Positions 1 to 64,000 of a DNA stretch of 64,000 nucleotides are shown one piece after another; within the stretch, counting starts at the first letter, position 1; every line of letters begins with the position of its first letter. A program made the translations under genes and the position numbers. The notes under the pieces are model-generated. The model was not told where the DNA came from, searched no databases, and worked only from the letters and a program-made list of their open reading frames with translations. Source of the stretch: an uncultured virus (IMG/VR IMGVR_UViG_3300001525_000359) (taxonomy: Duplodnaviria > Heunggongvirae > Uroviricota > Caudoviricetes); IMG/VR virus record IMGVR_UViG_3300001525_000359. One strand, 5' to 3'.

Positions 1-59
1 ATGATTGAAGACATTGTGGAGTTTATGATATAATATGATTGAAGACATTGTGGAGTTTA
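1..59 (+). repeat. 25-nt direct repeat (1-25 and 35-59) separated by TGATATAAT
   Basis: atgattgaagacattgtggagttta occurs twice; the 9-nt spacer is an extended -10 box. Confidence 0.9.
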
Positions 60-445
60 GCACTGGTATGAATGCAATTGATGAAGCATTGATGTATAAT
101 CCTGGCCTATGCGCATTTGTATGCGTTGTTGTTATAGTAGTGTTTGCTGTGTCATTGTTCTCATGGGCAAGATCACGATCTAAGAAGAAGTCAATTGATC
201 GTGGAAAGATCTTGCTTTTCAAGATAAGATCTGCACATGGAAACTTAGTTGATGTCAAAGTTGACATGGCAAGTCATGCATATGCGGTATTTGCAGATGG
301 GACAACACTTGACACTAATCTTTGGTGCATAAGCTATCCAGATGGATCAGTTGAGCATCTTGACACATATAACTATGAATATTCTTACAAGATGTCTGAC
401 AATGCTCATTTTGAAGTCATTGTTCGTGAAAAAGACACCTTATGA
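35..445 (+). CDS. hypothetical membrane-anchored protein
   Basis: 136-aa ORF with one hydrophobic stretch (LCAFVCVVVIVVFAVSLF). Confidence 0.6.
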   Translation: MIEDIVEFSTGMNAIDEALMYNPGLCAFVCVVVIVVFAVSLFSWARSRSKKKSIDRGKILLFKIRSAHGNLVDVKVDMASHAYAVFADGTTLDTNLWCISYPDGSVEHLDTYNYEYSYKMSDNAHFEVIVREKDTL

Positions 446-500
446 GAAAGGTGAAGTGAGTGTTGGTGTTGGTGTGATGTTTCCCATTGGAAATTAAGTC

Positions 501-1310
501 ATGAAAAGCAAAATTCTTCTAGAAGGTGTCAAGTATGACAAAGAGAATGAAATGTTCTCATTTGACTTCACATCTGATGATGAGCATTCAACTGTGAAGC
601 TTGTGTCAGATGGCCCATACAAGCTAAGAGAGTTCGATCCGTGCACATATTTTGGCTATGTGTTTGAAGATGACATTGATGCAAGAGTCAAGAAAGAGTT
701 CATTGATCTTATCAAGTATCCAGATCAAAGAATCCAAGAAGATGACTTGAGGAAGTTCATCTTCAATGCAGTTGTCTCATTGGACAGGAAGATCTCTTTG
801 CCGCAATATGACGTCATTGTCCATCCACAGTCAAGCTCGAATTTGAACTATGAGATAATTGACGAAATCTACAAGAAGTCGTTGTCAGACAAGATCACGA
901 CATATGAGCTTCTCAAAGAGCTTCCTGAACATATGGAGTTCAACTATGACTTATACATTAACTCTTTGAAGAAGAAGCCTGGTATCAATGAGAACAACAT
1001 CAAGCAGTCAGTCAAAGCTATTGAAGATATGATGTGGCATCTGAAGAAGCTTGACTATGTGAAGATCGGGACATATGTCAAAGCTAAATGGCGTCCTTAT
1101 CTTAAGAACTTCTTCATGTTTGAGACACCCGAAGCTAAGAAAGCATATGAAGCCTTGTCTGGCAAAAATGTCTTAGTTGTCGATGATGTCTCTACAACAA
1201 GAGCTACATTGCAGTATGTCTTGAACACGATCCGTTTTGTCAATGACACATGCAAGATCTGCTGCTTTTGCTTGCTTGGAAACAAGGCAAAGACAATGAT
1301 GTCCAAATGA
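501..1310 (+). CDS. phosphoribosyltransferase-fold protein
   Basis: PRPP-binding motif VLVVDDVSTTRAT near the C-terminus; P-x-S-S-S loop upstream. Confidence 0.7.
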   Translation: MKSKILLEGVKYDKENEMFSFDFTSDDEHSTVKLVSDGPYKLREFDPCTYFGYVFEDDIDARVKKEFIDLIKYPDQRIQEDDLRKFIFNAVVSLDRKISLPQYDVIVHPQSSSNLNYEIIDEIYKKSLSDKITTYELLKELPEHMEFNYDLYINSLKKKPGINENNIKQSVKAIEDMMWHLKKLDYVKIGTYVKAKWRPYLKNFFMFETPEAKKAYEALSGKNVLVVDDVSTTRATLQYVLNTIRFVNDTCKICCFCLLGNKAKTMMSK

Positions 1311-1314
1311 CATT

Positions 1315-2082
1315 ATGAATAATATTGTCAATGATATGAAGTTTGATGTAGTAGTTGGAAATCCGCCATATGATCGTGATATGCATTTAAGAATTTTAAA
1401 TGCTACTCAAAAACATGTTAATTTTGATAATGGCGGAGAAATTATCTGGCTTCATCCAAGCAAATGGATAAAACGATTTGATTATTGGAAAAACAGATGG
1501 AATGTTTTCCCAGTTGAATCTATTACTGAAGTTGGTGGAGATGTTGCAACACAATTATTTGGTGCCGGTATTGGATCAAATCTAATAGTGACAAAATTAT
1601 CAAAACATGGAACATATGACTATATAAAATTTTCAAGATTTATTCCATGGGTAAAAAATAAAGTTATTGACAATGCGCCAGAATTATTAAAGGATTGTTC
1701 AGCAAAAGTCATAACTAATGGTCATCAGTGGCAACTTAATATGCCAATTGTTCATGGACATATTGGCTGTACTGATATGGAGGAAATCACTTCAAAAGTG
1801 TATGAACGTGCATTAAACGTCAAATTTGGTAAACGGCCGCAGGATGTTCTTTCATATGCATTTAATTCTGAAACAGAACGTAGAAATTTTTATAATTCAT
1901 TATTCACAAAATTTATTCGATTTATTGTGGTTACATGTCGTGATGGACAAACTGCTGCATCTGCATATTACGCAATTCCATTCATGCAAGACTACACTCA
2001 GTCATGGACAGATGAGAGATTCTATAAGTTCTTTAACTTGACATCAGATGAGATAAAGCTCATCGAAGACACCGTCAAATGA
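1315..2082 (+). CDS. amino-methyltransferase, catalytic/TRD half (Eco57I-like)
   Basis: KFDVVVGNPPY (motif IV) at the N-terminus; typical tail WTDERFYKFFNLTSDEIKLIE; no SAM-binding motif I. Confidence 0.75.
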   Translation: MNNIVNDMKFDVVVGNPPYDRDMHLRILNATQKHVNFDNGGEIIWLHPSKWIKRFDYWKNRWNVFPVESITEVGGDVATQLFGAGIGSNLIVTKLSKHGTYDYIKFSRFIPWVKNKVIDNAPELLKDCSAKVITNGHQWQLNMPIVHGHIGCTDMEEITSKVYERALNVKFGKRPQDVLSYAFNSETERRNFYNSLFTKFIRFIVVTCRDGQTAASAYYAIPFMQDYTQSWTDERFYKFFNLTSDEIKLIEDTVK

Positions 2083-2086
2083 CAGA

Positions 2087-2115
2087 TGTCCAAAGTCATG
2101 TCTAAATGATATGAT
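2087..2115 (+). promoter_or_regulatory. phage promoter TGTCCA-N17-TATGAT (type copy of about 30)
   Basis: Same spacing with the -35 hexamer (a few are TGTCCG/TATCCA/AATCCA/TTTCCA variants) at 5226, 6042, 8542, 9174, 9878, 11995, 12260, 13673, 13906, 14703, 17198, 17955, 18720, 26644, 27874, 28372, 29753, 30107, 31074, 31590, 32226, 33885, 34738, 35345, 35815, 36385, 36751, 40140, 46568; all intergenic and directly upstream of ORFs. Confidence 0.85.
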
Positions 2116-2121
2116 TTAGTT

Positions 2122-2446
2122 ATGAAAGCTGATGTCAAACACGGAAACTGGCTTCTTAGGTCAAATCATCATGTAAGGCATTTCGTTGACATGAAATGGG
2201 TGCCTGTGCCTACAACTGAAATAGTAGGGCTTGTCAATGCTATGGGTGACGGTGAAGACTCTCAATATATCTTTGAGAGCTGGTGTGCATGCACTGCAAC
2301 ATGCATAATCTGACATGAATGCGTTCTGGTGGCTAAGGTCATGCCATAAGATGCATGTAGATCTTGCTGGATCGGTCTTCTTTGAGAAGTTTCAGATTAG
2401 CGTAATAGAGACTAAGCTTGACATAGTTGCAACTACAATGATATGA
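2122..2446 (+). CDS. two WxLRS mini-genes (2122-2313, 2315-2446)
   Basis: NWLLRS...TATCII* and FWWLRS...ATTMI*. Confidence 0.75.
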
Positions 2447-3210
2447 AGACTATATCATCATCAAGCACTTCTCTCATCTACTGGAAACAGACTGAGAACA
2501 AGTCGAACATCAGCATCACTGGCTTCAATGGCAATGAGCTTGTTTTGAAGCCTGTGTATCATGATGTCTTTGCTAGCATTGCATCTGAGCTGAAGAGCAC
2601 AAAGTGCACAAAGCTTATCCCGCTTTGGCAGAAGACAATGTCTGAAGCTGAAGCTAAGCTCAGGCAACTTATGGCTAATGCAATCTTGAATCATAGCAGC
2701 AAAGATGCAGACAGCATTGACAGAGTCGTGTTCAAGTTTCGCGGCAACTGTGGTGAGATCTTTGCTGAGAAGCTCTTCACATCTGGGCTTGCTGCTGATG
2801 TCTGCAAGCTTGGATCGTATGTTCCAGTAGATCCGCATCATGAAGAAGGCATTGACGCGACTGGCATTTCGCCAGTGAGCAACATGAAGATAGGGATTCA
2901 AGTGAAGAACTTCTCAGAGAAGAACAAAGTGAAGCTTGAAGTGTTCAGGACAGCTGGAGATGAGTCAGACAAGATCGTCCATAGCTTAGAGAATGCTGAG
3001 CAAGTTCTTGCATACCTTAAATGCCCAGGCCAGATCATCTTCTCTTTCACTAATGCAGACAAGATCTTAGTAGAGAGCTACAAGAACAGAGTCATGTTCT
3101 TAGGCCCAGACTACATTGAGTCAAAGAAGCTGTGTGGAATGCCAGGATCTTCATGCGGCAACTGGACATTCTTCCAAGACATTGCTGATGAGATCAACAG
3201 TATAATTTAA
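2443..3210 (+). CDS. putative PD-(D/E)xK restriction-endonuclease-fold protein
   Basis: GEIFAE...EGIDATG...IGIQVKN resembles the E...D...QxK nuclease motif. Confidence 0.5.
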   Translation: MKTISSSSTSLIYWKQTENKSNISITGFNGNELVLKPVYHDVFASIASELKSTKCTKLIPLWQKTMSEAEAKLRQLMANAILNHSSKDADSIDRVVFKFRGNCGEIFAEKLFTSGLAADVCKLGSYVPVDPHHEEGIDATGISPVSNMKIGIQVKNFSEKNKVKLEVFRTAGDESDKIVHSLENAEQVLAYLKCPGQIIFSFTNADKILVESYKNRVMFLGPDYIESKKLCGMPGSSCGNWTFFQDIADEINSII

Positions 3211-3212
3211 TC

Positions 3213-3893
3213 ATGAATAATGACATTTATCAATACGAAGACTTTAGTGACTCATTGGTTTATAAGGATGGCAAAGCAGTTGCATGGAAAGACTGTTCTA
3301 ATCATGCTATCATATCAGAAAGCTCATTAAGCAGGACACTTGAGATAATTCGCACAAGTTCATTTGCAATATTGACTGCATATAGAAACACTGACAAGAA
3401 CGGTGTAAAGTTCACTAAGAAGCAGAATATTCTTAGAAACAGAAAGTTACGAGTCATTCTCAACAATATGTTCATGAGAGTGCATCAGCTTGTTGGACAC
3501 TATAAAGAGATTTCACATATAACACATAAGCCAGTTGATGTTGTAGAAAGAAGTTATCTTGTCAAAAAGAAAAATGGAATGACAGATAAGCAATTTGCAG
3601 AGCTTATCCAGAAATGTTTGACAATTGATGGTGAGACGCAAGACGGCGCATTGATGTCATTGAAAAGCAAAGACAATTGTTTTTATTTTATGACAAGTGC
3701 AATGAAGTTCAAAAAAGTTGGTGACAAGGTATCACTTGGAAAACTTGGTGAAATCTATTCTCAGCATGTTAGAAAGCTGAATGTCCCTTTTGTGTTTGAA
3801 GGTGAAGAATGTCCAAATGGCGGTATGGCCGGAGCAATGCTTTATAAAAGCCTTGGATATGCTTATGGTGGAAATCTTGGATTTGGTGAATAA
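3213..3893 (+). CDS. conserved phage hypothetical protein (DUF3293-like)
   Basis: ESSLSR...FAILTAYR...NILRNRKL...GHYKE...ERSYLV...QDG pattern. Confidence 0.45.
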   Translation: MNNDIYQYEDFSDSLVYKDGKAVAWKDCSNHAIISESSLSRTLEIIRTSSFAILTAYRNTDKNGVKFTKKQNILRNRKLRVILNNMFMRVHQLVGHYKEISHITHKPVDVVERSYLVKKKNGMTDKQFAELIQKCLTIDGETQDGALMSLKSKDNCFYFMTSAMKFKKVGDKVSLGKLGEIYSQHVRKLNVPFVFEGEECPNGGMAGAMLYKSLGYAYGGNLGFGE

Positions 3894-3924
3894 AATCATT
3901 GTCTAAGCGTATAAATTTTAATTT

Positions 3925-4644
3925 ATGAACAATGAGCTTCTAAATGAGATAAAACGTATATTTCCAAATGAATATGCAAATGACAACAATTATCAAGTAG
4001 CTGAACGTGATTTGTACGTGTTGTTTTCTCTAATAGATAAGTATGTTTTCAAAAATGAGTTCTCTTCAAACAAGATCATAATGCATATAGTAAATGCACA
4101 AACTGCATCTGATCTTTCGTGGAAGGGAAAGTTCTTTATATCTGAAAATGGTGATGACTTAGCAATCAACATATGCATAATGAAATATGATGTTGACAGG
4201 TTTTCACATATAATCAGTGTATTGTGTCATGAGATGATTCATGTGTTTGACTTCAAGAAGTCAATGTTGGGACAGATGTTCACTAAATATGGCAAAATTG
4301 AAGTCACTAGAATAGGTGGTAAGAAATTTGTGCATGGATATGATGTGCATGGCACATTCTTCAAGAGCTTTATTCCAAAGTTTAACAACTATGGGATAAT
4401 TGTCAATGATACATATAGTGTAAAGTCAAAGAATCTTATGAAGAAGATAAAAGAGTCTAAACGAAATGGAAATGATGTCATTGCAGAAATTCTTTTTGGG
4501 AAAAAGATTAATATCAATGAAACTGATATAGGCAAGTCTACTAAAAGAAAACGTCAGCTTGATGCATATGTAAAGTCATTGAAGAACTGCAATGCTGAGT
4601 TGATATACATTGATGACACTCATTGGGCAATTGGCATTGAATGA
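3925..4644 (+). CDS. SprT-like zinc metalloprotease
   Basis: VLCHEMIH followed by HGxxF. Confidence 0.7.
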   Translation: MNNELLNEIKRIFPNEYANDNNYQVAERDLYVLFSLIDKYVFKNEFSSNKIIMHIVNAQTASDLSWKGKFFISENGDDLAINICIMKYDVDRFSHIISVLCHEMIHVFDFKKSMLGQMFTKYGKIEVTRIGGKKFVHGYDVHGTFFKSFIPKFNNYGIIVNDTYSVKSKNLMKKIKESKRNGNDVIAEILFGKKININETDIGKSTKRKRQLDAYVKSLKNCNAELIYIDDTHWAIGIE

Positions 4645-4650
4645 CATCTA

Positions 4651-5220
4651 ATGCAGCGAAACTACATACTTAAGTATCAAGGCAGTAAAGCTGATGCAAA
4701 GCGTCTAGGTGCATTCTACACGCCACCTGCACTTGGCAAGCAGATGGTGGACAAGCTGTCATCGCCCATTGTCGGCAAGACATGTCTAGACAACTGCTGT
4801 GGATATGGTGGGCTTGTCTTGCAGATGCTAGACAAGAAAGTAGAGCAAGGTGAAGATGCTACGAAAGCATTGTCAGAAGTGTATGGCATTGAGTTTGACA
4901 AGAAGAATCTAGAAGTTTGCATAAGGAATCTTCGCATCTGGGCAGACAGGAACAATGCAGCTTGGAATGAAGACATGATCAGATCTCATTTCAGGCAAGG
5001 AGATGCATTGCTGGATGAGTCATATGAGTTCCCTGACAAGAAGTGGAATCTAGATAAGCACGTCGAGATAGAAGATCTTGAAGATAAGTATGTCATAAGA
5101 TCTGTTGTCAACAGCAAAGTCATGAAGAAGCTTGAGCTAAGCAAGAAGACACAGAAAGCGAAGATGAAAGAGCTTTTGCTTAAGCTAAAAGAGAAGAAAG
5201 TGAAAGTAGTCAGGACATAA
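4651..5220 (+). CDS. amino-methyltransferase, SAM-binding half
   Basis: LGAFYTPP (motif X), LDNCCGYG (motif I), YGIEFD, GDAL; ends without NPPY. Confidence 0.75.
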   Translation: MQRNYILKYQGSKADAKRLGAFYTPPALGKQMVDKLSSPIVGKTCLDNCCGYGGLVLQMLDKKVEQGEDATKALSEVYGIEFDKKNLEVCIRNLRIWADRNNAAWNEDMIRSHFRQGDALLDESYEFPDKKWNLDKHVEIEDLEDKYVIRSVVNSKVMKKLELSKKTQKAKMKELLLKLKEKKVKVVRT

Positions 5221-5275
5221 GAAAATGTCCAAAGTTAAGATCATTTGATATAATTTAACTGATTGGAGAAACAAA

Positions 5276-5714
5276 ATGGGAATTACGAAAGAGAACGCAA
5301 AGGATTTCATTGGCAAGTGGTGCTTGCATGATGAGAACAGGACTGGACATTACACCAAGCTTTTTTGTCAACGACATCAAGGAAGTGAAGACTGACTATG
5401 ATCTTGATAGCGAAAAGAGCTTGATGATCGAATACAGCTATGACAAGAAGAGATGGCAATATGCAGATCTCACTTTGTTCGGCCATGGCGACTTCATTGT
5501 CAGCCCATTCAAAGAGATTAAGTCAGACGAAAATGAAAAATCCGAATCTGGTGATGACATGAAGGATGATCGTCATGCATCATCATGGTTCTGGAAGAGT
5601 GTGTCTAGCTGTGAGAATGATTAGCATGACTGGATCGAGACAGATCTCATGTGCTATCCATCAAAGAAAGCACAAATATGCAAGAGATGCGGCGTAATGA
5701 AGTATGACAGTTGA
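5276..5714 (+). CDS. hypothetical protein with C-terminal C/H zinc-binding motif; apparent frameshift at T6 (5361-5366) and one read-through TAG
   Basis: ATG at 5276 after GGAG and a promoter; removing one T joins it to ORF 5310-5624; reading through TAG gives SCENDQHDW...CKRCG to TGA 5714. Confidence 0.5.
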
Positions 5715-6032
5715 ATATGCAGACTATGCTTTAAGGACATCTGTTGAAAGTGATGATGGCACAGATGATCTTGTCTTATATGTAGAATGTGATGATGAAT
5801 GGCTTTCATTCGATGAAGAGTATAGTGACACTGAGTTTGACATCTCAGTTGTATGTGAGCTATGACATCATTTGAGTGGACATTAGCCATTGAGTGGTGG
5901 CTAAGAAGTGCATCAAAGAAGTATAAATGGTGTGCAGTTGAAATCGGTGATAGTGCATTCACTGGAATAGAGTTTGAAGAGAACTCTACATATGTTGAGC
6001 TGGACATTAGTCCGTCATGCATCATTGGGTGA
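5704..6032 (+). CDS. two WxLRS mini-genes (5704-5865, 5862-6032)
   Basis: YALRT...ISVVCEL* and EWWLRS...ISPSCIIG*; ATGA overlap. Confidence 0.7.
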
Positions 6033-6110
6033 AATGGAAGATGTCCAAAGTGATCTTAAAATAATATGATTTAAGATGTAAAGCAAATCAAATCAAAAAA
6101 GGAACGAAAC

Positions 6111-6776
6111 ATGGCATTATATCGCATTCAACGGAAATTCTTCCCGACTGAGTCATTTGTCATTGATTTTGACTTCGACAGTAAGAAGCTGCATGTCTTG
6201 GATGTTGCTGAGCTTGCAAATCTCAAAGAGCATGAAGTGCTGGCTGAGATCGATGCAACTGACGATGAAGAGCGTGGCAAGATGTTCAAGGACATCATTT
6301 TCGCATTTCACAGCATTAAAGTGCGATCAGATGCAGAGGTGTTTGCAAATGAGCTTCTCAGCATGACTGCAAATCTCAGAAGCCGGTTTGAGTTTCAGGT
6401 GCTTTTGTTGCAAGCGACTGATGTTGCACATTCCGTTTGGGTTGACAGAACTGGTGATGTTCCAGTTGTGAATGTTGACAATGCGCCTTCATTCTACCGT
6501 ACTGAGTGGCGTTCATATTCGCCTGCATTCACCAATCTTGTATGCTATCTTGACAATTACAGGAAGCTTTCTGAAGTGTACAACAACTACAATGTTGTTC
6601 CTGACGATGATGAGATGCATCGTGACTACCGATCAAACATTGTCAGTCATCCGGAATATAGGATGAGCCCTGATGAGGCTGCTAACTGCATTAAGCAGCT
6701 TTTTGCGAAAGATCATTGGATTCATCGGTGGATCAAGGATCATCCGCCAGTGAAGACTTCTCTTATCAAAAGCTAA
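6111..6776 (+). CDS. hypothetical protein
   Basis: 221-aa ORF with its own promoter and AAAGGA RBS. Confidence 0.7.
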   Translation: MALYRIQRKFFPTESFVIDFDFDSKKLHVLDVAELANLKEHEVLAEIDATDDEERGKMFKDIIFAFHSIKVRSDAEVFANELLSMTANLRSRFEFQVLLLQATDVAHSVWVDRTGDVPVVNVDNAPSFYRTEWRSYSPAFTNLVCYLDNYRKLSEVYNNYNVVPDDDEMHRDYRSNIVSHPEYRMSPDEAANCIKQLFAKDHWIHRWIKDHPPVKTSLIKS

Positions 6777-6943
6777 AAAGGCATAAGATCATGCTTAGAC
6801 TAATTGTAGAGATTATGCTGCTCATCACTGGAGCAGCATTCATTGGATGGCTGTTCTTCATCATCTGGCTTGGCTTGAAGACATTCTTTGGAATTGCTCT
6901 TCATGATGATGCCGATGATGATAGTCATAAGGAGAACTAAAAA

Positions 6944-7096
6944 ATGTACAACTTTGCATATAATGTAGCTAAAGTATTTCTTCGAAGTGTCGTCAATGGA
7001 CTTCCAGCAGTTTCAATGATTGCTGAAAATGGAAAGATTCGTTCAACTAGCACAGGCTTTACTGATGCAGTGTCGACTATCACTTGTGTAATCTAA
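6944..7096 (+). CDS. WxLRS mini-gene
   Basis: MYNFAYNVAKVFLRS...STITCVI*. Confidence 0.6.
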   Translation: MYNFAYNVAKVFLRSVVNGLPAVSMIAENGKIRSTSTGFTDAVSTITCVI

Positions 7097-7119
7097 AAAC
7101 AAAAACAGAAACAAAAAAC

Positions 7120-8427
7120 ATGAACACACTACAGAAAATTGGAGTGCTGCTTGGCGTCTCGTTCGCTGCAGCAATTGTGTATTGCATCATCTTTGCAAAC
7201 AAGCTTGACAACCAAGAGCTTGCTGTCGTCCAGGCATTCACTGGCGAGACGGTAGTCAGGCGAGATGCTGGATGGTGGATTCAGATGTCGCCTACCATCT
7301 GGCGGTATCCTAAGGCGGGTGTCTACCAGCTGAACTCTCGAGATCGCGACTCACTTCAAATTCAGTTCAACAATAAGTCGAAGGCTGTCTTGAATGTTGC
7401 GATTGGCTATCGCATTGACTACAAGACAGATGCAGTTGAAGTTGATGGCAAGAAAGTCGAGAAGATGACGCCATTCACAGATGCTGAGATCATTGCACTT
7501 CACCAGCAGGTAGAAGGCAGGGATGACAAAGTGTGGCAGATGGTGTTGACATGCTTGAACACTGTCGCTCAGTCGATCACCACGAAGTATGATCCGTCTG
7601 AAGTGATTGGCGGTGACAACTTCGAGAAGATGATCAAAGAGATGTATGCGAACATCATGCATAATCCTGAGCTTCGAAAGCATTGCATTGACATCAATTA
7701 CTTCGCTGTTGATGGCAGGCCTATCCCTGATGCTGACACCGAAGCGCAGTTCAACAAGCAGCGAGAAGCAGATCTGGCAAAGCGCCTTGCTCAGGCAGAG
7801 AAGCTGAAGCTTGAAGCTGAGAAGATCAAAGTTGTTGCTCAGTATGAAAAAGAGATTGAGGAATATCGTGGCAAAGCGGCGTCTGAAACTGCAAAGCAAG
7901 TGACAGAAGCTGAACGTATTGCAAAGCTTGCTGCAATTGATGCTGAAAAGAAAGTCAACATTGAAAAGCTTGCAAAGGAACAGCTTCTCATCCAGATGCA
8001 GAAAGAGAAGGAAGCTGCTGAGGTGAAGGCGCAGCAGGAAGCTGCAGTTGCAAAGCTTACTGCTGAAAAGCTTAAGACTGTTGCTGAGATCCAGAAGGCA
8101 ACTGAGACTGCAAAACTTGAGACAGAGAAGCTCATTGCTGAACAGAAGAAAGTCGCTGCGGCTGCTCGTGAGATCGAGATCCAGAAGTCAGGCGCGATCA
8201 CTGAGCTCCAGAAGACGCAACTTGAAATCGAAATGAAGACGAAGATCGAAGTTGCTAAGGCATATGCATCTGGAATTGCTGGAGCGAAACTTCCTACCAT
8301 GTGGGTGACTGCTAGCGGGAATGGCAATGATGCTAAGAGCTCGTCTAATCCTCTTGAGATGCTGATCAACACCATGACGCTTGAGAAGCTTGGAACACTT
8401 GAGAATGTGAAGCCTAAGGCTAAGTGA
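7120..8427 (+). CDS. SPFH/band-7 (flotillin-like) membrane protein
   Basis: N-terminal TM helix, SPFH-like domain, long AEA/AK-rich coiled coil, C-terminal LP..V..G..NPLE. Confidence 0.75.
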   Translation: MNTLQKIGVLLGVSFAAAIVYCIIFANKLDNQELAVVQAFTGETVVRRDAGWWIQMSPTIWRYPKAGVYQLNSRDRDSLQIQFNNKSKAVLNVAIGYRIDYKTDAVEVDGKKVEKMTPFTDAEIIALHQQVEGRDDKVWQMVLTCLNTVAQSITTKYDPSEVIGGDNFEKMIKEMYANIMHNPELRKHCIDINYFAVDGRPIPDADTEAQFNKQREADLAKRLAQAEKLKLEAEKIKVVAQYEKEIEEYRGKAASETAKQVTEAERIAKLAAIDAEKKVNIEKLAKEQLLIQMQKEKEAAEVKAQQEAAVAKLTAEKLKTVAEIQKATETAKLETEKLIAEQKKVAAAAREIEIQKSGAITELQKTQLEIEMKTKIEVAKAYASGIAGAKLPTMWVTASGNGNDAKSSSNPLEMLINTMTLEKLGTLENVKPKAK

Positions 8428-8453
8428 TCTGAAAAAGAGTTGTTCTCATAACT

Positions 8454-8490
8454 GCCGGCAGGAATGTTTCCTGCCGGCTTTTTTGTTTTT
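8454..8490 (+). terminator. intrinsic terminator
   Basis: gccggcaggaa-tgt-ttcctgccggc followed by a T-tract. Confidence 0.9.
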
Positions 8491-8595
8491 CTAGATTTCA
8501 TAAACTGATTCCAGCTTAGCATCTCACCAGCATATCTAAGATGTCCAAAGTCATATGAAAATGATATGATCTAATTAAAAAAGGAAGGAACATAT

Positions 8596-9159
8596 ATGTA
8601 CGCAATGTATGCTCAGACAGATCATTTATGCAAGAAATTTGGCATGACACTTGAAAACAGAAACATCTACAGCCAGCAGACATGGTGTGCGCCAAAGTAT
8701 GACAATCCGATGTGGAACAATGCGTATATCAAGATTCTTGCTTACCTTGATGAGCATGAAGACATTGAAATGAAAGAGTGTCTTCGGCATGTGTTTGGCA
8801 GATTTGTGAACTTTGACATATTCAAGACACTTGTCAACTTTGGATTTATTGACAAAACTGATCCAAATGTGAAACGCCATGTGAAGTTTCACACCACTAA
8901 ATATGGCAAGATGCTGCTGGAAGAAGCTACGTACTCGAAGAATGCATGTGAGCTGATGGATTTCGCGAAGAAAGTGAAAGCCAAGAGTGCTGAAGAGTTT
9001 ATTGTGCAAATGACGCTTGAAGGCAAAGCACATCTTCAGTCAACTGAGTTCATTGCAGATGTCATTGAGACATTTGAAGAGCATCCTGTATGCGAACGGC
9101 GTGTCTATAGAGCTATTCCTTTCTTTGATGAGTTTGTGAAGATCATCAATGAGAGATGA
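8596..9159 (+). CDS. hypothetical protein, possible winged helix
   Basis: ILAYL...KTLVNFGFI...FHTTKYG pattern; own promoter. Confidence 0.5.
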   Translation: MYAMYAQTDHLCKKFGMTLENRNIYSQQTWCAPKYDNPMWNNAYIKILAYLDEHEDIEMKECLRHVFGRFVNFDIFKTLVNFGFIDKTDPNVKRHVKFHTTKYGKMLLEEATYSKNACELMDFAKKVKAKSAEEFIVQMTLEGKAHLQSTEFIADVIETFEEHPVCERRVYRAIPFFDEFVKIINER

Positions 9160-9228
9160 AGGCAATCGCAAGATGTCCAGATCAAGACACATTTGATATA
9201 ATTTAAACATAATCAAGGAGATTTCAAC

Positions 9229-9850
9229 ATGGATGAGAACATTGCTGACGTCGGAAACGTAATTGACATGCCGTATTTTCGAGCTACATTCAAGCATGGG
9301 CTGCAGAATCCTGTCTGCTTTCATGCGATGGATCTTGAAGACGCAAAGAAACGCGCATTCGCCCATCATCTGAAGAACTCTGACATTGAGTACTTCCTTC
9401 ACACGAAGATCGATGATGTTGTAGCTTCTGTCGAGCAGATCAACTGAAGAAAGGAAAACTATGGGACGTAAGCTAGCATATCTTGCTGAGTACATTGACC
9501 AGAATGGCATTCATCATACCGCTGTCCACTTCTATGACAGGATGACTGGCATAGTAGACATGATGCGTGATGTGAAGTTTGATGACGGCAACTACCCGCT
9601 CATTGATGCTGAGCTCTTCCAGCAAGAGCTTGCAGAAGCAGAATGGCGAAAAGCTCATCCACGCTTCGAGATGAAAGCTGGAAGGAGCAATGGGCATGAC
9701 TGCTTCAATGTGCATGACAATGACAATGAATGCCTTGTCGCGATCTTCTTCAATGAGGACGATGCAGTTGAGTATACAGCAATGCTGAACGAGAATGCGA
9801 CGTACTTGCTGAGTGTCAAAGACTTGGATGTCGAAGACCCGTTCATCTGA
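9229..9850 (+). CDS. two hypothetical proteins (9229-9447, 9461-9850)
   Basis: AAGGAG and AAGGAA RBS, promoter at 9174. Confidence 0.65.
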
Positions 9851-9968
9851 TCATGCAAATTCCAGTGATTTGGAAGATGTCCAAATGTCATGATGAATGA
9901 TATGATTTGAAGTGTAAAGCAAATCAACAGATAACAAACACAAAAAACACAGAAAAGGAACACAACAC

Positions 9969-10517
9969 ATGCAGTTCTACTACATTCGCAAGGAAGATGC
10001 CAAGCAGATCTCTGAGCTGTGCCATTCGTGTGAGAACGCGGATGTGCTGGAGCTTGAGCTCACGATGGCCCACAAGAACAACAAGATGGAGCTTGACGAG
10101 ATCAAGAAGATCTGCGAGATTGGCGACCGCATTCTCGTGAACTTCGATGGCAAGTACATTCCGTGGATCATCGTGGCGAAGCGTGATGACGGAAATCTCA
10201 TCATTAACTCGGAAGACTGCCTTGAGTCGCGGCGTTTCGACAAGTCGACGAACAAGTGGAAGGATTCAGAGATCCGCCACTACTTGAACAGCAAGGAGTT
10301 CAAGGCGCGATTCGACAAGGAGTTTCTCAAGTGTGTGAAGACAGCTGATGTACATACCGAGGACTATGTCACCAAGGATGACTTCTGGCTTCTCTCTCAC
10401 GAGGAAGTGAACTGCCCGGATGACCGCAAGTCCTGGTTCAAGCCGAACAAGGGCGCCGTCCGTTTCCCGTACTTCACGGACAATGCTTCGCGAATCAAAA
10501 AGATCTACGAAGACTAA
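9969..10517 (+). CDS. DUF6273-like protein lacking its C-terminal WWLRS module
   Basis: IGDRI...PWIIV...NKWKDSEIRHYLN...F...DDFWLLSHEEV...FPYFTDNASRIK then TAA; own promoter, RBS and terminator. Confidence 0.75.
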   Translation: MQFYYIRKEDAKQISELCHSCENADVLELELTMAHKNNKMELDEIKKICEIGDRILVNFDGKYIPWIIVAKRDDGNLIINSEDCLESRRFDKSTNKWKDSEIRHYLNSKEFKARFDKEFLKCVKTADVHTEDYVTKDDFWLLSHEEVNCPDDRKSWFKPNKGAVRFPYFTDNASRIKKIYED

Positions 10518-10574
10518 ACAATCTACCATCACTTTGCATTGCCATGAAGGCATCTGCGAAGTCAGCAATAAACG

Positions 10575-10607
10575 TGGCTAGGTGAAATACCCTAGCCATT
10601 TTTCTTT
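10575..10607 (+). terminator. intrinsic terminator
   Basis: tggctagg...cctagcca followed by a T-tract. Confidence 0.85.
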
Positions 10608-10624
10608 CACAGCATATACAATAT

Positions 10625-11570
10625 ATGACTGACTCATTCCAGTATAGCCTGAGAAGCTTATACACATATGAGATAGACTACTATGTGGTATGCACTAGGC
10701 TTGGCCCGCTGTTTGTAGAAAACTTCCAGTTCTTAAGTGGAGATGTTTCAGTATGCATGATATGAGAAAGCAAATCCATTACATCTTACGCGACAAGCAA
10801 GACGTGCAATGCAACGAGTATGCTGTTGTGCATGCAGATGAAAGGGGTGACATCTACATTCTTGACATGTTTGTCAGGTACAAAAGCATCTGTGGAGTGA
10901 ATGTCTCATGCAAAATCTGACAACTGGAAACGGTGCATACTGGATGTCACGAAGCGCATGTAAGCGACTGATCGGCAGTGCGAATGAAAAGTCATATGCA
11001 ATTGCAATGATCACACACGCTGGCAAAAGGACACATGTATGTGTGAATGACTGGCAAGAAAATGTGTTTCGCATAGCTCTAACTTGCTTGATATGACATG
11101 AATGACATCTGGACATGCACGTGGCAATTGCGCGACCGGAACATGCGCGCAGGGTGTGCTAAAAAATCCAACTTATAATGTGTCAGTGTTTGGAGATTTC
11201 TTTTCAGACAATGTGCATCATATTGAACATATCACACTATGCTGCATGATATGATGAATAATGCTGTCAACACAATGTATCGAATGCGTTCTCACTATGA
11301 CAAAAGAATGTTTCTGTCAGAGTATTTGTCATGTATAGGCTCATTGGGTGTTGTTGGCTTAACGCCTAACGTCGGCACGCTCAACATCATTGCATTTGCA
11401 TGCATCATCTGATGAAGACACTTCAACACAAGATCTGGCAGCTTCGCTCGACATCTGCAGATGAGTCCGATCAGATGAACTTCATGTCATACATAAGCTT
11501 CTATGGTGTCGTGAACTACTCGACATTCGCAAGACATGCTAGCAGTGTCGTAGCTGCATGCGTCATCTGA
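10625..11570 (+). CDS. six tandem WxLRS mini-genes (one frameshifted)
   Basis: YSLRS..VCMI*, YILRD..SCKI*, WMSRS..TCLI*, WQLRD..CCMI*, YRMRS..ACII*, WQLRS..ACVI*. Confidence 0.75.
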
Positions 11571-11617
11571 AGAGAACGGTAAATAGCATCAGCAAACAAA
11601 TTCAAGGAAATTCACAT

Positions 11618-11920
11618 ATGAAGATGCCAAAGAAGATGGTGATGGAAGCAATGAAGTACTGGCAAAAGCAGCTTCTCTCAGAGTCAGCTGAAGACGTGCC
11701 TGCACAAGACTTCAACGACGCAGACAATGACATTGCAACTGGCGCAGATGAGCCTAACACCGTTGGCGCCTTCATAAAGCTTCTTCAAAGACGTTGCAAG
11801 ATGGATGACGTCATTCTTCCTCTTGACAGCCGGCACCAAGAGATGATGCTCATTGATCTCTACTCTAAGCGTGGCAGAGCAGTTCTTGAGTTTGTGAACA
11901 CAAAACGCCCATCTGAATGA
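11618..11920 (+). CDS. hypothetical protein
   Basis: AAGGA RBS; MKMPKK...QLLSES. Confidence 0.6.
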   Translation: MKMPKKMVMEAMKYWQKQLLSESAEDVPAQDFNDADNDIATGADEPNTVGAFIKLLQRRCKMDDVILPLDSRHQEMMLIDLYSKRGRAVLEFVNTKRPSE

Positions 11921-12074
11921 GATTAAGCATAGAAGATAAGACATATGTCCAGGCAAATCTGCTTGGACATTGATTTTTCTAGAAGATCTGCTAGTGTCCA
12001 GATTCATTTCATTTTGATATGATTTAAATCGTTAACTAAAACATAAACATCCTAAAAGGAAATAAAACAAAGTT

Positions 12075-12233
12075 ATGACAGGCAAGAAGAAAGACATGGT
12101 GGTGGTGTTCCTGAGTGAAGGTGGCTACATGCTGTCGTCTTACTACGGGAAGATCCTTAGCAGCAAGAAGTACTCTACTCTCAAGTCGGCAATGGATGCT
12201 GCTCAGGAGATTGGCATTGTCCACGTCGCTTAA
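12075..12233 (+). CDS. small hypothetical protein (52 aa)
   Basis: MTGKKKDMVVVFLSEGG...IVHVA* downstream of promoter 11995 and AAAGGA. Confidence 0.6.
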   Translation: MTGKKKDMVVVFLSEGGYMLSSYYGKILSSKKYSTLKSAMDAAQEIGIVHVA

Positions 12234-12332
12234 GCTGAGTGATCTTGGAAGACACAACATATCCAAGAATGTCATCAATTGATACAATTTAAGTCGTTAA
12301 CTGATCATCAACCAAAAACAAAAAGCAAAGAC

Positions 12333-13193
12333 ATGAAGAAGACTGAAAAGACAACTGGCAAGCGTACCTACAAGCATTCCGAGGCGTGGCTGAAGGCCCA
12401 TGCTGAGAAGATGCAGAAGAAGGCTGCCCAGAAGAAGGATACGAAGAAGGATACGAAGAAGGCTGCTTCCAAGAAGCCGGCAGCAAAGAATGCTGGCAAG
12501 AAGAAGATGGCGAAGCGTGTCCAGAAGAAGCGTGCTCTTAAGACGCCTGAGATGAAGGCCAAGCTTCTCACTAAGAAGGCCGCTCTCAAGGAACGTAAGC
12601 TTGCTCTGAAGGCGAAGGCTGCTCGGAAGAAGGAGTTCGATGCAGTTGTCAAGTCGGCTGAGAAGGCTGTTGTGTCTGCAAAAAAGCATTCTGCCGCACT
12701 TAAGGAAGCCGTCAAGACGTTTACGACGATTCTCAACAATGTCCTTCAGGTGAACGATGAGAAGCTGCTTGCGAAGGTGCTGAAGATCTTTGCGCAGATC
12801 GGATTCAAGTATGCAGACGGCATTCTCGAGGCGATCATTGCTGGAAAGGTGAAGCTTCCTAAAGTCAAGCTTCCCAAAGTGAAGAAGGACAAGAAGGCCA
12901 AGAAGGATGCTGAGCCTAATGAGGACAAAGAAGATGAAGAAGACATTGACATTGAAGGCATTGTCGATGATGTCGTTGCTGAAGATGCAGCTGCAGATGA
13001 TCTCGATGAAGAGGTGAAGGAGCAAGCTGAGGCAAAGCAGGACGCTGATGATGCTGATGAAGAGCTCGATGATGAAGAGCTTGAGCAGCAGAAGCGTGAC
13101 CAGGAGATGGCTGATGAGTATGAGCGCGAACAGCGTGAGACGTCTGATGCTGACATTCTTGCCGCCCAGGAAGACAACGGTGACTTCTCGTGA
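12333..13193 (+). CDS. bipolar protein: histone-H1-like Lys/Ala-rich N-terminus, very acidic C-terminus
   Basis: KKAASKKPAAKNAGKKK... and DADDADEELDDEELE... Confidence 0.7.
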   Translation: MKKTEKTTGKRTYKHSEAWLKAHAEKMQKKAAQKKDTKKDTKKAASKKPAAKNAGKKKMAKRVQKKRALKTPEMKAKLLTKKAALKERKLALKAKAARKKEFDAVVKSAEKAVVSAKKHSAALKEAVKTFTTILNNVLQVNDEKLLAKVLKIFAQIGFKYADGILEAIIAGKVKLPKVKLPKVKKDKKAKKDAEPNEDKEDEEDIDIEGIVDDVVAEDAAADDLDEEVKEQAEAKQDADDADEELDDEELEQQKRDQEMADEYEREQRETSDADILAAQEDNGDFS

Positions 13194-13235
13194 AGATCTC
13201 TTAGTTTCATGTTGAGAGCATATCTCACACTTCTG

Positions 13236-13270
13236 CAGGCTGGATCGCATGATCCAGCCTGTCTTGTTTT
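13236..13270 (+). terminator. intrinsic terminator
   Basis: caggctggatc-gcat-gatccagcctg followed by a T-rich tail. Confidence 0.8.
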
Positions 13271-13293
13271 CTCTAGATGCATAAAATTTTCTT

Positions 13294-13614
13294 ATGAAAG
13301 TGAAGCTTATGCATCAGCTAATCGAAGTGTCAGACATCATCTTCTAGAGCTGGACAAATGAAGTTGCTGGAAAAGACATTGGCAATGACTTCTGGACATT
13401 CATCAGATCTTAGCTCTTGACTGATGGAGTGAAGAAGATCAAAGTGTTTGACTTTGTGTATGATCACATCTTGCATCTTGATGCAATTGCATTCTAGAAG
13501 AAGTTCGGGATATCTCTGGCAAACATCAAGAAGTCTAAAGACCAGATGTCATTTGTCTCAGAAATCGTGTCTAAGATGATAAAGCATAGTGACATTCCAC
13601 TTATTGACTATTGA
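13294..13614 (+). CDS. hypothetical protein (106 aa, 3 in-frame TAG)
   Basis: Fills the apparent gap; open from ATG to TGA if TAG is sense. Confidence 0.65.
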
Positions 13615-13712
13615 GATCTTCCGGCTTTCGCAAAGTGATTCCAGCTTAGCGACTCACTAGCATTTGTCTAGATGTCCGAAGTCATAGACAAATGATATGA
13701 TCTATACTGCAT

Positions 13713-13889
13713 ATGAATGTCAGAAGCAGTAGTTTGGTGTTGCGTTCTGCATGCCCTTCTATGAAGGACTTGTATGAGCAGCGACGTTTCTGGAATGCCG
13801 GCATTGCGTTTGTCATGACTGGACGTGGATGCCTGACTACAAACTTCATATTCAACGTGTATGACATAACGTTGTCATGCGTAGTTTGA
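13713..13889 (+). CDS. WxLRS mini-gene with own promoter
   Basis: LVLRS...ITLSCVV*. Confidence 0.65.
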   Translation: MNVRSSSLVLRSACPSMKDLYEQRRFWNAGIAFVMTGRGCLTTNFIFNVYDITLSCVV

Positions 13890-13972
13890 CCGGAAAATCT
13901 GAAGATGTCCAGACTTCTAGACAAATGATATGATTTAAGCTGTCAACCAAATCAAAAAAGAAACGTAAAAAA

Positions 13973-14680
13973 ATGGCTAAACCATACATTAGGACTGGTG
14001 TTTACTCAAAAGATGCTGGTGAAGTGTTTAGACGCACTTTCAAGTGGATTAGCGATAAAGACACTAAACATGGATATTCTTCGCCAAACAGAGATCTGTA
14101 TGCTAATGTGAATATCGAGTATGCTGCTGATGGTGAAGTCATCATCACTACATGTACACACCGGTGGACACGACTTGATCGCTTTACATATGAGAATGGA
14201 AATCGTGCATTCTACCCATGGTTTGCATATAAGATCAAGCAATGCTTTTATGACTTATATGGCAAAGAGCATTGGAATAGGACGAACAACACTGAAGTTG
14301 ACTTCATGAGTGATCCGTACCACGAGTATGCGAACTTACCAGTGTTCAATGTCCCGTGCTCTGCATTTTACTTCTTGTATGAGCATCTTCTAAATCGCAA
14401 GAAGTCTGCTAGCAAGTATTCACCGGCTGTTGTCGAGAAATTTGGAGGAACTCAGAATGACCCGATCTTGACACAAGCTGAACAGCAAAGACGCGATGAC
14501 CTGAAACAACTTGAATGTGAGTACGACAAGCAAAAGCAAGCGCTTGATAAGCAGAGACACGCAGAATATTCTGCCTTCTATGCACAGCTTGACGCTAAGT
14601 ATGATACACTAATGAAAGACATGCGTCTTAAGTATGAGCAGAGACGCAAAGAGCTTGAAGACATTAAGTTCATAGCTTGA
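13973..14680 (+). CDS. paralog family C, member 1
   Basis: IRTGVYS..A...DGEVII...LYEHL...G...DP plus coiled coil; resembles 20499. Confidence 0.7.
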   Translation: MAKPYIRTGVYSKDAGEVFRRTFKWISDKDTKHGYSSPNRDLYANVNIEYAADGEVIITTCTHRWTRLDRFTYENGNRAFYPWFAYKIKQCFYDLYGKEHWNRTNNTEVDFMSDPYHEYANLPVFNVPCSAFYFLYEHLLNRKKSASKYSPAVVEKFGGTQNDPILTQAEQQRRDDLKQLECEYDKQKQALDKQRHAEYSAFYAQLDAKYDTLMKDMRLKYEQRRKELEDIKFIA

Positions 14681-14799
14681 GAAATTCTAGAAAAACAGAA
14701 GATGTCCAAACATCATGATGAATGATATAATTTGAAGTGTAAAGCAAATCAAATCAAAATCAACCAAAAACAAAAACATAAAAACAAAGGAACACACAT

Positions 14800-15924
14800 A
14801 TGGCAAACGGCATTGACAACCACAATTTCGTCAGCTCTGAGCAGGCGATCAGCATCATCGAGACTTCTGTGAAGACACTCATGAATTCGCCTGAGAAGTC
14901 GAACAGCCTGCCGGCAATTCTTCTTCGTGGTGCGCCCGGCGTCGGCAAGTCGACGATCGTCCGTGAAGTCGCAAACCGGCTTGGCATTGGATTCGTTGAC
15001 ATCCGGCTGGCGCAGATGGAACGTGTCGACCTTTGCGGGCTGCCTGAAGTCAAGAATGGCGAGACTAAGTGGGCAGTCCCCTCTTTCTGGCCGACTGACA
15101 AGAATTCCGCTGGCATCATCTTCTTCGATGAAATCACTTCGGCACCGGCTGATGTGCAGGTGGCTGCTTACCAGGTGGTGCTTGACCGGGCAATCTCAAA
15201 CTCTGATTACCGGCTTCCGGACAAGTGGTACATCGTAGCTGCAGGCAACCGTGCAATTGACAAGGCTGTTGTGAAGACTATGTCTTCTGCCCTTGCAAAC
15301 CGCTTCATGCACTTTGAACTCGACGTTGACACCGAGGACTGGAACATCTGGGCCGTCCAGCATGACATTCACCCGTCTGTCACTGGCTACATCCGGTATA
15401 AACCTCAGAACCTTCTGAAGATGGAAGGGATGAATCTTGAGATGGGCTGGCCTTCTCCGCGCTCGTGGGAACGTGTGTCTAACATCATCCCGATGTTCAA
15501 TTCTGATGAATCTGTCCTGCGAAAGACTGTATATGGCTTGATTGGCCCGGCAGTTGGCACCGAGTTCATGGAATTCCACCGAATCAACAAGCGCTTTGAC
15601 GATGTCCTCGAGATGATGACCAACCCTAAGAAAAAGGTGGTAATCCCCGCGAAGGCTGATGAGAAGCATGCGATGTGCTCCGCGGTGTCCTACCTTCTCT
15701 GGAACGGCAAGGACGAAGATGACCAGAAGGCGCGTATCTCCGGATTCTACCGGATCGCGATGGAATTCACTGCTGACTTCGCTACCCTTCTCGCTAAGAC
15801 TGCGATGGCAGGGAACTCGAAGGTGTCGAAACTGGAGGCGTGCTCAAAGATCGTGCGTGCACCTGAGTACAAGAAGTTCAATGCCAAGTTCGGCAATGCC
15901 TTCACCAAGAAGTATAGCCTTTAA
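14800..15924 (+). CDS. MoxR-like AAA+ ATPase
   Basis: Walker A GAPGVGKS, DLCGLP, Walker B IIFFDEI, VAAGNR, ALANRF, PSPRSWE. Confidence 0.92.
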   Translation: MANGIDNHNFVSSEQAISIIETSVKTLMNSPEKSNSLPAILLRGAPGVGKSTIVREVANRLGIGFVDIRLAQMERVDLCGLPEVKNGETKWAVPSFWPTDKNSAGIIFFDEITSAPADVQVAAYQVVLDRAISNSDYRLPDKWYIVAAGNRAIDKAVVKTMSSALANRFMHFELDVDTEDWNIWAVQHDIHPSVTGYIRYKPQNLLKMEGMNLEMGWPSPRSWERVSNIIPMFNSDESVLRKTVYGLIGPAVGTEFMEFHRINKRFDDVLEMMTNPKKKVVIPAKADEKHAMCSAVSYLLWNGKDEDDQKARISGFYRIAMEFTADFATLLAKTAMAGNSKVSKLEACSKIVRAPEYKKFNAKFGNAFTKKYSL

Positions 15925-15936
15925 AGTTTGGTTGAT

Positions 15937-15985
15937 GCCAGCCGGTGGTGCTATCGTTCCTGCCACCGGCTGGCGCTTTTCTTTT
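15937..15985 (+). terminator. intrinsic terminator
   Basis: gccagccggtgg...ccaccggctggc followed by a T-tract. Confidence 0.85.
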
Positions 15986-16014
15986 GCCGGAGATTGCGTG
16001 GAATCACAATTTCT

Positions 16015-16263
16015 ATGAATGTCCAGAATATTTATGACAAGATCAGGCTTACTGTGCTGGTAAGTGTCTTGCTAGTGCTGACATGCATTGCAATGCCGTT
16101 CATGCTTGTGTGGTATGCTTGCATGATCATTGGCTTTCCTGTTGTCTGCATTTTTGCAATGTTTGACTACAGCAATGTCGAGGATTTTGCAGATATGCTG
16201 TGGCGAGTGTATGTCAAGCCGTGGCATGATCTTGTAAGTGTCTTCAAAGATGTATTCTATTGA
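16015..16263 (+). CDS. small membrane protein
   Basis: Two hydrophobic helices; similar layout to 23287-23595. Confidence 0.55.
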   Translation: MNVQNIYDKIRLTVLVSVLLVLTCIAMPFMLVWYACMIIGFPVVCIFAMFDYSNVEDFADMLWRVYVKPWHDLVSVFKDVFY

Positions 16264-16266
16264 GCT

Positions 16267-16764
16267 ATGCTTATTCATTAGAGCTTATTGCCATTGGTGC
16301 CTGCAAATCTCATAAAGAAGCTTCATAAGAGATGCTGCTGGCTTCGAGCTAACTTTGACAAAGATGTTGACTTTGCAGAAGATGCTTATGTCAAGACTTA
16401 GCCATATTGCTGCTTGTTCATATATCATGGGCGAGTGCTGTCATTCTTGCCAGACAGGTTCTCAGACAAGAACTTGAACTGGCATATCCACAACTATGAC
16501 TGCAATGGCAAGTTCAAGTCGCCAGATGACAAAGCATTCTACACTTAGCTGATGCATGAGACAGACAGGCGACAAGCAAAAGCTAAAGAAGACAAGCTGT
16601 TCTTGCTAGATGCTGAAGACATTCCAATGTTTGATATGCATGATGACAAGTTCATGCTGAAGTCACTTGACTGGCTTGACAAGCATAAGATCAAGCTTAC
16701 TGGAAAAGAACATTCCACAGATGAGCTTCGCCTGCAACTGCTACTTCATTCAGGAGTTCACTGA
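16267..16764 (+). CDS. TIGR02328-like (pyrimidine-dimer glycosylase superfamily) protein, 3 in-frame TAG
   Basis: MLIH[TAG]SLLPLVP...HKRCCWLR...YH...PMFDMHDDKF..SL..L..I.L matches the family pattern HQSLI..LP...H.ECC.LR. Confidence 0.6.
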
Positions 16765-17171
16765 TGACTAAGAAAATGGAGAATGATGTCAAGCGTGCAG
16801 AGCTGTACAAGAATTCAGAGAACTACATTGAGTATGAGCTTAACTGCACAATTCATGGCGTTCATGTCCCTAAATGGCAAGATGTGTTTTTCTGGTATGA
16901 CTTCAAATATACATCAGTGAAATTCTCTAAGATCTTGAAGATCTTTCCAGTCATCACTCTTGGAACACTGGCATTGACATATGCAGCAGATTTGCTGTTG
17001 AATCTAGTGGGAATTGACTGGCTCGTCACCAAGACAATCATTATTGTCACTATTCTCGCATTCTAGAGTATCATGCTATGCATCAGCAATGCAATATTCA
17101 ATGCAACAATGTCATTGTCTGCTTTTGCCATAAAAGAGTTTGAAGCTAAGAGAAGGAAGTGCGACTTATGA
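16764..17171 (+). CDS. membrane protein, 1 in-frame TAG
   Basis: Hydrophobic helix continues across TAG 17064-17066 to TGA. Confidence 0.55.
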
Positions 17172-17261
17172 ACATGTGAATGCTGATGAGCGCAAGATGT
17201 CCAGACTGAATTCGGTTTGATATGATTTAAACATCAACCAAACCAAAAAAGGATTAAGTCT

Positions 17262-17933
17262 ATGAATGTGAAAGTTTTGCGCAATCTGCAATGCTACACA
17301 AGCAAGTTCAGGGACATTGGCCAGTATATTGTGAACTGCGCTGGCAATGAGGCAGAATATCATGCACACGTGAAGATTCCCTGGCTTCAGCTAGACGTGC
17401 GCTTCAAAGATGAAGTCACGAAAGAAGCGCAGCTTATCCGGCATCTCTATGATGAAGCTGACAATGCTGGCACGCATGAAGCAGTTGAGAATGCAAAGAA
17501 GTATTCACTGGCGTTTCTGCTTAGACGTGCTAAAGAACGTGGCGTGAATGCATTAGATCTTGCTGGCTTGCGCAAATGTGATGTGATGATCGGCGAGAGC
17601 AAGTACGACTACTTCAGGAAAGTCACATTTGCGGAGGCAGCATTCACCTATGAGACGATGTTTGGTGAAGTCAACGCTAGCTTGTACAGCAAAGATCTTG
17701 TCAAGCGCCTTGCTGGCAAAGAGCTGAACATTGTCGAGCTTGAGTGCAAGCGAGCTTTTCTTGATGAGAAGCGCAAGTTCAATGATGCAAAGTGCAGTGA
17801 GCGAATTGATGTGAACAATTGGTACTATGCTGAGCTCAAGAAGCTGAACTTGATGGTTTCTGCAAAGAAGAAAGCCGTCAGGCATGAATGCAGTGAAGCA
17901 TTGAACGCATTCAAGAAAAGCTTAGCTGTCTAA
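17262..17933 (+). CDS. paralog family C, member 2
   Basis: YETMFG...WYYAELKKL coiled coil shared with 18016. Confidence 0.7.
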   Translation: MNVKVLRNLQCYTSKFRDIGQYIVNCAGNEAEYHAHVKIPWLQLDVRFKDEVTKEAQLIRHLYDEADNAGTHEAVENAKKYSLAFLLRRAKERGVNALDLAGLRKCDVMIGESKYDYFRKVTFAEAAFTYETMFGEVNASLYSKDLVKRLAGKELNIVELECKRAFLDEKRKFNDAKCSERIDVNNWYYAELKKLNLMVSAKKKAVRHECSEALNAFKKSLAV

Positions 17934-18015
17934 GATCTCTAGACAATTGCTAGGTGTCCAAGCTTCTAGACAATTGATATGATTTAGCCATCAACCAAAC
18001 TAAAAAGGATTAAAA

Positions 18016-18696
18016 ATGGCATCAAAACTGGTGTGCATCAAGAGAACTGGCATGCATACAGCACAGTTCTTCACGACAGCACGAAAGCTGTTCAACATCT
18101 CTAAGACATACCAGGGATTTGAGCTTCATCGTGACGGGCTTGGCGAGACATGCATGTACAAGTATGCTTATGTGAAAGATGAGACAATTGACGAGTCAAT
18201 GCATGACTTGCAGAACAGGTATATGGAACATATTGCGAAAGCTCTTAAGCTGCAATTCAAGTTCGAGCCTTGGGATGACAGCCCATTTCCACAGTATCAT
18301 TTCTCACAAGTTGACACAACCGGATTTCGCAAGTCGGCTGAAGCCATCGCCATCGATGACGTGCCGTATCCACCTGTAGTGACAGTAGAGCTTAGGAAAG
18401 CAATGCTGGTATATGATGTGCTGTTTGGCAAAGTCAATGATGCTGAATATGACGGTGATTTCCTTGCTAAGATGCGAGGTGAAGCTAAGATGGGAGCAGC
18501 ACTTGCAAAAGCACGACTCATTGCGCAAGAGAAGAAGCGGCTTGAGCTTGTTAAAGAGCAGAAGTATGCCGAAATCGATGCTTGGTATGCCAGTGAAGTC
18601 AAGAAGCTAGATGACATCAGGCGAGAGAAGAGGCATGGCATCTGCAAGAAGTTCAACACTCAGATTGACGATGCTAGAAAAATGCTCAATGTCTGA
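18016..18696 (+). CDS. paralog family C, member 3
   Basis: YDVLFG...WYASEVKKL. Confidence 0.7.
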   Translation: MASKLVCIKRTGMHTAQFFTTARKLFNISKTYQGFELHRDGLGETCMYKYAYVKDETIDESMHDLQNRYMEHIAKALKLQFKFEPWDDSPFPQYHFSQVDTTGFRKSAEAIAIDDVPYPPVVTVELRKAMLVYDVLFGKVNDAEYDGDFLAKMRGEAKMGAALAKARLIAQEKKRLELVKEQKYAEIDAWYASEVKKLDDIRREKRHGICKKFNTQIDDARKMLNV

Positions 18697-18788
18697 GCAT
18701 ATGCCAGGCATTCGCAAGATGTCCAAAGTGATTGAAGAATGATATAATTTAATCATGAAGCAAATCAACCAAAAGGGAGTGAAAGAAT

Positions 18789-20393
18789 ATGCGTAAAGTC
18801 GTAAAGAATGCGAAGGACGTTTCTGAAGAGAAGCTCAAGGAACTCAAGGAGAACGCTTTCGGGATTCTATGTGAAGCAAGACGAGAGCTGCTGGTGTCTG
18901 AGCCGTTCATTGGCTCGATTGCCATGAATCTCGACATTGTCCCGGTACGTGACATCCGGCTGCCTACTGCGGCTACCGATGGCGGCAAGATCTACTTTGA
19001 CATTGATTTCCTCTCTTCTCTCAACCGAGCGGACACGGTGTTTGTGCTGGCGCATGAAGTGTGGCATTGTGCGATGTCTCACTTCATTCGCAATGAAGGG
19101 CGTGATCATGAGCTCTTCAACATTGCAACTGACATGGAAGTCAACCAGATTCTTGAGACCGATGGAATGACAGTGCCTGAGAACTGCTTGATGCCTGCGC
19201 TCTACGGCTTCAAGAATGGCCTTTCTGCTGAGGAATACTATGAGCTTCTCTTGAAGAAAAAGCCGAACAAAGGCAAGAAGAGCAAAATCAAAGGCCAAGG
19301 CAAGCAGCAGAAGGGTGGTAGTGGTAGTGGAGATACCAATGAAGACACCGATGGTGAAGGTGAAGGCGGCCAGCCCAACAAAAACAAGAAGGGCAAAGGC
19401 AACGGCAACAGCTCTTCTGGTAGTGATGGCGATGAAGAAGACAATGATTCGCCGATGGGCAAATCTGGCAATGGCGAAGGCAAGCTTGATGGCCAGTTTG
19501 ACAAGCACATCACCGATCTTGACGATCCTGAACAGGAAGCTGGCAACAACAGGAAATCTGGAAAGAGCAAGAAGGGCACGGGCAAAAACAAGTGCGATGG
19601 CGATGAAGATGGTGAAGGCGAAGGTGAAGGTGAAGACGGAAATGTCGTAGCCGACAAGTATGGCAAGCTTGGAAAGGACAAAGACTTCCACCCTCGGCCT
19701 TCTAAGGAGCAGATCGACAAGATGCGCGAGATGGCTGTCGCTGCAGCCCAGCAGTATGAGCGCGACCGCGGATTCTTGCCTGCTAGCATGAAGCGGTTTG
19801 TGAACGAGCTGCTGACACCTAAAGTGGACTGGCGTGAAGTTCTTCACTCGTTCGTGACTCGTGCTATGGGTGAGAAATCCGACTGGAACCGCCCGAATCG
19901 CCGGTTCATCTCGTCTCACACTTACCTGCCTTCGCATTATGGCGACAAGCTGAAAGTGTGCGTTGGCATTGACACGTCTGGCTCGACTATGGGTGACATC
20001 CCCCGGTTCCTTGGCGAACTTAATGGCCTAGTGAAGTCGTTTGGCAGCTACGAGCTGACCCTAATTGAATGCGACGCCGAAGTCGGCAAATGCGAGAAGT
20101 ATGACGATGAGAATCCGCTTGATCTTGAGAACCTGCACTATGAGATGTCTGGTGGTGGTGGCACGTGCCTCAAGCCTATCTTTGACAAGATCAAAGAAGA
20201 GAATGTCGAGTGCGACTGCATCTGCATCTTCACTGATGGGTACACCGAGCATTTCACCAAGGATGACGACCCCGGAATCCCCACTCTCTGGATGCTCACT
20301 CATGGGTGCATGGACAACAAGCAGAACTATGACTTTGGCGAGTGCTGCGAGTTTGAAGAGGCTAAGCCTTCTTTTGATGACGATGGCGAATAA
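18789..20393 (+). CDS. DUF2201-type putative metallopeptidase plus VWA domain (MoxR partner)
   Basis: PTAATDG, VLAHEVWH, NIATD..VN, Gly/acidic linker, MIDAS IDTSGST, GGGGT, IFTDGY. Confidence 0.9.
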   Translation: MRKVVKNAKDVSEEKLKELKENAFGILCEARRELLVSEPFIGSIAMNLDIVPVRDIRLPTAATDGGKIYFDIDFLSSLNRADTVFVLAHEVWHCAMSHFIRNEGRDHELFNIATDMEVNQILETDGMTVPENCLMPALYGFKNGLSAEEYYELLLKKKPNKGKKSKIKGQGKQQKGGSGSGDTNEDTDGEGEGGQPNKNKKGKGNGNSSSGSDGDEEDNDSPMGKSGNGEGKLDGQFDKHITDLDDPEQEAGNNRKSGKSKKGTGKNKCDGDEDGEGEGEGEDGNVVADKYGKLGKDKDFHPRPSKEQIDKMREMAVAAAQQYERDRGFLPASMKRFVNELLTPKVDWREVLHSFVTRAMGEKSDWNRPNRRFISSHTYLPSHYGDKLKVCVGIDTSGSTMGDIPRFLGELNGLVKSFGSYELTLIECDAEVGKCEKYDDENPLDLENLHYEMSGGGGTCLKPIFDKIKEENVECDCICIFTDGYTEHFTKDDDPGIPTLWMLTHGCMDNKQNYDFGECCEFEEAKPSFDDDGE

Positions 20394-20498
20394 GCAGCCT
20401 TAAGGAAATGCTGCTGGATGCGAAAGCGTCCAGCTGCTTCCTTCTCTTTCTAGACAATTGCTATACATATCTCCTCTTAATGAGATAGCCTAAGAAAA

Positions 20499-21239
20499 AT
20501 GAGCACTAGCACAAAGATCCGGCTTGGCCTCTACTCTGACAGAGCATTTGACATCTGCTATGCATTGATGCTTAGAGATCATAGCCTTACTGATGAGCAG
20601 AGCATTATGCGAGCTGGCAATGGTGAAGTCATCGTCAACTGCTGCAATCGCATGTGGACTGGCATGTCTGATGTTCCGCCAACTGCAAAGAGAGTGATGC
20701 GCCAGTTTGCCATGCTCATTGAGCGACGCATAGAGCGTGTGCTGAGCTGTGCGCCATCTGAGTTTGACACCCTCATCAAAGTGAAGTACGAAGTCATGAT
20801 CACACCATATGACAATGGTGTGACTTCAGACACATGCGAGCTCATCACACTGTACAACTACTTCAACGGTGTTGAGATGACGACCAGCACTTACAGAGAG
20901 CTCGTCGGATCGCCGTTCGACCCCATCAAGGCGGCTGCAAATGAAACGCTCATTGAGCGCACTAAGGCATTGCTTGCAGATTTTGACAAGTCATGCAAAG
21001 ACAGCCTTGCTAAGCATAAGAAGAGATGTGAGATGTTTGAGTATGAGATGTTCAACCAGTACACTGAAGAAGTAGACAAGCTTTGTGAAAGCTTTGCACA
21101 TGAAATGAATAGCTTGAAGCGGATGTGTGAATCTGAGCAAGAGTTCAATCATCTCGTGAAGAGCATTCCAGAGTTCAGCAATCGCATGTCCGATGACTGC
21201 TTTGAGAACATCACTGCTGCAACACACTGGAGGCAATGA
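20499..21239 (+). CDS. paralog family C, member 4
   Basis: IRLGLYS..A...GNGEVIV...LYNYF.G...G...DP plus coiled coil. Confidence 0.7.
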   Translation: MSTSTKIRLGLYSDRAFDICYALMLRDHSLTDEQSIMRAGNGEVIVNCCNRMWTGMSDVPPTAKRVMRQFAMLIERRIERVLSCAPSEFDTLIKVKYEVMITPYDNGVTSDTCELITLYNYFNGVEMTTSTYRELVGSPFDPIKAAANETLIERTKALLADFDKSCKDSLAKHKKRCEMFEYEMFNQYTEEVDKLCESFAHEMNSLKRMCESEQEFNHLVKSIPEFSNRMSDDCFENITAATHWRQ

Positions 21240-21319
21240 TGCATTCTAATAGAGAAGTTTAATTCTATTAGACGATGTGTTAAAATTTAGACATAAAGCA
21301 TATCAAGGAAACAACTACA

Positions 21320-23120
21320 ATGGCAAGCACTCCAATTAAGCTAGATGAGATGGCACTTCTCAAATGTGTGTCCATCAAGTTGACAGATGACATCATGTGT
21401 CTAGTCACCCAGCAATATCATACAGAAGTGAATCCTGAGACAGGCAAGAAAGACCGGGCTAAGTCGGTGTATCGCTGGCTTGCACGTGTCTGCAAGATCG
21501 AAGATGTCAAGAAGACGATTCGCGAGTACATGATGGACGAGCACAGGCTAGAAGCATGGACTTGGCCTAATGACCCGACTTGGAAAGGCAAGATCCTCGC
21601 TCGTGACTCTACGAAGTACGCTGCTGGATGCTGGCTTAACACTAAGCTCAAGAAGATGGTTGACTTTGACACTGCAATTAAGGTGTTCAAAGGCTGGGTG
21701 AAGTGCAAGGATGAGTACAATTTCAATGCTACATACGACACTGAGGGCTACAAGGCGGACAATGGCGACATCGTGAATCTCACCGACAAGGACGCACTCA
21801 TTGCTCATTGCGGGCAGAATCTCTTCAAAGCACGCATCTTGAAGTCACAAATGCCTATCTGCTAACAGAAGTTTAAAATAAGCGAAATCTGTTGTATAAT
21901 CTATCATGAAGGAAATGAATGACATGAACAAGAACACTAAGATGAAGGAACTCACTAAGGAAGCAATGCTTCGCAACATCAATGGCCTTAGCATTGGCGA
22001 CAAGGCTTACTGTGGCCCATATGGCACAGTGAAGTGCATCTCTCATGCTTCTTCGCATTCGCCTAAGGCGGCTGTTCCCCGGAAGTTCTCTGTCTCTGGA
22101 TCTACTAAGCTCCAGAATCGTGGCAACTGGACAATGACTGCACTTCGCAAGGCAATCAACGGCTAAACATCTAAAGAGGATTTCTGCAATGGTTCCCGCT
22201 ATTGACATTGAGACTGGCTACATCAATCGCTCTGCATATGATGAGCTAGTCGAGAACAACTGCACAATGCCTAACATTGAGCGCATCATCTTTAGCCTTA
22301 AGACATTTGAGTCAGCAGCTAAGCGTGATGAAGACGGCAAGCTTGTGCTTGATGAGAATGGCAAGACGATCCGAGTCAAGACACCTTGCACTCCTGTTCT
22401 TGCTACGACCGTCTTCTTCATTGACGGCACTCGGACTACTGTCCGGAACTCGCTGAAGGACAAGATCGAAGTCGAAGAGAAGACAATGGAAGACGGCTCG
22501 AAGGTGACTGTTGCCACAGATGCCGCTAAGGAATGTGGCGTTGTGTATGCAATTGTCAAGCGAATTGTCGGCACCGTCGATGATCGCAATGAGGTTGTTG
22601 GCGATGGCTTTGGCCGGATTCTAGCAGATCTTGTTGCGTCTGGACATGATGAAGCAGTTGAAGCTGCTAAGACAAAGATCATGAAGGCAAAGGGCCGTGC
22701 TCGGCATGCTGAGCTTAGGAAGAATGCAAAGCCTAAGGTCAAGAATCCGTCGCTTCTTGAAGTGACTAAGGCTCTTGCTGCTTGTGTTGATGCACTCTCT
22801 AAGAAGCTTGAAGCCGACAAGCAGGCTGAACAGCAGGCATAAAGAAAGGCTAGATCACAATGGCAACTGACAACAGGCCTTTTCTAGACAAAGACAAGCT
22901 GCGCACTTTCAGGATCGTGCGCGGTGCTCGAAAGTTGAAGAATCGCTCTTCAAAGGACATTCTTCGCATTGGGCATTGCAACAACAGGAACAAGATCTGG
23001 CGGTCTTTGTCTGGCGCCGTTCTGCTTGACATGATGAAGAGCGGCTCATTTGCTGCTCGTGTCGAGATCGACAGGCGCAGGAAGCGCGCTGAGAAGCGCG
23101 GCAAGAGCGCTACATGCTAA
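21320..23120 (+). CDS. four hypothetical proteins (21320-21865, 21906-22166, 22189-22842, 22860-23120)
   Basis: Consecutive + strand ORFs with phage-typical codons; hairpin plus T-tract at about 23162-23197. Confidence 0.65.
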
Positions 23121-23591
23121 GATAAGTTTTTCATAATCAAACATTCCTTGTTATTATGAATATGCTGGAAAGTTCGTTTCTTTCCAGCATTTTTTGTCTG
23201 TAAAAAGTGATTTCACATTTTTCGCCGGCATTCACATGAGATCATCATGATATACATTTTTAGCTAAGTTTGATACAATATCAACTGTGATGGATGAAAA
23301 TATGACAAATGACGATGTCGAGCTTGATGAAGGCTTCTTCTCGACATTGCAGAAGTGCTCGAAGATTGGCATGTTCCTGCTGCTTGGATTTGGCATCATG
23401 CTGCTGGTTGTGCTGGCTTACTTGCTTCTTCTTGCTGGATTCCCGCTTTTCTTGATCTGCATGTTGCATGAGCGAATGTCTTTGAAGGAAGTTGTCGAGA
23501 CGACTTATGACACATATGTCGGATTCCCGTTAGATGTCGCACAGACAATTGGCCAAGAGTGTATTGACTTTGTCATTCATAACATGGTGTC

Positions 23592-26159
23592 ATGATGAGC
23601 ATCCCATTAGACAGCTATGAGAGCATTGCCGACGCAGTGATCAGCATCAAGGCACATGATGAAGTGAAGCAACAGCTTGCTGAACATGAGCAAGTGTTCA
23701 CTGATGCTGTCAAGCTGATCTTTCCTGAGATTCTTCATGTCAGCAATGTCATGTGGAACTATACTGGATTCTTGTCTTACTATGCTAGGAACATCAGTGT
23801 CTGGACGCCTGCATCTGAGACACCCGTCTTGTCATTTTGCCCAAAGCATGACTTGAATGGCTACTCGAAGTTCACTTCTCAAGCTAGAGCTAAGCTTGCT
23901 GGCATTGCATGTGCATTGCATGAGCTGTTCTCGACAAGGAAACTCTATGCAGACATGCATATTGAAGATCGCTGTCCAGCTAAGCGAGCACTTTTAGGAG
24001 TGAAGCTTGACAACTCTGTCAGGAAAGCAAAGCACATTGCATTCTCATTCAACACAGACTTGAAGAGCTTGCCTGAGATGAAGGCTGCTCTCGAAGAGAT
24101 CAAGCTCAGCAAAAAAGATGTCGAGTCATGAAAGGCAAGCTTTTCCCAAGACTAGATGCTAGCGATGCTGAGATCACTGAGCAAGTCAAAAGCATGACTG
24201 ATGATGAAGCGACTAAGCTTCATAGCAACTTGCTTGTTGTCCTGAATGAAATCTGCAACTCTGTCTTGCCAGCTGCCATCAAATGGCAGACATGCAAATT
24301 CAAGTTCGGGTTTCATGAGAACAAGACACCTAGAGGCACTATCACATCTTGCTTCTCTATGTACATGACTGACACCGACTATCCAGACAGTGCACCTGCA
24401 ACAATTCTAGATGTTGACACGATCGAAGTCACATTCAAAGACGGGATAACGACAAATGATCGCCGGCATGAGTTCAAGACAGTTGTGAAAGCTCAGGACT
24501 ATGTCATGCTTGCTGCGTTGAAGCATCTGTTCATGACATGCAAAGGCTTCTATGTGACTAGGCAGATTCCAGTCAAGTCTACTGGAAGCACATTCTTTGA
24601 AAGCAGCATGAAGCATGAAGACACTAGCATATGCAAAGTCGAGAAAGATGCATATGCAAGTGTCCAAGCTAAAGTAGATCTTGCAGAATGCAGCACAATT
24701 GAAGAGCTTATGCTTAAGCTAGCAATTTCAACTTACACATAATCTACAAAAAAATGACAGAAGACACTATCATCATAGAGTTTGGCCAGCAAATTGAAGA
24801 CATTGCTTATCGCATCACACTTCTTAGCGACGATGAGATCAAAGACAACTTGAAAGAGTACACCAACATCATGAAAGCTTTCTGCAAGAAAGTGATGCCA
24901 AAGCTGTTTGGTGCAGGCAAGTACAAGATGGATGTCACTGACAACGGGTATGACGGTGCTATCATCAGCTTCACATGTGACACAGCTCATCCAGACAAGT
25001 TCGCCAACACCGAGAATGTCATTAGCATTGAGCAGCACTGCCCTGAGAACATGACTGAACTCAAGCAACGCCAGCTCTTCGCTCTTGTCTGCATGTTCAA
25101 GAGCATGTTCACTGAAGCTAGCAAAGATGAAGATCATCGCATGCCGTTCAACAACCACTGGACACTTGATGTCTCATCCGCAGAGATGATTCATAAGCAG
25201 CCAAAGATCCAGGGCTTCAATGGATGCACTCTGATGACTGAGAGTGTGATCAGCCAAGTAGTCAATTGCCCGGACTTGAAGACATTAGATGATGTCAAGA
25301 AGCATTTTGGCATTAAGCATAAAGTGAAGAAAGAGCAAGCACCAGCAGTTGACATGAAAGAAGCTGCAGAAGCGCAGCTAGACGCATTGAAAAAGCGCAT
25401 CAAAGCATCACAGAAGAAGATAAAGACGAAGACAAGTAGATCTACAAAGAAGAGCAAAGCAGTTAGCAAGAAGCATGTCAAGAAAGCAGCAGCGGCTGCT
25501 ACTAATAAGAAAGCACGCAACACTAAGAAGAAAGCTGCATGATGTCAGGCAACATAAGTGTCTTGAAAGGCTTAGACATTCCAAGCTTTGCAAAGCCTTT
25601 TCATGAGTATGAAGAAGCCGTTGTGAAGCTGGAGGCAGAAGCTCTTCATGCTCAGCACCGGTTCATGTCGGCTCTTCTAGACTTCATGTGCAAGCATGTC
25701 TTCCTAAGAGCATTTGACTTAGATGAAGTTTCTTATGCCTGCAAGCATGAGTACATCTGCAACAAAGATGACATCATCTCATTGCAGCTTAGCATTGTCC
25801 ATCCAGACAAGTTTGAGTCAGTTTTCTATGTCGATGTGCTCAACACTAGCTTCTTCATAGGCAAGAACAAGCTAGACAAGAGCTTGCCAGGCACAATGTT
25901 GAGAGCAGAGCTTGTCGCGATGCTGAATTGCATGCACACAATGTTCTCTGGAATATATGAAGTCAACTTGAAGCTTGCAACTGAGATCATCCAGCATGAG
26001 CATGAAGAAGCAGCTGGATTCACATATGAAGTTGAAGAAGAGCGGACTAAGGTGCTGAATGCTACTTTGCCATGCTTCCAGACTGTAGAAGAGCTTCTAG
26101 CAAGCTTCATGATATCTGGACTTGACTTTGCTAGTTTTCTAGAGAGCTATGTATCATAA
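23592..26159 (+). CDS. paralog family B, four tandem members (23592, 24128, 24754, 25539)
   Basis: Shared C..llP, (A)xL...l..lF and terminal T[IVL][ED][ED]L motifs. Confidence 0.7.
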
Positions 26160-29100
26160 CACGCCATGGCTATCAAGATCATGCATAAGGCAAGATAGGT
26201 TTAGCACCCAATGCTGTGTTATCTATGCAAGCAGTGAGATCAATGCTTTCTTTGTCTACAAAAACTACTATGGAATCACATTTGCTTGCATTGTATGAGA
26301 TATGAAGAAAGCTGGTTTCTCAGGTCAATGCCAGATGCATTTGATGTCATAGCAAATGCGCCAGTCTCGAGCATTGACATGAATGGCGATGCAATAGTAT
26401 GCTTGCATGTCTTTGACATGCCACATGGCATTTGTGTAGTCTGCATCATATGAGCATACGACAGTATCTTCCGCCCAGGCATTGCATTGAAAGCTATGTC
26501 CTGAGAACTGCTTCTAGAGTAGAGATGGACATGGGCAGGATGTGGATGGTGAGCACCGCTGCAGAAGTAGATGAAGTTGGCGACTTGACAAATGGAGTCA
26601 TTCTCTATGATCTTGCTTATGCGTGTGCATGTGTCATCTGAAGTGTCCAAAGCTATTTCAGTTTGATACAATTTGCATGCAATGATGGCAAAGAAGACAT
26701 CATGGAGCTTAAGGTCAGAGCATAATGCTGTGTATGAGGTGTACACCGGCAACATAATTGCTAGCATATATGTCACAGGTGAAGTAGACTGCTTTGGCAT
26801 TGACTTTCCACGGTGCTTCTCTGGAGCTTGCATGATATGAGAACTGGACACGAATGCTTTTTCTACATGTTAAGGTCATGCTCATGCTACTTGTCTAGTG
26901 ACAGCATTTGCGTCTACATGTCTATTATGGAAAAAGACAACTTCAAGAACTTCATTTGCGCAAATGACTTCTATGGGACTTCTGTCTCAACTGTTGTATG
27001 AGACGTATTGAGAGAAGCTGGTTTCTTAGGTCCGTTATGGACGGCACAACATATGGTGTTGGTGCAGTGTTCAAAGACAGTCATGTCATCGACTATTTCG
27101 ATGCAGAAGCCAGCATAGTGGGCATGACATTAGCAACAATTGTATGATGAAGACAGTCATGATGTTACGGTCACGGCATAGATGCGATGACAATGCTGGT
27201 GCAGTGTCTTCATTTGGGACATTGTCATACATGCATCATAATGATGCATATCTAGATGTTGCAATTTTATGCATGATATGATTGTCAGCATATCGCAGTA
27301 TTGGCTTAGGTCATGTCAAGGAGCAGCAGCAAATACATTGATGTCACCGGCATCTTCAAACTCTAGTCACATCAGCGAGCTTGCATGTGCAGTGCTTTCA
27401 TCTGGAAATGTTGACATGTTCTACTGCTGGCTTAGGCGTGCAGCATGGGTGAATGCAGCATGCATCATATGAAGTGCACTAGCATAGCTGTCAAGAACTG
27501 GCTTAGGTCAGCAAATGCAGGCACTATAGAAGCAACTGCATCTATGTATGCAGCTAATGTGTATGTAGATGGCCAAGTCGAGATAAGACATAGATACGTC
27601 AATATTGGATGTTCACCGGTATGCATAGTGTGAACAGTCATGACAATGCGTATGTCAGCTACATTGGCGTCACTGGCCATTATGACAGCATCAGCAGCCA
27701 GTCTTTCTTTAGCATGTCTTGCATGATATGATCTCAAAATGGTGTCTTCTAAGGTCCTGCTCTAGAGTTGATTTCCATTATGTAGCTTCAGTTGAGCATG
27801 ATGCTGTTCTAGACTGGAATGTGCGCAACTGCAGCAATGTCACATTGTCATGCATTGTCTAAGAGATCTAAGATGTCCAAAGTCATTTAAAAATGATATG
27901 ATATCTAGTCATGCAGAACGTCACATGGTGGCTTAGGTCTATTCCAGTTTCAGATGGCAAAGAAAGCAAGCTGTTCCACAAGAGTGAAGTCAAGTTGTAT
28001 GCAGGCGCCGCTGGAGTCAATGCATATCTAGATCCATTCATTGGATATGCTCGCATCACTAGAGATGTCATATGCTCATCGCCTGCATGCATGATCTAAG
28101 CAGATTTCGCTATGTCGACTTGCGTCTTAGAACGACAATGGCATCATCAATGCACAAATACGTCATACTGTGCTAAAGACATCATGAGCATTTTCCCATT
28201 CTTCATGCTGAGGTCGATTTCAGTTAGAATGCATATGCTGGACAGAGTTTCATACATCAGTTCTACTGGAAATGTCGACGGGTTCTCAATTCATGACAGC
28301 ACAGTGTTCATGCTGTCATGTGCATGCTTGATATGATGCTTGCATGGCAGCTTATGCCAGGTTTTCTATGATGTCCAAGATCATACACAAATGATACAAT
28401 CTTATTATGAGCACAACAAGATGGTGGTTCAGGTCGGCTGACAATGAAGACACTCACATGTTGACATCACGACTTAGATTTGCTGCAGTGTTCAACTTCA
28501 CTGACTACAGTGTCATGAGAGTGATATATGATGATGTGAATGTCTTGCCAGCAGCAGTCATATGAGCAGCAACAGCAAATTGCCTGTCAAAATGTGGACA
28601 TTGCGGTCATTTCATGCTAGCAATGCTAACACTGGACATTATGTGTTCCTTAGCTGCGCTCATGATGACGGGCAAACTGGTGGAGCAGTCCTGCCATGCA
28701 ATGCAGGCGTCATTGTTGCCGCCGAGATCTGAGATATGCAACTTCAAGAGAAATAGTTATGAGCTTCAGCAAAGCTGTAAGACATTTCTTCAGGTCAGCG
28801 GCTAATGACAGCTTTTCGTCTAGCTATGCGCCAGTCTATGCATGTGCAGGTGATCTTGACGGCAAATGCTTTTTCTATGACATCTTGACAAGACAGCATG
28901 TCGGTGCATGCTGCATGATTTGACACATGAAGACTACTGTCCAATGGTGGCTAAGAACTGCTGAATATGACTCAGACTACAGCCCAGGACATGTCTTCAC
29001 AACTGCAATTAGCTTCTTGGGTGAATATGACACAAAGCTAGTGCTTGACGTGTTCACTCAGATTTCGCCAGCGGCACTCATATGAACAGCTCAAGATGGC

Positions 29101-32100
29101 TTCTCAGGTCTAAGACATATGAAGACAGCAAAGCATATGATCGTGTCTTGTATGCTGTCCAGTGTGATGGCTTCATCCCTCAAATCTGGTTAGACATCTT
29201 CAGAGAAAGGCAAATATGTCCAGCAGCAGTGATATGAAGCACAATGTCAGGTGGATGCTCAGGTGCAAGTACACGGAGTATTCGCATCCAAAGCAATGCA
29301 TGATCGTGCATAAGACAGGCTGGACTGACATCAATGACGTTGACATGAATATGTCATATGTTTGCGCAACATGCATGATCTAATGAAGACAGACGAAACA
29401 TCATACTGGCTTAGGTCTATTCCAGACATTGCGGTCTTGACTGCATTTTCGCCTAACGTTGACACAGATCACATAGATGAGAATGTAGCAGCGATTCTCA
29501 TTTCAGGGCAGCCCGACTGCTTCTATGTCTGGCTAAAGCACTCTTTGAAAGCAAGCATGACATGCATGATATGATGGTGCAAAGATTCCCATACTGGACG
29601 TGACTTAGATCGGTTAGCATTGACGTCAGGCAAATATGCACAAGAAATGTGTCATGCTCAACTGTTGGCAAGCTTGATGCATGCTGCACATATGCAAGCA
29701 TGCACTATGAACATATATGTCGTGCTTTTGCAGTTTCATGTGAAATCTAAGATGTCCAGGCTTCTGGACATTTGATATGATTTGACTGTCATGATGAAGA
29801 GAACTGGACATATGCTTAGAAGCATCTTCAAAGCTGACTCACTAGACACAGCTAACAGCATGGGCTATATCTGGCATAATGGAAGCTTCACTATGGTTGG
29901 TGTAGAAGTGCCAGTGAACATTGCATATGTGTGCGTAATCTGAAGAAATCGTCATGAAAATGGCAGACTGGCATCTCAGGTCAGCGCATGAGCGCGACAG
30001 AAGCTTCAATGCGCAAGTTCTCTACACAGGCGTTCTAGGCACAGAGTTCATCCATTACTACATGTCACATGTTTTGCCAGCATGCATCATCTAGTATAAA
30101 GCAAGATGTCCAAGTTTTTAGACAAATGATATTATCTAGACATGATGAAGCAAATGAACTTCTGGCTTAGGTCTTCAAGACATGATCGCAAAAGCAATCC
30201 ATTCAACATCAAGACATGGACTTATGCAGGCACCACTGGCATAAACAGATGTCTAGATCCGTTTATTGGAGTTGAGCCTGTCTATGAGATGCAAGCTTCT
30301 TTGCCAGTATGCATGATCTAAGCAAGCATCTCTACACAAGTCATCTTTGCTTTATGCATGTGCATTCAATTCTACAGAGTAGAGCGTTATGAGAAAATCA
30401 ACTAAGCTTTCATCAGCAGCATTCACATGATGTTTTTAAACACAACAAAAGACTGGACTTTCAGGTCATACACCATTCCAGAATCTAAGAGAAAAGCTGG
30501 CAAGACTATGCGATATACGCGTGTTGCTTTTGCTGGTTTCAATGGAAACATAGGTGCATTATACAATACGTCGTCACAGTCATTTGGCTATGACTGCGGC
30601 ATTGCATTAGCAGCAGTCATATGAGAATGATACATTACTTCTGCAGGTCAGCACGAACTGATGAGATCGTGATGTATGCAAATGAATATAACTGCATGGT
30701 CACATCTTTTGGCGAAGTTCTTCATGCTATGATCTGGTCGAAAGTGATAGCATTTTCAGCATCATGCATTGTCTAAAAGCAACGGTTTTCCTCAGGTCAT
30801 CTCAATCTAATGGCTGGAATGATCCTGCTGACAGCATCACTACAGTCGTAGGCATAGACATGCATGGCGATGTCTTGCTTTATCGTGGACATTATGTGCA
30901 TGAGATAAGCATTGGAGCAATGATATGATGAACGCCACAGTCTGGCTTAGGTCAAGACATTCAAGCTTCATGACAGGCTCTATCTTGCAAGATGGCGCTG
31001 TCTATATCAGCATGGTAAGTCATGACACAGATCTGCTAAGCATTTCATGTGTAATTGCCTGAAAAATAAAATGAATCCAAGCTTCTAGACAAATGATATG
31101 ATCTAGACATGAAGGCAAAATGGATCATCTCTAGCTTCATGCTAAGGACAAAGGACACTTATATCAAGGAAAATGTAGTTGCAGTGAGTGGAAATGGCAT
31201 TGATTTCATTTCAAACAGGCCTTACTGGACATTCGATGCAACTGTGCCGGCATGCATAGTGTAAACAAGTCATATCTTCTAAGGACAGTCACAAGCGCAT
31301 TCAAAGCAAATGCGACTTTTGCAACAGAAGCGTGCTTGCATAGGCCAGATTTCAGCTATTGTCACATTGAATATTTAGCGGGGATTTCAGGAGCATGCAT
31401 GATCTGAATAACATAGCAACTTACTGGCTTAGGTCAACGACAACAGCATCTAAGCGGACAAGCATGTCTAAGCTAGATCATGCAGTTGTCTATTTTCATC
31501 CTTTCAAGCAGATGCTAGAATTCAGCTTTTGCTATGACAACAACAAAATGGAGATGTCATTTGCATGCATGATCTAGCATTAAGCAAGATGTCCAAAGCT
31601 TTAGACAAATGATATCATTTAGACATGAGCATTGCAAGATGGTGGCTTAGGTCAAGTGACAATGAAAAAGCATACTCGTACAAGTCAAGCATGCTCTACA
31701 TTGCTGTCTTCAACTCCACAGAGTGGAGCGTTATGGGTGTGATGAGCACAACAACAAAGCTTTGCCCAGCTGTCATGATATGAAAGACGAATATGCAAGC
31801 TACTACTGCAGGTCAGTAAGAGACGATGATCTTGCTAGCATGCCAGATGACTTTGTCTGCATGATAAGCTCAAGCGGCGAGGCACTTCATTGCATGAATC
31901 AGTCAGCATCATTTGACATGAGCATCTCTTGCATTGTCTAGAGAAAACATGAACTCAGCATACTCATGGCTGCTTAGGACATGTGGGTGTGCATCAGCCG
32001 GTGACACAGCGTTTGCACTCAATGCCAGCATCAGCATCTGGAAAGGCAACGCAGATCTAGACATGAGCTTGCTAGCATCGGCGATATCAGCAACATGCAT

Positions 32101-35100
32101 GATATGACTTTTCAACAAGAAGCAGAAAGCAGCTTTTTTATGCCAGTTGACATCACAAAACACCGCTTGCATAAGCACTTGCAGCATGAGCTAAGCATAG
32201 CAGCAATGACATGCATTGTCTAAGATGTCCAGAAATCTAACTTTTTGATATAATCCTAAACATGATGAGAGAAGCAACAGCACAGTGCTTGCTGAGATCG
32301 ATGGTTGTTGGACATGCCAAGAATGCCGTCATGAACATCAATTACGGTCATGTGACATGGAGCTTCTCAACTGTCAAGCTTTTAGCAATTTCAGGAACAT
32401 GCATGATATGAAAGAATCAGACAGGATCAAGACAAGCTGGCATCTCAGGTCTAGAAGTGAAAGCTGCATTGCATGTGTCTCATCTGCAAGCTTCATTGTC
32501 TATGACAACGTAGACATGTACAGCAACATCGCGCCTGCATTCATGATATGACAGATCATTATCCATATAACTGGTACTTGAGATCATCGCATGCAGACGC
32601 ATTCTTCTTCTCTCATGCAATGCAACTTGATGAAGCTGGCGTAGTAGATACCATCTTTGTAGAGACACTTTTCGGGATCTCGACTTCATGCATGATCTAG
32701 TCATTAAAGCAAGCAGAAAAATGTACGTAATATATAGGCTAAGGTCCGTCTTTATGAGATCTGCTGCGCATATGCTCAGGACAGGAGTTGTCTATGCTTA
32801 TGGAAATGTAGATGGCTTTATTATAATTGTACATGACGAAGACTTCTGCTTCACCGTCACTACAGTTGTCTAAAAAAGAAAGCATGAAAGCCATCTACTT
32901 TCTCAGGTGCAGGTTGATGTATGTCTCACAGTTCTTGTATGCAGGGCAGAAGCTTGTCATCATCTGCAAGAGCATCACACTCATAGACGGTACAGGCAAT
33001 GACTGCATGCTTGCATCTGACGAGCTTGGCATCTCTGGAGCTTGCATGATATGAAAAAGGACACTTACTGGTATTTGAGAAGCAATGCTGGCTATTTCAC
33101 TTGCAATAACCAGAGAGTTGCGCTTTCCGGCGTCTACGACGGCATTTATAATTCAGAAGTGAAATTTGAGTACTGGATCTTGGGGACATGCATGATATGA
33201 CAAGAATGATCGAGACAAGCTGGTTTCTAAGAAGTGATGCTAAAGCTATCATCATACATGATAGCTTCAGTGACTACATAAAAGAAGTTGCAATAATAAG
33301 TGCTTTAGCGAACAAGGGTGCCACACAAGCACGATTTGATCAAGGGATTTCAGGAACATGCATGATATGAAAGTACTTAAGAAGACATGCTGGCATTTGC
33401 GGTCAATGTCAAGCGACAGCTTCTACACAGCATACATTGCAATTTCACCAAATGAAATGACAACAACGAAGCTCTGGTGGATTGCGAATGGCTGCAGCAT
33501 GACATGCATGATCTGAACTTCAAGTGAAAACGGGAAAAATGAGATACACGACATTCTTTTGCTGGTCTTTGCGAGACATGCACATGTCAACATCTAAGAT
33601 CTATGAGAATGACATCAAAGTCATTGACTACAACGGCTATGCGTGGAACACAGGTGTCATAACAGAAAATGACATCTGCATGACATGCATTGTCTAAAGA
33701 AAAAGCAAGACATATGAGCAATCACTGGCAGTTTGGAGAAGTTTTCCTCAGGACATCTTGCATAAGATGTCAAGCATCATTCATGGCATGGAACTTCTTC
33801 ACCAGAGAGCTTGTGTTTGATCCAATTCCACCTGACTTCACATATGACATCTCGCCAGCATGCATTGTCTAGAAGATCTTAATATGTCCAAGATCATAGA
33901 CTTTTGATATAATGCAGTCATGAAGAAGATGCTGATCACATGGTTGAGACTGAGAAGTGCATCTGGACGCACTTCTTATGGAGGCAAAGCATGTGTTGGC
34001 GTCATGCTTGATGATGGCCAGCTGTCATATCATGTGTCAAGATCATCCGTCATAGCTTTGCCAGCATTATGCATGATCTGACAAGCAACAGAAAACATGA
34101 AAAGCAAGACTCATAGCATATCGGGACGGCTTCTCAGGACTGCTGACATCTGCATGAAGCAGAACATCGTTGCAGTCGACAGCTCAGGTGGCTTCTTGTC
34201 AAACAGGCCTTACTGGACATTCGATGCAGCTTTGCCTGTCTGTGTCTTCTAAAGAAGTCATGATATGCTGTGTAGACAGCCGGTGTTCTGTGGTCAATGC
34301 TTCAATGGGAAGAAGTGCTTTTAAGCATGAACGATGCAATGTCATGAAGTGCCGGCTGAAGTAATCTCTGTCTCGACATGCTGTATGATATGAGATGCCA
34401 GTGCACATATGCTTTGAGGACGCTTTCTGCAGCTGAAAGCTTGACTTGCATGACTTTTGCAATCAGCGTTTTCGGGAAGTCGTATTTCGGGATGATGGTG
34501 CCTGAGAAGACTGGCATCTCAACAGCATGCATTATCTAAGAGCATGATGAAGATCTTCTGCATACCGGCTGTCTGGTGGCTCAGGGCAGAGAATGCTGGC
34601 GTCATTGACATGGCAGTTGCACGCAAATACGCAAGCGATGTCTACTTCAATGGCGCAGTCGAGATCCGAGACAAGCATCTCTACTCAGTGCATGTCTCGC
34701 CAGTATGCTGCATTTGAGATGCTAGCATTAAGCAAGATGTCCAAAGCAAAGATGAAATGATATGATTTAGACATGAACAACTACAGCAAGCCTCTGCCTG
34801 AAGGCGGATATCAGCTGAGGACAGCATATGAAAGCACGACAATGAAAGCATATGATGTCAGGCCAGTCTTGCCAGCATGCTGTGGCGGATGGCGAGAAGC
34901 ACGAGCAACCGACTTCTCAGAAGTGCCAGTCATCATGTGCAGTGTCATCTGGTGCTCAAGATGGACATCTGCATTGACTTGCTTGCCTCCGGGGATGACT
35001 AGCAGCAAAGATCGTGTCAAAGCTGCGATAACATGCATCATCTGATGAGCACCGAGACATCTTACTTCTTGCGGACAAGGACAGCTGGCATCGATGACTG

Positions 35101-36984
35101 CATTGGTTTCATTTCGACTGATGGCTTTGCGTTCAGGATCGCACTCGCATACAAAGGCTCAGCCATGCTTGTCTGCTGCATTGTCTAATGAAAAAAGCAT
35201 CTATCTACATGGCGTTTGTGGTCATTCTGTCTTGACACAGCATATGCAGCATCATGCATCTTCATTTCAGGCAAGCTTGACATGATCATGGTCCCTCGAA
35301 ATGCAAGCTTGCTTGTCTCAGCAGTTGTCTAGAAGATCTGAAGATGTCCAAGATCATAGACTTTTGATATGTTTTAGACATGAGAGCAGACACGAAGATT
35401 GATATGCACATTCTTTGCAGCTTCAGTGAGCTGCATGATCTGGCCAGCATATGAAGAAGAAGCGCGACACAAAGTGGTCTCTGAGAAGCAACGGAGGCAG
35501 AGCAAGATTAGTCATCATTTATTATAATGAAGCTGGAGACATCTGTGAAGACGGAGATGTCTATCGTCTTGCAGTTGACTTCAAGTGTGGCATTTCATGA
35601 ACATGCATGCTATGACAAGCAAGAAAGAGTTCTGGCTCAGGTCTAAAGTGACTGAGAGCAGTCATGCTAGATGCACTGGAGCTGTCAACTGCTTCGGGAG
35701 CAATGACATGCTTCTTCATGACATCTGCTTTGTCGCGATCTCACTGTCATGCATGATCTGATGAAAGACGCCGCCCTTAATGAAATGCAAGCATAATGCT
35801 GGCAAAAACGAAGTTATCCAGATGTCTGGAAGAATGATAAGGTCTTAGACATGAAGAGAGCAAGAGCAAAGGCAGCGTTCGTGCTGCTGCGGTCAACTGA
35901 GTTGACTCGTATAGGAGAAAGTGCTGCTTGGAAGTCAACTGCAGACATCTTTGCAGATGGGGACTTAAGCACGACACTTGTGCATGTCTGGAACAGCTTT
36001 GCACCCGTCTGCAAGATATGAACAGCTTATGAATGGCTCTGTTGTCAATGATGATGTCACATGGATCTTGCGGTCTGTCTCAAAAGACAAGGCTGACACT
36101 GATGTCTGCGCGTATGTCTTGCAGTACAACGTGCACAATGAATGCATCTTCATGAATGTCAGGGACACGTTCTTTGCAAACTGCTCATGCATGATCTGAC
36201 ATGACAGATAGCATCAGCAGCACAAAAAGCATCTTCTTGCGGTCTGCAAGCTCGTGGAGAGCTGTGACTGTGAATTTCACTGGTGTAGTGAATTCAAAGG
36301 GTGCTGTCCATCATGTAGACACAGATTTCACACTTGGGATCTCTGGATGCTGCATGATCTGAGAAATGCTGGCGGTCATGAAGATGTCCAGATGCATTTG
36401 CTTTTGATAAAGTCTTAGATATGAAGAGTGGAGCAGCATACAGCTTGAGGTCGGTGGACAGCAGAGCGCATGATGACATTGGAATTGTCGCTTATGACGG
36501 TGACTTCCAGGTCAGCAAGCTCTATTTCCTCTGGACAAGCAATGTCTTGCTGGGAGCAATGATATGATGAAGAGCAGCAAAGAGCAGCAGAGCGGCAAAG
36601 CTATCATGTGGAGCATGCGGTCTTTGCCTTCAAGTGGCTTCTGTTGCGTATGCATCTCTCGATCTGAGAGCTTGCCGACATACTTCAGCGCATGGAGCTA
36701 TGCTGGGTGCTGCATGACTTGCATGATCTGAAGACTGGCATTCTTGAAGGTGTCCAGATGTCTAGAGATTTGATATGATTTTAAGCATGATGACAGCAGA
36801 TGGCAGAGAAGATGAAGCGTGCTTGGCGTACTGGATGCTGAGGTCGCCTGTTGAGAGAGATGCAAGCTTGCATTTCACTCGTGAGCAGGTGAAGACATGC
36901 TACTGTGCATGTGACTTCGGCGGGTACGTGTATGCAGAGCTTCTGGATGCTAAGTGTGATGTCCTTGTTGCATGTGCTGTCTGA
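26149..36984 (+). repeat. tandem array of about 60 WxLRS...ACxI mini-genes with 14 internal promoters
   Basis: Period about 150-190 nt; recurring DNA ctNaggtc and (gca)tgcatgat[ac]tga; ATGA/TGATG stop-start overlaps; units translated by hand. Confidence 0.9.
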
Positions 36985-37008
36985 AAAAAGAATGCAAAAA
37001 AGAAAGAA

Positions 37009-37581
37009 ATGATTGACGGGATTCCAGTTGGGTCGCTAGAGAAGATTGCAGAGCATGTCAGCATCTTGCCAGAGAAGACGGCTTTGGCAGAGAAAGAAGT
37101 CGTGTCAGGTGTCATTGACTTCGTCTTCAGGCAGTTCTTGCCGAAGAAGCTGCATCTCATGCCTGGCATCAGGTTCAGAGCATTTGCATCTGGCGAGCGC
37201 GACAAAGTCAAAGATGACTTCAGTGTCAGGACTATCTACAAGATCAGCTACGGTGTCTGGGTAGTCAATGAGATGTCAGGAAACAGTGAATGTCTTGGCA
37301 GAGTTGTTGACGGCTTCAAGACGGCTCGGTTCGTGACAAGTGATGTGCATGCAGAGCTTCTCGCTAACATTGTGATCTTGCATGAGATCTTCTGCGGCAG
37401 CAAACGACATGTCAATGCAGATGATGACTGCATCAAGTGGCAAGATGGTGTCTTGACAGTCAAGTCAAGAGACGTGAGCTTCATTTTCCCGAAGTTCGAG
37501 ACTGTGGAAGAGATTGTGGCTTCTTTCACTTGTGCTGGATATGACATGAAGATTGACTTCTCGGAGCTTGAGAAGCAATGA
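37009..37581 (+). CDS. paralog family B member
   Basis: HAELLANIVILHEIFCG...FETVEEIVASF..AGYD, closest to 25539. Confidence 0.7.
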   Translation: MIDGIPVGSLEKIAEHVSILPEKTALAEKEVVSGVIDFVFRQFLPKKLHLMPGIRFRAFASGERDKVKDDFSVRTIYKISYGVWVVNEMSGNSECLGRVVDGFKTARFVTSDVHAELLANIVILHEIFCGSKRHVNADDDCIKWQDGVLTVKSRDVSFIFPKFETVEEIVASFTCAGYDMKIDFSELEKQ

Positions 37582-37784
37582 GAAATGAGATAGATGTGAC
37601 AATGCACGACGATGAGTTCACATGTGCTTTCTGGAGCTTGAGGTCTTCGGGAGAAGATGCTAGAATCCCGACTTTGCGAGTTGATGATCTTCGGGAGACA
37701 GTTGCTGTCTTAGACATTGAGGGGTACCCATTTGCTGATGTCATTGGCTTTGAGGCTGACATATGTGCTGCATGTCTTATCTAG
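37578..37784 (+). CDS. WxLRS mini-gene
   Basis: FWSLRS...ICAACLI*. Confidence 0.75.
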   Translation: MRNEIDVTMHDDEFTCAFWSLRSSGEDARIPTLRVDDLRETVAVLDIEGYPFADVIGFEADICAACLI

Positions 37785-37819
37785 CAAAAGCATGACACCA
37801 CCCTTAAGGTTTCTTCAAA

Positions 37820-38428
37820 ATGGAGAGAAAGAAGAAGAGCACTATGCCAGATTTCATGAGATTCTCTGAGATTTCGACAGTTGCTGTCAGGAAGCTAAGT
37901 GCAGAAGAAGCTGCATGCCAGCTGTTGTTTTTGCATAGGCTGCTTGGCTTTGTGCTCGAAGCAGTCTTGCCGCATGAGGCTAAGCTAAGCAGCCACCCTG
38001 TCGATGGATCTGCTAGTACGAAGAAGAAGAGCATGAAGAAGAAGCTGGTGTTCAAGTCTAGATGCAGTGCATTCAGGCTGTCAAGCTCTGCTGACTTCAC
38101 CAGCGAGCTGAAAGTGACATGCAGCTTATCTGATGACATCTTGTTCTGGAGAGTCTCATGTGAGCAGTTCATGACTAGAAGTCATGCTGAGTTGTGGCTG
38201 CTGATGTGTGCTCTTGCTTTCCTGTTTGACGGGAGAGAGAAGAAGCTTGAGCTGCGAGAGAGCTTCTGGAAGAGTCTTTTCCGGAATGTCCTGCTTGAGC
38301 TTTTCACATATGACATGTCTGGGCATAAGCGTGAAGACATTGTAGTCTGCTTATGGCAATGCATCTCGGTTGAAGATGTCATTGCAAGCTTGACGTTGCG
38401 TGGCTATGATGTCTCTAGCTTGCTGTGA
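37820..38428 (+). CDS. paralog family B member
   Basis: HAELWLLMCALAFLFDG...SVEDVIASLTLRGYD. Confidence 0.7.
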   Translation: MERKKKSTMPDFMRFSEISTVAVRKLSAEEAACQLLFLHRLLGFVLEAVLPHEAKLSSHPVDGSASTKKKSMKKKLVFKSRCSAFRLSSSADFTSELKVTCSLSDDILFWRVSCEQFMTRSHAELWLLMCALAFLFDGREKKLELRESFWKSLFRNVLLELFTYDMSGHKREDIVVCLWQCISVEDVIASLTLRGYDVSSLL

Positions 38429-38459
38429 ACGTGTCTTGAGAATAGAAAAAAAAGAAAGC

Positions 38460-39023
38460 ATGAAGACAAGAATGAAGAGAGCACATGAAGCTGCCACCCT
38501 AAGCAATTTGAAGTGGCTGACACGAGAAGATGTCTGTGATGTCAAGTGATCTGCAGTGCTATGCGACATGAGCATTGCCGAGCTTAAGCAGCATAAGAAG
38601 AAGCTTGACTGGATTCTAGGCAGTGTCTGCAAGAATGTCATGCCGCAGGTGCTTGACACAACTGTAGAGTTTAAGACGCATGTCGATGTTGACACACTCG
38701 AAGCAGACATTAGCACTTCTCTTGACACGGTCTGTGTCAGCGGATGCCTGACAAAGTTTGCTTCAGTTGTTGAGAGAGAAGTCAAGTCGTCTGCAAAGAA
38801 GAGCTTGCTCTTAGAAGTATTCATGAAGTATGACTTGGTCTATGACATGTTTGACGGTGAAGACAATGTCTATGAGCCGGATGAGGTGAAGCTTGGCAAG
38901 AAGAGAACTGGCTTGTTCAGCAGAAGCATTTCAAACATATGCTGGAACTACACCCTAAAGAAAGTTAACAGCCTTGAGGAGCTGGAGCTTGAGCTGCTCA
39001 TGTCTGGCTACATGCATGCTTAA
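38460..39023 (+). pseudogene. paralog family B member with in-frame TGA at 38547 (or a shorter gene starting at 38556)
   Basis: ATG 38460 is in frame with ORF 38556-39023; VCKNVMP, SLEELELELLMSGY. Confidence 0.5.
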
Positions 39024-39442
39024 GAGAAGAAGAGTGATGTGTGTGTGAGCGCGCATGATGCATGTTCCTGAACAGCAGCTGCAGATGACATTGTCTGATG
39101 GTTTTCTGGTTGCATTGTCTAGACAGGTTGCTAGAAGCAGCTATGCTGGACATGCTGGATGCTGGATCATGCTGGATATGCATGATCTGGCTGGCTTAAA
39201 GAAAGCAGACATCTAAAGTGCTTGAGAGCATTTTTGGTGTATATTATATATAGACATGATGCAGAATGCTTTAGATGCATTTTAGATGTTGCTGGTGAAG
39301 CCTGTCTATAGCCTAAGCAAAATGACTAGATGCTAGTTGCATATTTGGCAAGCTAGACAGATGAGCAAAGATGATTTTCTGCTAGATGAAGTCTAAGATT
39401 CATCTAATTTAATGAAACAACAAGATGCATTAAAATATAGAC

Positions 39443-40725
39443 ATGACAAAATTCAACTATTGTTTTAACGAAGGCCATAAGTCGTTAAATGAACGCTTGA
39501 CTGACATGGAGGAAGAAGATGCTAAGCTAGAGCTTGCTGAAGTCATGAAGATCTGGGATGCAGTATGCAATAAGCTTTTGCCAAATGCTTTGGATGCTGA
39601 TGATGCTAAGTTTGCATTAAAGATGACGTCTGATGACTATGGGTCTTCAAGCTGGATATCATGGATGGACATAGTAGACGCAAATGCAGCATCTATGAAC
39701 ATAGATGATGTCATGGACAGAAACACCATAGACACGTCTATACTATATTCGGCAGATGAAGAGAGAAAAGACGTTTCATTGTTCTATAAGAACAACCCAT
39801 TCAACAGAGTAAGGAACTACTTGACAGATGATGTGTTTGAGTCACAAGTGAAGTCACAGCTCTGTGAAGCCATCACGTCACTGCGCTGGATGTTCTCTGG
39901 AAAGAAGTTGTCATTTAGGTTCATTACGTCAGGCAGTGACAAGATGACTGACTCAACTGTAGCTGGATGTGCAGTGTCTAAAGCAGTGCTGTCTTGTGTA
40001 TATGGTGCAGTGAAGTTCACAAGATGCGAAAATATTGAAGATGTTGTTGCCATCATCAATGCATGTGACAAATGATTAGAAATTGTCTAAGATTTGTCTA
40101 AAGAAAGTCTAGAATGTTGCAGAAAGCATGCATGTGATGTTTCCAAAATCACATGCATGTGATATAATCTTTTTAGATGGTGAAAGTAGACTACAGTTTC
40201 GATGACTATGAGCTTTCTAAGCAAGTCAATGAGCTAAGCAAAGCAGATGTCAAGACAGAGCTTAGAGAAGTCATGAAGCTCTGGAATACTGGCGTTTGCA
40301 AGAAGCTTTTGCCAAAGGTCTTGTCAACGGACATAGACATTGTCACCAAGATCAATGATGGTGTCACACCAAATGCAATGCATTATGCTAATCTCTACAT
40401 TGCAGAGAAAAAGACAACTGTTGTGATGCATTCATTCATAACAGACAATGTCGTCTCATTTGATGAGTTTGACTCTCGTGAGAAGGCACGACTATTTGCA
40501 GTTGTGATGGCATTTGCAAGCTTGTTCTCTGGCTTTGTCATGAAGTTCAAAGTCCCGTTGCCTGGTAACATGACATCCGACAGCAAAGTTTCATTCTTTG
40601 GCTGTGGTGCTTCTGGTATCTTGCGGTCATATAGAGAAGTTGATGCATTTTTCAAGAGATGCAGTTCAATTAGCGATATGATCGAGTTCATGACATTATG
40701 CGGCTTTGGCAAGAGCATTGCTTAA
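39443..40725 (+). CDS. two paralog family B members (39443-40075, 40177-40725)
   Basis: Both have EL.EVMK.W..VC.KLLP..L, MTxDS.V..C and RC..I.D. Confidence 0.75.
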
Positions 40726-40877
40726 GCATGAAGTCTAGAAAGACGATCTATTGAGATCTATAGCCTAAGCAAAATGTGTCAATAACTTGTCAATAAGTAC
40801 CCTTAATTTTTTGAAGAAGTGATTCCACATTTTCTATGTTTAACTGATCTTTAACATATAATAGAATATGTCTTGAA

Positions 40878-41327
40878 ATGAAATATCCAGCAATAGAAAA
40901 GAAGACACGACTTAGAGACGAACAGTATTGTGCATTTAGAGCATTGCTTAGGCTTTACAATGAAGCTGAGTCATGGGAAGAGTTCTGTGCAGAGCGCACT
41001 GTCCATGGATATGACAATGTCAACAAGTTTCTTGGCATTGACACTTTTCATGTCTACTATCTCATGATTAGCTATGGCAAGAAAGTGAAGCGACTGGCAT
41101 TCTGGATGCCATTTGCTGTCTGGATGTTCTATGCAATAGTCTTGCTTGTGTTTGGGCATAATGACAATGAGCCATTTTCATTCATGTCCAAGTTTGGAGT
41201 ATTTTTGTTGTGGGCGTTAATTGGTGCATTTATCGGATTCATCATCTATGGCATTGTTGACATACTTATCTATGTCTTGACAAGCAAGATCGACAAAGGC
41301 TTGCATAGTGGGAGATATATGATGTGA
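40878..41327 (+). CDS. two-TM membrane protein
   Basis: Two hydrophobic helices in the C-terminal half. Confidence 0.6.
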   Translation: MKYPAIEKKTRLRDEQYCAFRALLRLYNEAESWEEFCAERTVHGYDNVNKFLGIDTFHVYYLMISYGKKVKRLAFWMPFAVWMFYAIVLLVFGHNDNEPFSFMSKFGVFLLWALIGAFIGFIIYGIVDILIYVLTSKIDKGLHSGRYMM

Positions 41328-41410
41328 TCTTTCAAAAAGATGTGATAGAAAAGTTTAAATTAAATCAAATATGTGTTAAAATACAAATTAAATCAAGGAA
41401 ACAAAATCAA

Positions 41411-42097
41411 ATGAATACAGTAGCAAAAGTCGGTATTGGTGTTGGTGCAGTTGCACTTGCGGTGGCTATTTTCCCTGCTCTTAAGGGTCCATACTATCGT
41501 GCAAAGAACTATGTCAATGAGAAGCTTGACAATGAGTTTGTTGTTGACAACTACAAGGCAGAGTATGTGAATCTTCATGAGAAGCGTCTTGATGTAGTTG
41601 AGAACATCAAGAAGTTCAATGTCGAGAAGAAGGTCACTGAGAAGAAGCTTGAGTATGCTGTCCAGAAGACGGACGTCGCTAAGAAGAATGTGATCTCTGT
41701 CGGGACATCTGACATGAGAGCGTTCAATCGTGCTAAGGACGAATATGAAAGCCTCAAGGTTGAAGTGTCTAACTATGAGACGATGCTTCAGGCATACAAC
41801 AATGCGCTTGACAAGCTTGAGAACACGCTTTACCTCATTGACACTAACATGAGCAAGGCGAAGGCAAATGTCACGACACTTGAGAGCAAGAAGACACTTG
41901 TCGACTCTATCAAGGCAGTGAACAAGACAGTTGAGTCGATCAATGGTGTCGGGAGCACTAAGCTTGGCATCAGTGTCGAGAAGCTGGATGACGATGTTGT
42001 TCGCGAGTCGATCAAGCTTGAAGCTCTTCGTGAGACATGCTCGCCCACTACAGACAAGAAGTCGGCTGAAGAGTACCTGAAGAGCTTGCAGGACTAA
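41411..42097 (+). CDS. membrane-anchored coiled-coil protein, PspA/IM30-like
   Basis: N-terminal hydrophobic helix, heptad-rich body of about 230 aa; hairpin after the stop. Confidence 0.4.
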   Translation: MNTVAKVGIGVGAVALAVAIFPALKGPYYRAKNYVNEKLDNEFVVDNYKAEYVNLHEKRLDVVENIKKFNVEKKVTEKKLEYAVQKTDVAKKNVISVGTSDMRAFNRAKDEYESLKVEVSNYETMLQAYNNALDKLENTLYLIDTNMSKAKANVTTLESKKTLVDSIKAVNKTVESINGVGSTKLGISVEKLDDDVVRESIKLEALRETCSPTTDKKSAEEYLKSLQD

Positions 42098-42180
42098 TGC
42101 TTCTTAGTTGAAGTTCAGTAGTAGAATATAGCTGGCAAGCATAAGTTTGCCAGCTATCATTGCATTTAAGGCATAGTATC

Positions 42181-43608
42181 ATGACATACAAGATCACATA
42201 TGACTACATTCCGCAACGAGTTCATGTCGGCAGGTTCACAAAAGCTAGCACAGCACTTGACTGCGGCTATGTGACATGCAAGTACAAAGAGATGAAGTGG
42301 ATAGGCGAAAGCATCTTCTCACGGCTCACTGGTGGCTTCGCGCCTCACTCGCAGAAGAATGCTGAAGTCGAGCTGAAGAAGACGATTGCAGCTGGTGTAG
42401 CTGATCTTGAGAATGTCCCGATGGAAGGCTTCAAGCTCATCCCCAGCACAGACTATGACTTGCACGACATCTACGGCATCCAAGAGTTCAGAAGCGCATA
42501 CAACATCTTGATCGAAGATCCACGAGGTTTTGTCTTTGCAATATCTAGACGAGAGTTGTTCAATTTGCTTGAGCATAATGGCTGCAACATAGCTGATGGT
42601 GTCCTCAAAGGGAAGTTCTGCTATGCATTCACTAACTACACAAGCCGTGCATTGCTCATCTCAGAAGATGACGAAGACTACGCTAATGTGAAGTCAAATT
42701 CAGATGACATCATTGCACAGCACCAGAACAGAGAGCATGTCCTTCCGTCAAAGCTTGTCATTGGCAAAGTGTACAGAGCTGACTCGAACAAGTTGCCAAA
42801 AGGCTTGTACATGTACCTCGGGAAGCATGATGTGTATAGCCCGCTGCTGCATGACAATGCATTCAGCATGAAGAGCTATGCACCATATGAGAAGCTGTTT
42901 GCTTCGCGTCCAAATGACATCACTAGCAAACATCGTTCAGTGCTGTACTACTTAGGCGATGACAAGAATGACTTTGCTAAAGCAAGTGCTGCAACATATG
43001 TGGTAAAGAGCAGTGTCTCGAAGATGCTGTTTGAATCAGATGTTGAAGTTGACTTGACGAAGATGCATATGCCGGATTGCCCTGGAAGTGACTGCACATA
43101 TGAGAGCATCTGCAATGACATGAAGCACAATGCAATGTTCAACAAGATCGACTTTCAGCATAAGCCAGCGCTTGTCAAGATGCCATATGAGCTCTTTGCT
43201 GCAATGTTTGACGTTACTAAGCAAAGCAAGAATGACTTGCTAGACGACTTGAGGTTCTACCCATTCTGGCTTCATTCATCTGCTTGCTTCTACACAAGTG
43301 CTGGCAAAATCGCGTTCATTGCACAGATGCCAGAACGTGTTACAATGTCATACACCAAGAGATATCGAGTTGCTGAGCTGCAAGAGAATGAACGTAAGCT
43401 AAGCAGTAGGTCATCGTACTCATCTTACTACAGGAATGGCTGTGTCTGGGTGACTACGCTTGACAAGGACTTTGACTCATTCCAAGAGTTCTATGATGCA
43501 GTGCAGCCATATATGCTTGAGCTAAAGCTTGAGAATGGCAATATGATAAAAGCTGAGCATGCATGCTTCTTTGCTAAGAAAGAGCGGACGACATCATCAT
43601 ATGTTTAA
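42181..43608 (+). CDS. conserved phage hypothetical protein
   Basis: ENVPMEGFKL...IEDPRGFVFAIS...LEH...I.G pattern. Confidence 0.65.
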   Translation: MTYKITYDYIPQRVHVGRFTKASTALDCGYVTCKYKEMKWIGESIFSRLTGGFAPHSQKNAEVELKKTIAAGVADLENVPMEGFKLIPSTDYDLHDIYGIQEFRSAYNILIEDPRGFVFAISRRELFNLLEHNGCNIADGVLKGKFCYAFTNYTSRALLISEDDEDYANVKSNSDDIIAQHQNREHVLPSKLVIGKVYRADSNKLPKGLYMYLGKHDVYSPLLHDNAFSMKSYAPYEKLFASRPNDITSKHRSVLYYLGDDKNDFAKASAATYVVKSSVSKMLFESDVEVDLTKMHMPDCPGSDCTYESICNDMKHNAMFNKIDFQHKPALVKMPYELFAAMFDVTKQSKNDLLDDLRFYPFWLHSSACFYTSAGKIAFIAQMPERVTMSYTKRYRVAELQENERKLSSRSSYSSYYRNGCVWVTTLDKDFDSFQEFYDAVQPYMLELKLENGNMIKAEHACFFAKKERTTSSYV

Positions 43609-43638
43609 TGAAATCTAGACATTTGATACAATTACATC

Positions 43639-45003
43639 ATGACAAACTACATTATTGATATATCGTCTGCATATGTTTGGGCATTTGCAGTTGGCATTTT
43701 TTTAATGAAATGCTGGCATTCTTGGCTCTCTTGGAAGAACAAAAGCTACATTCTTGAGACGGAAGGGAATGCTAAAGAAGTGATTGGCGAAATTGACTCT
43801 CGTGGTGTTGAGCTCTTCACTGAAGAGAAGCTCAAGAAGTCAATGCAGTACAGCAGGTTCAGTGAAGCATTCGGGCGACTTAACAGCAAGATCACCACAA
43901 TGATCACTCAAGGCATCTTCTTGATTGGCTTGACACCATGCATGCTGCATTTCTTCAACATGCAATGTGGGCTTTCGTTCTGGCTGTCATTGTTCTTGTG
44001 GCATACTGCTATGAATGCAATTGACATCATTGTCGAATATCCATTCTCTTGGTACAGGAACTTCAGGCTTGAAGACAAGTTCGGGTTCAACAACATGACA
44101 ATGAAAACATTCAATGATGACAAGATCAAGTCGTTCATCATCTCTACCATTACGTTCGCGATCATGTCGTTCGTTGCAGTTAAGCTGCTAGAGCTATATC
44201 ATGCAGAGTTTGGGAAAGTCGATGTCATCTTTTGTCTTGGGATCGCTTGCATCTCGCCTATCTTCTCTCTCATCTATGAGCTCATTGACTTTAAGTTTAT
44301 CGATCCATTGTTTAACAAGCTCTCTAAGCTTGAGAATGAAAGCTTGACAGCTAGAATTGACAAAATGATGCAAGATGCTGGATACAAAGTGTGCAATGTC
44401 TTTGTTGTTGACACTAGCAAGCGCTCTAAGCACTCGAATGCGTACTTTGCTGGCTGGGGAAAGAGCAAACGTCTTGTCCTGTCTGACACACTGCTCTCTA
44501 CAATGTCTGATGATGAAGTGCTTGCAATTGTCGGGCATGAGCTTGGACATGCAAAGTGCCATCATCTGGTGATCAGCCGCATCATGAGCATGTTCGGGAC
44601 ATTCATTTTCTTGTGGGCTGGCACGTTCATGATGTACAACATTGACTTGATGCATGCATTTGGCTACAGGTTCATCACGACTGATGAGATGGCAATGACA
44701 TATGCATTGATTGGGCTTGCATTGTTCACTCAGGTCTGGGGAGCATTCAGCTGGATCTTTGACGGGCTCTCTAGCTACATCTCTCAGAAGATGGAGTATG
44801 CTGCAGATGCAATGTCGGCCAAGTTCATGAAGACAAGCGACGCGATGGTGTCATCTCTGTTCAAGCTGTATGTTGACAACATGTCATATCCGCTTGTTGA
44901 CAAGATGTTTGAGATGTGGAACTACTCACATCCAAGCTTGCTGAATCGTGTGAAAGCACTGAAGAAGCTTGATGCTGAAGAGAATAAAGAAGAGGAGGCA
45001 TAA
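43639..45003 (+). CDS. M48 family (Ste24-like) membrane zinc protease
   Basis: F.LE.KFGFN, DTSKRSKHSNAYFAG.GKSKRLVLSDTL, HELGH, EYAAD, YSHP.L..R. Confidence 0.92.
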   Translation: MTNYIIDISSAYVWAFAVGIFLMKCWHSWLSWKNKSYILETEGNAKEVIGEIDSRGVELFTEEKLKKSMQYSRFSEAFGRLNSKITTMITQGIFLIGLTPCMLHFFNMQCGLSFWLSLFLWHTAMNAIDIIVEYPFSWYRNFRLEDKFGFNNMTMKTFNDDKIKSFIISTITFAIMSFVAVKLLELYHAEFGKVDVIFCLGIACISPIFSLIYELIDFKFIDPLFNKLSKLENESLTARIDKMMQDAGYKVCNVFVVDTSKRSKHSNAYFAGWGKSKRLVLSDTLLSTMSDDEVLAIVGHELGHAKCHHLVISRIMSMFGTFIFLWAGTFMMYNIDLMHAFGYRFITTDEMAMTYALIGLALFTQVWGAFSWIFDGLSSYISQKMEYAADAMSAKFMKTSDAMVSSLFKLYVDNMSYPLVDKMFEMWNYSHPSLLNRVKALKKLDAEENKEEEA

Positions 45004-45004
45004 G

Positions 45005-45415
45005 ATGGCAAAGAAGAGCAAGACAGGAAAAAGCTTGTATGAGCGCTTCATCAACTATGTTGACAGCTTGAACATGCTGCAGTATGTCAGGACAGAGACG
45101 TACGTCTCAAATGGGAAGAAGCTGTATGCACGATCTGCAGCGATTCGCCCATATGACATGATGAAGTACAGCTATGACATTGCAAATGAAGCGTTCAGCA
45201 ATGTTGCAGAGAATGCAAAACGGACAGCGTTCATTGCAACAGTGCAAGATGAGCATGGAGCTAAGGATGTGAGCAAGCTCGATGGCATGTTCATGAAGAG
45301 AGTGGTGAAGTATATGAAAGATGTAAGTGATGAAGACATTACACCATCTTTTGTCAAGATCAAAGCTGAGTCAGTGGATGAGCTTGACTTGAAGTTGACA
45401 TTAGCCGGATTTTAA
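45005..45415 (+). CDS. hypothetical protein with C-terminal SVDELDLKLTLAGF motif
   Basis: GGAGG RBS; C-terminal motif like family B. Confidence 0.6.
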   Translation: MAKKSKTGKSLYERFINYVDSLNMLQYVRTETYVSNGKKLYARSAAIRPYDMMKYSYDIANEAFSNVAENAKRTAFIATVQDEHGAKDVSKLDGMFMKRVVKYMKDVSDEDITPSFVKIKAESVDELDLKLTLAGF

Positions 45416-45422
45416 GAGGCAT

Positions 45423-45733
45423 ATGCATTTGCGTGACTTAAGACATGCACCACATTTGTCTACGTGGACATTCAGGTCCGCTGGAGCACATGGATGGCTT
45501 AAAGAGTTTGCAAATGATGATGTTGTCTACGTCTACATTGGTAATGCATACTGTGACAATGTAGACATATTTCATGGCATAACGGTTAGTTGTGTGATAT
45601 GATGTGTCATTTCTTAACAAGATCAGCATTCAAGACATTTAATGGTGGAGTGATGCTGTTAGTTGCTGGCAAGTATGCAGATGCAGTCGACTCAAATGAT
45701 ATGCATGCAGTGACATGTGCATGTGTCGTGTAA
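45423..45733 (+). CDS. two WxLRS mini-genes (45423-45602, 45599-45733)
   Basis: WTFRS...GITVSCVI* and FLTRS...VTCACVV*. Confidence 0.65.
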
Positions 45734-46602
45734 TTAAGCTCATATGGCATATGACACAGAGACATTGAAAGCACTTCATCCTCTTACGGATGCAGGCAAA
45801 GCTGCATATGAGAAGATGCTGCAAGACAAAGCAGATGAGATCTTGTTCAAAGACGAGCATCCGTTCAAGTATGTCTTTGACTTCATTGCAAAGGAAGCAT
45901 TGTCATTTGCTAGCATTTTGAAGATGCGGATCATGAAGCACTTCAAAGTTTAAATCAACACTTCTTTTGATATATAATTCAATTATGAAATTCATTATTC
46001 ATGAGACTGATGGATGTGCATGGGCATATGTCAATGATATGTTCATCTTCGGGAAGAGTGTCGAAGAGATCTCTGACACATTTGACATGTATGCTGCTGG
46101 ATGTGGCTATGAAGTAGTCACTGATCCGCTTTCGCCATTGATGAGTGCAGATGAGTTCTTCTCATGAGTGAGAAAGCTGAAGACAACAAGAAGCAAGAAG
46201 AAGTCGTGAAGAAAGATGATGCAAGCTTGTTTGCATCATTCACTTCGTTCATTCTTGTAGTTGTGCGAATTGCAGTTGAGATCAACATTGTCTTGCTGAG
46301 CTGTAAGCTATGTGGTGTTGTTGGTGCAATTCTTGCATGTCTAGCAATTTCAGTTGGCAAAAATGCATACACAAATTCAAAAATCCCTGACTCAGACATC
46401 TTGGCATCAATAGATGCTAAAGAGTATGATAGAAAAGTAGCTGAAATTACACCAGATATCGTCATGATGCTTCTGGTAGTGATGGTAGTTTTTAGAATGG
46501 TAGTTATCTCTGTTTCATAAGAGTGTCTAGAATGTATCTAGCATCATCTGATGCAACTAATTAAATGTTTCCAGAAATTGGAAATTTTGATAGAATTTAA
46601 TC

Positions 46603-47790
46603 ATGATGACAAACGGCAAAGAGCTTGAGTTGCAGAAGTTCATTTCTGCACATCCTGAGAACTGGGAGCAGCTTCTTCAAGAGAAGCCATATTGCTTCAC
46701 GGTTTCTCATGATGTCATGTTTGGACGTAAGCTTGTCATGTTCAAGTACAGTCAGATCGACACTGACTGGAATGCTGGCTACATTACGCATGAAGCGCGT
46801 GGCATCATCTTGGATGAAGACACTTTCGAAGTTGTGTCTTATGCATTTGACAAGTTCTTCAATGCAGGCGAATCTCATGCTGCAATGCTTGATGCTGCAT
46901 CAATGATCACATCAGACAAGATTGATGGGTCTATCATAAAGATTGTTCGTCTTGGAAATGACTTGATCATCTCTACAAACGGGACAATTGATGCATTCAA
47001 AGCGCCAGTTGCTGAGCAGATTGGATGCCCATACAAGTCATTTGGTGACATTGTGAAGAGCATTCTTGACAAGAAAGCTGAGACGCTTGGTCTCAATAGA
47101 GAGATGTTCAAAGAAGGCTACACATATGTGTTTGAGCTTGTTTCGCCGTGGACGCGTGTTGTGACGCCATATCATGATGACAACTTGTACTTGATTGGAT
47201 GTCGTGACAACAAGACATTCCAAGAGATCTTCTTTGGCGATGTCAGCATTGCAAAGTACTTTGACATGCCTAAGGTGCATTCATTCAAGTCAATTGATGA
47301 ATGCTTGAAGAATGCGTCTTCACTTGACTGGACAGATGAAGGCTATGTCATCATGGACAAGCATTTCAACAGGGTGAAGTGCAAGAACGCGTCTTGGCTT
47401 GCTGTTCATCATCTTTGCTCAAATCATGTCATGTCATATGCTCGGGCGATCGAGATTGTCAGAGCAAATGAGATCGATGAGGTTGTCGGGTACTTTCCAG
47501 AGTTTGCTGATGCATTGCAAGATGTCAAGACGAGATTCTGGAATGCAGTTGCGCAAGCTAAAGCAGATGTCGATGCTTTGAATGCGTTCATTAAAGAGAA
47601 TGGCTGGACAGATGAAGATGTCATGTCGTCTGGATCTCAACGCAAAGACATTGCACTTTGGGTGCAGAAGCATTTCATGTTGCCTGGTTTGGCGTTTGGG
47701 TTGCTTGACAAGAAAGTGCAAGATGTCGAGAAGTTCTTCATGGACATTCCGACAGTGAAGCTTGTGAAGATGTTGGGCTTTAAGGAGTGA
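46603..47790 (+). CDS. T4 Rnl1-like RNA ligase
   Basis: EARGIIL, FDKFFN, motif I KIDGS, FELVSP..R.V, EGYV, RVKCK. Confidence 0.88.
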   Translation: MMTNGKELELQKFISAHPENWEQLLQEKPYCFTVSHDVMFGRKLVMFKYSQIDTDWNAGYITHEARGIILDEDTFEVVSYAFDKFFNAGESHAAMLDAASMITSDKIDGSIIKIVRLGNDLIISTNGTIDAFKAPVAEQIGCPYKSFGDIVKSILDKKAETLGLNREMFKEGYTYVFELVSPWTRVVTPYHDDNLYLIGCRDNKTFQEIFFGDVSIAKYFDMPKVHSFKSIDECLKNASSLDWTDEGYVIMDKHFNRVKCKNASWLAVHHLCSNHVMSYARAIEIVRANEIDEVVGYFPEFADALQDVKTRFWNAVAQAKADVDALNAFIKENGWTDEDVMSSGSQRKDIALWVQKHFMLPGLAFGLLDKKVQDVEKFFMDIPTVKLVKMLGFKE

Positions 47791-48705
47791 AATTGATATG
47801 CAAAGTATATATGCGTTCTTTGGTGTTAGTCCGGACATGTTCTGGATAGGTGTTACATTTGGCATATTGCTCATTGTTCCATTGCTTTGTTTTGGAATGA
47901 TACCTATTCAATACGAAGATGACAACGACAATGAGCATAGTGACTTGCTAATTGTGTATCTTATGCATAAGCTGTCTGGTTTCATTCTCTCAAAGAGAAT
48001 GCTGATTGCATGTTTAGTGTTGTTCATTGCATATCAAGTAAATGCAACGTTGTCAGCTTATCGTGCAGCATACAATGCAAAGGTTGCTGCATTTGAGAAG
48101 ATTGGCAAGTGAGTGATGAGTGTCCAGCAAAGCAAAGTCCGGTATGCAAAGTTCCAGAAGATGTGGGATAGTTTCCAGTCATCTGGCAACTTTGTGCTGG
48201 ATGATGTGCAAATGCAAGACATGTATGCATTGCGTTGTGTGATGTGGAGCTTTGACATTTCACTGTTTAGTATGGCGGAGCGAAACTATCTTGACACAAG
48301 ATGGCCAATGATAGGTAATGTCATGATGTCTGGATCAGCTGAAGAGCTTGTCATGAAGTGTGAAGTGAGCAAGCTTGGAAGCGCATACACGGCAGTTGAC
48401 TATCTTGCTGTCATCACCGGCTTGCTGATGGAGTTCACCGAGTCAAGCATGGATGTCTGCATTGCGCTTGTAGACAGCAGAGATGAGCTAGATAGTTTCT
48501 TCAAGTCAGCAAAATGCACAAAAGCGTTGCTGAAGATCGCATTTGCACGACATGGAATGCAAATGAGATGCAAGAAGAATGCATTCAAGCTCATTGCACA
48601 CATCTTGAAGAAGTTCCCTAGCTTGAAGACACAAAGGCATATGCTTTCAAAGAGAAACAATGTCTTGAGATGCAAGTTCACTGATGAGATGATAGAGAAG
48701 TGCTT

Positions 48706-49083
48706 ATGAAAGTAGTTTAGTTCAATGACAACAGGTTTGCAATTGCAGATGATGCTGGAAAAGTTGTAGATGATGCTCAAGGTTACGGCTACACTTCAAA
48801 GCAGAAAGCTGCAAAGGCGATGTGGTGGAAGTTCAAAGGCGGCAAAAGCGCCGGCAATGAGAACGTCACTTGGTGGAAGAAGCATAGAGATCTGTATGAT
48901 CGTGTGACTGAGTTCATTGAGATCAACTTCAAAGAGATCTATAGAGGTGAGTTGACTGAAGATGACGTGTTTGGCTACTGTGAAAAGATCGCAAAAGAAG
49001 AGCTGAACACTGAATTTCCGAAGAAGATGTTCAAGTTCATGCTCTCAAAGAGTGGTGGAAAGATGCTTAGAAAGTCAATGTGA
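48706..49083 (+). CDS. phage hypothetical protein, 1 in-frame TAG
   Basis: MKVV[TAG]FNDNRFAIADDAGKVVDDAQGYGY joins ORF 48820; ATG overlaps the previous stop. Confidence 0.65.
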
Positions 49084-49750
49084 CATATTTGTTTAAACAT
49101 TTTTAGACATTTGATACAATATATTTGAGATGGAACTAAAAGAAGTTGTCAACTTAAGGAAGCTGCGAGAGCATTATGAAAGCACATCATCTGATGAGCT
49201 TTGCGCAACATGCCCGTTCAGAGATGTCTGCTTGACACATGACAGCAAGATATCATGCATTCTTGTGAAGATGCTTGGTGTAGATGTGTCTAGCAAAGAC
49301 ATGTACGAGATGGAAGAAGATGGCGATATCGATGATGACTTTACGTTTCGGTTCTACGAATGTGACTATTAAAAGGGAAGAAGGTAAGCAATGAACATCT
49401 ATGAAGTGCGTTTTGCAGTGAATAAAGATAATACAATGTTAGTTGTCAAGCAGTATGGACGTTCGTCTGATGAGATCAGTTCTTGGTGGACAAAGTACTT
49501 CTCAAAAGGCCGAGAGCATGATGACTACACTTTCATTGACTGTATGCTTCTTGAAGCCAACGTGCATTCGCCATATGGAGATTAAGTATGGGTGACTGGA
49601 GCTTTGATAATCCGCCAGAGTGTCTTCCAGAAGAGATGGATCCATTTTATGAAGAAGATGTTTCAGCAGAAAATGACAGAGAAGATGCATTTGTCATGAA
49701 AGATGGCTGCATTCAACAGTTTCATTATGGATAACAAGAAGATTTAAGAC

Positions 49751-50668
49751 ATGAAGAAGTTCATTAAGCTTGTGATGTTCAGTAAGTCAGTTTCAGCTGA
49801 CTTGTCTGATGCTGTGTTGAAATCTTGCCGCAATGACATCCAACAAGTCATTTCGTATCATTCATATTCAGATGATGAAGCACTTGAGTTCTCTCAGTAC
49901 ATGTCAAGCTTGAAATGCTATGACACGAATGACATCACTTTCAACATGACTGACTATGCCATTGTGACAGATGACAGAGAGAAGTTCACGTCGCGGTTTG
50001 TCCCAAACAATGTTGTCAGCATCAGCAGGAAAAGTGCGGAAGAAGTCATCAATGATGTGAAGTGGGTGCTTTCTGGATTTGACAAGACAGCATGCAAGAA
50101 CAAAAACGATAGTATCTTCTTCTACAGTGATCCTCACTATGCTCACAAGAAGATCATCCAGTACTGCAACAGGCCATGGAACGACGGCAAGAACGAGTTT
50201 GGTGAACTAAATGTGACGGATGAGAATGTAGCTCAGATGAATGCTGAGCTGGTGAAGCGATACAATGAGGTTGTTGGAGAAAATGATGTTGTGTATTTTC
50301 TTGGTGATGTTTCTTTTGGCAAGAAAGAGAATGTGAAAGAGTTCATCTCTCAGCTGAATGGCAAGAAGCTTCTGGTGAAGGGAAATCACGATCATCATAA
50401 GAACATGGTGTATGTCGATGCAGGGTTCTCTTGGGTGTATGACAGGCCAGTCATCATCAAAGACTTCATCATCTTGTCACATGCGCCACTTCAGTTCTTG
50501 AACAGCAATTGCCCGTTCTACAACATATTCGGGCATGTGCATGACTCAGAGATGTACCCAACGTGGACAAGATGCAGCTGCTGTGCATGTGTCGAGCGGC
50601 ACGACTACAAGCCAGTGTCATTTGATGCGATCATGAAGAAGTACAATGAGCTGAATGGCAATGAGTAG
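49751..50668 (+). CDS. calcineurin-like metallophosphoesterase
   Basis: SDPHYAH, LGD, GNHD, LSH, GHVH. Confidence 0.9.
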   Translation: MKKFIKLVMFSKSVSADLSDAVLKSCRNDIQQVISYHSYSDDEALEFSQYMSSLKCYDTNDITFNMTDYAIVTDDREKFTSRFVPNNVVSISRKSAEEVINDVKWVLSGFDKTACKNKNDSIFFYSDPHYAHKKIIQYCNRPWNDGKNEFGELNVTDENVAQMNAELVKRYNEVVGENDVVYFLGDVSFGKKENVKEFISQLNGKKLLVKGNHDHHKNMVYVDAGFSWVYDRPVIIKDFIILSHAPLQFLNSNCPFYNIFGHVHDSEMYPTWTRCSCCACVERHDYKPVSFDAIMKKYNELNGNE

Positions 50669-50975
50669 ATGTGAGATATGCGGCATTGAGTGTGACAGCT
50701 TGCAAGTGCATCATCTGATACCTCAGCAAGTTTCTCGGTCATCGAAGTACTCAAAGAAGCTGAAGAATGACGAGAACAACTTCTTGATGGTGTGCAATGC
50801 ATGTCATTCACAGATTCATGCGCTGTTCACTAATCAGCAGCTACGAGACATGTTCAGCTCGAAAGACGAGCTTCTTGCAGATGAGAAGTTTGCTGCATAT
50901 GTGAAGTGGCGGAAGAAGCATCCTGAGTTTGAAGGCTCGTCAAAGATGAGCAACAGCAAGAAGAGAAAGCGATGA
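50655..50975 (+). CDS. HNH-domain protein
   Basis: CEICG...HHLIP...CNACHSQIH. Confidence 0.8.
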   Translation: MAMSRCEICGIECDSLQVHHLIPQQVSRSSKYSKKLKNDENNFLMVCNACHSQIHALFTNQQLRDMFSSKDELLADEKFAAYVKWRKKHPEFEGSSKMSNSKKRKR

Positions 50976-51573
50976 AGTTGGCTACAGTTGAAGAAGTGAA
51001 AGAAGACATTGGCTATCACAGCATTGACATTTCAAAATGCTGTGAGAAGTGTGCATTCTATGACAGGCCATTCCAGCTGTATGGCAACAACATGTGCGGC
51101 AGATGCAAGTATCTAAATGCATCGGCACGCATTGATGATATCGGTTCAGCTACATATGATGAAGTGAATTGTCATGCAATATGCAAGCATTTCATATCGC
51201 CAGAGCAAATGATGCAGTTCAAGCAATGTAAGTCAAATGAAGAGCTGATCTTGACACTTGACATGCTTTGCTCAGCCGACATTGATAAGCTTCTGTTGCA
51301 AGAGATCAAAGACGGCATAGGTGATGGTCGGAAAGTGACAATGAGCATGATGTCATTTGCTGACAGCATTGAGAAGACATTGATGTTTGAGACACATAGC
51401 AATGCAAAAGTCACAAGACGTCCACTGATGGTGAAGATGGACAATGTGATGGACAATGGTATGATAACGTTCGTCGACAAGTCAGACAGCTTTGCACGAG
51501 TGTATGACTACATAAGTGCAAATGAGCAGTTTGTGAGAAGACGGTCAAAGATGTGGAAAGATGTGATGATGTG

Positions 51574-52419
51574 ATGAAGAAGCCTGGATTCGAGAAGAAC
51601 ACTTCATTGGCTGAGAGAATGAAGTCATATGAAGCAGTTAATGACTACTCTCTCATTCCGAGGATTCCAGTATATGTACGTCTTGATGGACGTGCATTTC
51701 ATACTTTTTGCAGGACATTTAAGAGGCCATTCGACGATGACTTCTTCAAGACAATGAAGCGAGTCACTGCATACCTGCATGATGAGACAAATGCATTGCT
51801 GTCATACTGCCAGTCAGATGAGATATCTTTGGTATATGAAATGCCTGAGAAGATGCCATTCGGGACACGGCTTTTCAAAGTGCAAAGTGTCTTAGCTGGC
51901 ATGTGCTCTGCTGCATTCGTCACGTTTGGGCTAGATGGCACAAGAGAAGAGTTCAAATGCAGAGTGAAGAAGTTCATTCCACATTTTGACTGTCGTGTCT
52001 GTTAGATGAGCTTAGATGAGACTGCTAACATGCTGCTGTGGCGTGAGCAAGACAGCATCAAGAACTCGATCACTTTGCTTGCACTCTCGTATTTCTCTAA
52101 CAAAGAGATATATAAGAAGAATAGCGTGAACAAGATCAAGATGCTGAAAGAGCTTAAGAATGTTGACTACTATGAAGTGCTTCCAGAAGAGCTTAGGAAT
52201 GGTGCATACTTCAGAAGAGAGGTGTATGACAAAGTCCTGGCAGATGAAGAGCTTGCAAAGATTCCTGCTAAGCAGTTTGCTTACATGAAGAAGAACAATG
52301 ACGGGAAGTTCTACGTGATACGCTCTCATGTTGTGCAGTTCAGCATTGGAATGCCATTAGGTGAAGTCGTAAATAAAGTTGAAGTTCTATATCAAAATAA
52401 GTTGCCAATTAGGAAATGA
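51574..52419 (+). CDS. thg1: tRNA-His guanylyltransferase Thg1-like protein, one in-frame TAG
   Basis: RMKSYE, VRLDGRAFHTF, QSDEISL, FDCRVC[TAG]M..., WREQD..KNSI. Confidence 0.9.
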
Positions 52420-53492
52420 CAATGAATCAGCAGTAGCCACAAGACATAACTGAATATTTGAAGTTCTTTTGCATATCAGATGTTCATGTAATGTATCCAT
52501 TTAAGTTGAACACGCCTGCTTAGCTTACGGAATGCATAAACAGAACGTCAAAAACAAAATCATATTTAAATGAAAATGAAGTTTGTGTATTTAATCCAAA
52601 TAGTTTAAACAACTATATTCGTCGAAATGACAACAATATAGTGTATTTAAGCGAAACAGAACGATAGACATGTGTTACATCTGTTTTTAAGTACAAATTA
52701 CAAGCATTTTACTTAAACAAGTTTAACTGGCTAAATAAGATAATCAAGAACGTTGATAAAAATCCAATTTATAAGATAACATAGTGTTGTCCATCGCAAG
52801 ATCCATACATATATGGTAATGTGACATTAGAATGTATAATTGTAGAACGTACAATGAGCATTAAGGACTTTGTAAATGCTATTTCACGTTTTGCAACTTT
52901 GCTTGGATATAATTATGTTGATCATGTAGTAAAAACCAAGACATTATAGCTTAATAGTGGAAAATTGTTTAATTTCAAATATCTTTATGTTTAGTTTGAA
53001 GCATCTTATGTTGATGGTGCAACTATTAAATCAGGAGATTTCATATATCATGTTGCACCATTGTCACTTGAAAATAAGATTTTGAAAAATGGATTAGTGT
53101 GCAATTGCAAATGCACTAAGAATATGGCATATCCACCACGAGTATATTGTTTTGTTGATAATGATAGGTTTCTTCAAAAGTGGTTTATGGCTAACAATGA
53201 TAAGCATAGTAAAAAGTTTATCAAAAATGATGACTTATTTGATGAATTCAAGAACTGGTATGAATTAATGCGATTAAAGCAGAATGGGCATATATTTGAC
53301 ACAAATGAATATGTGGTGTTTGAGATAGACACATCAAAAATAAAAGACATAAAGTTCTATTGTGACAACTTGTTTTTCACAAATGGGAAGTTTTAGGCCA
53401 TCTATTCATATTAGAACATTCCGCCATCATGCATAAAGAAAGCTGATGAATTTTGCTTAACACCAGATGATCTTGAAAGGTTACGGAAATGA
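52416..53492 (+). CDS. AT-rich protein with C-terminal ADP-ribosyltransferase/KptA-like domain, 8 in-frame TAG
   Basis: Open 358 codons if TAG is sense; IYHVAP...ILKNGL...YPPRVY...EID...NIPPSCI. Confidence 0.6.
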
Positions 53493-53786
53493 TACAATTT
53501 GTTAAAATCTACATATGAAAGCATATTTGACTAGTGGGATGTTTGGCAAGCCTGTTCTAGAGATTGGGCATGAGACAGATGATGTCAAGACTATGCTAGA
53601 GCAGATAATGTTCTGGAAAGATGCACAGAGACGTCATAAAGCATTCAAGATTGAAAGCTATGACAGGTACATTGACGGCAGTGATGTGCATAAGGGAGCA
53701 GTTGCAGTTGACTTTGGCGACTACTCATCGTTCATTGAGATCACTGGCATGACAGATGATCAGAAAGCAGTCATTTTTGGAGTCTA

Positions 53787-54386
53787 ATGAGAAGAGTTTT
53801 CATCATACGCAAAGATCTGCATCTTACGCCGGGCAAGCTTGCTGCAATGGTGTCGCATTGTGCTGAAGCGTACTGGACAAAGCAAATCATCAAGCATCTT
53901 AAGCAAGCGAAAGAAAGTAAAGCTCTTGAAGACAATGGCGCTGAGCTTTCATTCATGTTCTCTCTTAAAAAAGACATTTTTGACGAGTACATCTCAAAGA
54001 TCTTCACTAAGACGATCTGTGAATGCAAAAGCAAAGCTGACTTGAAGAAAGCTGTAGATGTCGCGAACTCTCTTGAGCTAGTTGAAGGTGAAGATTATGG
54101 CTACATCAATGACAGTTGCAAGACAGAGCTTATGCCAGAGAATGATGACGGCACATGCACAATTGGGCTGTGGTTTAGGCCACTTGAAGATGACATTGCG
54201 CATAAGATAAGCAAGAAGTTCAAGCTATATGGCGTCTTCGATGCACCAAGACGCAATTGCGATGTTTACACTGAGATAAATGAAGCAAGAAATGTCTTTG
54301 AGAAGAGCATTGACAGCTTGCGAATGCATTTCGATGAGTGGCTGTATGCGCCATTCAACTCAATTTCAAGCATTAAGGCAAAATGA
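53787..54386 (+). CDS. pth2: peptidyl-tRNA hydrolase type 2-like
   Basis: IIRKDLHLTPGKLAAMVSH...I.D...TEL...T.IG...P. Confidence 0.8.
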   Translation: MRRVFIIRKDLHLTPGKLAAMVSHCAEAYWTKQIIKHLKQAKESKALEDNGAELSFMFSLKKDIFDEYISKIFTKTICECKSKADLKKAVDVANSLELVEGEDYGYINDSCKTELMPENDDGTCTIGLWFRPLEDDIAHKISKKFKLYGVFDAPRRNCDVYTEINEARNVFEKSIDSLRMHFDEWLYAPFNSISSIKAK

Positions 54387-55609
54387 GCAGTTGCATGTTG
54401 AACAGCAATGCTGGAGTCAAGAGCATTGTCGAGAATCTTAAGTCATCTCGTGCATATGACAGCACTTTGATGCGTTTCACATTGAGCATGCTTGCACATG
54501 ACGATGAAGTAGAAGATCGTGCCATTAGCTTGAGCAATGACGTGTGGCATGTCTTGGAGCATAAGCAGTGGAAAGTCATCTACAATGAGAGCTTGACGTA
54601 TCATGAGTTCTACTCTTATGAAGATGGCTTCACTTTCAGGTTTGGCAAGAATGCTGAAGATGATCCTAAGTGGTGTCCGCTTGGAAACACAATTGCTGAC
54701 ATTGAGTGTGTAAGCGGAAAATGCCCGAAGATCAATGGGCATAACTGCAGGTTTTGCTACAAGTCAAATGGCGGTGATGTAGCACATTGCATGACGTGTG
54801 AAGATGCAAGCAAGCTTCTTGACATGATAAATGAGAATCATCAGCTTCAGCAAGTCGCTTGGGGCATCACTGGCTACTACACTAATCCAGAGTTTGGTGA
54901 CATATTGAGCATGTGCAAAGAGAAGCACATAACGCCGAATTACACAACGAATGGTGTAGACATTGATGATGCTGCAGTAGAGCATACGCTTGACACATGC
55001 GGTAGAGTTGCAGTGTCATGCTATGAAGGTGCAAAAGATCTTTGCTATGCTGCCATCAAGAAGTTTGGTGATGCTGCTGCAATGCAAGGAAAGAAGTTTC
55101 CATGCAATATTCATGTCGTCATCTCTAAATGCACGTTTTCACATGTCATGAGTGTCTTGCAAGATGCAAAAGAAAGCAAGATCGAGAATCTCGGTGCAAT
55201 AGTGATGCTTCGCATGAAGAATGTCGGCAGAGCAACTTCACTTGATCCACATATTCCAGATGAGATGTACGAGCAAGTCGTGAAGTTCTGTCTTGAGAAC
55301 AGCATCAAGTTCGGGTTTGACAGTTGTGGATGTCATAGAGTCAAAGATGTCTTGAAGAAGCTAGAACGTCTTGACTTGATCTCTTCTATTGAGCCATGTG
55401 AAAGCTCTAGGTTCTCTGGTTACTGGAATGTCAAAGGACAATATTATAATTGTTCATTTTGCGAACAACTTCATGAGCATCATCCAGTCGACATGAATGC
55501 ATACAAGGCGTTCACTGAGTTCTGGAATTCAAGTGAGCTGAATGCATTGCGTTTCCCTAAAGACGGCTGGAAATGCAAGTCATGCCCGTTCATGAATCTA
55601 GATCGGTAA
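54383..55609 (+). CDS. radical SAM protein with Cys-rich (SPASM-like) C-terminus
   Basis: CPKINGHNCRFCYK, NYTTNG, VAVS, FDSC, PCES, CSFC, CKSCP. Confidence 0.8.
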   Translation: MSSCMLNSNAGVKSIVENLKSSRAYDSTLMRFTLSMLAHDDEVEDRAISLSNDVWHVLEHKQWKVIYNESLTYHEFYSYEDGFTFRFGKNAEDDPKWCPLGNTIADIECVSGKCPKINGHNCRFCYKSNGGDVAHCMTCEDASKLLDMINENHQLQQVAWGITGYYTNPEFGDILSMCKEKHITPNYTTNGVDIDDAAVEHTLDTCGRVAVSCYEGAKDLCYAAIKKFGDAAAMQGKKFPCNIHVVISKCTFSHVMSVLQDAKESKIENLGAIVMLRMKNVGRATSLDPHIPDEMYEQVVKFCLENSIKFGFDSCGCHRVKDVLKKLERLDLISSIEPCESSRFSGYWNVKGQYYNCSFCEQLHEHHPVDMNAYKAFTEFWNSSELNALRFPKDGWKCKSCPFMNLDR

Positions 55610-55619
55610 GTAATAATTG

Positions 55620-56030
55620 GTGAAGCAACTCACATTTGAAGACAAGTTCTATGACTTATGCTAGCAGCATGGCATAAGGCTGTTTCTTCATGATCCAAAA
55701 GTTGAGAAAGACAATGGGTATGCATAGTACAATGAAGTGCATCTTGGAAACAAGTACAAGAACATCCACATCTACATGGCAGTTGCTTTTCATGAGTTCG
55801 GGCATGCAATAATCAACATAAAGCGTGAAAAAGGCGTGAAGCGCTACAATGTCAACAGCACATTCTTTGAAGAGTTCTGCGCATGGTACTGGGGATAGCG
55901 CTACTATGCAAAGATGTTCAGGAAGCCATTCACTAAGAGCATGGCTGACTTTATGTTGAAATGCCTGAAGACACATTCTACAACTCATTATGCATTCAAA
56001 GACATCTTTGGCGATGACATGCAGAAGTGA
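55620..56030 (+). CDS. HExxH metallopeptidase (ImmA/IrrE-like), 3 in-frame TAG
   Basis: VAFHEFGH...EEFCAW; only visible with TAG read-through. Confidence 0.65.
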
Positions 56031-56096
56031 TGATGAGTTTAAAATAATTTCATTTTAGTTTAAAATTCAAATACATAAGGAAATCAAAAGCAAGTA

Positions 56097-56666
56097 ATGC
56101 ATATTGACTACAAAGGCAGAGATCGTCATGATGATCGGCAGAAGAGAGATCGCAAACTGTTCAAGAACTATGAGATCTTCCAGGGAAAAGTGAGGCTCGT
56201 CGAAGACGGCAAGCCGCCAGTGGTGATTGAGCGAGATGAAGCAATTGAGATGGCTCGCTCTCGTGGAATGGATCTTGTCCAGATCGCTTACAACAAGAAT
56301 GACTTCCCTCATGCTGTCACGAAAATTCTTGACTACTCAAAGCATCTATATGATCAGAAGAAGCGAGAGAAGCTTGCAAAGAAGCAAGCTCGTGCTAATG
56401 AAGTCGATGTGAAAGAGATTTGCTTCAGCATCCGGATCGATGAAGGTGACATGAAGACGAAAGTAGATCACATCAGAGAGTTCCTTGGTTCTGGTGACAA
56501 AGTGAAAGTCATTGTCAAGCTTCTTCGTCGTGAGATGCATCTGAAGAATTTCGCAATGGACACTATGAAGACTGTCTTAAGCAAGATTGGTGACATTGCT
56601 GAGCTAGATGCTGCACCGAGTGCGACTGGCAACATGTTGACATGTGTAGTTAGAAAGAAGAAATGA
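56097..56666 (+). CDS. infC: translation initiation factor IF3
   Basis: VRLV, EA...A...GMDLV.I, KILDYSK..Y..KK, VKEI.F...ID.GD..TK....FL..GDKVKV. Confidence 0.92.
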   Translation: MHIDYKGRDRHDDRQKRDRKLFKNYEIFQGKVRLVEDGKPPVVIERDEAIEMARSRGMDLVQIAYNKNDFPHAVTKILDYSKHLYDQKKREKLAKKQARANEVDVKEICFSIRIDEGDMKTKVDHIREFLGSGDKVKVIVKLLRREMHLKNFAMDTMKTVLSKIGDIAELDAAPSATGNMLTCVVRKKK

Positions 56667-57178
56667 TTTGCAAGAAGATAGTTTTTCTTGACTTTGATGG
56701 TGTAGTGACAAACTACAATGATGAGTTTGGCAGCTATGTGACACATGAAGCTGCATTCTACGGGCCATCTGAGTCAAACATAAAGCGACTGAGAGCTCTA
56801 TGTGAGAAGACAGGAGCTAAAGTCATTGTCACTTCTAACTGGCGAAAGTTTGCTGATGATGGAAGATGCTCTTTCTGGACATGGAGAGAGCAGCAGAAGA
56901 CTGTTCAGAATCCATTGCCAAAGCTTAAGAAGCAGATTGGTGACTTGATACTGTGCACATTGCCTAAAGTGAGGCATTGTATAAAGAGTGATGTCTTGAA
57001 GATGTGGCTTGAAGATGAGGGCATTGACTTGTCAATCTTGAAGTTTGTCATTTTCGATGATGACGAGCGAGAAGGCTTCCAGAATGTGCCCGAGTTCAAG
57101 AGCAACTTCATCAAGACAAATCCAGAGCATGGCATCACTAATGAAGATGTTGAGAATGCAGTTAAGCTGCTAAATTAA
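56663..57178 (+). CDS. HAD-family phosphatase (RNA-repair associated type)
   Basis: FLDFDGV, IVTSNWR, FVIFDD, G..IT. Confidence 0.8.
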   Translation: MICKKIVFLDFDGVVTNYNDEFGSYVTHEAAFYGPSESNIKRLRALCEKTGAKVIVTSNWRKFADDGRCSFWTWREQQKTVQNPLPKLKKQIGDLILCTLPKVRHCIKSDVLKMWLEDEGIDLSILKFVIFDDDEREGFQNVPEFKSNFIKTNPEHGITNEDVENAVKLLN

Positions 57179-57526
57179 GAAAAACTACAAGAAACATAAC
57201 TATGTTTAAGTTTGATGGTGAGACACGTCGTCACTATGTGTTAAGCACTGTTAATGCACTGCGTGATGAGATCAACACAGAGCAGAGTAAGTTCATTGCT
57301 TCTACAGAAGAGATGCATCTGAATGAAGGTTTTGGCTACAAACTTATTGTGAAGCCAAATGAAGCAAATGATGCACATGCATCAAACATTGAGATGTTCT
57401 ATGTCATGCACAACTACATCCAGGACATGCTAAACTATCTTTTCAACAAGCATATTGATGTAAGTGCATTCATTGATGACAATGAATTGACACTTGAGTT
57501 TCAAGTAGTGAGCTCATTCTAAGCCT

Positions 57527-58273
57527 ATGGATGAGATCTTTTCTAAGATAAGAGAGTTTGAGAAGCAGCATCCACAATTTGCAATTGCATATGGTGGTGA
57601 TGGCACTGTGCTAGACTGTGTCGAGAAGACACATGGCAAGAAAGTTATCTTTCCATTTCGTAACTATGCATTATGCAAGAAGCATGAGCATTGCCTTGAA
57701 GACTTCTTAGCTGGAAAAGATGGGCCAGACTTGAAGCAGACACAATGCTTCTTCATGAAGTATGAGCTTCAGATGAAGAATGCTGTTGAGAAGATGTCAG
57801 ACAAAGGCATTGCTGAAGTTGTCTTGAAGAGTGCAAATGCTACTGAAGCATTGCGTTTCAATGTGCATATAAATGGCAAGCTTGCTTTGGTGAATGTTGT
57901 TGCAGATGGCGTCGTCATTGCATCCAAATATGGCTCGACTGGCTACTTCAAGTCATTGACAAGGACAATGTTCACGACGGATGCTTTTGGCGTAGCTTTC
58001 ATTGCACCTTCTCAGAATGTCTCGAATCTTGTTTTAGACTGCACATCTAAAGTGCGTCTAGAGCTTCTTAGAGATGCAAATGTGTCTATATGTGTAGACA
58101 AAAAGCAACAGCAACTAAAGATGTCTAAAGGTGACTCGATGCAAGTAGTGCAGATTCCAGAATCTGTTGCATTATTTGGGCTAGAAGAGTTTCATTGCTA
58201 TGAGTGCAGGAAGCTTAGACATAGCATTGTAGAAGCAGGTGCAGATTTGCAGGATCAATATCTAATAGGTTAA
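57527..58273 (+). CDS. NAD kinase-like protein
   Basis: YGGDGT, ADGVVIAS..GSTGY..S. Confidence 0.8.
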   Translation: MDEIFSKIREFEKQHPQFAIAYGGDGTVLDCVEKTHGKKVIFPFRNYALCKKHEHCLEDFLAGKDGPDLKQTQCFFMKYELQMKNAVEKMSDKGIAEVVLKSANATEALRFNVHINGKLALVNVVADGVVIASKYGSTGYFKSLTRTMFTTDAFGVAFIAPSQNVSNLVLDCTSKVRLELLRDANVSICVDKKQQQLKMSKGDSMQVVQIPESVALFGLEEFHCYECRKLRHSIVEAGADLQDQYLIG

Positions 58274-58380
58274 TGCATATGATGAATTTTGTTGCAGCCA
58301 TTGGCATTGCATATGCAATTGGGCTAGTCATCTGGCTAATGTTTGAAGCACGTTAAGAAAAGCAAGTACAATATCACTAT

Positions 58381-58959
58381 ATGAAGATACGTTCAGATTT
58401 CGTGAGCAACTCAAGCTCAAGCTCGTTTGTCTTGTGGAACAGCAGTGGTGATGCAAAGCTGTTTCTTGAGAAGTTTGCTGAGATGTTTGCTGGAGCATAT
58501 ATGCCATGGGACTTGAACAGTGCACTGTCTGTGTATGTCAACACGACGCATAGATGGTTCAATGATGTCGCAATTGCGTTGCTTGACAAAGATAAAGCAA
58601 AGAAAGCAATTGCTGAACATGACAGGTACTTGAATGACTATGCTGGAGGTGTAGCTAATGTTGATTTAGATGGTGTTGCATATGACAATATTCATTTTCC
58701 GTTCAGCGACTTGGCAGACAAATATGATGAATTGCTGAGTGTAGCAGACAAGATCAATTCACTTTACTTTGAAGCGCAAGATGAGTATAATTCGAATGAC
58801 TTGACTGAGCTTAGAAAGATGTACTCATTCTGCAAAGATTTGGATTGCTGTCCAGACTGCTCGATATCTGAACGTGACTTCTTGAGCAATGATGATGAGA
58901 ACAACATTTTCTACCAGAAGATGAGAGAGTTGCATAAGTTGAAGATAGGATCAAAATGA
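58381..58959 (+). CDS. MKIRxDFVSNSSSSSF-family protein, copy 1
   Basis: N-terminal motif. Confidence 0.7.
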   Translation: MKIRSDFVSNSSSSSFVLWNSSGDAKLFLEKFAEMFAGAYMPWDLNSALSVYVNTTHRWFNDVAIALLDKDKAKKAIAEHDRYLNDYAGGVANVDLDGVAYDNIHFPFSDLADKYDELLSVADKINSLYFEAQDEYNSNDLTELRKMYSFCKDLDCCPDCSISERDFLSNDDENNIFYQKMRELHKLKIGSK

Positions 58960-59440
58960 GAGAAGACGTGACAACTGAGATTAGTAAGACAAATGGATTC
59001 ACTTGGACAGTGAAGTACTTGAATGAGTTCAATGAGCCATATTACTCAACAAATGACAAAGATCTGTGCAGGCATCTTGATGTCAATGAGTGGGAGACAG
59101 GCTCAAAAGAGAAAGCATTGTCAATTGCAAGAGATCTGCTTGATGTCCCCGAAGCTGAGCTGACATTTGATGCAGTGAAGAAAGACTTTGATGGCATGGA
59201 TGTCAGTGAGAAGAAGCTTGTCCAGATTCAAGACTACTATAATGGAAGATATGCACTTTTCAACACAATGAAAAGTGACTTGTCATGCTTTGATGCTGAT
59301 GCATGCAGCACTTTGCACACATTTCACTATGACATTCCAGAGAAGTACAACACATTCAATGTAGTGCCTGAGAATGACAATGACTGCAAACAGATAAGTG
59401 GCTACATTGAGATGACATTCAAAAGAGCGTAAGATGGCAA

Positions 59441-60328
59441 ATGCAGACTGATGAAGAGAAGCTAACTTAGTTGAAGTAGTTTGAAGAAGAGCTGACTTAG
59501 CTCTGTCCAGACTTGTATTTTGACAAGCAACATCTAGCATATTGCCCAAAGTATGGCTGGATGGATGTTGTCAAGAGCATGTCATTGAAGCTTCAGATGC
59601 TAAATGTTGAGCTGAAGCAATATGGTGTGCATATCGTCATATAGCAATGCAAAGACAAGTTCGGGATGTTGAGAGTGTATGCAGATGCATTTGTGATGAT
59701 GCCTGCATATGCTAAGCTGCTTATAGATACATCTGACTATGCATGCAGATAGCTTTAGCAGCATTTTGACTTCAAGATGAAGACTGTCGTTGACATGCCT
59801 TCATATGTCAAGCTTCTTGAAGAAGAGATCAGTGAAGCTGAGTTTGAGAGATGCAGCAAATATCCAGCTTCAAACGTCAAGTTTGTGAAGAAAGATGGGA
59901 AGTTCTTCAGGTAGGGGTCATATTAGACATTTAGAGTGACACATCAAGAAGCTACTCAGCATAAGCTTGCATATGCATTGTCATCTGCATTTTCATCTCT
60001 CTCATAGAGGATTAGCAGATGGCATCAAGGGAGAAAGCATACATCTAAGCAAGAGTTTGCACTGCAATATGGTGACATGTTGTGCTCTAAGATCATAGAA
60101 GAAGCTGAAGAAGCAACTGCTATGATATGTGAGTCATGTGGCGGCGAGCTTAGTAAGTCAGGATTCAACAGACGTTGCGTTACACGCGGCTGGGTCAGGA
60201 ACTTATGTCCCACATGTGCAGAGAGATCTGGTGTTGAGTTCTTTGTAGATGGTGAACTTCATAAAGGCTAGAAGTGTATCCTATCAAAAGAAGACACTTA
60301 GAAGAAGTTCGGAGAGCATCCTCAATGA
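59441..60328 (+). CDS. phage hypothetical protein with C-terminal zinc ribbon, 11 in-frame TAG
   Basis: GW..V, QCKDKFGMLRVY, ICESCG, GWVRNLCPTC all in one frame when TAG is sense. Confidence 0.75.
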
Positions 60329-60924
60329 AAAGACGTCTAGATTTCGTCAGCAACTCAAGCTCAAGTTCATTCATAGTCATAAATGACTATGGGAAATATG
60401 TTGATGGCACAAGCATTGGTGAAATGCCAGAAGAATGCATTTAGTTGCCATGTGACAATGGCTGCACAGAGTTCAGCTGGCAAGTAGATAAGTACTATGA
60501 TGTGTTCTCTAAGCTGAATTGGGCCGCACTAGTAGTATTGTCGTAGATCAGGATCGAGAAGAATGAGACTGATGAAGACAGGCTTAAATCTGCTATAAAT
60601 GCACCATGGCGTAGAGCAAAAGACATGGAGAAGATGTTGAAGAATGTTTGCAAACAACATCTTGGTGTCAATGTAAAGCTACGTAAAGCAGAATGGCGTA
60701 AAGACTATCTTTTAGTTGGCTACATTGATCATCAAAGTGACATTGTAGAGTCACCAGAAAATGCACGAATGTTCATGTCTGAGAAGATGTTAGCTGACTT
60801 CTTGTTCAATGACGCTTCTTACATAAGGAACTCAAATGACAGTAATGACAATGATGAAGATCTTGTGTATGATGAGAAGATTGGTGACTACGTTATATTT
60901 CATCCAAGGGACTACACAAGATGA
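60325..60924 (+). CDS. FVSNSSSSSF-family protein, copy 2 (2 in-frame TAG)
   Basis: MKRRLDFVSNSSSSSF in frame with ORF 60625; ATGA overlaps at both ends. Confidence 0.75.
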
Positions 60925-61802
60925 AGATACGTTTAGATTTTGTGAGCAACTCAAGCTCAAGCTCATTTGTAGTTGCAGTCAGTGAGAATGTCTCATTAGC
61001 AGACTTTTGCAAGACATTTGCTGATGCATGTGCAGATGATGAAACTGATGTGTAGCTTAAAGAGTAGAACATCATTAGGCTAAGATATTGTTTGTCTGAG
61101 AATGTCTTGCTTCATCTTGGCTGGCTTTTCATAAAGAAGACTGAGTCGGTTTTCGATGAAGATCATTATGCTCAAGATGGTGAGAACATTTCAGATGAAG
61201 ACACTAAGTACTGGCGGTCTATGGTTGCTGAGCACAAAGATTGCATTGCAAAGTTTGCTGAAGTGAAAGACAAGCCAGAGACAGAGTAGTACAAAGAGTT
61301 TGAGATCTACAAAGATGATTATGTTGATGAAAATGGCAAAGTGCACATGATTGAAGAGATCTGGAGTGGACGACATGCTGTCCCAAAACACTTTATGCTT
61401 AATTCATTTGTCTTCAACAGACATGAAGACTTTGTAAGCAAAGAGCTAGAAGATGACTCGAAGAGAATGCGCATTCAGCATATGCAGAAAGTCGGTGAAG
61501 TGCATTTCAAAGATGGCGATGTGATGTCTGAGCCAAAGACATATGAGATCACTATGGACACCATCTTGAACACAAGAGAGCTTATTGATGCTGGGCTTAA
61601 GATAAAGTTCGATGATTGGGAGAAAGACATTGACAAGCTTGAGCATATGCTAGCTGAAGGGAAAAAGCTCTATGTCATTCAGCATAATCATTCTGGGTGC
61701 GGGATGCTTTCAGATGGTGTCTACTCAAGCTATGATATGGATGCTAAGACAAAGCTTGAAGATGACAAAGACATTGCCATATTGAGTTAGGAGGACTACT
61801 GA
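60921..61802 (+). CDS. FVSNSSSSSF-family protein, copy 3 (4 in-frame TAG)
   Basis: Joins ORFs 61092 and 61341; ends in a TGATG overlap. Confidence 0.75.
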
Positions 61803-62116
61803 TGAAAATTAAGCTTGAAGACTTGAGAAAATGCAGCTAGTATGATAAGTTGTTGCTGAATGAAGATATGCATTGGTAGTTTCTTGACTCATGGTTGTTT
61901 ACTGACTGGCGACATACTGATAACTTTCCTGGAGAAGAATGCATTGCTGAGGGAGTTGTCTTGATTGATGCAGATGAGAGCTATGCAGCAGAGTTAGTTC
62001 TTATAAAGCATAATGACTTAAATCAGATGTCAGCAATGGTGTATTTGAAGAAAGATGCAAATGCAGTTGCTTGGGACAGCAGCGCAAACATAGTTTCAAT
62101 TGAGAAAGAGAACTGA
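61802..62116 (+). CDS. hypothetical protein (2 in-frame TAG)
   Basis: GGAGG RBS, ATG in frame with ORF 61895. Confidence 0.65.
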
Positions 62117-62122
62117 AAGAAG

Positions 62123-62689
62123 ATGAAGAGCAAGAAGCCTAATAAGAAAGATGCAAACAGCGTAAAGAAGAAAGTTGCATCTAGCAAGAAGAGCAAAAAG
62201 TCAAGCAAGTCAATTGCAAAAGACAAGCTGAAGAAACTGATAACGCCATCAAGGAAGAAGCAATTAGAAGAAGCTGCAGTTGATGAGATGCGAGATGCAT
62301 TGTCAAATGACTTGAGTGTGAAATCAGAGTCAGGCAATGAGTACAGGCTTACACCTAAAGGCATTTTGCTTGCAGTGTTAGATAAGTACTATGGTGCAGG
62401 TGAAGACTTGAAGACATTTGATGACTTCATGAAGGACTTATGCCAGCACCTGTCTATGCTAGCAACAAATGACTCGCAATATGACATGTTTGGTGATGAC
62501 TTCAACTCTTTATTCGACATGCTTGTGTCGTCAATGAACTTGTCTGGAAAGATGAAAGAGATTCTTGATGAGAATGGCATTGAGTTCAATGTTACAGAGT
62601 TTCTAGAGAACATCAACTCAGACTGCACAGACAAGTCAGCTGATGACAAAGATGATGACAGCAATTTCATGCCAAAACGAAAGAAGTGA
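62123..62689 (+). CDS. hypothetical protein, Lys-rich N-terminus
   Basis: 188-aa ORF; hairpin plus T-tract at about 62715-62743. Confidence 0.65.
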   Translation: MKSKKPNKKDANSVKKKVASSKKSKKSSKSIAKDKLKKLITPSRKKQLEEAAVDEMRDALSNDLSVKSESGNEYRLTPKGILLAVLDKYYGAGEDLKTFDDFMKDLCQHLSMLATNDSQYDMFGDDFNSLFDMLVSSMNLSGKMKEILDENGIEFNVTEFLENINSDCTDKSADDKDDDSNFMPKRKK

Positions 62690-62782
62690 GTAAAATATAG
62701 TTGAAGTTGGTTGCTGGATGCAAATCGTGCATCCAGATTTTTTAGTGAAATGAGCATTTGACAACAAAGAGACAAAAAGAAT

Positions 62783-63313
62783 ATGGTATACGAAACAGAC
62801 GATCATATAGTCAGAGACATCGGTGAGTATTCAGTGATACTTCATCAAGTGAACACAAAGGGTGTAATGCAGCAAGGCATTAGCATGGCATTGAGCAAGC
62901 AGTTTCCCAACTGGTATCCTGACTACCATGGCTACTGTGGCTGGTTTGACAAAGATGGCTCAATGAACTTTCTACATAAAGACTACACTGAAGACATCAT
63001 TGGGACATGGCATCGCTATCCAGTTCCTGGACGCAATGTGATAATCTGCTCTGCATTTGGACAGCGTGGTGCAGGGAAAGAGTATGTGCAGACAGATCTT
63101 GAAGCATGGGAAAAGATCATCAAGAAGCTTGTCTTGCAGACTAGACGTGTCAACAAGATCCAGCCGGAAGGTAAGAAGTGGACAATTCATGTTCCAGCCA
63201 ACTTGGGATGTCTTGGTAGAGACTATGACAACTCTGAGCTGATGGACATGCTGAATGATGCATTTGCGAAGTCAGATGATGACTTGTACATTCATGAGAG
63301 AGTGGTGTATTGA
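62783..63313 (+). CDS. macro-domain protein (Poa1p/TARG1-like)
   Basis: ILHQVNTKGVMQQGIS..L...FP, FGQ, IHVP..LGC. Confidence 0.75.
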   Translation: MVYETDDHIVRDIGEYSVILHQVNTKGVMQQGISMALSKQFPNWYPDYHGYCGWFDKDGSMNFLHKDYTEDIIGTWHRYPVPGRNVIICSAFGQRGAGKEYVQTDLEAWEKIIKKLVLQTRRVNKIQPEGKKWTIHVPANLGCLGRDYDNSELMDMLNDAFAKSDDDLYIHERVVY

Positions 63314-63846
63314 GTTCAATTGATCATCATGTTGTATACTGTGAAGTGTCTACTATGTATGAGAAGCATTTTAGGCACTTTGGTGCAGTTGAAGTGTCAA
63401 ATGTGTTTGCATATGCAATATTAAGCAAATCTGTGAATGACATAATGTTGTCGGATGACATGATTCATTATTCATACATAGATGACAATAATAGGAAATA
63501 TGCATTGTTCACATTTGAGGATGATGATGAGTTTGTCAATGTTGTTTAGAAAGTTGAAGTTGAGTTCTTTAAGCATTTCTTTGTTGCAATTCAAGATGTG
63601 AAGACAATTGATGACTTGAACATCACAAAGATCAACTAGGCAAACTCATACATCAATGCAATGTCAGAGTATTTGTTTGATGAATGTGCTATAAGGTAGT
63701 TATTGCCACAACATAGAATAATGCTTAAGCAAGCGATAGATGTCTTGAAGACATATTTGCATAAGTTGTCATATGCAAAGATATAGTTAGATGACGCAAT
63801 GTACATATATGACAACATGATCGACATGAAAGTCATAAGAAAGTGA
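63310..63846 (+). CDS. hypothetical protein (4 in-frame TAG)
   Basis: Frame stays open to TGA 63844-63846 if TAG is sense. Confidence 0.6.
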
Positions 63847-64000
63847 AATTTAGATTAACATGAGTGGAAGCTCTTCATAGAAGCTAGCTGGTGCTTTAGG
63901 GCAATGCTTTGCAGATGCTAACATACAACGACATTTCAATGTTGACACATCATTTCACTACTATGATGTTGTTGACAAGAATATGCATATTGACATAATG

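Follow-up and report, generated by a model that had tools for sequence, protein, structure and literature searches.

A phage DUF6273 domain divided between one constant gene and a large family of mini-genes: a candidate split binding protein with alternative tips

The DNA analysed here (the window, 64,000 nucleotides in all) comes from a large uncultured phage. In it the DUF6273 domain is found in two pieces, encoded by separate genes. The gene at 9969-10517, called scaffold in what follows, ends before the last strands of the domain, and a family of mini-genes spread over several loci corresponds, as a profile, to the stretch that the scaffold lacks. The reading that we favour, with modest confidence, is that of a split binding protein, made of a constant body and of many alternative tips, the two being assembled in trans. 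A C-type-lectin-like DUF6273 domain, the tip of which is normally hypermutated by DGRs, would have been split by the phage into two genes. Of these, 9969-10517 would make the constant body, and at least 65 mini-genes would each make a protein of 40-70 aa. Any mini-protein would add the two missing framework strands, W.LRS near its start and ..C[MIV][IV] at its end, and bring between them a different variable loop region of about 35 residues. Body and tip would be translated separately and then assemble non-covalently, the strands of the tip slotting into the beta sheet of the body. One scaffold could in this way give dozens of differently tipped binding proteins, without reverse transcriptase or DNA rearrangement. 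All tips would plausibly be used, and the targets recognised may be the host surface or host proteins. To a more specific proposal we give slightly less than an even chance: the mini-genes would be a germline two-chain repertoire, derived from a DGR variable region that was split off and multiplied, fragment complementation would have replaced hypermutation by reverse transcriptase, and the framework would have co-evolved within each lineage. We know of no precedent for a ratio of one scaffold to 65 tips, and this counts against the favoured reading.

Nearly all the long ORFs of the window lie on the + strand. Pfam and PHROGs searches identified genes for an AAA ATPase, a DUF2201 metallopeptidase/vWA protein, a Rnl1-type RNA ligase, Thg1, PTH2 and IF3, as well as methyltransferase pieces and a Ste24-type peptidase. 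The AAA ATPase is about 32-34% identical to those of jumbo phages (Bacillus phage G and PA5oct-like phages). No nucleotide match of the window was found in the GenBank phage set.

The scaffold gene and its flanking signals are organized as follows.

9898-9906, + strand: promoter-like motif TGATATGAT, of the extended -10 type, 5' of the scaffold gene
9954-9959, + strand: Shine-Dalgarno-like AAAGGA, 9 nt 5' of the scaffold ATG, read from the sequence
9969-10517, + strand: scaffold gene, 182 aa, ATG to TAA; N-terminal helical part, then DUF6273 positions 2-120 of 172
10574-10599, + strand: terminator-like hairpin followed by a T run (to 10609), 3' of the scaffold gene

Scaffold residues 75-179 match the DUF6273 profile (PF19789 in Pfam; E 1.1e-10, 42.1 bits against a cut-off of 23.5) over positions 2-120 of 172, and the last 50 positions or so are absent. 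The whole 172-position domain, inclusive of the WWLRS motif and the C-terminal strands that follow it, is not contained in this polypeptide, which according to the alignment to the full-length relative P0014 ends about 8 residues short of the WWLRS position. No WLRS remnant is found 3' of the TAA, as the in-frame sequence there has several further stops and nothing similar to WLRS. An intact ORF with the body of DUF6273, terminated by TAA shortly before WWLRS and devoid of a remnant of this motif, had been described in an earlier, sequence-only reading of the same DNA, and that description holds. The same is true of the expression signals assigned there to the gene, namely its own promoter (TGATATGAT at 9898), ribosome binding site (AAAGGA), codon bias and terminator (hairpin and T run). 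The promoter motif, in the form TGATAT[GAT]AT, occurs in the whole window at 30 sites on the + strand and at one on the - strand, and precedes many ordinary genes and ten mini-genes. No other of the 52 long ORFs reaches the GC3 of the scaffold, 0.76 (mean 0.50, sd 0.08), and a codon bias stronger than anywhere else in the window is what is expected for a subunit common to many partners. Read-through of the scaffold by stop-codon recoding was considered and rejected, because several in-frame stops follow and the stop codon varies among relatives, being TAA in the window and TGA in the contigs L001 and L006 described below.

Nine scaffold homologues were found among 28 candidates. Eight of them are short (181-189 aa, 53-92% identity) and all terminate at the same site, with ..RIK.IYE(D) or ..IWE; many core residues are invariant. 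The sole full-length homologue of the nine is P0014 (235 aa, 49% identity to the scaffold), which past ..RIKEIWNKDGEREARF runs on with WWLRSACANDCSSVGLVSDGGYISNNFAYNLYGGLSPACSIICNR (WWLRS...PACSII). Because the stop is in the same place in eight relatives, and a relative at 49% identity runs on, the truncation is old and has been kept, and does not result from recent decay. Full-length genes in close relatives, which the sequence-only reading had indicated as the mark of a recent truncation, were not encountered among these homologues. Among the 726 proteins that an exhaustive search with P0014 retrieved (E <= 0.001), additional short forms (P0016, P0021, P0033, P0112 and P0096; 131-179 aa) stop before WWLRS, in records of uncertain completeness. 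P0074, P0107 and P0138, featuring 10-15 matched stretches each, proved on inspection to be low-complexity tandem repeats and were dropped. In a tree of the common part (29 rows) the truncated forms cluster: they require 3 changes, shuffled sets 10 on average, and not one of 500 shuffles did as well. The well-supported branches are compatible with a single origin of these forms. DGR-type full-length proteins make in the same tree a separate clade (support 100/99). GenBank phages gave a single distant protein match, at 33% identity.

A profile of the mini-genes was seeded with 50 + strand frames, picked by pattern (C-x-[IVLM] at the end, an LRS-like motif near the start). At E <= 0.01 it matches 65 of the 1393 stop-to-stop frames of at least 25 aa, and all 65 are on the + strand, none on the - strand. 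About eight weaker candidates lie beyond this threshold, and the estimate of about 75 peptides made in the sequence-only reading was therefore close. A fixed pattern that makes no use of the profile (frame of at least 35 aa, Cys-x-[IVL] at the end, [LMF]R[STD] 33-62 residues before the end, Met upstream) is found 44 times on the + strand (380 frames) and never on the - strand (508 frames). Mini-proteins are all built alike: an initial M and 5-15 residues precede [WYF]x[LM]R[ST], a highly variable stretch of about 35 residues, with Gly at its centre, comes next, and [AST]-C-[MIV]-[IV]-stop closes the frame. Intact mini-ORFs are 63 of 65, and two look broken. When a set of 5.8 billion proteins was searched with the mini-profile, two of 105 candidates matched; both are encoded by the window, hence the search is silent on the spread of the family. 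The mini-genes are distributed in the window as listed.

2122-2313 and 2309-2446, + strand: pair of mini-genes 5' of the scaffold; a promoter motif at 2107 immediately precedes 2122-2313
5704-5865 and 5859-6032, + strand: two mini-genes with an ATGA-type overlap
6944-7096, + strand: single mini-gene, profile E 1.2e-05
10625-11570, + strand: six mini-ORFs directly downstream of the scaffold, with overlapping start and stop codons
10625-10765, 10753-10920, 11239-11412 and 11400-11570, + strand: clear members among these six, E 4.8e-07 to 1.2e-13
10908-11096, + strand: weak mini-ORF, E 4
11092-11254, + strand: apparently frameshifted mini-ORF (11092-11178 plus 11102-11254)
13713-13889, + strand: single mini-gene directly behind a promoter motif at 13693
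26149-37784, + strand: main array; short operons comprising about 52 mini-genes in all, with products of 40-70 aa
37009-37581: unrelated 190-aa ORF near the end of the main array
45423-45602 and 45599-45733, + strand: two mini-genes, the former strong, the latter weak

Most mini-genes are located 16-28 kb from the scaffold gene, and several are upstream of it. Each operon of the main array is opened by a promoter motif abutting the ATG and is continued by overlapping stop and start codons. Of the six mini-genes that had been placed immediately after the scaffold, all six small ORFs are there and four are clear members of the family; one is weak, and one apparently frameshifted.

Several signals mark the mini-genes as coding units. 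An in-frame ATG is found upstream of LRS in all 63 motif-bearing mini-ORFs, mostly 7-17 codons before the Leu, within an open stretch having a median length of about 19 codons. Neighbouring mini-genes form 62 pairs; in 35 of them a candidate ATG is placed between -12 and +20 nt relative to the end of the stop before it, with ATGA overlaps in 17. Ten mini-genes have 6-8 nt before the ATG a promoter motif of the same type as that of the scaffold gene, and the array spacers of about 44-56 nt are the sites which hold it; such a short distance suggests that the messages of these ten are leaderless. The conserved Leu is encoded by all six codons (13, 10, 9, 9, 7 and 5 times), the conserved Ser by both TCN and AGY. 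Given the many synonymous codons at these two residues, mini-ORFs are very probably translated. Best paralogue pairs have dN values of 0.36-0.7, dS is saturated or undefined, and the highest amino acid identity is 57%. Synonymous variation at conserved residues, together with saturated dS and retained protein similarity, argues for purifying selection on the mini-genes. GC at codon positions 1, 2 and 3 is 0.41, 0.42 and 0.49, and the GC1 > GC2 usual in this phage is missing, which counts against translation. For the Arg of LRS, 36 of 63 mini-genes use AGG, against 16% genome-wide; this excess is also on the negative side, and hints at an additional, unexplained constraint at the nucleotide level. 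Short conserved nucleotide blocks are found at the framework ends in part of the array (TGGCTTAGGTC; TGCATGATATGA).

The relation of the mini-proteins to DUF6273 has been assessed by comparing profiles. An alignment of 49 mini-sequences maps by hhalign on the family alignment at P0014 residues 188-231 (probability 96.9%, E 1.4e-10), which places the family of mini-proteins on the domain's C-terminal third. When run singly against Pfam none of eight mini-proteins had a match at E <= 1, as they are too short and variable for the model. With the scaffold covering positions 2-120, and the mini-profile lying on P0014 188-231, the boundaries of the two pieces are complementary. The AlphaFold model of P0014 has pLDDT 95.9 and pTM 0.92, and residues 186-232 form in it five strands. 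According to Foldseek the closest solved fold is the Thomasclavelia ramosa IgA peptidase, 9qa6 (E 2.5e-08, TM 0.56 query-normalised); C-type lectins such as CD23 come after 9qa6, as weak matches. The N-terminal domain of this peptidase is named DUF6273 in the paper that describes it.

The scaffold was docked with the mini-protein encoded at 26682-26837, one of 65, by using custom alignments, in three runs and with three controls. The sequence-only reading had asked whether a peptide docks in the missing position, and this one does so in silico, with ipSAE values of 0.92, 0.94 and 0.94, the best of the three controls scoring 0.00. The 0.94 level was reached in calibration by 116 of 157 solved complexes and by 2 of 215 mismatched pairs, a mark that is rough here because we used our own alignments. 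The runs have at least 97% of the contacts in common, and the pLDDT of the partner is at least 81 (81-86). The last four residues of the docked mini-protein (49-52) pair with scaffold residues 77-81, 123-124 and 139-141, and its LRS (residues 10-12) with 141-144. The pLDDT of the scaffold is 91-93 with the mini-protein, as compared to 64 and 77 with unrelated partners; that of the mini-protein is 31 in the presence of an unrelated chain. Since the DUF6273 fold has been solved (9qa6), a two-chain model may score high by rebuilding the domain, and the scores are to be read as complementarity and not as binding. What the models show is that the pieces complement each other; assembly in trans and assembly in cis are not separated by docking.

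Two related contigs appear to host the same arrangement. G001 (also L001) is an 81.6-kb viral contig, estimated to be 44% complete, and L006 a 79-kb metagenome contig. Both retain a truncated scaffold, at 62% and 65% identity, respectively. In L006 the neighbourhood is as in the window, with AAA ATPase and DUF2201 genes downstream of the scaffold. A single DUF6273 match, and none to RVT_1, was obtained in the 81.6 kb of G001. The profile derived from the window gives only one match in G001, and a pattern search was used there instead. The fixed pattern picks out in G001 mini-ORFs ending with Phe-x-[IVL], 12 from the + strand and 1 from the - strand, in a cluster located 4-9 kb 5' of the scaffold gene. 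Cys-ending mini-ORFs are missing in G001, and the window has 44 of the Cys type and one of the Phe type. In L006 about five mini-ORFs of similar kind precede the scaffold gene. A profile of the pattern-picked mini-ORFs of relatives scores E 0.011 (probability 4%) against the family, and E 0.0012 (probability 19%) against the window mini-genes, in both cases by hhalign. They are probably mini-genes of the same kind. A naturally split DUF6273 domain, with complementary boundaries and both fragments encoded by separate genes, is probably found also in relatives, where the mini-ORFs are recognised by pattern, strand bias and weak profiles. At scaffold position 79 the G001 lineage has Cys and the window Ile; at the -3 residue of the mini-proteins G001 has Phe and the window Cys. 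Residue 79 contacts the -3 residue in the docked model, and the change from Ile79/Cys(-3) to Cys79/Phe(-3) looks like a compensating swap, one that rests on a single evolutionary change.

The Cys-x-Ile/Val end of mini-proteins, and the presence of a Ste24-type CAAX protease gene at 43639-45003, might evoke a CaaX processing signal. This link was rejected, because the Cys is at -3 and not at -4. In addition, no prenyltransferase was seen, the mini-proteins of relatives have Phe, and this strand lies buried in the docked model.

Mini-proteins could work by themselves, for instance as decoys, inhibitors or binders of host lectin-like or DGR-target proteins, the scaffold being unrelated or acting separately. 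The dispersion of the genes over several loci, most of them at 16-28 kb from the scaffold, fits this idea. Yet mini-proteins are made of core strands of a larger fold, and the one that was modelled attains no confident fold without the scaffold (pLDDT 31 with the unrelated chain, 81-86 with the scaffold). Moreover, truncated scaffold and mini-ORFs co-occur in the window and in the two related contigs, with framework residues matched by lineage. We regard autonomous mini-proteins as unlikely.

According to two papers, DUF6273 is C-type-lectin-like and carries a DGR variable region at its C-terminus. Signs of this are found in the full-length relatives L009-L013 (38-50% identity). In the region after WWLRS their third codon positions are A 0.00, C 0.51 and T 0.39, and the encoded residues are Y, S, D, G, V and N, with Y, S, D and G dominating. 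This composition points to L009-L013 as DGR targets, located on short contigs that show no reverse transcriptase. The mini-genes of the window differ. Over 2034 codons of their variable regions, third positions are A 0.23, C 0.28, G 0.18 and T 0.31, and all 20 amino acids are used. Neither an NNY or adenine-mutagenesis signature, nor a template/variable repeat pair, was found for the mini-genes, and no reverse transcriptase (RVT) or Avd is encoded by the 80 ORFs of the window searched against Pfam or the 52 searched against PHROGs. Codon signature and translation signals led us to reject the interpretation of mini-ORFs as DGR template cassettes.

The clear DGR-type signature of full-length relatives (third positions 0% A, 90% C or T), the lack of a reverse transcriptase in the window and in G001, and the two mini-ORFs of 65 that look broken would also suit a relic, that is, a former DGR target in decay accompanied by a functionless archive of old variable regions. 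Other observations speak against it. Down to 53% identity the truncated relatives keep the same end point and many invariant residues in the core, and nowhere in the window is codon bias stronger than in the scaffold gene. The mini-ORFs are intact and provided with starts in 63 of 65 cases, and bear signs of purifying selection. Decay of this kind appears quite unlikely.

The mini-genes might alternatively be a library of silent cassettes. Recombination, either site-specific or by conversion of the pilS/pilE or vls type, would place one mini-gene behind the scaffold, or behind a full-length copy lying elsewhere, and one tip would be expressed per genome. One scaffold facing many tips does resemble cassette systems, the nucleotide blocks conserved at the framework ends in part of the array (TGGCTTAGGTC; TGCATGATATGA) fit such a process, and our view of the genome spans 64 kb. 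Most of the evidence is of opposite sign. Silent cassettes have no need of the ATG that is present in 63 of 63 motif-bearing mini-genes, nor of the promoters and coupled starts of many of them. In the scaffold gene a cassette would find neither a variable region nor a flank to replace, and there is no remnant after the stop; start-less and promoter-less cassettes with flanks homologous to a resident copy, as silent-cassette systems have, were not observed. All 65 mini-genes have the same orientation, and several mini-genes precede the scaffold (in the window, in G001 and in L006), so that simple deletion or inversion cannot join them to it. Nor does the region look like a shufflon, which has a recombinase, cassettes in both orientations and inverted repeats: the 65 mini-genes are all in + orientation, the - strand having none, and searches of 80 ORFs with Pfam and of 52 with PHROGs gave no recombinase. 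Paralogues do not exceed 57% amino acid identity and have saturated synonymous sites, which leaves little DNA homology for conversion. Neither a common recombination site nor a scaffold-mini fusion allele was found in the sequences searched, and the form is unfused in all eight short relatives. Silent cassettes are in our judgement very unlikely. The idea put forward in the sequence-only reading, a scaffold completed by interchangeable peptides either in trans or in cis, is supported in its general form. The trans version is favoured, because the mini-genes are equipped with start codons, promoters and coupled starts of their own, and several are upstream of the scaffold; the cis version finds no support, recombinase, recombination site and fusion allele being all missing in the sequences searched.

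At the level of RNA or translation, trans-splicing, RNA ligation or ribosomal bypassing might fuse the message of the scaffold with that of a single mini-gene. The Rnl1-type RNA ligase and other RNA-repair genes of the window, and the nucleotide-level constraint suggested by the AGG bias in LRS, speak for such a fusion. It is hardly credible, as the scaffold ends with TAA and then a terminator, nothing resembling an intron or a bypass element was seen, the mini-genes are provided with starts, and the stop codon is TAA here and TGA in L001 and L006.

If body and tips of the split protein do assemble, they would represent a third natural route to a large binding repertoire built on one fold. The other two are somatic or DNA-level diversification, as in DGRs, shufflons, cassette conversion and V(D)J, and simple gene families. 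Diversity would be in this case combinatorial and post-translational, and be achieved by fragment complementation of a single domain. The phage would provide an example of what can replace a DGR once the retroelement is lost, and a ready-made natural split scaffold for the display of variable loops. Neither a split DUF6273 nor banks of tip-only genes were found in the literature searched, where the domain appears as DGR target or as IgA peptidase domain.

The split protein is best compared with the DGR proteins that carry a DUF6273 or C-type-lectin-like domain. These are the 'tentaclins' of gut phages, the Mtd-like target2 proteins and the Mtd of the Bordetella phage; the family is the same, and the variable part is in the same C-terminal place. 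Many binding specificities on one fold are a further point in common. Here, in contrast, the variable part resides in other genes, of which at least 65 are inherited, and is not made by a reverse transcriptase; the mini-genes have no NNY or adenine signature (A is 23% of third positions), and no reverse transcriptase or template repeat was found in the window. In the T. ramosa IgA peptidase (9qa6) the domain is a single chain within a large secreted bacterial protease, without a split and without mini-genes.

Other systems in which a constant part is combined with variable ones rely on DNA rearrangements. Shufflons and invertible tail-fibre segments (Rci and PilV of R64, Gin of Mu, Cin of P1) join the parts in cis by DNA inversion, with the help of a recombinase and inverted repeats, and have 2-7 alternatives. 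They share with the phage genes described here a constant N-terminal part that receives one of several C-terminal specificity parts; here, however, the alternatives are 65, share one orientation and begin each with its own start codon, and the window yielded no recombinase. The pilS/pilE cassettes of Neisseria and the vls cassettes of Borrelia have neither promoter nor start codon, and have DNA flanks in common with the expression site. Alike is the large bank of variable segments beside one constant expressed part; unlike, the mini-genes are independent and translatable, and the scaffold has no segment that can be replaced. In adhesin-on-fibre arrangements the T2-type gp38 sits on gp37, and the two are complete folded proteins, paired one-to-one, with no library of alternatives. 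As proposed here for the mini-proteins, gp38 is a small variable protein, encoded separately, that is held non-covalently by a constant phage protein and sets specificity; scaffold and mini-proteins would differ from this pair in being halves of one domain.

The motif TGATAT[GAT]AT, strongly strand-specific and promoter-like, has 30 sites on the + strand of the window, against a single one on the - strand. In eight cases the site falls on the Cys-Met-Ile-stop codons (TGCATGATATGAT) of mini-genes, the small + strand ORFs whose products carry an LRS motif near the start and a Cys-x-Ile/Val-type end. Such overlaps suggest that the conserved end of the mini-proteins may serve also as promoter of the next gene. 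At the other end, the LRS arginine is encoded by AGG in 36 of 63 mini-genes and by AGA in 14 of 63, the same codons accounting for 16% and 22%, respectively, in the long genes of the phage. This is a bias at the nucleotide level.

Features of the window
1315-2082 and 4651-5220: methyltransferase ORFs, matching phrog_11371 positions 2-106 and 287-362 of 383
8562, 9194, 9898, 12015, 13926, 14723, 17218, 17975, 18740: examples of TGATAT[GAT]AT sites
14800-15924 and 18789-20393: MoxR-like AAA ATPase and DUF2201 metallopeptidase/vWA gene, downstream of the scaffold gene
25539-26159: ORF 5' of the mini-gene array
37009-37581: 190-aa ORF within the end of the array
43639-45003: Ste24-type 'CAAX prenyl protease' (Peptidase_M48 plus a five-helix N-terminal domain)

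A connection of the Ste24-type protease with the Cys-x-Ile ends of the mini-proteins was weighed and rejected. The 190-aa ORF gave no family match. It shares the ending ..VEE[LI][LV]ASF.. with the ORF located 5' of the array, and the two may be related to each other.

A homologue of tRNA-His guanylyltransferase (Thg1; 51553-52419) is broken by a single in-frame TAG (52003-52005), and in profile comparison the flanking halves match positions 2-134 and 140-212 of the PHROG profile. TAG terminates only 3 of the 52 long ORFs of the window, and its presence inside the Thg1 homologue could denote either TAG recoding or a split gene. The two methyltransferase ORFs, separated by mini-genes and other ORFs, match separate stretches of a single N6 DNA methyltransferase family, and may represent another split or permuted gene.

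L006, a related 79-kb metagenome contig, hosts at about 2478-4379 an IS607-like element which is open only with readthrough of its in-frame TAGs. The same MoxR-like AAA ATPase and DUF2201 metallopeptidase/vWA pair is found in this contig at 14265-16890, similarly downstream of the scaffold gene.

Follow-up and report, generated by a model that had tools for sequence, protein, structure and literature searches.

A tandem library of hypervariable mini-genes in an uncultured phage may complete a truncated C-type-lectin-like (DUF6273) protein in trans

What does a phage encode in an 11-kb region that holds only short open reading frames (ORFs)? The window (i.e., the whole 64,000-nucleotide stretch of an uncultured Caudoviricetes genome analyzed here) carries one truncated DUF6273 gene, which we call the scaffold gene, and about 70 mini-genes: 57 in a main array that takes up 17% of the window, 6 just after the scaffold gene, and 7 elsewhere. 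These features are listed below.

2122-2446, + strand: two mini-genes (2122-2313 and 2315-2446) behind a promoter motif at 2087-2115
5704-6032, + strand: two mini-genes (5704-5865 and 5862-6032; HMM census)
9878-9906, + strand: scaffold promoter-like motif TGTCCAAAT-N11-TGATATGAT (promoter motif search)
9969-10517, + strand: scaffold gene P0001, encoding 182 aa and matching Pfam PF19789 at profile positions 2-120 of 172 (E 1.1e-10)
10574-10608, + strand: intrinsic-terminator-like hairpin with a U-run, 57 nt past the scaffold stop
10625-11570, + strand: cluster of six mini-genes immediately after the scaffold gene (10625-10765, 10753-10920, 10908-11096, 11102-11254, 11239-11412, and 11400-11570; HMM census, E 4.7e-7 to 8.7e-12)
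13713-13889, + strand: one mini-gene, preceded by a promoter motif at 13673-13701
26143-36984, + strand: main array of 55-57 tandem mini-genes of 40-90 aa (ORF lists, HMM census, alignment, stop contexts)
37578-37784, + strand: one mini-gene, its start overlapping the stop of ORF 37009-37581
45423-45602, + strand: single mini-gene behind ORF 44969-45415

A reading of the letters alone (the sequence-only reading) had described positions 26149-36984 as a continuous run of short ORFs with conserved anchors, and the ORF lists bear this out. The run lies on the + strand and has the form M-x(3-15)-[WYF]-x-L-R-[ST] ... hydrophobic strand-G ... [SP/G]-[AT]-C-[MIV]-[IV]-stop; each unit has a WxLRS anchor, a variable stretch of ~25-40 aa, and a C-terminal anchor, [SP/G]-[AT]-C-[MIV]-[IV], directly before the stop. 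We counted units with an HMM built from them (second iteration) and run on the complete set of 1,801 stop-to-stop frames (≥20 aa, both strands); family members lie within its training set, and the control is the minus strand together with the nonmember frames. The census gave 55 units within 26143-36984 at E ≤ 1e-3 and 57 at E ≤ 0.1, close to the ~60 that had been claimed, and none at E ≤ 0.1 on the minus strand of the whole window. Another 13 units, all on the + strand, lie outside the array at six further sites. The family is thus present where it was first placed but is not confined there. One of the outlying units, 5862-6032, differs from P0034 of a close relative at 8 of 56 residues.

How strongly is the array structured? 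Across the unit spans, the other two + frames contain 180 and 199 stops per 2,604 codons (about 7%), from which we infer that tiling by ~46-codon open frames is far from chance. Among 53 unit ends, TGA is the stop in 36, TAA in 12, and TAG in 5, and in 23 of these, stop and ATG overlap, which is the ATGA chaining noted earlier. Divergence among units is high, with a mean column identity of 14% and a best pair only 56% identical as protein. Some units are eroded (those at 11102 and 27609 lack the LRS motif), and stretches without units occur inside the array, e.g., at 34717-35003 and 35188-35439. With TGA, TAG, or TAA recoded, the units still do not fuse into one long gene; table 11 suits the remaining window, and no tRNA genes were found. 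A blastn comparison with GenBank phages returned no match for 14800-20400 or 26149-34000. The ORFs flanking the array, 25539-26159 and 37009-37581, are weak paralogs of one another (E 4e-5); they are unrelated to the scaffold (hhalign probability 0.5%) and are therefore not alternative scaffolds.

Are the mini-genes selected as peptides? An in-frame ATG is present in 57 of 57 units, as compared with 36/57 and 28/57 in control frames, and the Leu, Arg, and Ser of the anchors are each encoded by all six codons. Codon-position composition resembles that of ordinary genes. Between paralog pairs, pN is 0.28-0.55, biased downward by the picking of alignments for amino-acid identity, and pS is saturated at 0.6-0.95; because of this saturation, only pN below pS can be stated for the paralogs. 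The synonymous diversity of the anchor codons, the low pN relative to pS, and the universal ATG bear out the original proposal that selection acts on the peptides, with the anchors kept at the amino-acid level, and we infer that the mini-genes are expressed.

One might instead regard the array as a decaying relic without present function, left, for example, by a past tandem duplication or by aberrant retrohoming of the gene's 3' end. The two eroded units, the weak N-terminal anchors of several units in the related locus L001 (see below), and the unit-free gaps fit decay. Yet frames have stayed open despite saturated synonymous sites and a stop frequency of ~7% in the other frames, the anchors are conserved as amino acids, the promoter motifs are intact, and arrays are retained in three diverged phages, which makes a relic very improbable. 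Dozens of mini-genes under selection can be hidden in stretches dismissed as ORF noise.

How might the units be transcribed? The conserved promoter-like motif aAGATGTCCAaag-N11-TGATAtgAT occurs in 26 copies on the + strand of the window and in 1 on the minus strand. Ten copies lie in the array, where an ATG follows 4-9 nt past the -10 element.

26644-26672, + strand: array promoter motif 1 (ATG 4 nt past the -10 element)
27874-27902, + strand: array promoter motif 2 (ATG 8 nt past the -10 element)
28372-28400, + strand: array promoter motif 3
29753-29781, + strand: array promoter motif 4
30107-30135, + strand: array promoter motif 5
31590-31618, + strand: array promoter motif 6
32226-32254, + strand: array promoter motif 7
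33885-33913, + strand: array promoter motif 8
34738-34766, + strand: array promoter motif 9
36751-36779, + strand: array promoter motif 10

A repeat search added four weaker copies (~31047, 35318, 35799, and 36369), for a total of 10-14 copies of the phage's own motif and in keeping with the promoter restarts that had been reported along the array. A generic sigma-70 scan was uninformative (36 sites vs. 26 ± 4.7 expected), whereas the phage-specific motif was informative.

The scaffold gene at 9969-10517, which the sequence-only reading had overlooked, scores 42.1 bits against Pfam DUF6273 (cut-off 23.5). Its product consists of a ~70-aa N-terminal extension followed by the N-terminal three-quarters of a DUF6273/C-type-lectin-like domain, and the ORF ends just before the WWLRS module. 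The whole domain is therefore not present on one polypeptide; its C-terminal module is encoded only in the separate mini-genes. We looked for read-through past the scaffold stop and found no frame for it in the window or in L001. The gene has a leader of ~60 nt after its promoter motif, with a Shine-Dalgarno-like AAAGGAAC; the leader belongs to a repeat leader family. The hairpin downstream has a 9-bp stem (-14.6 kcal/mol, z -4.3), and 0 of 200 shuffles fold as well.

Is the truncation peculiar to this phage? Eight scaffold homologs (P0002-P0009; 181-189 aa, 52-92% identity) all end at the same place, and the scaffold is truncated alike in loci L001 and L002, for 10 such relatives in total. 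The L001 and L002 scaffolds are 86% identical, with pN 0.094 and pS 0.615, and the codon comparison indicates that the truncated gene is under purifying selection. A more distant relative, P0010 (235 aa, 49% identical), is intact and continues with WWLRS...[LS]P[AV]C.I, a segment also carried by full-length genes in L005-L009 and MT835491. The related loci came from a search with an alignment as the query, which found one locus and 8 metagenome loci; a single-protein query found nothing in viral contigs.

Mini-genes accompany the truncated scaffold in these relatives as well. L001 has at least 21 directly upstream of the scaffold gene, and the 32.9 kb farther upstream hold only one additional unit by pattern; L002 has 4 that adjoin the scaffold gene before the contig ends. 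The main array of the window, in contrast to the adjoining one of L001, lies 16 kb from the scaffold gene. No clear orthologous mini-genes were found between L001 and L002 (best 48%), which could reflect fast turnover or incomplete sampling of L002.

Do the units correspond to the part that the scaffold lacks? An hhalign comparison of a 56-unit profile with intact P0010 placed them at residues 189-231 of 235 (probability 90%, E 1.5e-6). Searching 1.84 billion proteins with the unit profile returned 30 matches, 14 of them long proteins; Pfam DUF6273 is present in 13 of these 14, and the unit profile aligns at the domain's C-terminal end. Single units fall below threshold against Pfam DUF6273, with only 3 of 56 matching (E 0.05-0.13) and the weak matches beginning at profile position 127. 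The two profile comparisons together substantiate the earlier assignment of the mini-ORFs to the extreme C-terminal module of DUF6273. The structural model of P0010 (pLDDT 78, pTM 0.83) has the C-type-lectin-like fold; the split pair of the window was modeled as a complex only. The top Foldseek match of the P0010 model was 9qa6 (E 4.7e-5), and VIA-align superimposed it on the N-terminal DUF6273 domain of 9qa6 (Z 13.7, rmsd 2.4 Å over 168 residues). C-type-lectin domains came next, with Z 4-5.6, including TvpA (2y3c, Z 5.2) and Mtd (1yu0, Z 4.1).

Can the two parts fit together? The complex predicted for the scaffold and unit 28927-29082 reached ipSAE values of 0.94, 0.95, and 0.94 in three runs, with the best of 3 controls at 0.00; the mark applied to ipSAE is reached by 116 of 157 solved complexes and by 2 of 215 mismatched pairs. 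Contact agreement between runs was at least 74%, and partner pLDDT was at least 64. In the model, the scaffold C terminus (175-181) adjoins the mini N terminus (1-5). Modeled alone, the mini has a pLDDT of 62 and a pTM of 0.34 and is worst at its two ends (pLDDT 51 and 50). The complex model may merely recognize two halves of a known domain, as such halves tend to pass, and since a solved DUF6273 structure exists (9qa6), the score shows compatibility rather than assembly. Co-variation was seen at one predicted contact, between scaffold residue 79 and mini position -3: the window pairs Ile79 with Cys at -3 (50 of 63 units), while L001 and L002 pair Cys79 with Phe (21/21 and 3/4 units), a contrast that amounts to a single evolutionary event and in which the L001 units had been chosen by a pattern allowing only F, V, or L at -3.

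These data also bear on whether the minis could be autonomous small proteins (inhibitors, decoys, or toxins) that derive from a lectin tip and work independently of the scaffold, the truncated scaffold then having a separate function. Such autonomy would fit the promoters and start codons that the minis possess, the 16 kb that separates most of them from the scaffold gene, and the occurrence of units in public data as separate short proteins of other phages (P0016, P0022, P0032, and P0036); small early phage proteins often act alone. What is conserved in the units, however, coincides exactly with the pair of core strands docked on the scaffold in the model, and a lone unit is modeled with low confidence, particularly at both ends. 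Moreover, in every one of the 10 close relatives the scaffold breaks off at the corresponding boundary, the array adjoins the scaffold gene in L001 and L002, and the co-variation of residue 79 with position -3 argues for contact. We consider scaffold-independent minis unlikely; judging from the truncation exactly at the module boundary and from the complex model, the modules are probably not stand-alone binders.

We favor the explanation that a C-type-lectin-like (DUF6273) protein has been split in two, with a germline library of ~70 tips completing it in trans, an explanation to which we assign a probability of roughly 0.55. Gene 9969-10517 would supply a constant N-terminal scaffold ending at the loop before the WWLRS strand, and each mini-gene would supply one version of the missing C-terminal module. 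The anchor strands WxLRS and ...[SP][AT]C[MI][IV] would flank a hypervariable hairpin, the stretch that appears to be mutated by diversity-generating retroelements (DGRs) in intact relatives. Transcription would start from the 10-14 copies of the phage's own promoter and yield short operons, in which the first cistron would be nearly leaderless and the following ones coupled through ATGA overlaps. In the predicted complex, a mini completes the scaffold fold in trans, its last strand inserting between scaffold strands 77-81 and 138-142. The outcome would be heterodimeric binders with a constant body and ~70 hard-wired tips, a germline repertoire that may have replaced, or been derived from, DGR hypermutation. 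A role of the minis as a binding repertoire is what this arrangement suggests, and the targets may be on the host surface or, because the gene neighborhood is nonstructural, may be intracellular host proteins. One scaffold gene for ~70 partners poses a stoichiometry problem for the split-protein explanation.

A bolder proposal, which we put forward tentatively and regard as rather doubtful, is that this clade swapped DGR hypermutation for protein-level combination of germline tips, which would serve as an antibody-like intracellular panel against variable host proteins such as defense systems. The tips would then be interchangeable and made from early-type promoters among nonstructural genes, and the array may owe its origin to template-length cDNA copies of an ancestral variable region, integrated repeatedly.

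Could the units instead be donor cassettes, either silent or resembling template repeats, that are reverse-transcribed or recombined into an intact DUF6273 target elsewhere? They cover the same stretch that DGRs rewrite, and in the distant relatives of L005-L009, fixed and NNC-variable positions follow a DGR-like pattern. The window and its 81.6-kb relative G001 (CheckV 44% complete) are both partial, which leaves room for an intact target gene or a reverse transcriptase outside the sequence covered. Within what is covered, several signs expected of donors are missing. The variable cores show no enrichment in adenine (0.30 at each of codon positions 1 and 2 vs. 0.33 and 0.38 in ordinary genes) or in AAC (39 of 2,199 codons; Asn 4.7%). 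No RVT_1 match was found in the window ORFs that reach 80 aa (69 in all) or in G001, and the Pfam and PHROG matches of the same 69 ORFs of this partial genome include no site-specific recombinase family. Unit bodies contain no near-identical template/variable pair of at least 40 nt; DNA repeat families of that length in the window are the promoters plus only three weak unit pairs (72-81%). Conservation at the 3' junction (about GCATGCATGAT[AC]TGA) extends over 12-15 nt, with variation at synonymous positions; the anchors likewise vary synonymously and so appear to form no DNA homology tracts. In none of the 57 units has the ATG, the open frame, or the stop been lost, and no resident full-length DUF6273 copy was found in the window, L001, or L002, where the sole DUF6273 gene lacks a tip and, in the window, ends at a terminator. 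Donor cassettes thus seem quite improbable to us.

How does a split protein with a germline library of tips compare with known systems? The full texts found on DUF6273, WWLRS, DGR C-type lectins, and split genes contained, in the portions available, no description of such a mini-gene array. A close likeness is to DGR C-type-lectin variable proteins, such as Mtd of Bordetella phage BPP-1, TvpA of Treponema denticola, and the DUF6273 targets of gut phages ("tentaclins" and Mtd-like targets), with which the scaffold and minis have domain family and fold in common. In DUF6273 DGR targets, the variable stretch is described as lying at the C-terminal end of the domain, as it does here (PMC10743442; bioRxiv 10.1101/2024.10.15.618418). 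DGR systems differ in drawing their diversity from one template by means of a reverse transcriptase, whereas here there are ~70 separate hard-wired genes and the domain is split over two polypeptides. Because distant relatives are still intact and DGR-like, the array, if our explanation is correct, would link DGR targets to a hard-wired descendant.

The R64 shufflon (PilV), the invertible tail-fiber segments of Mu and P1, and silent-cassette antigenic variation systems such as pilS and vls exchange C-terminal cassettes of a binding protein and likewise combine a constant N-terminal part with a tandem library of alternative C-terminal parts. In those systems, recombinases join the parts as DNA at conserved sites, and silent cassettes lack promoters and start codons. 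The units described here, by contrast, each have an ATG and a stop, all point the same way, and have promoters recurring among them; their anchors vary at synonymous sites, and the expression gene has no resident tip. Prochlorosin lanthipeptide precursors are encoded by small genes with a conserved leader and a hypervariable core and are enzyme substrates. They resemble the mini-genes in their numbers (dozens of short paralogs), in combining conserved docking segments with a hypervariable core, and in serving one partner protein; the minis differ in that both ends are conserved, being structural strands of a lectin-like fold. If the split-lectin explanation is true, it would constitute a third route, beside DGR retrohoming and DNA cassette switching, to many binding specificities from one viral protein, in which variable tips are stored as a germline library and joined to a constant scaffold after translation, and it would offer a natural split-lectin system for binder engineering.

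How extensive is the set of mini-genes, and do its frames stand out from chance? The + strand between 26149 and 36984 is tiled with short ORFs of a common layout (ORF listing), the continuous run that the sequence-only reading had described, and members of the set lie outside it as well. A unit HMM, seeded from pattern-picked units, iterated once and run on 1,801 stop-to-stop frames of both strands, recovered 55 units at E ≤ 1e-3 (57 at E ≤ 0.1) inside 26143-36984 and 13 further units on the + strand outside that interval. The census members themselves trained this HMM; its control is the non-member frames and the minus strand, on which no units were found at E ≤ 0.1 across the whole window. 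The principal features are

9969-10517, + strand: scaffold gene (protein P0001), the N-terminal part of a DUF6273 domain
10625-11570, + strand: cluster of six units directly behind the scaffold gene
26143-36984, + strand: main array of units

The other two + frames across the unit spans carry 180 and 199 stops per 2,604 codons, so that successive open frames of ~46 codons can hardly be a matter of chance. Among 53 unit ends the stop is TGA in 36, TAA in 12, and TAG in 5, and in 23 it overlaps an ATG (ATGA). Divergence between units is extreme: mean column identity is 14%, and the only columns conserved at 90% or more are M1 and the Arg of LRS (alignment A1). An antisense ORF of 191 aa (26276-26851, minus strand), which lacks a family match or unit-like features, crosses the first array units and is probably a by-product of a stop-poor antisense frame.

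A promoter-like motif specific to this phage, aAGATGTCCAaag-N11-TGATAtgAT, is present in 26 copies on the + strand and 1 on the minus strand (20 versus 2 for a stricter version). Ten copies lie in the main array, together with four weaker ones from the repeat search, in agreement with the earlier claim that a promoter restarts the chain every 1-10 units. Before ordinary genes, the motif is followed by a leader of 20-60 nt with an AAGGA-type ribosome site; before mini-gene runs, the ATG comes 4-9 nt after the -10 element. We infer that the first cistrons of these runs are nearly leaderless and that downstream units are coupled through the ATGA overlaps. At several ordinary genes, too, a -10-like box stands just a few bases ahead of the ATG (35, 3213, 3925, 40177, 43639, and 46603). 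After a subset of promoters stands a conserved leader (GTAAAGCAAATCAA...AAAGGAAC; repeat family D5), with copies at

6021-6120: D5 leader
9857-9956: D5 leader
13885-13984: D5 leader
14682-14781: D5 leader

The scaffold gene, preceded by a promoter motif and leader of its own, belongs to the D5 class, the mini-gene operons starting almost leaderless. A terminator hairpin (-14.6 kcal/mol, z -4.3) lies 57 nt past the scaffold stop.

Which protein family do the units belong to? Taken singly, only 3 of 56 match DUF6273 in Pfam (E 0.05-0.13, profile positions from 127 on). A search of 1.84 billion representative proteins with a 56-unit profile returned 30 matches at E ≤ 1e-3. A Pfam scan of these covered P0014 and 14 longer proteins; 13 of the latter contain DUF6273 (E 1e-7 to 1e-92), and the unit profile aligns with the C-terminal end of that domain. 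The sole exception, P0037, is a repeat protein. Fifteen matches are short (52-81 aa): nine are identical to window units, two are orthologs from a close relative (4/52 and 8/56 residues differ), and the remaining four stem from other phages, as does P0014 (132 aa), which consists of two fused modules. In hhalign, the unit profile aligned with residues 189-231 of P0010, an intact homolog of the scaffold (probability 90%, E 1.5e-6). On this profile evidence, the units are the C-terminal module of the DUF6273 domain. P0014, P0016, and P0022, which belong to other metagenomic phages, have an N terminus ~10 residues further upstream (FNSDKSRIK...) that overlaps the scaffold's last helix; thus, the split point seems to differ between lineages.

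By several independent signs, selection is acting on the unit peptides and not on the DNA. In the 63 of 65 units that have the N-terminal anchor motif, all six codons are used for Leu (CTT 13, TTG 13, CTC 11, CTA 7, CTG 6, TTA 4), Arg (AGG 37, AGA 11, CGG 8, CGT 3, CGC 2, CGA 2), and Ser (TCA 20, TCT 12, TCG 6, AGC 4, AGT 2, TCC 2). An in-frame ATG precedes the anchor in 57/57 units, mostly by 3-7 codons, compared with 36/57 and 28/57 in control frames of the same stretches. Across 349 paralog pairs sharing 33% identity or more, pS is ~0.6-0.95 (saturated) and pN 0.28-0.55, the latter biased downward because alignments were selected by amino-acid identity; the best pair (31109/34097) is 56% identical, with pN 0.28 and pS 0.75. 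Codon-position base composition resembles that of ordinary window genes, and the only DNA repeat families of at least 40 nt in the window are promoter motifs and three weak unit pairs. That the array is pure decay is very improbable, as the frames are still open despite saturated synonymous sites. The sequence-only reading had proposed both homology to the DUF6273 C terminus and selection on the peptides, and both proposals stand.

Where is the rest of the domain? The scaffold protein P0001 (182 aa) matches positions 2-120 of the 172 in DUF6273 (E 1.1e-10) and ends in ...FTDNASRIKKIYED, just short of the module start; no frame continuing past its stop was found in the window. Eight homologs (52-92% identity) stop at the same place, all at 181-189 aa, and the ninth, P0010 (49% identical, 235 aa), runs on with ...RFWWLRSACANDCSSVGLVSDGGYISNNFAYNLYGGLSPACSI..., which is the unit pattern. 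Within 10518-10570, in the scaffold frame and past two stops, RHLRS lies 16 codons after RIK, at about the spacing of WWLRS in P0010. Possibly a remnant of the original tip, this stretch has no visible counterpart in L001, a related 81.6-kb viral contig (CheckV 44% complete). In L001, the truncated scaffold gene is preceded by an array of ~8.6 kb with at least 21 units (strict pattern), ATGA overlaps, and ends of the form ...[SC]F[TVA][IL]; the next 32.9 kb upstream hold one more unit. A second relative, L002, has a truncated scaffold gene and four units before the contig ends. Several ORFs between these units and the L002 scaffold gene (2487-4379) look like an inserted mobile element, with putative serine-recombinase-like and TnpB-like ORFs. 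Between L001 and L002 the scaffold is 86% identical (pN 0.094, pS 0.615), values that indicate purifying selection. More distant relatives (L005-L009, 38-50% identity; MT835491, 33%) have intact genes, some as tandem paralogs. Because distant relatives are intact and close ones split, the split with its array is, on this comparison, a derived state of one clade.

Reading the units as templates or donor cassettes of the diversity-generating retroelement (DGR) type, not as proteins, sits poorly with these loci: the sole DUF6273 gene carries no tip of its own, every unit keeps its start, frame, and stop, the anchors lack DNA homology tracts, the variable cores show no enrichment in adenine or AAC, the window holds no pair resembling a template and variable repeat, and no reverse transcriptase was seen in the window or the 81.6-kb relative, both partial genomes. 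It is the partial state of the available genomes that leaves this reading some weight, and we regard it as quite unlikely.

Are the two halves structurally compatible? The model of intact P0010 (pLDDT 78, pTM 0.83) matches the N-terminal domain of 9qa6, a Thomasclavelia IgA peptidase (Foldseek E 4.7e-5; VIA-align Z 13.7, rmsd 2.4 Å over 168 residues); PMC12402451 identifies that domain as DUF6273. In a predicted complex of the scaffold with unit 28927-29082, ipSAE was 0.94, 0.95, and 0.94, and 0.00 for the best of three controls; 116 of 157 solved complexes score at or above the benchmark mark, as do 2 of 215 mismatched pairs. Contact agreement between runs was at least 74% and partner pLDDT at least 64. 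In the model, the six C-terminal unit residues are paired with strands 77-81, 123-124, and 138-142 of the scaffold, and the scaffold C terminus adjoins the unit N terminus, the geometry to be expected when a domain is severed within a loop. Since a DUF6273 structure has already been solved, the prediction shows that the halves are compatible, not that they assemble. At scaffold residue 79 the window has Ile, and L001, L002, and P0004-P0006 have Cys; unit position -3, which touches this residue, is Cys in 50/63 window units and Phe in 3/4 L002 units and in 21/21 L001 units, whose search pattern permitted only F, V, or L there. This covariation, a single event, fits the predicted interface. The units could also be autonomous small proteins, which we find doubtful; a unit modeled alone is weak (pLDDT 62), worst at both anchors.

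The most likely mechanism, at a probability of roughly 0.55, is a split lectin-like scaffold that would be completed by a germline library of ~70 tips. Where would such binders act? We take the window to be a portion of a large uncultured phage genome: its long ORFs are all on the + strand, code table 11 fits, and blastn with 14800-20400 and 26149-34000 gave no match among GenBank phages. Its Pfam and PHROG matches are nonstructural (DNA methyltransferase pieces, a MoxR-like ATPase, a DUF2201 metallopeptidase/VWA protein, RNA ligase, Thg1, PTH2, IF3 at 56097-56666, NAD kinase, and a Ste24-like M48 peptidase), and mini-gene runs share promoters with replication- and modification-type genes. Because of this neighborhood and these promoters, we lean toward an intracellular or early role for the putative binders, with virion display the alternative.

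Several other features of the neighborhood deserve mention. The DUF2201 protein has matches only in jumbo and other phages (~30% identity). Thg1 (tRNA-His guanylyltransferase), a second split gene of the window, is seemingly divided into adjacent ORFs (51553-52005 and 52006-52419) that align with positions 2-134 and 140-212 of PHROG 4717. ORFs 1315-2082 and 4651-5220 correspond to separate segments of a single methyltransferase family (phrog_11371, positions 2-106 and 287-362) and may be one gene interrupted by inserted DNA; the ~2.5 kb between them contain two mini-genes (2122-2446). A 56-nt direct repeat (family D7) has three copies, 77-91% identical, at or near gene starts (58375-58430, 60319-60374, and 60915-60970). 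Runs of unannotated ORFs of 170-260 aa flank the main array (23592-26159 and 37009-38428), two of them (25539-26159 and 37009-37581) being weak paralogs of one another (E 4e-5), and the region upstream of the L001 array (L011/L012) likewise holds many ORFs of about this size. The M48 peptidase (43639-45003) has a "CAAX prenyl protease" N-terminal membrane domain, and intact DUF6273 relatives (L005-L009, P0025, P0028, and P0041) have CaaX-like ends (e.g., C-L-I-N, C-L-I-D, C-I-I-G, and C-V-I-C), most window units ending two residues past the Cys; the likeness may be coincidence, as this strand sits in the fold core in the model.

How does this arrangement compare with known systems? A full-text literature search found no description of a split lectin scaffold with a tip library. 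After 9qa6, the P0010 model is closest to C-type-lectin domains (VIA-align Z 4-5.6), among them the DGR proteins TvpA and Mtd. According to PMC10743442 and bioRxiv 10.1101/2024.10.15.618418, DUF6273 is a C-type-lectin-like domain whose C-terminal end bears the DGR variable region in gut-phage proteins. Tips of the intact relatives (L005-L009 and MT835491) are rich in Y, S, G, D, and N, and in L005-L009 the tip DNA, with fixed positions interleaved with NNC-type variable codons, looks like that of DGR targets.
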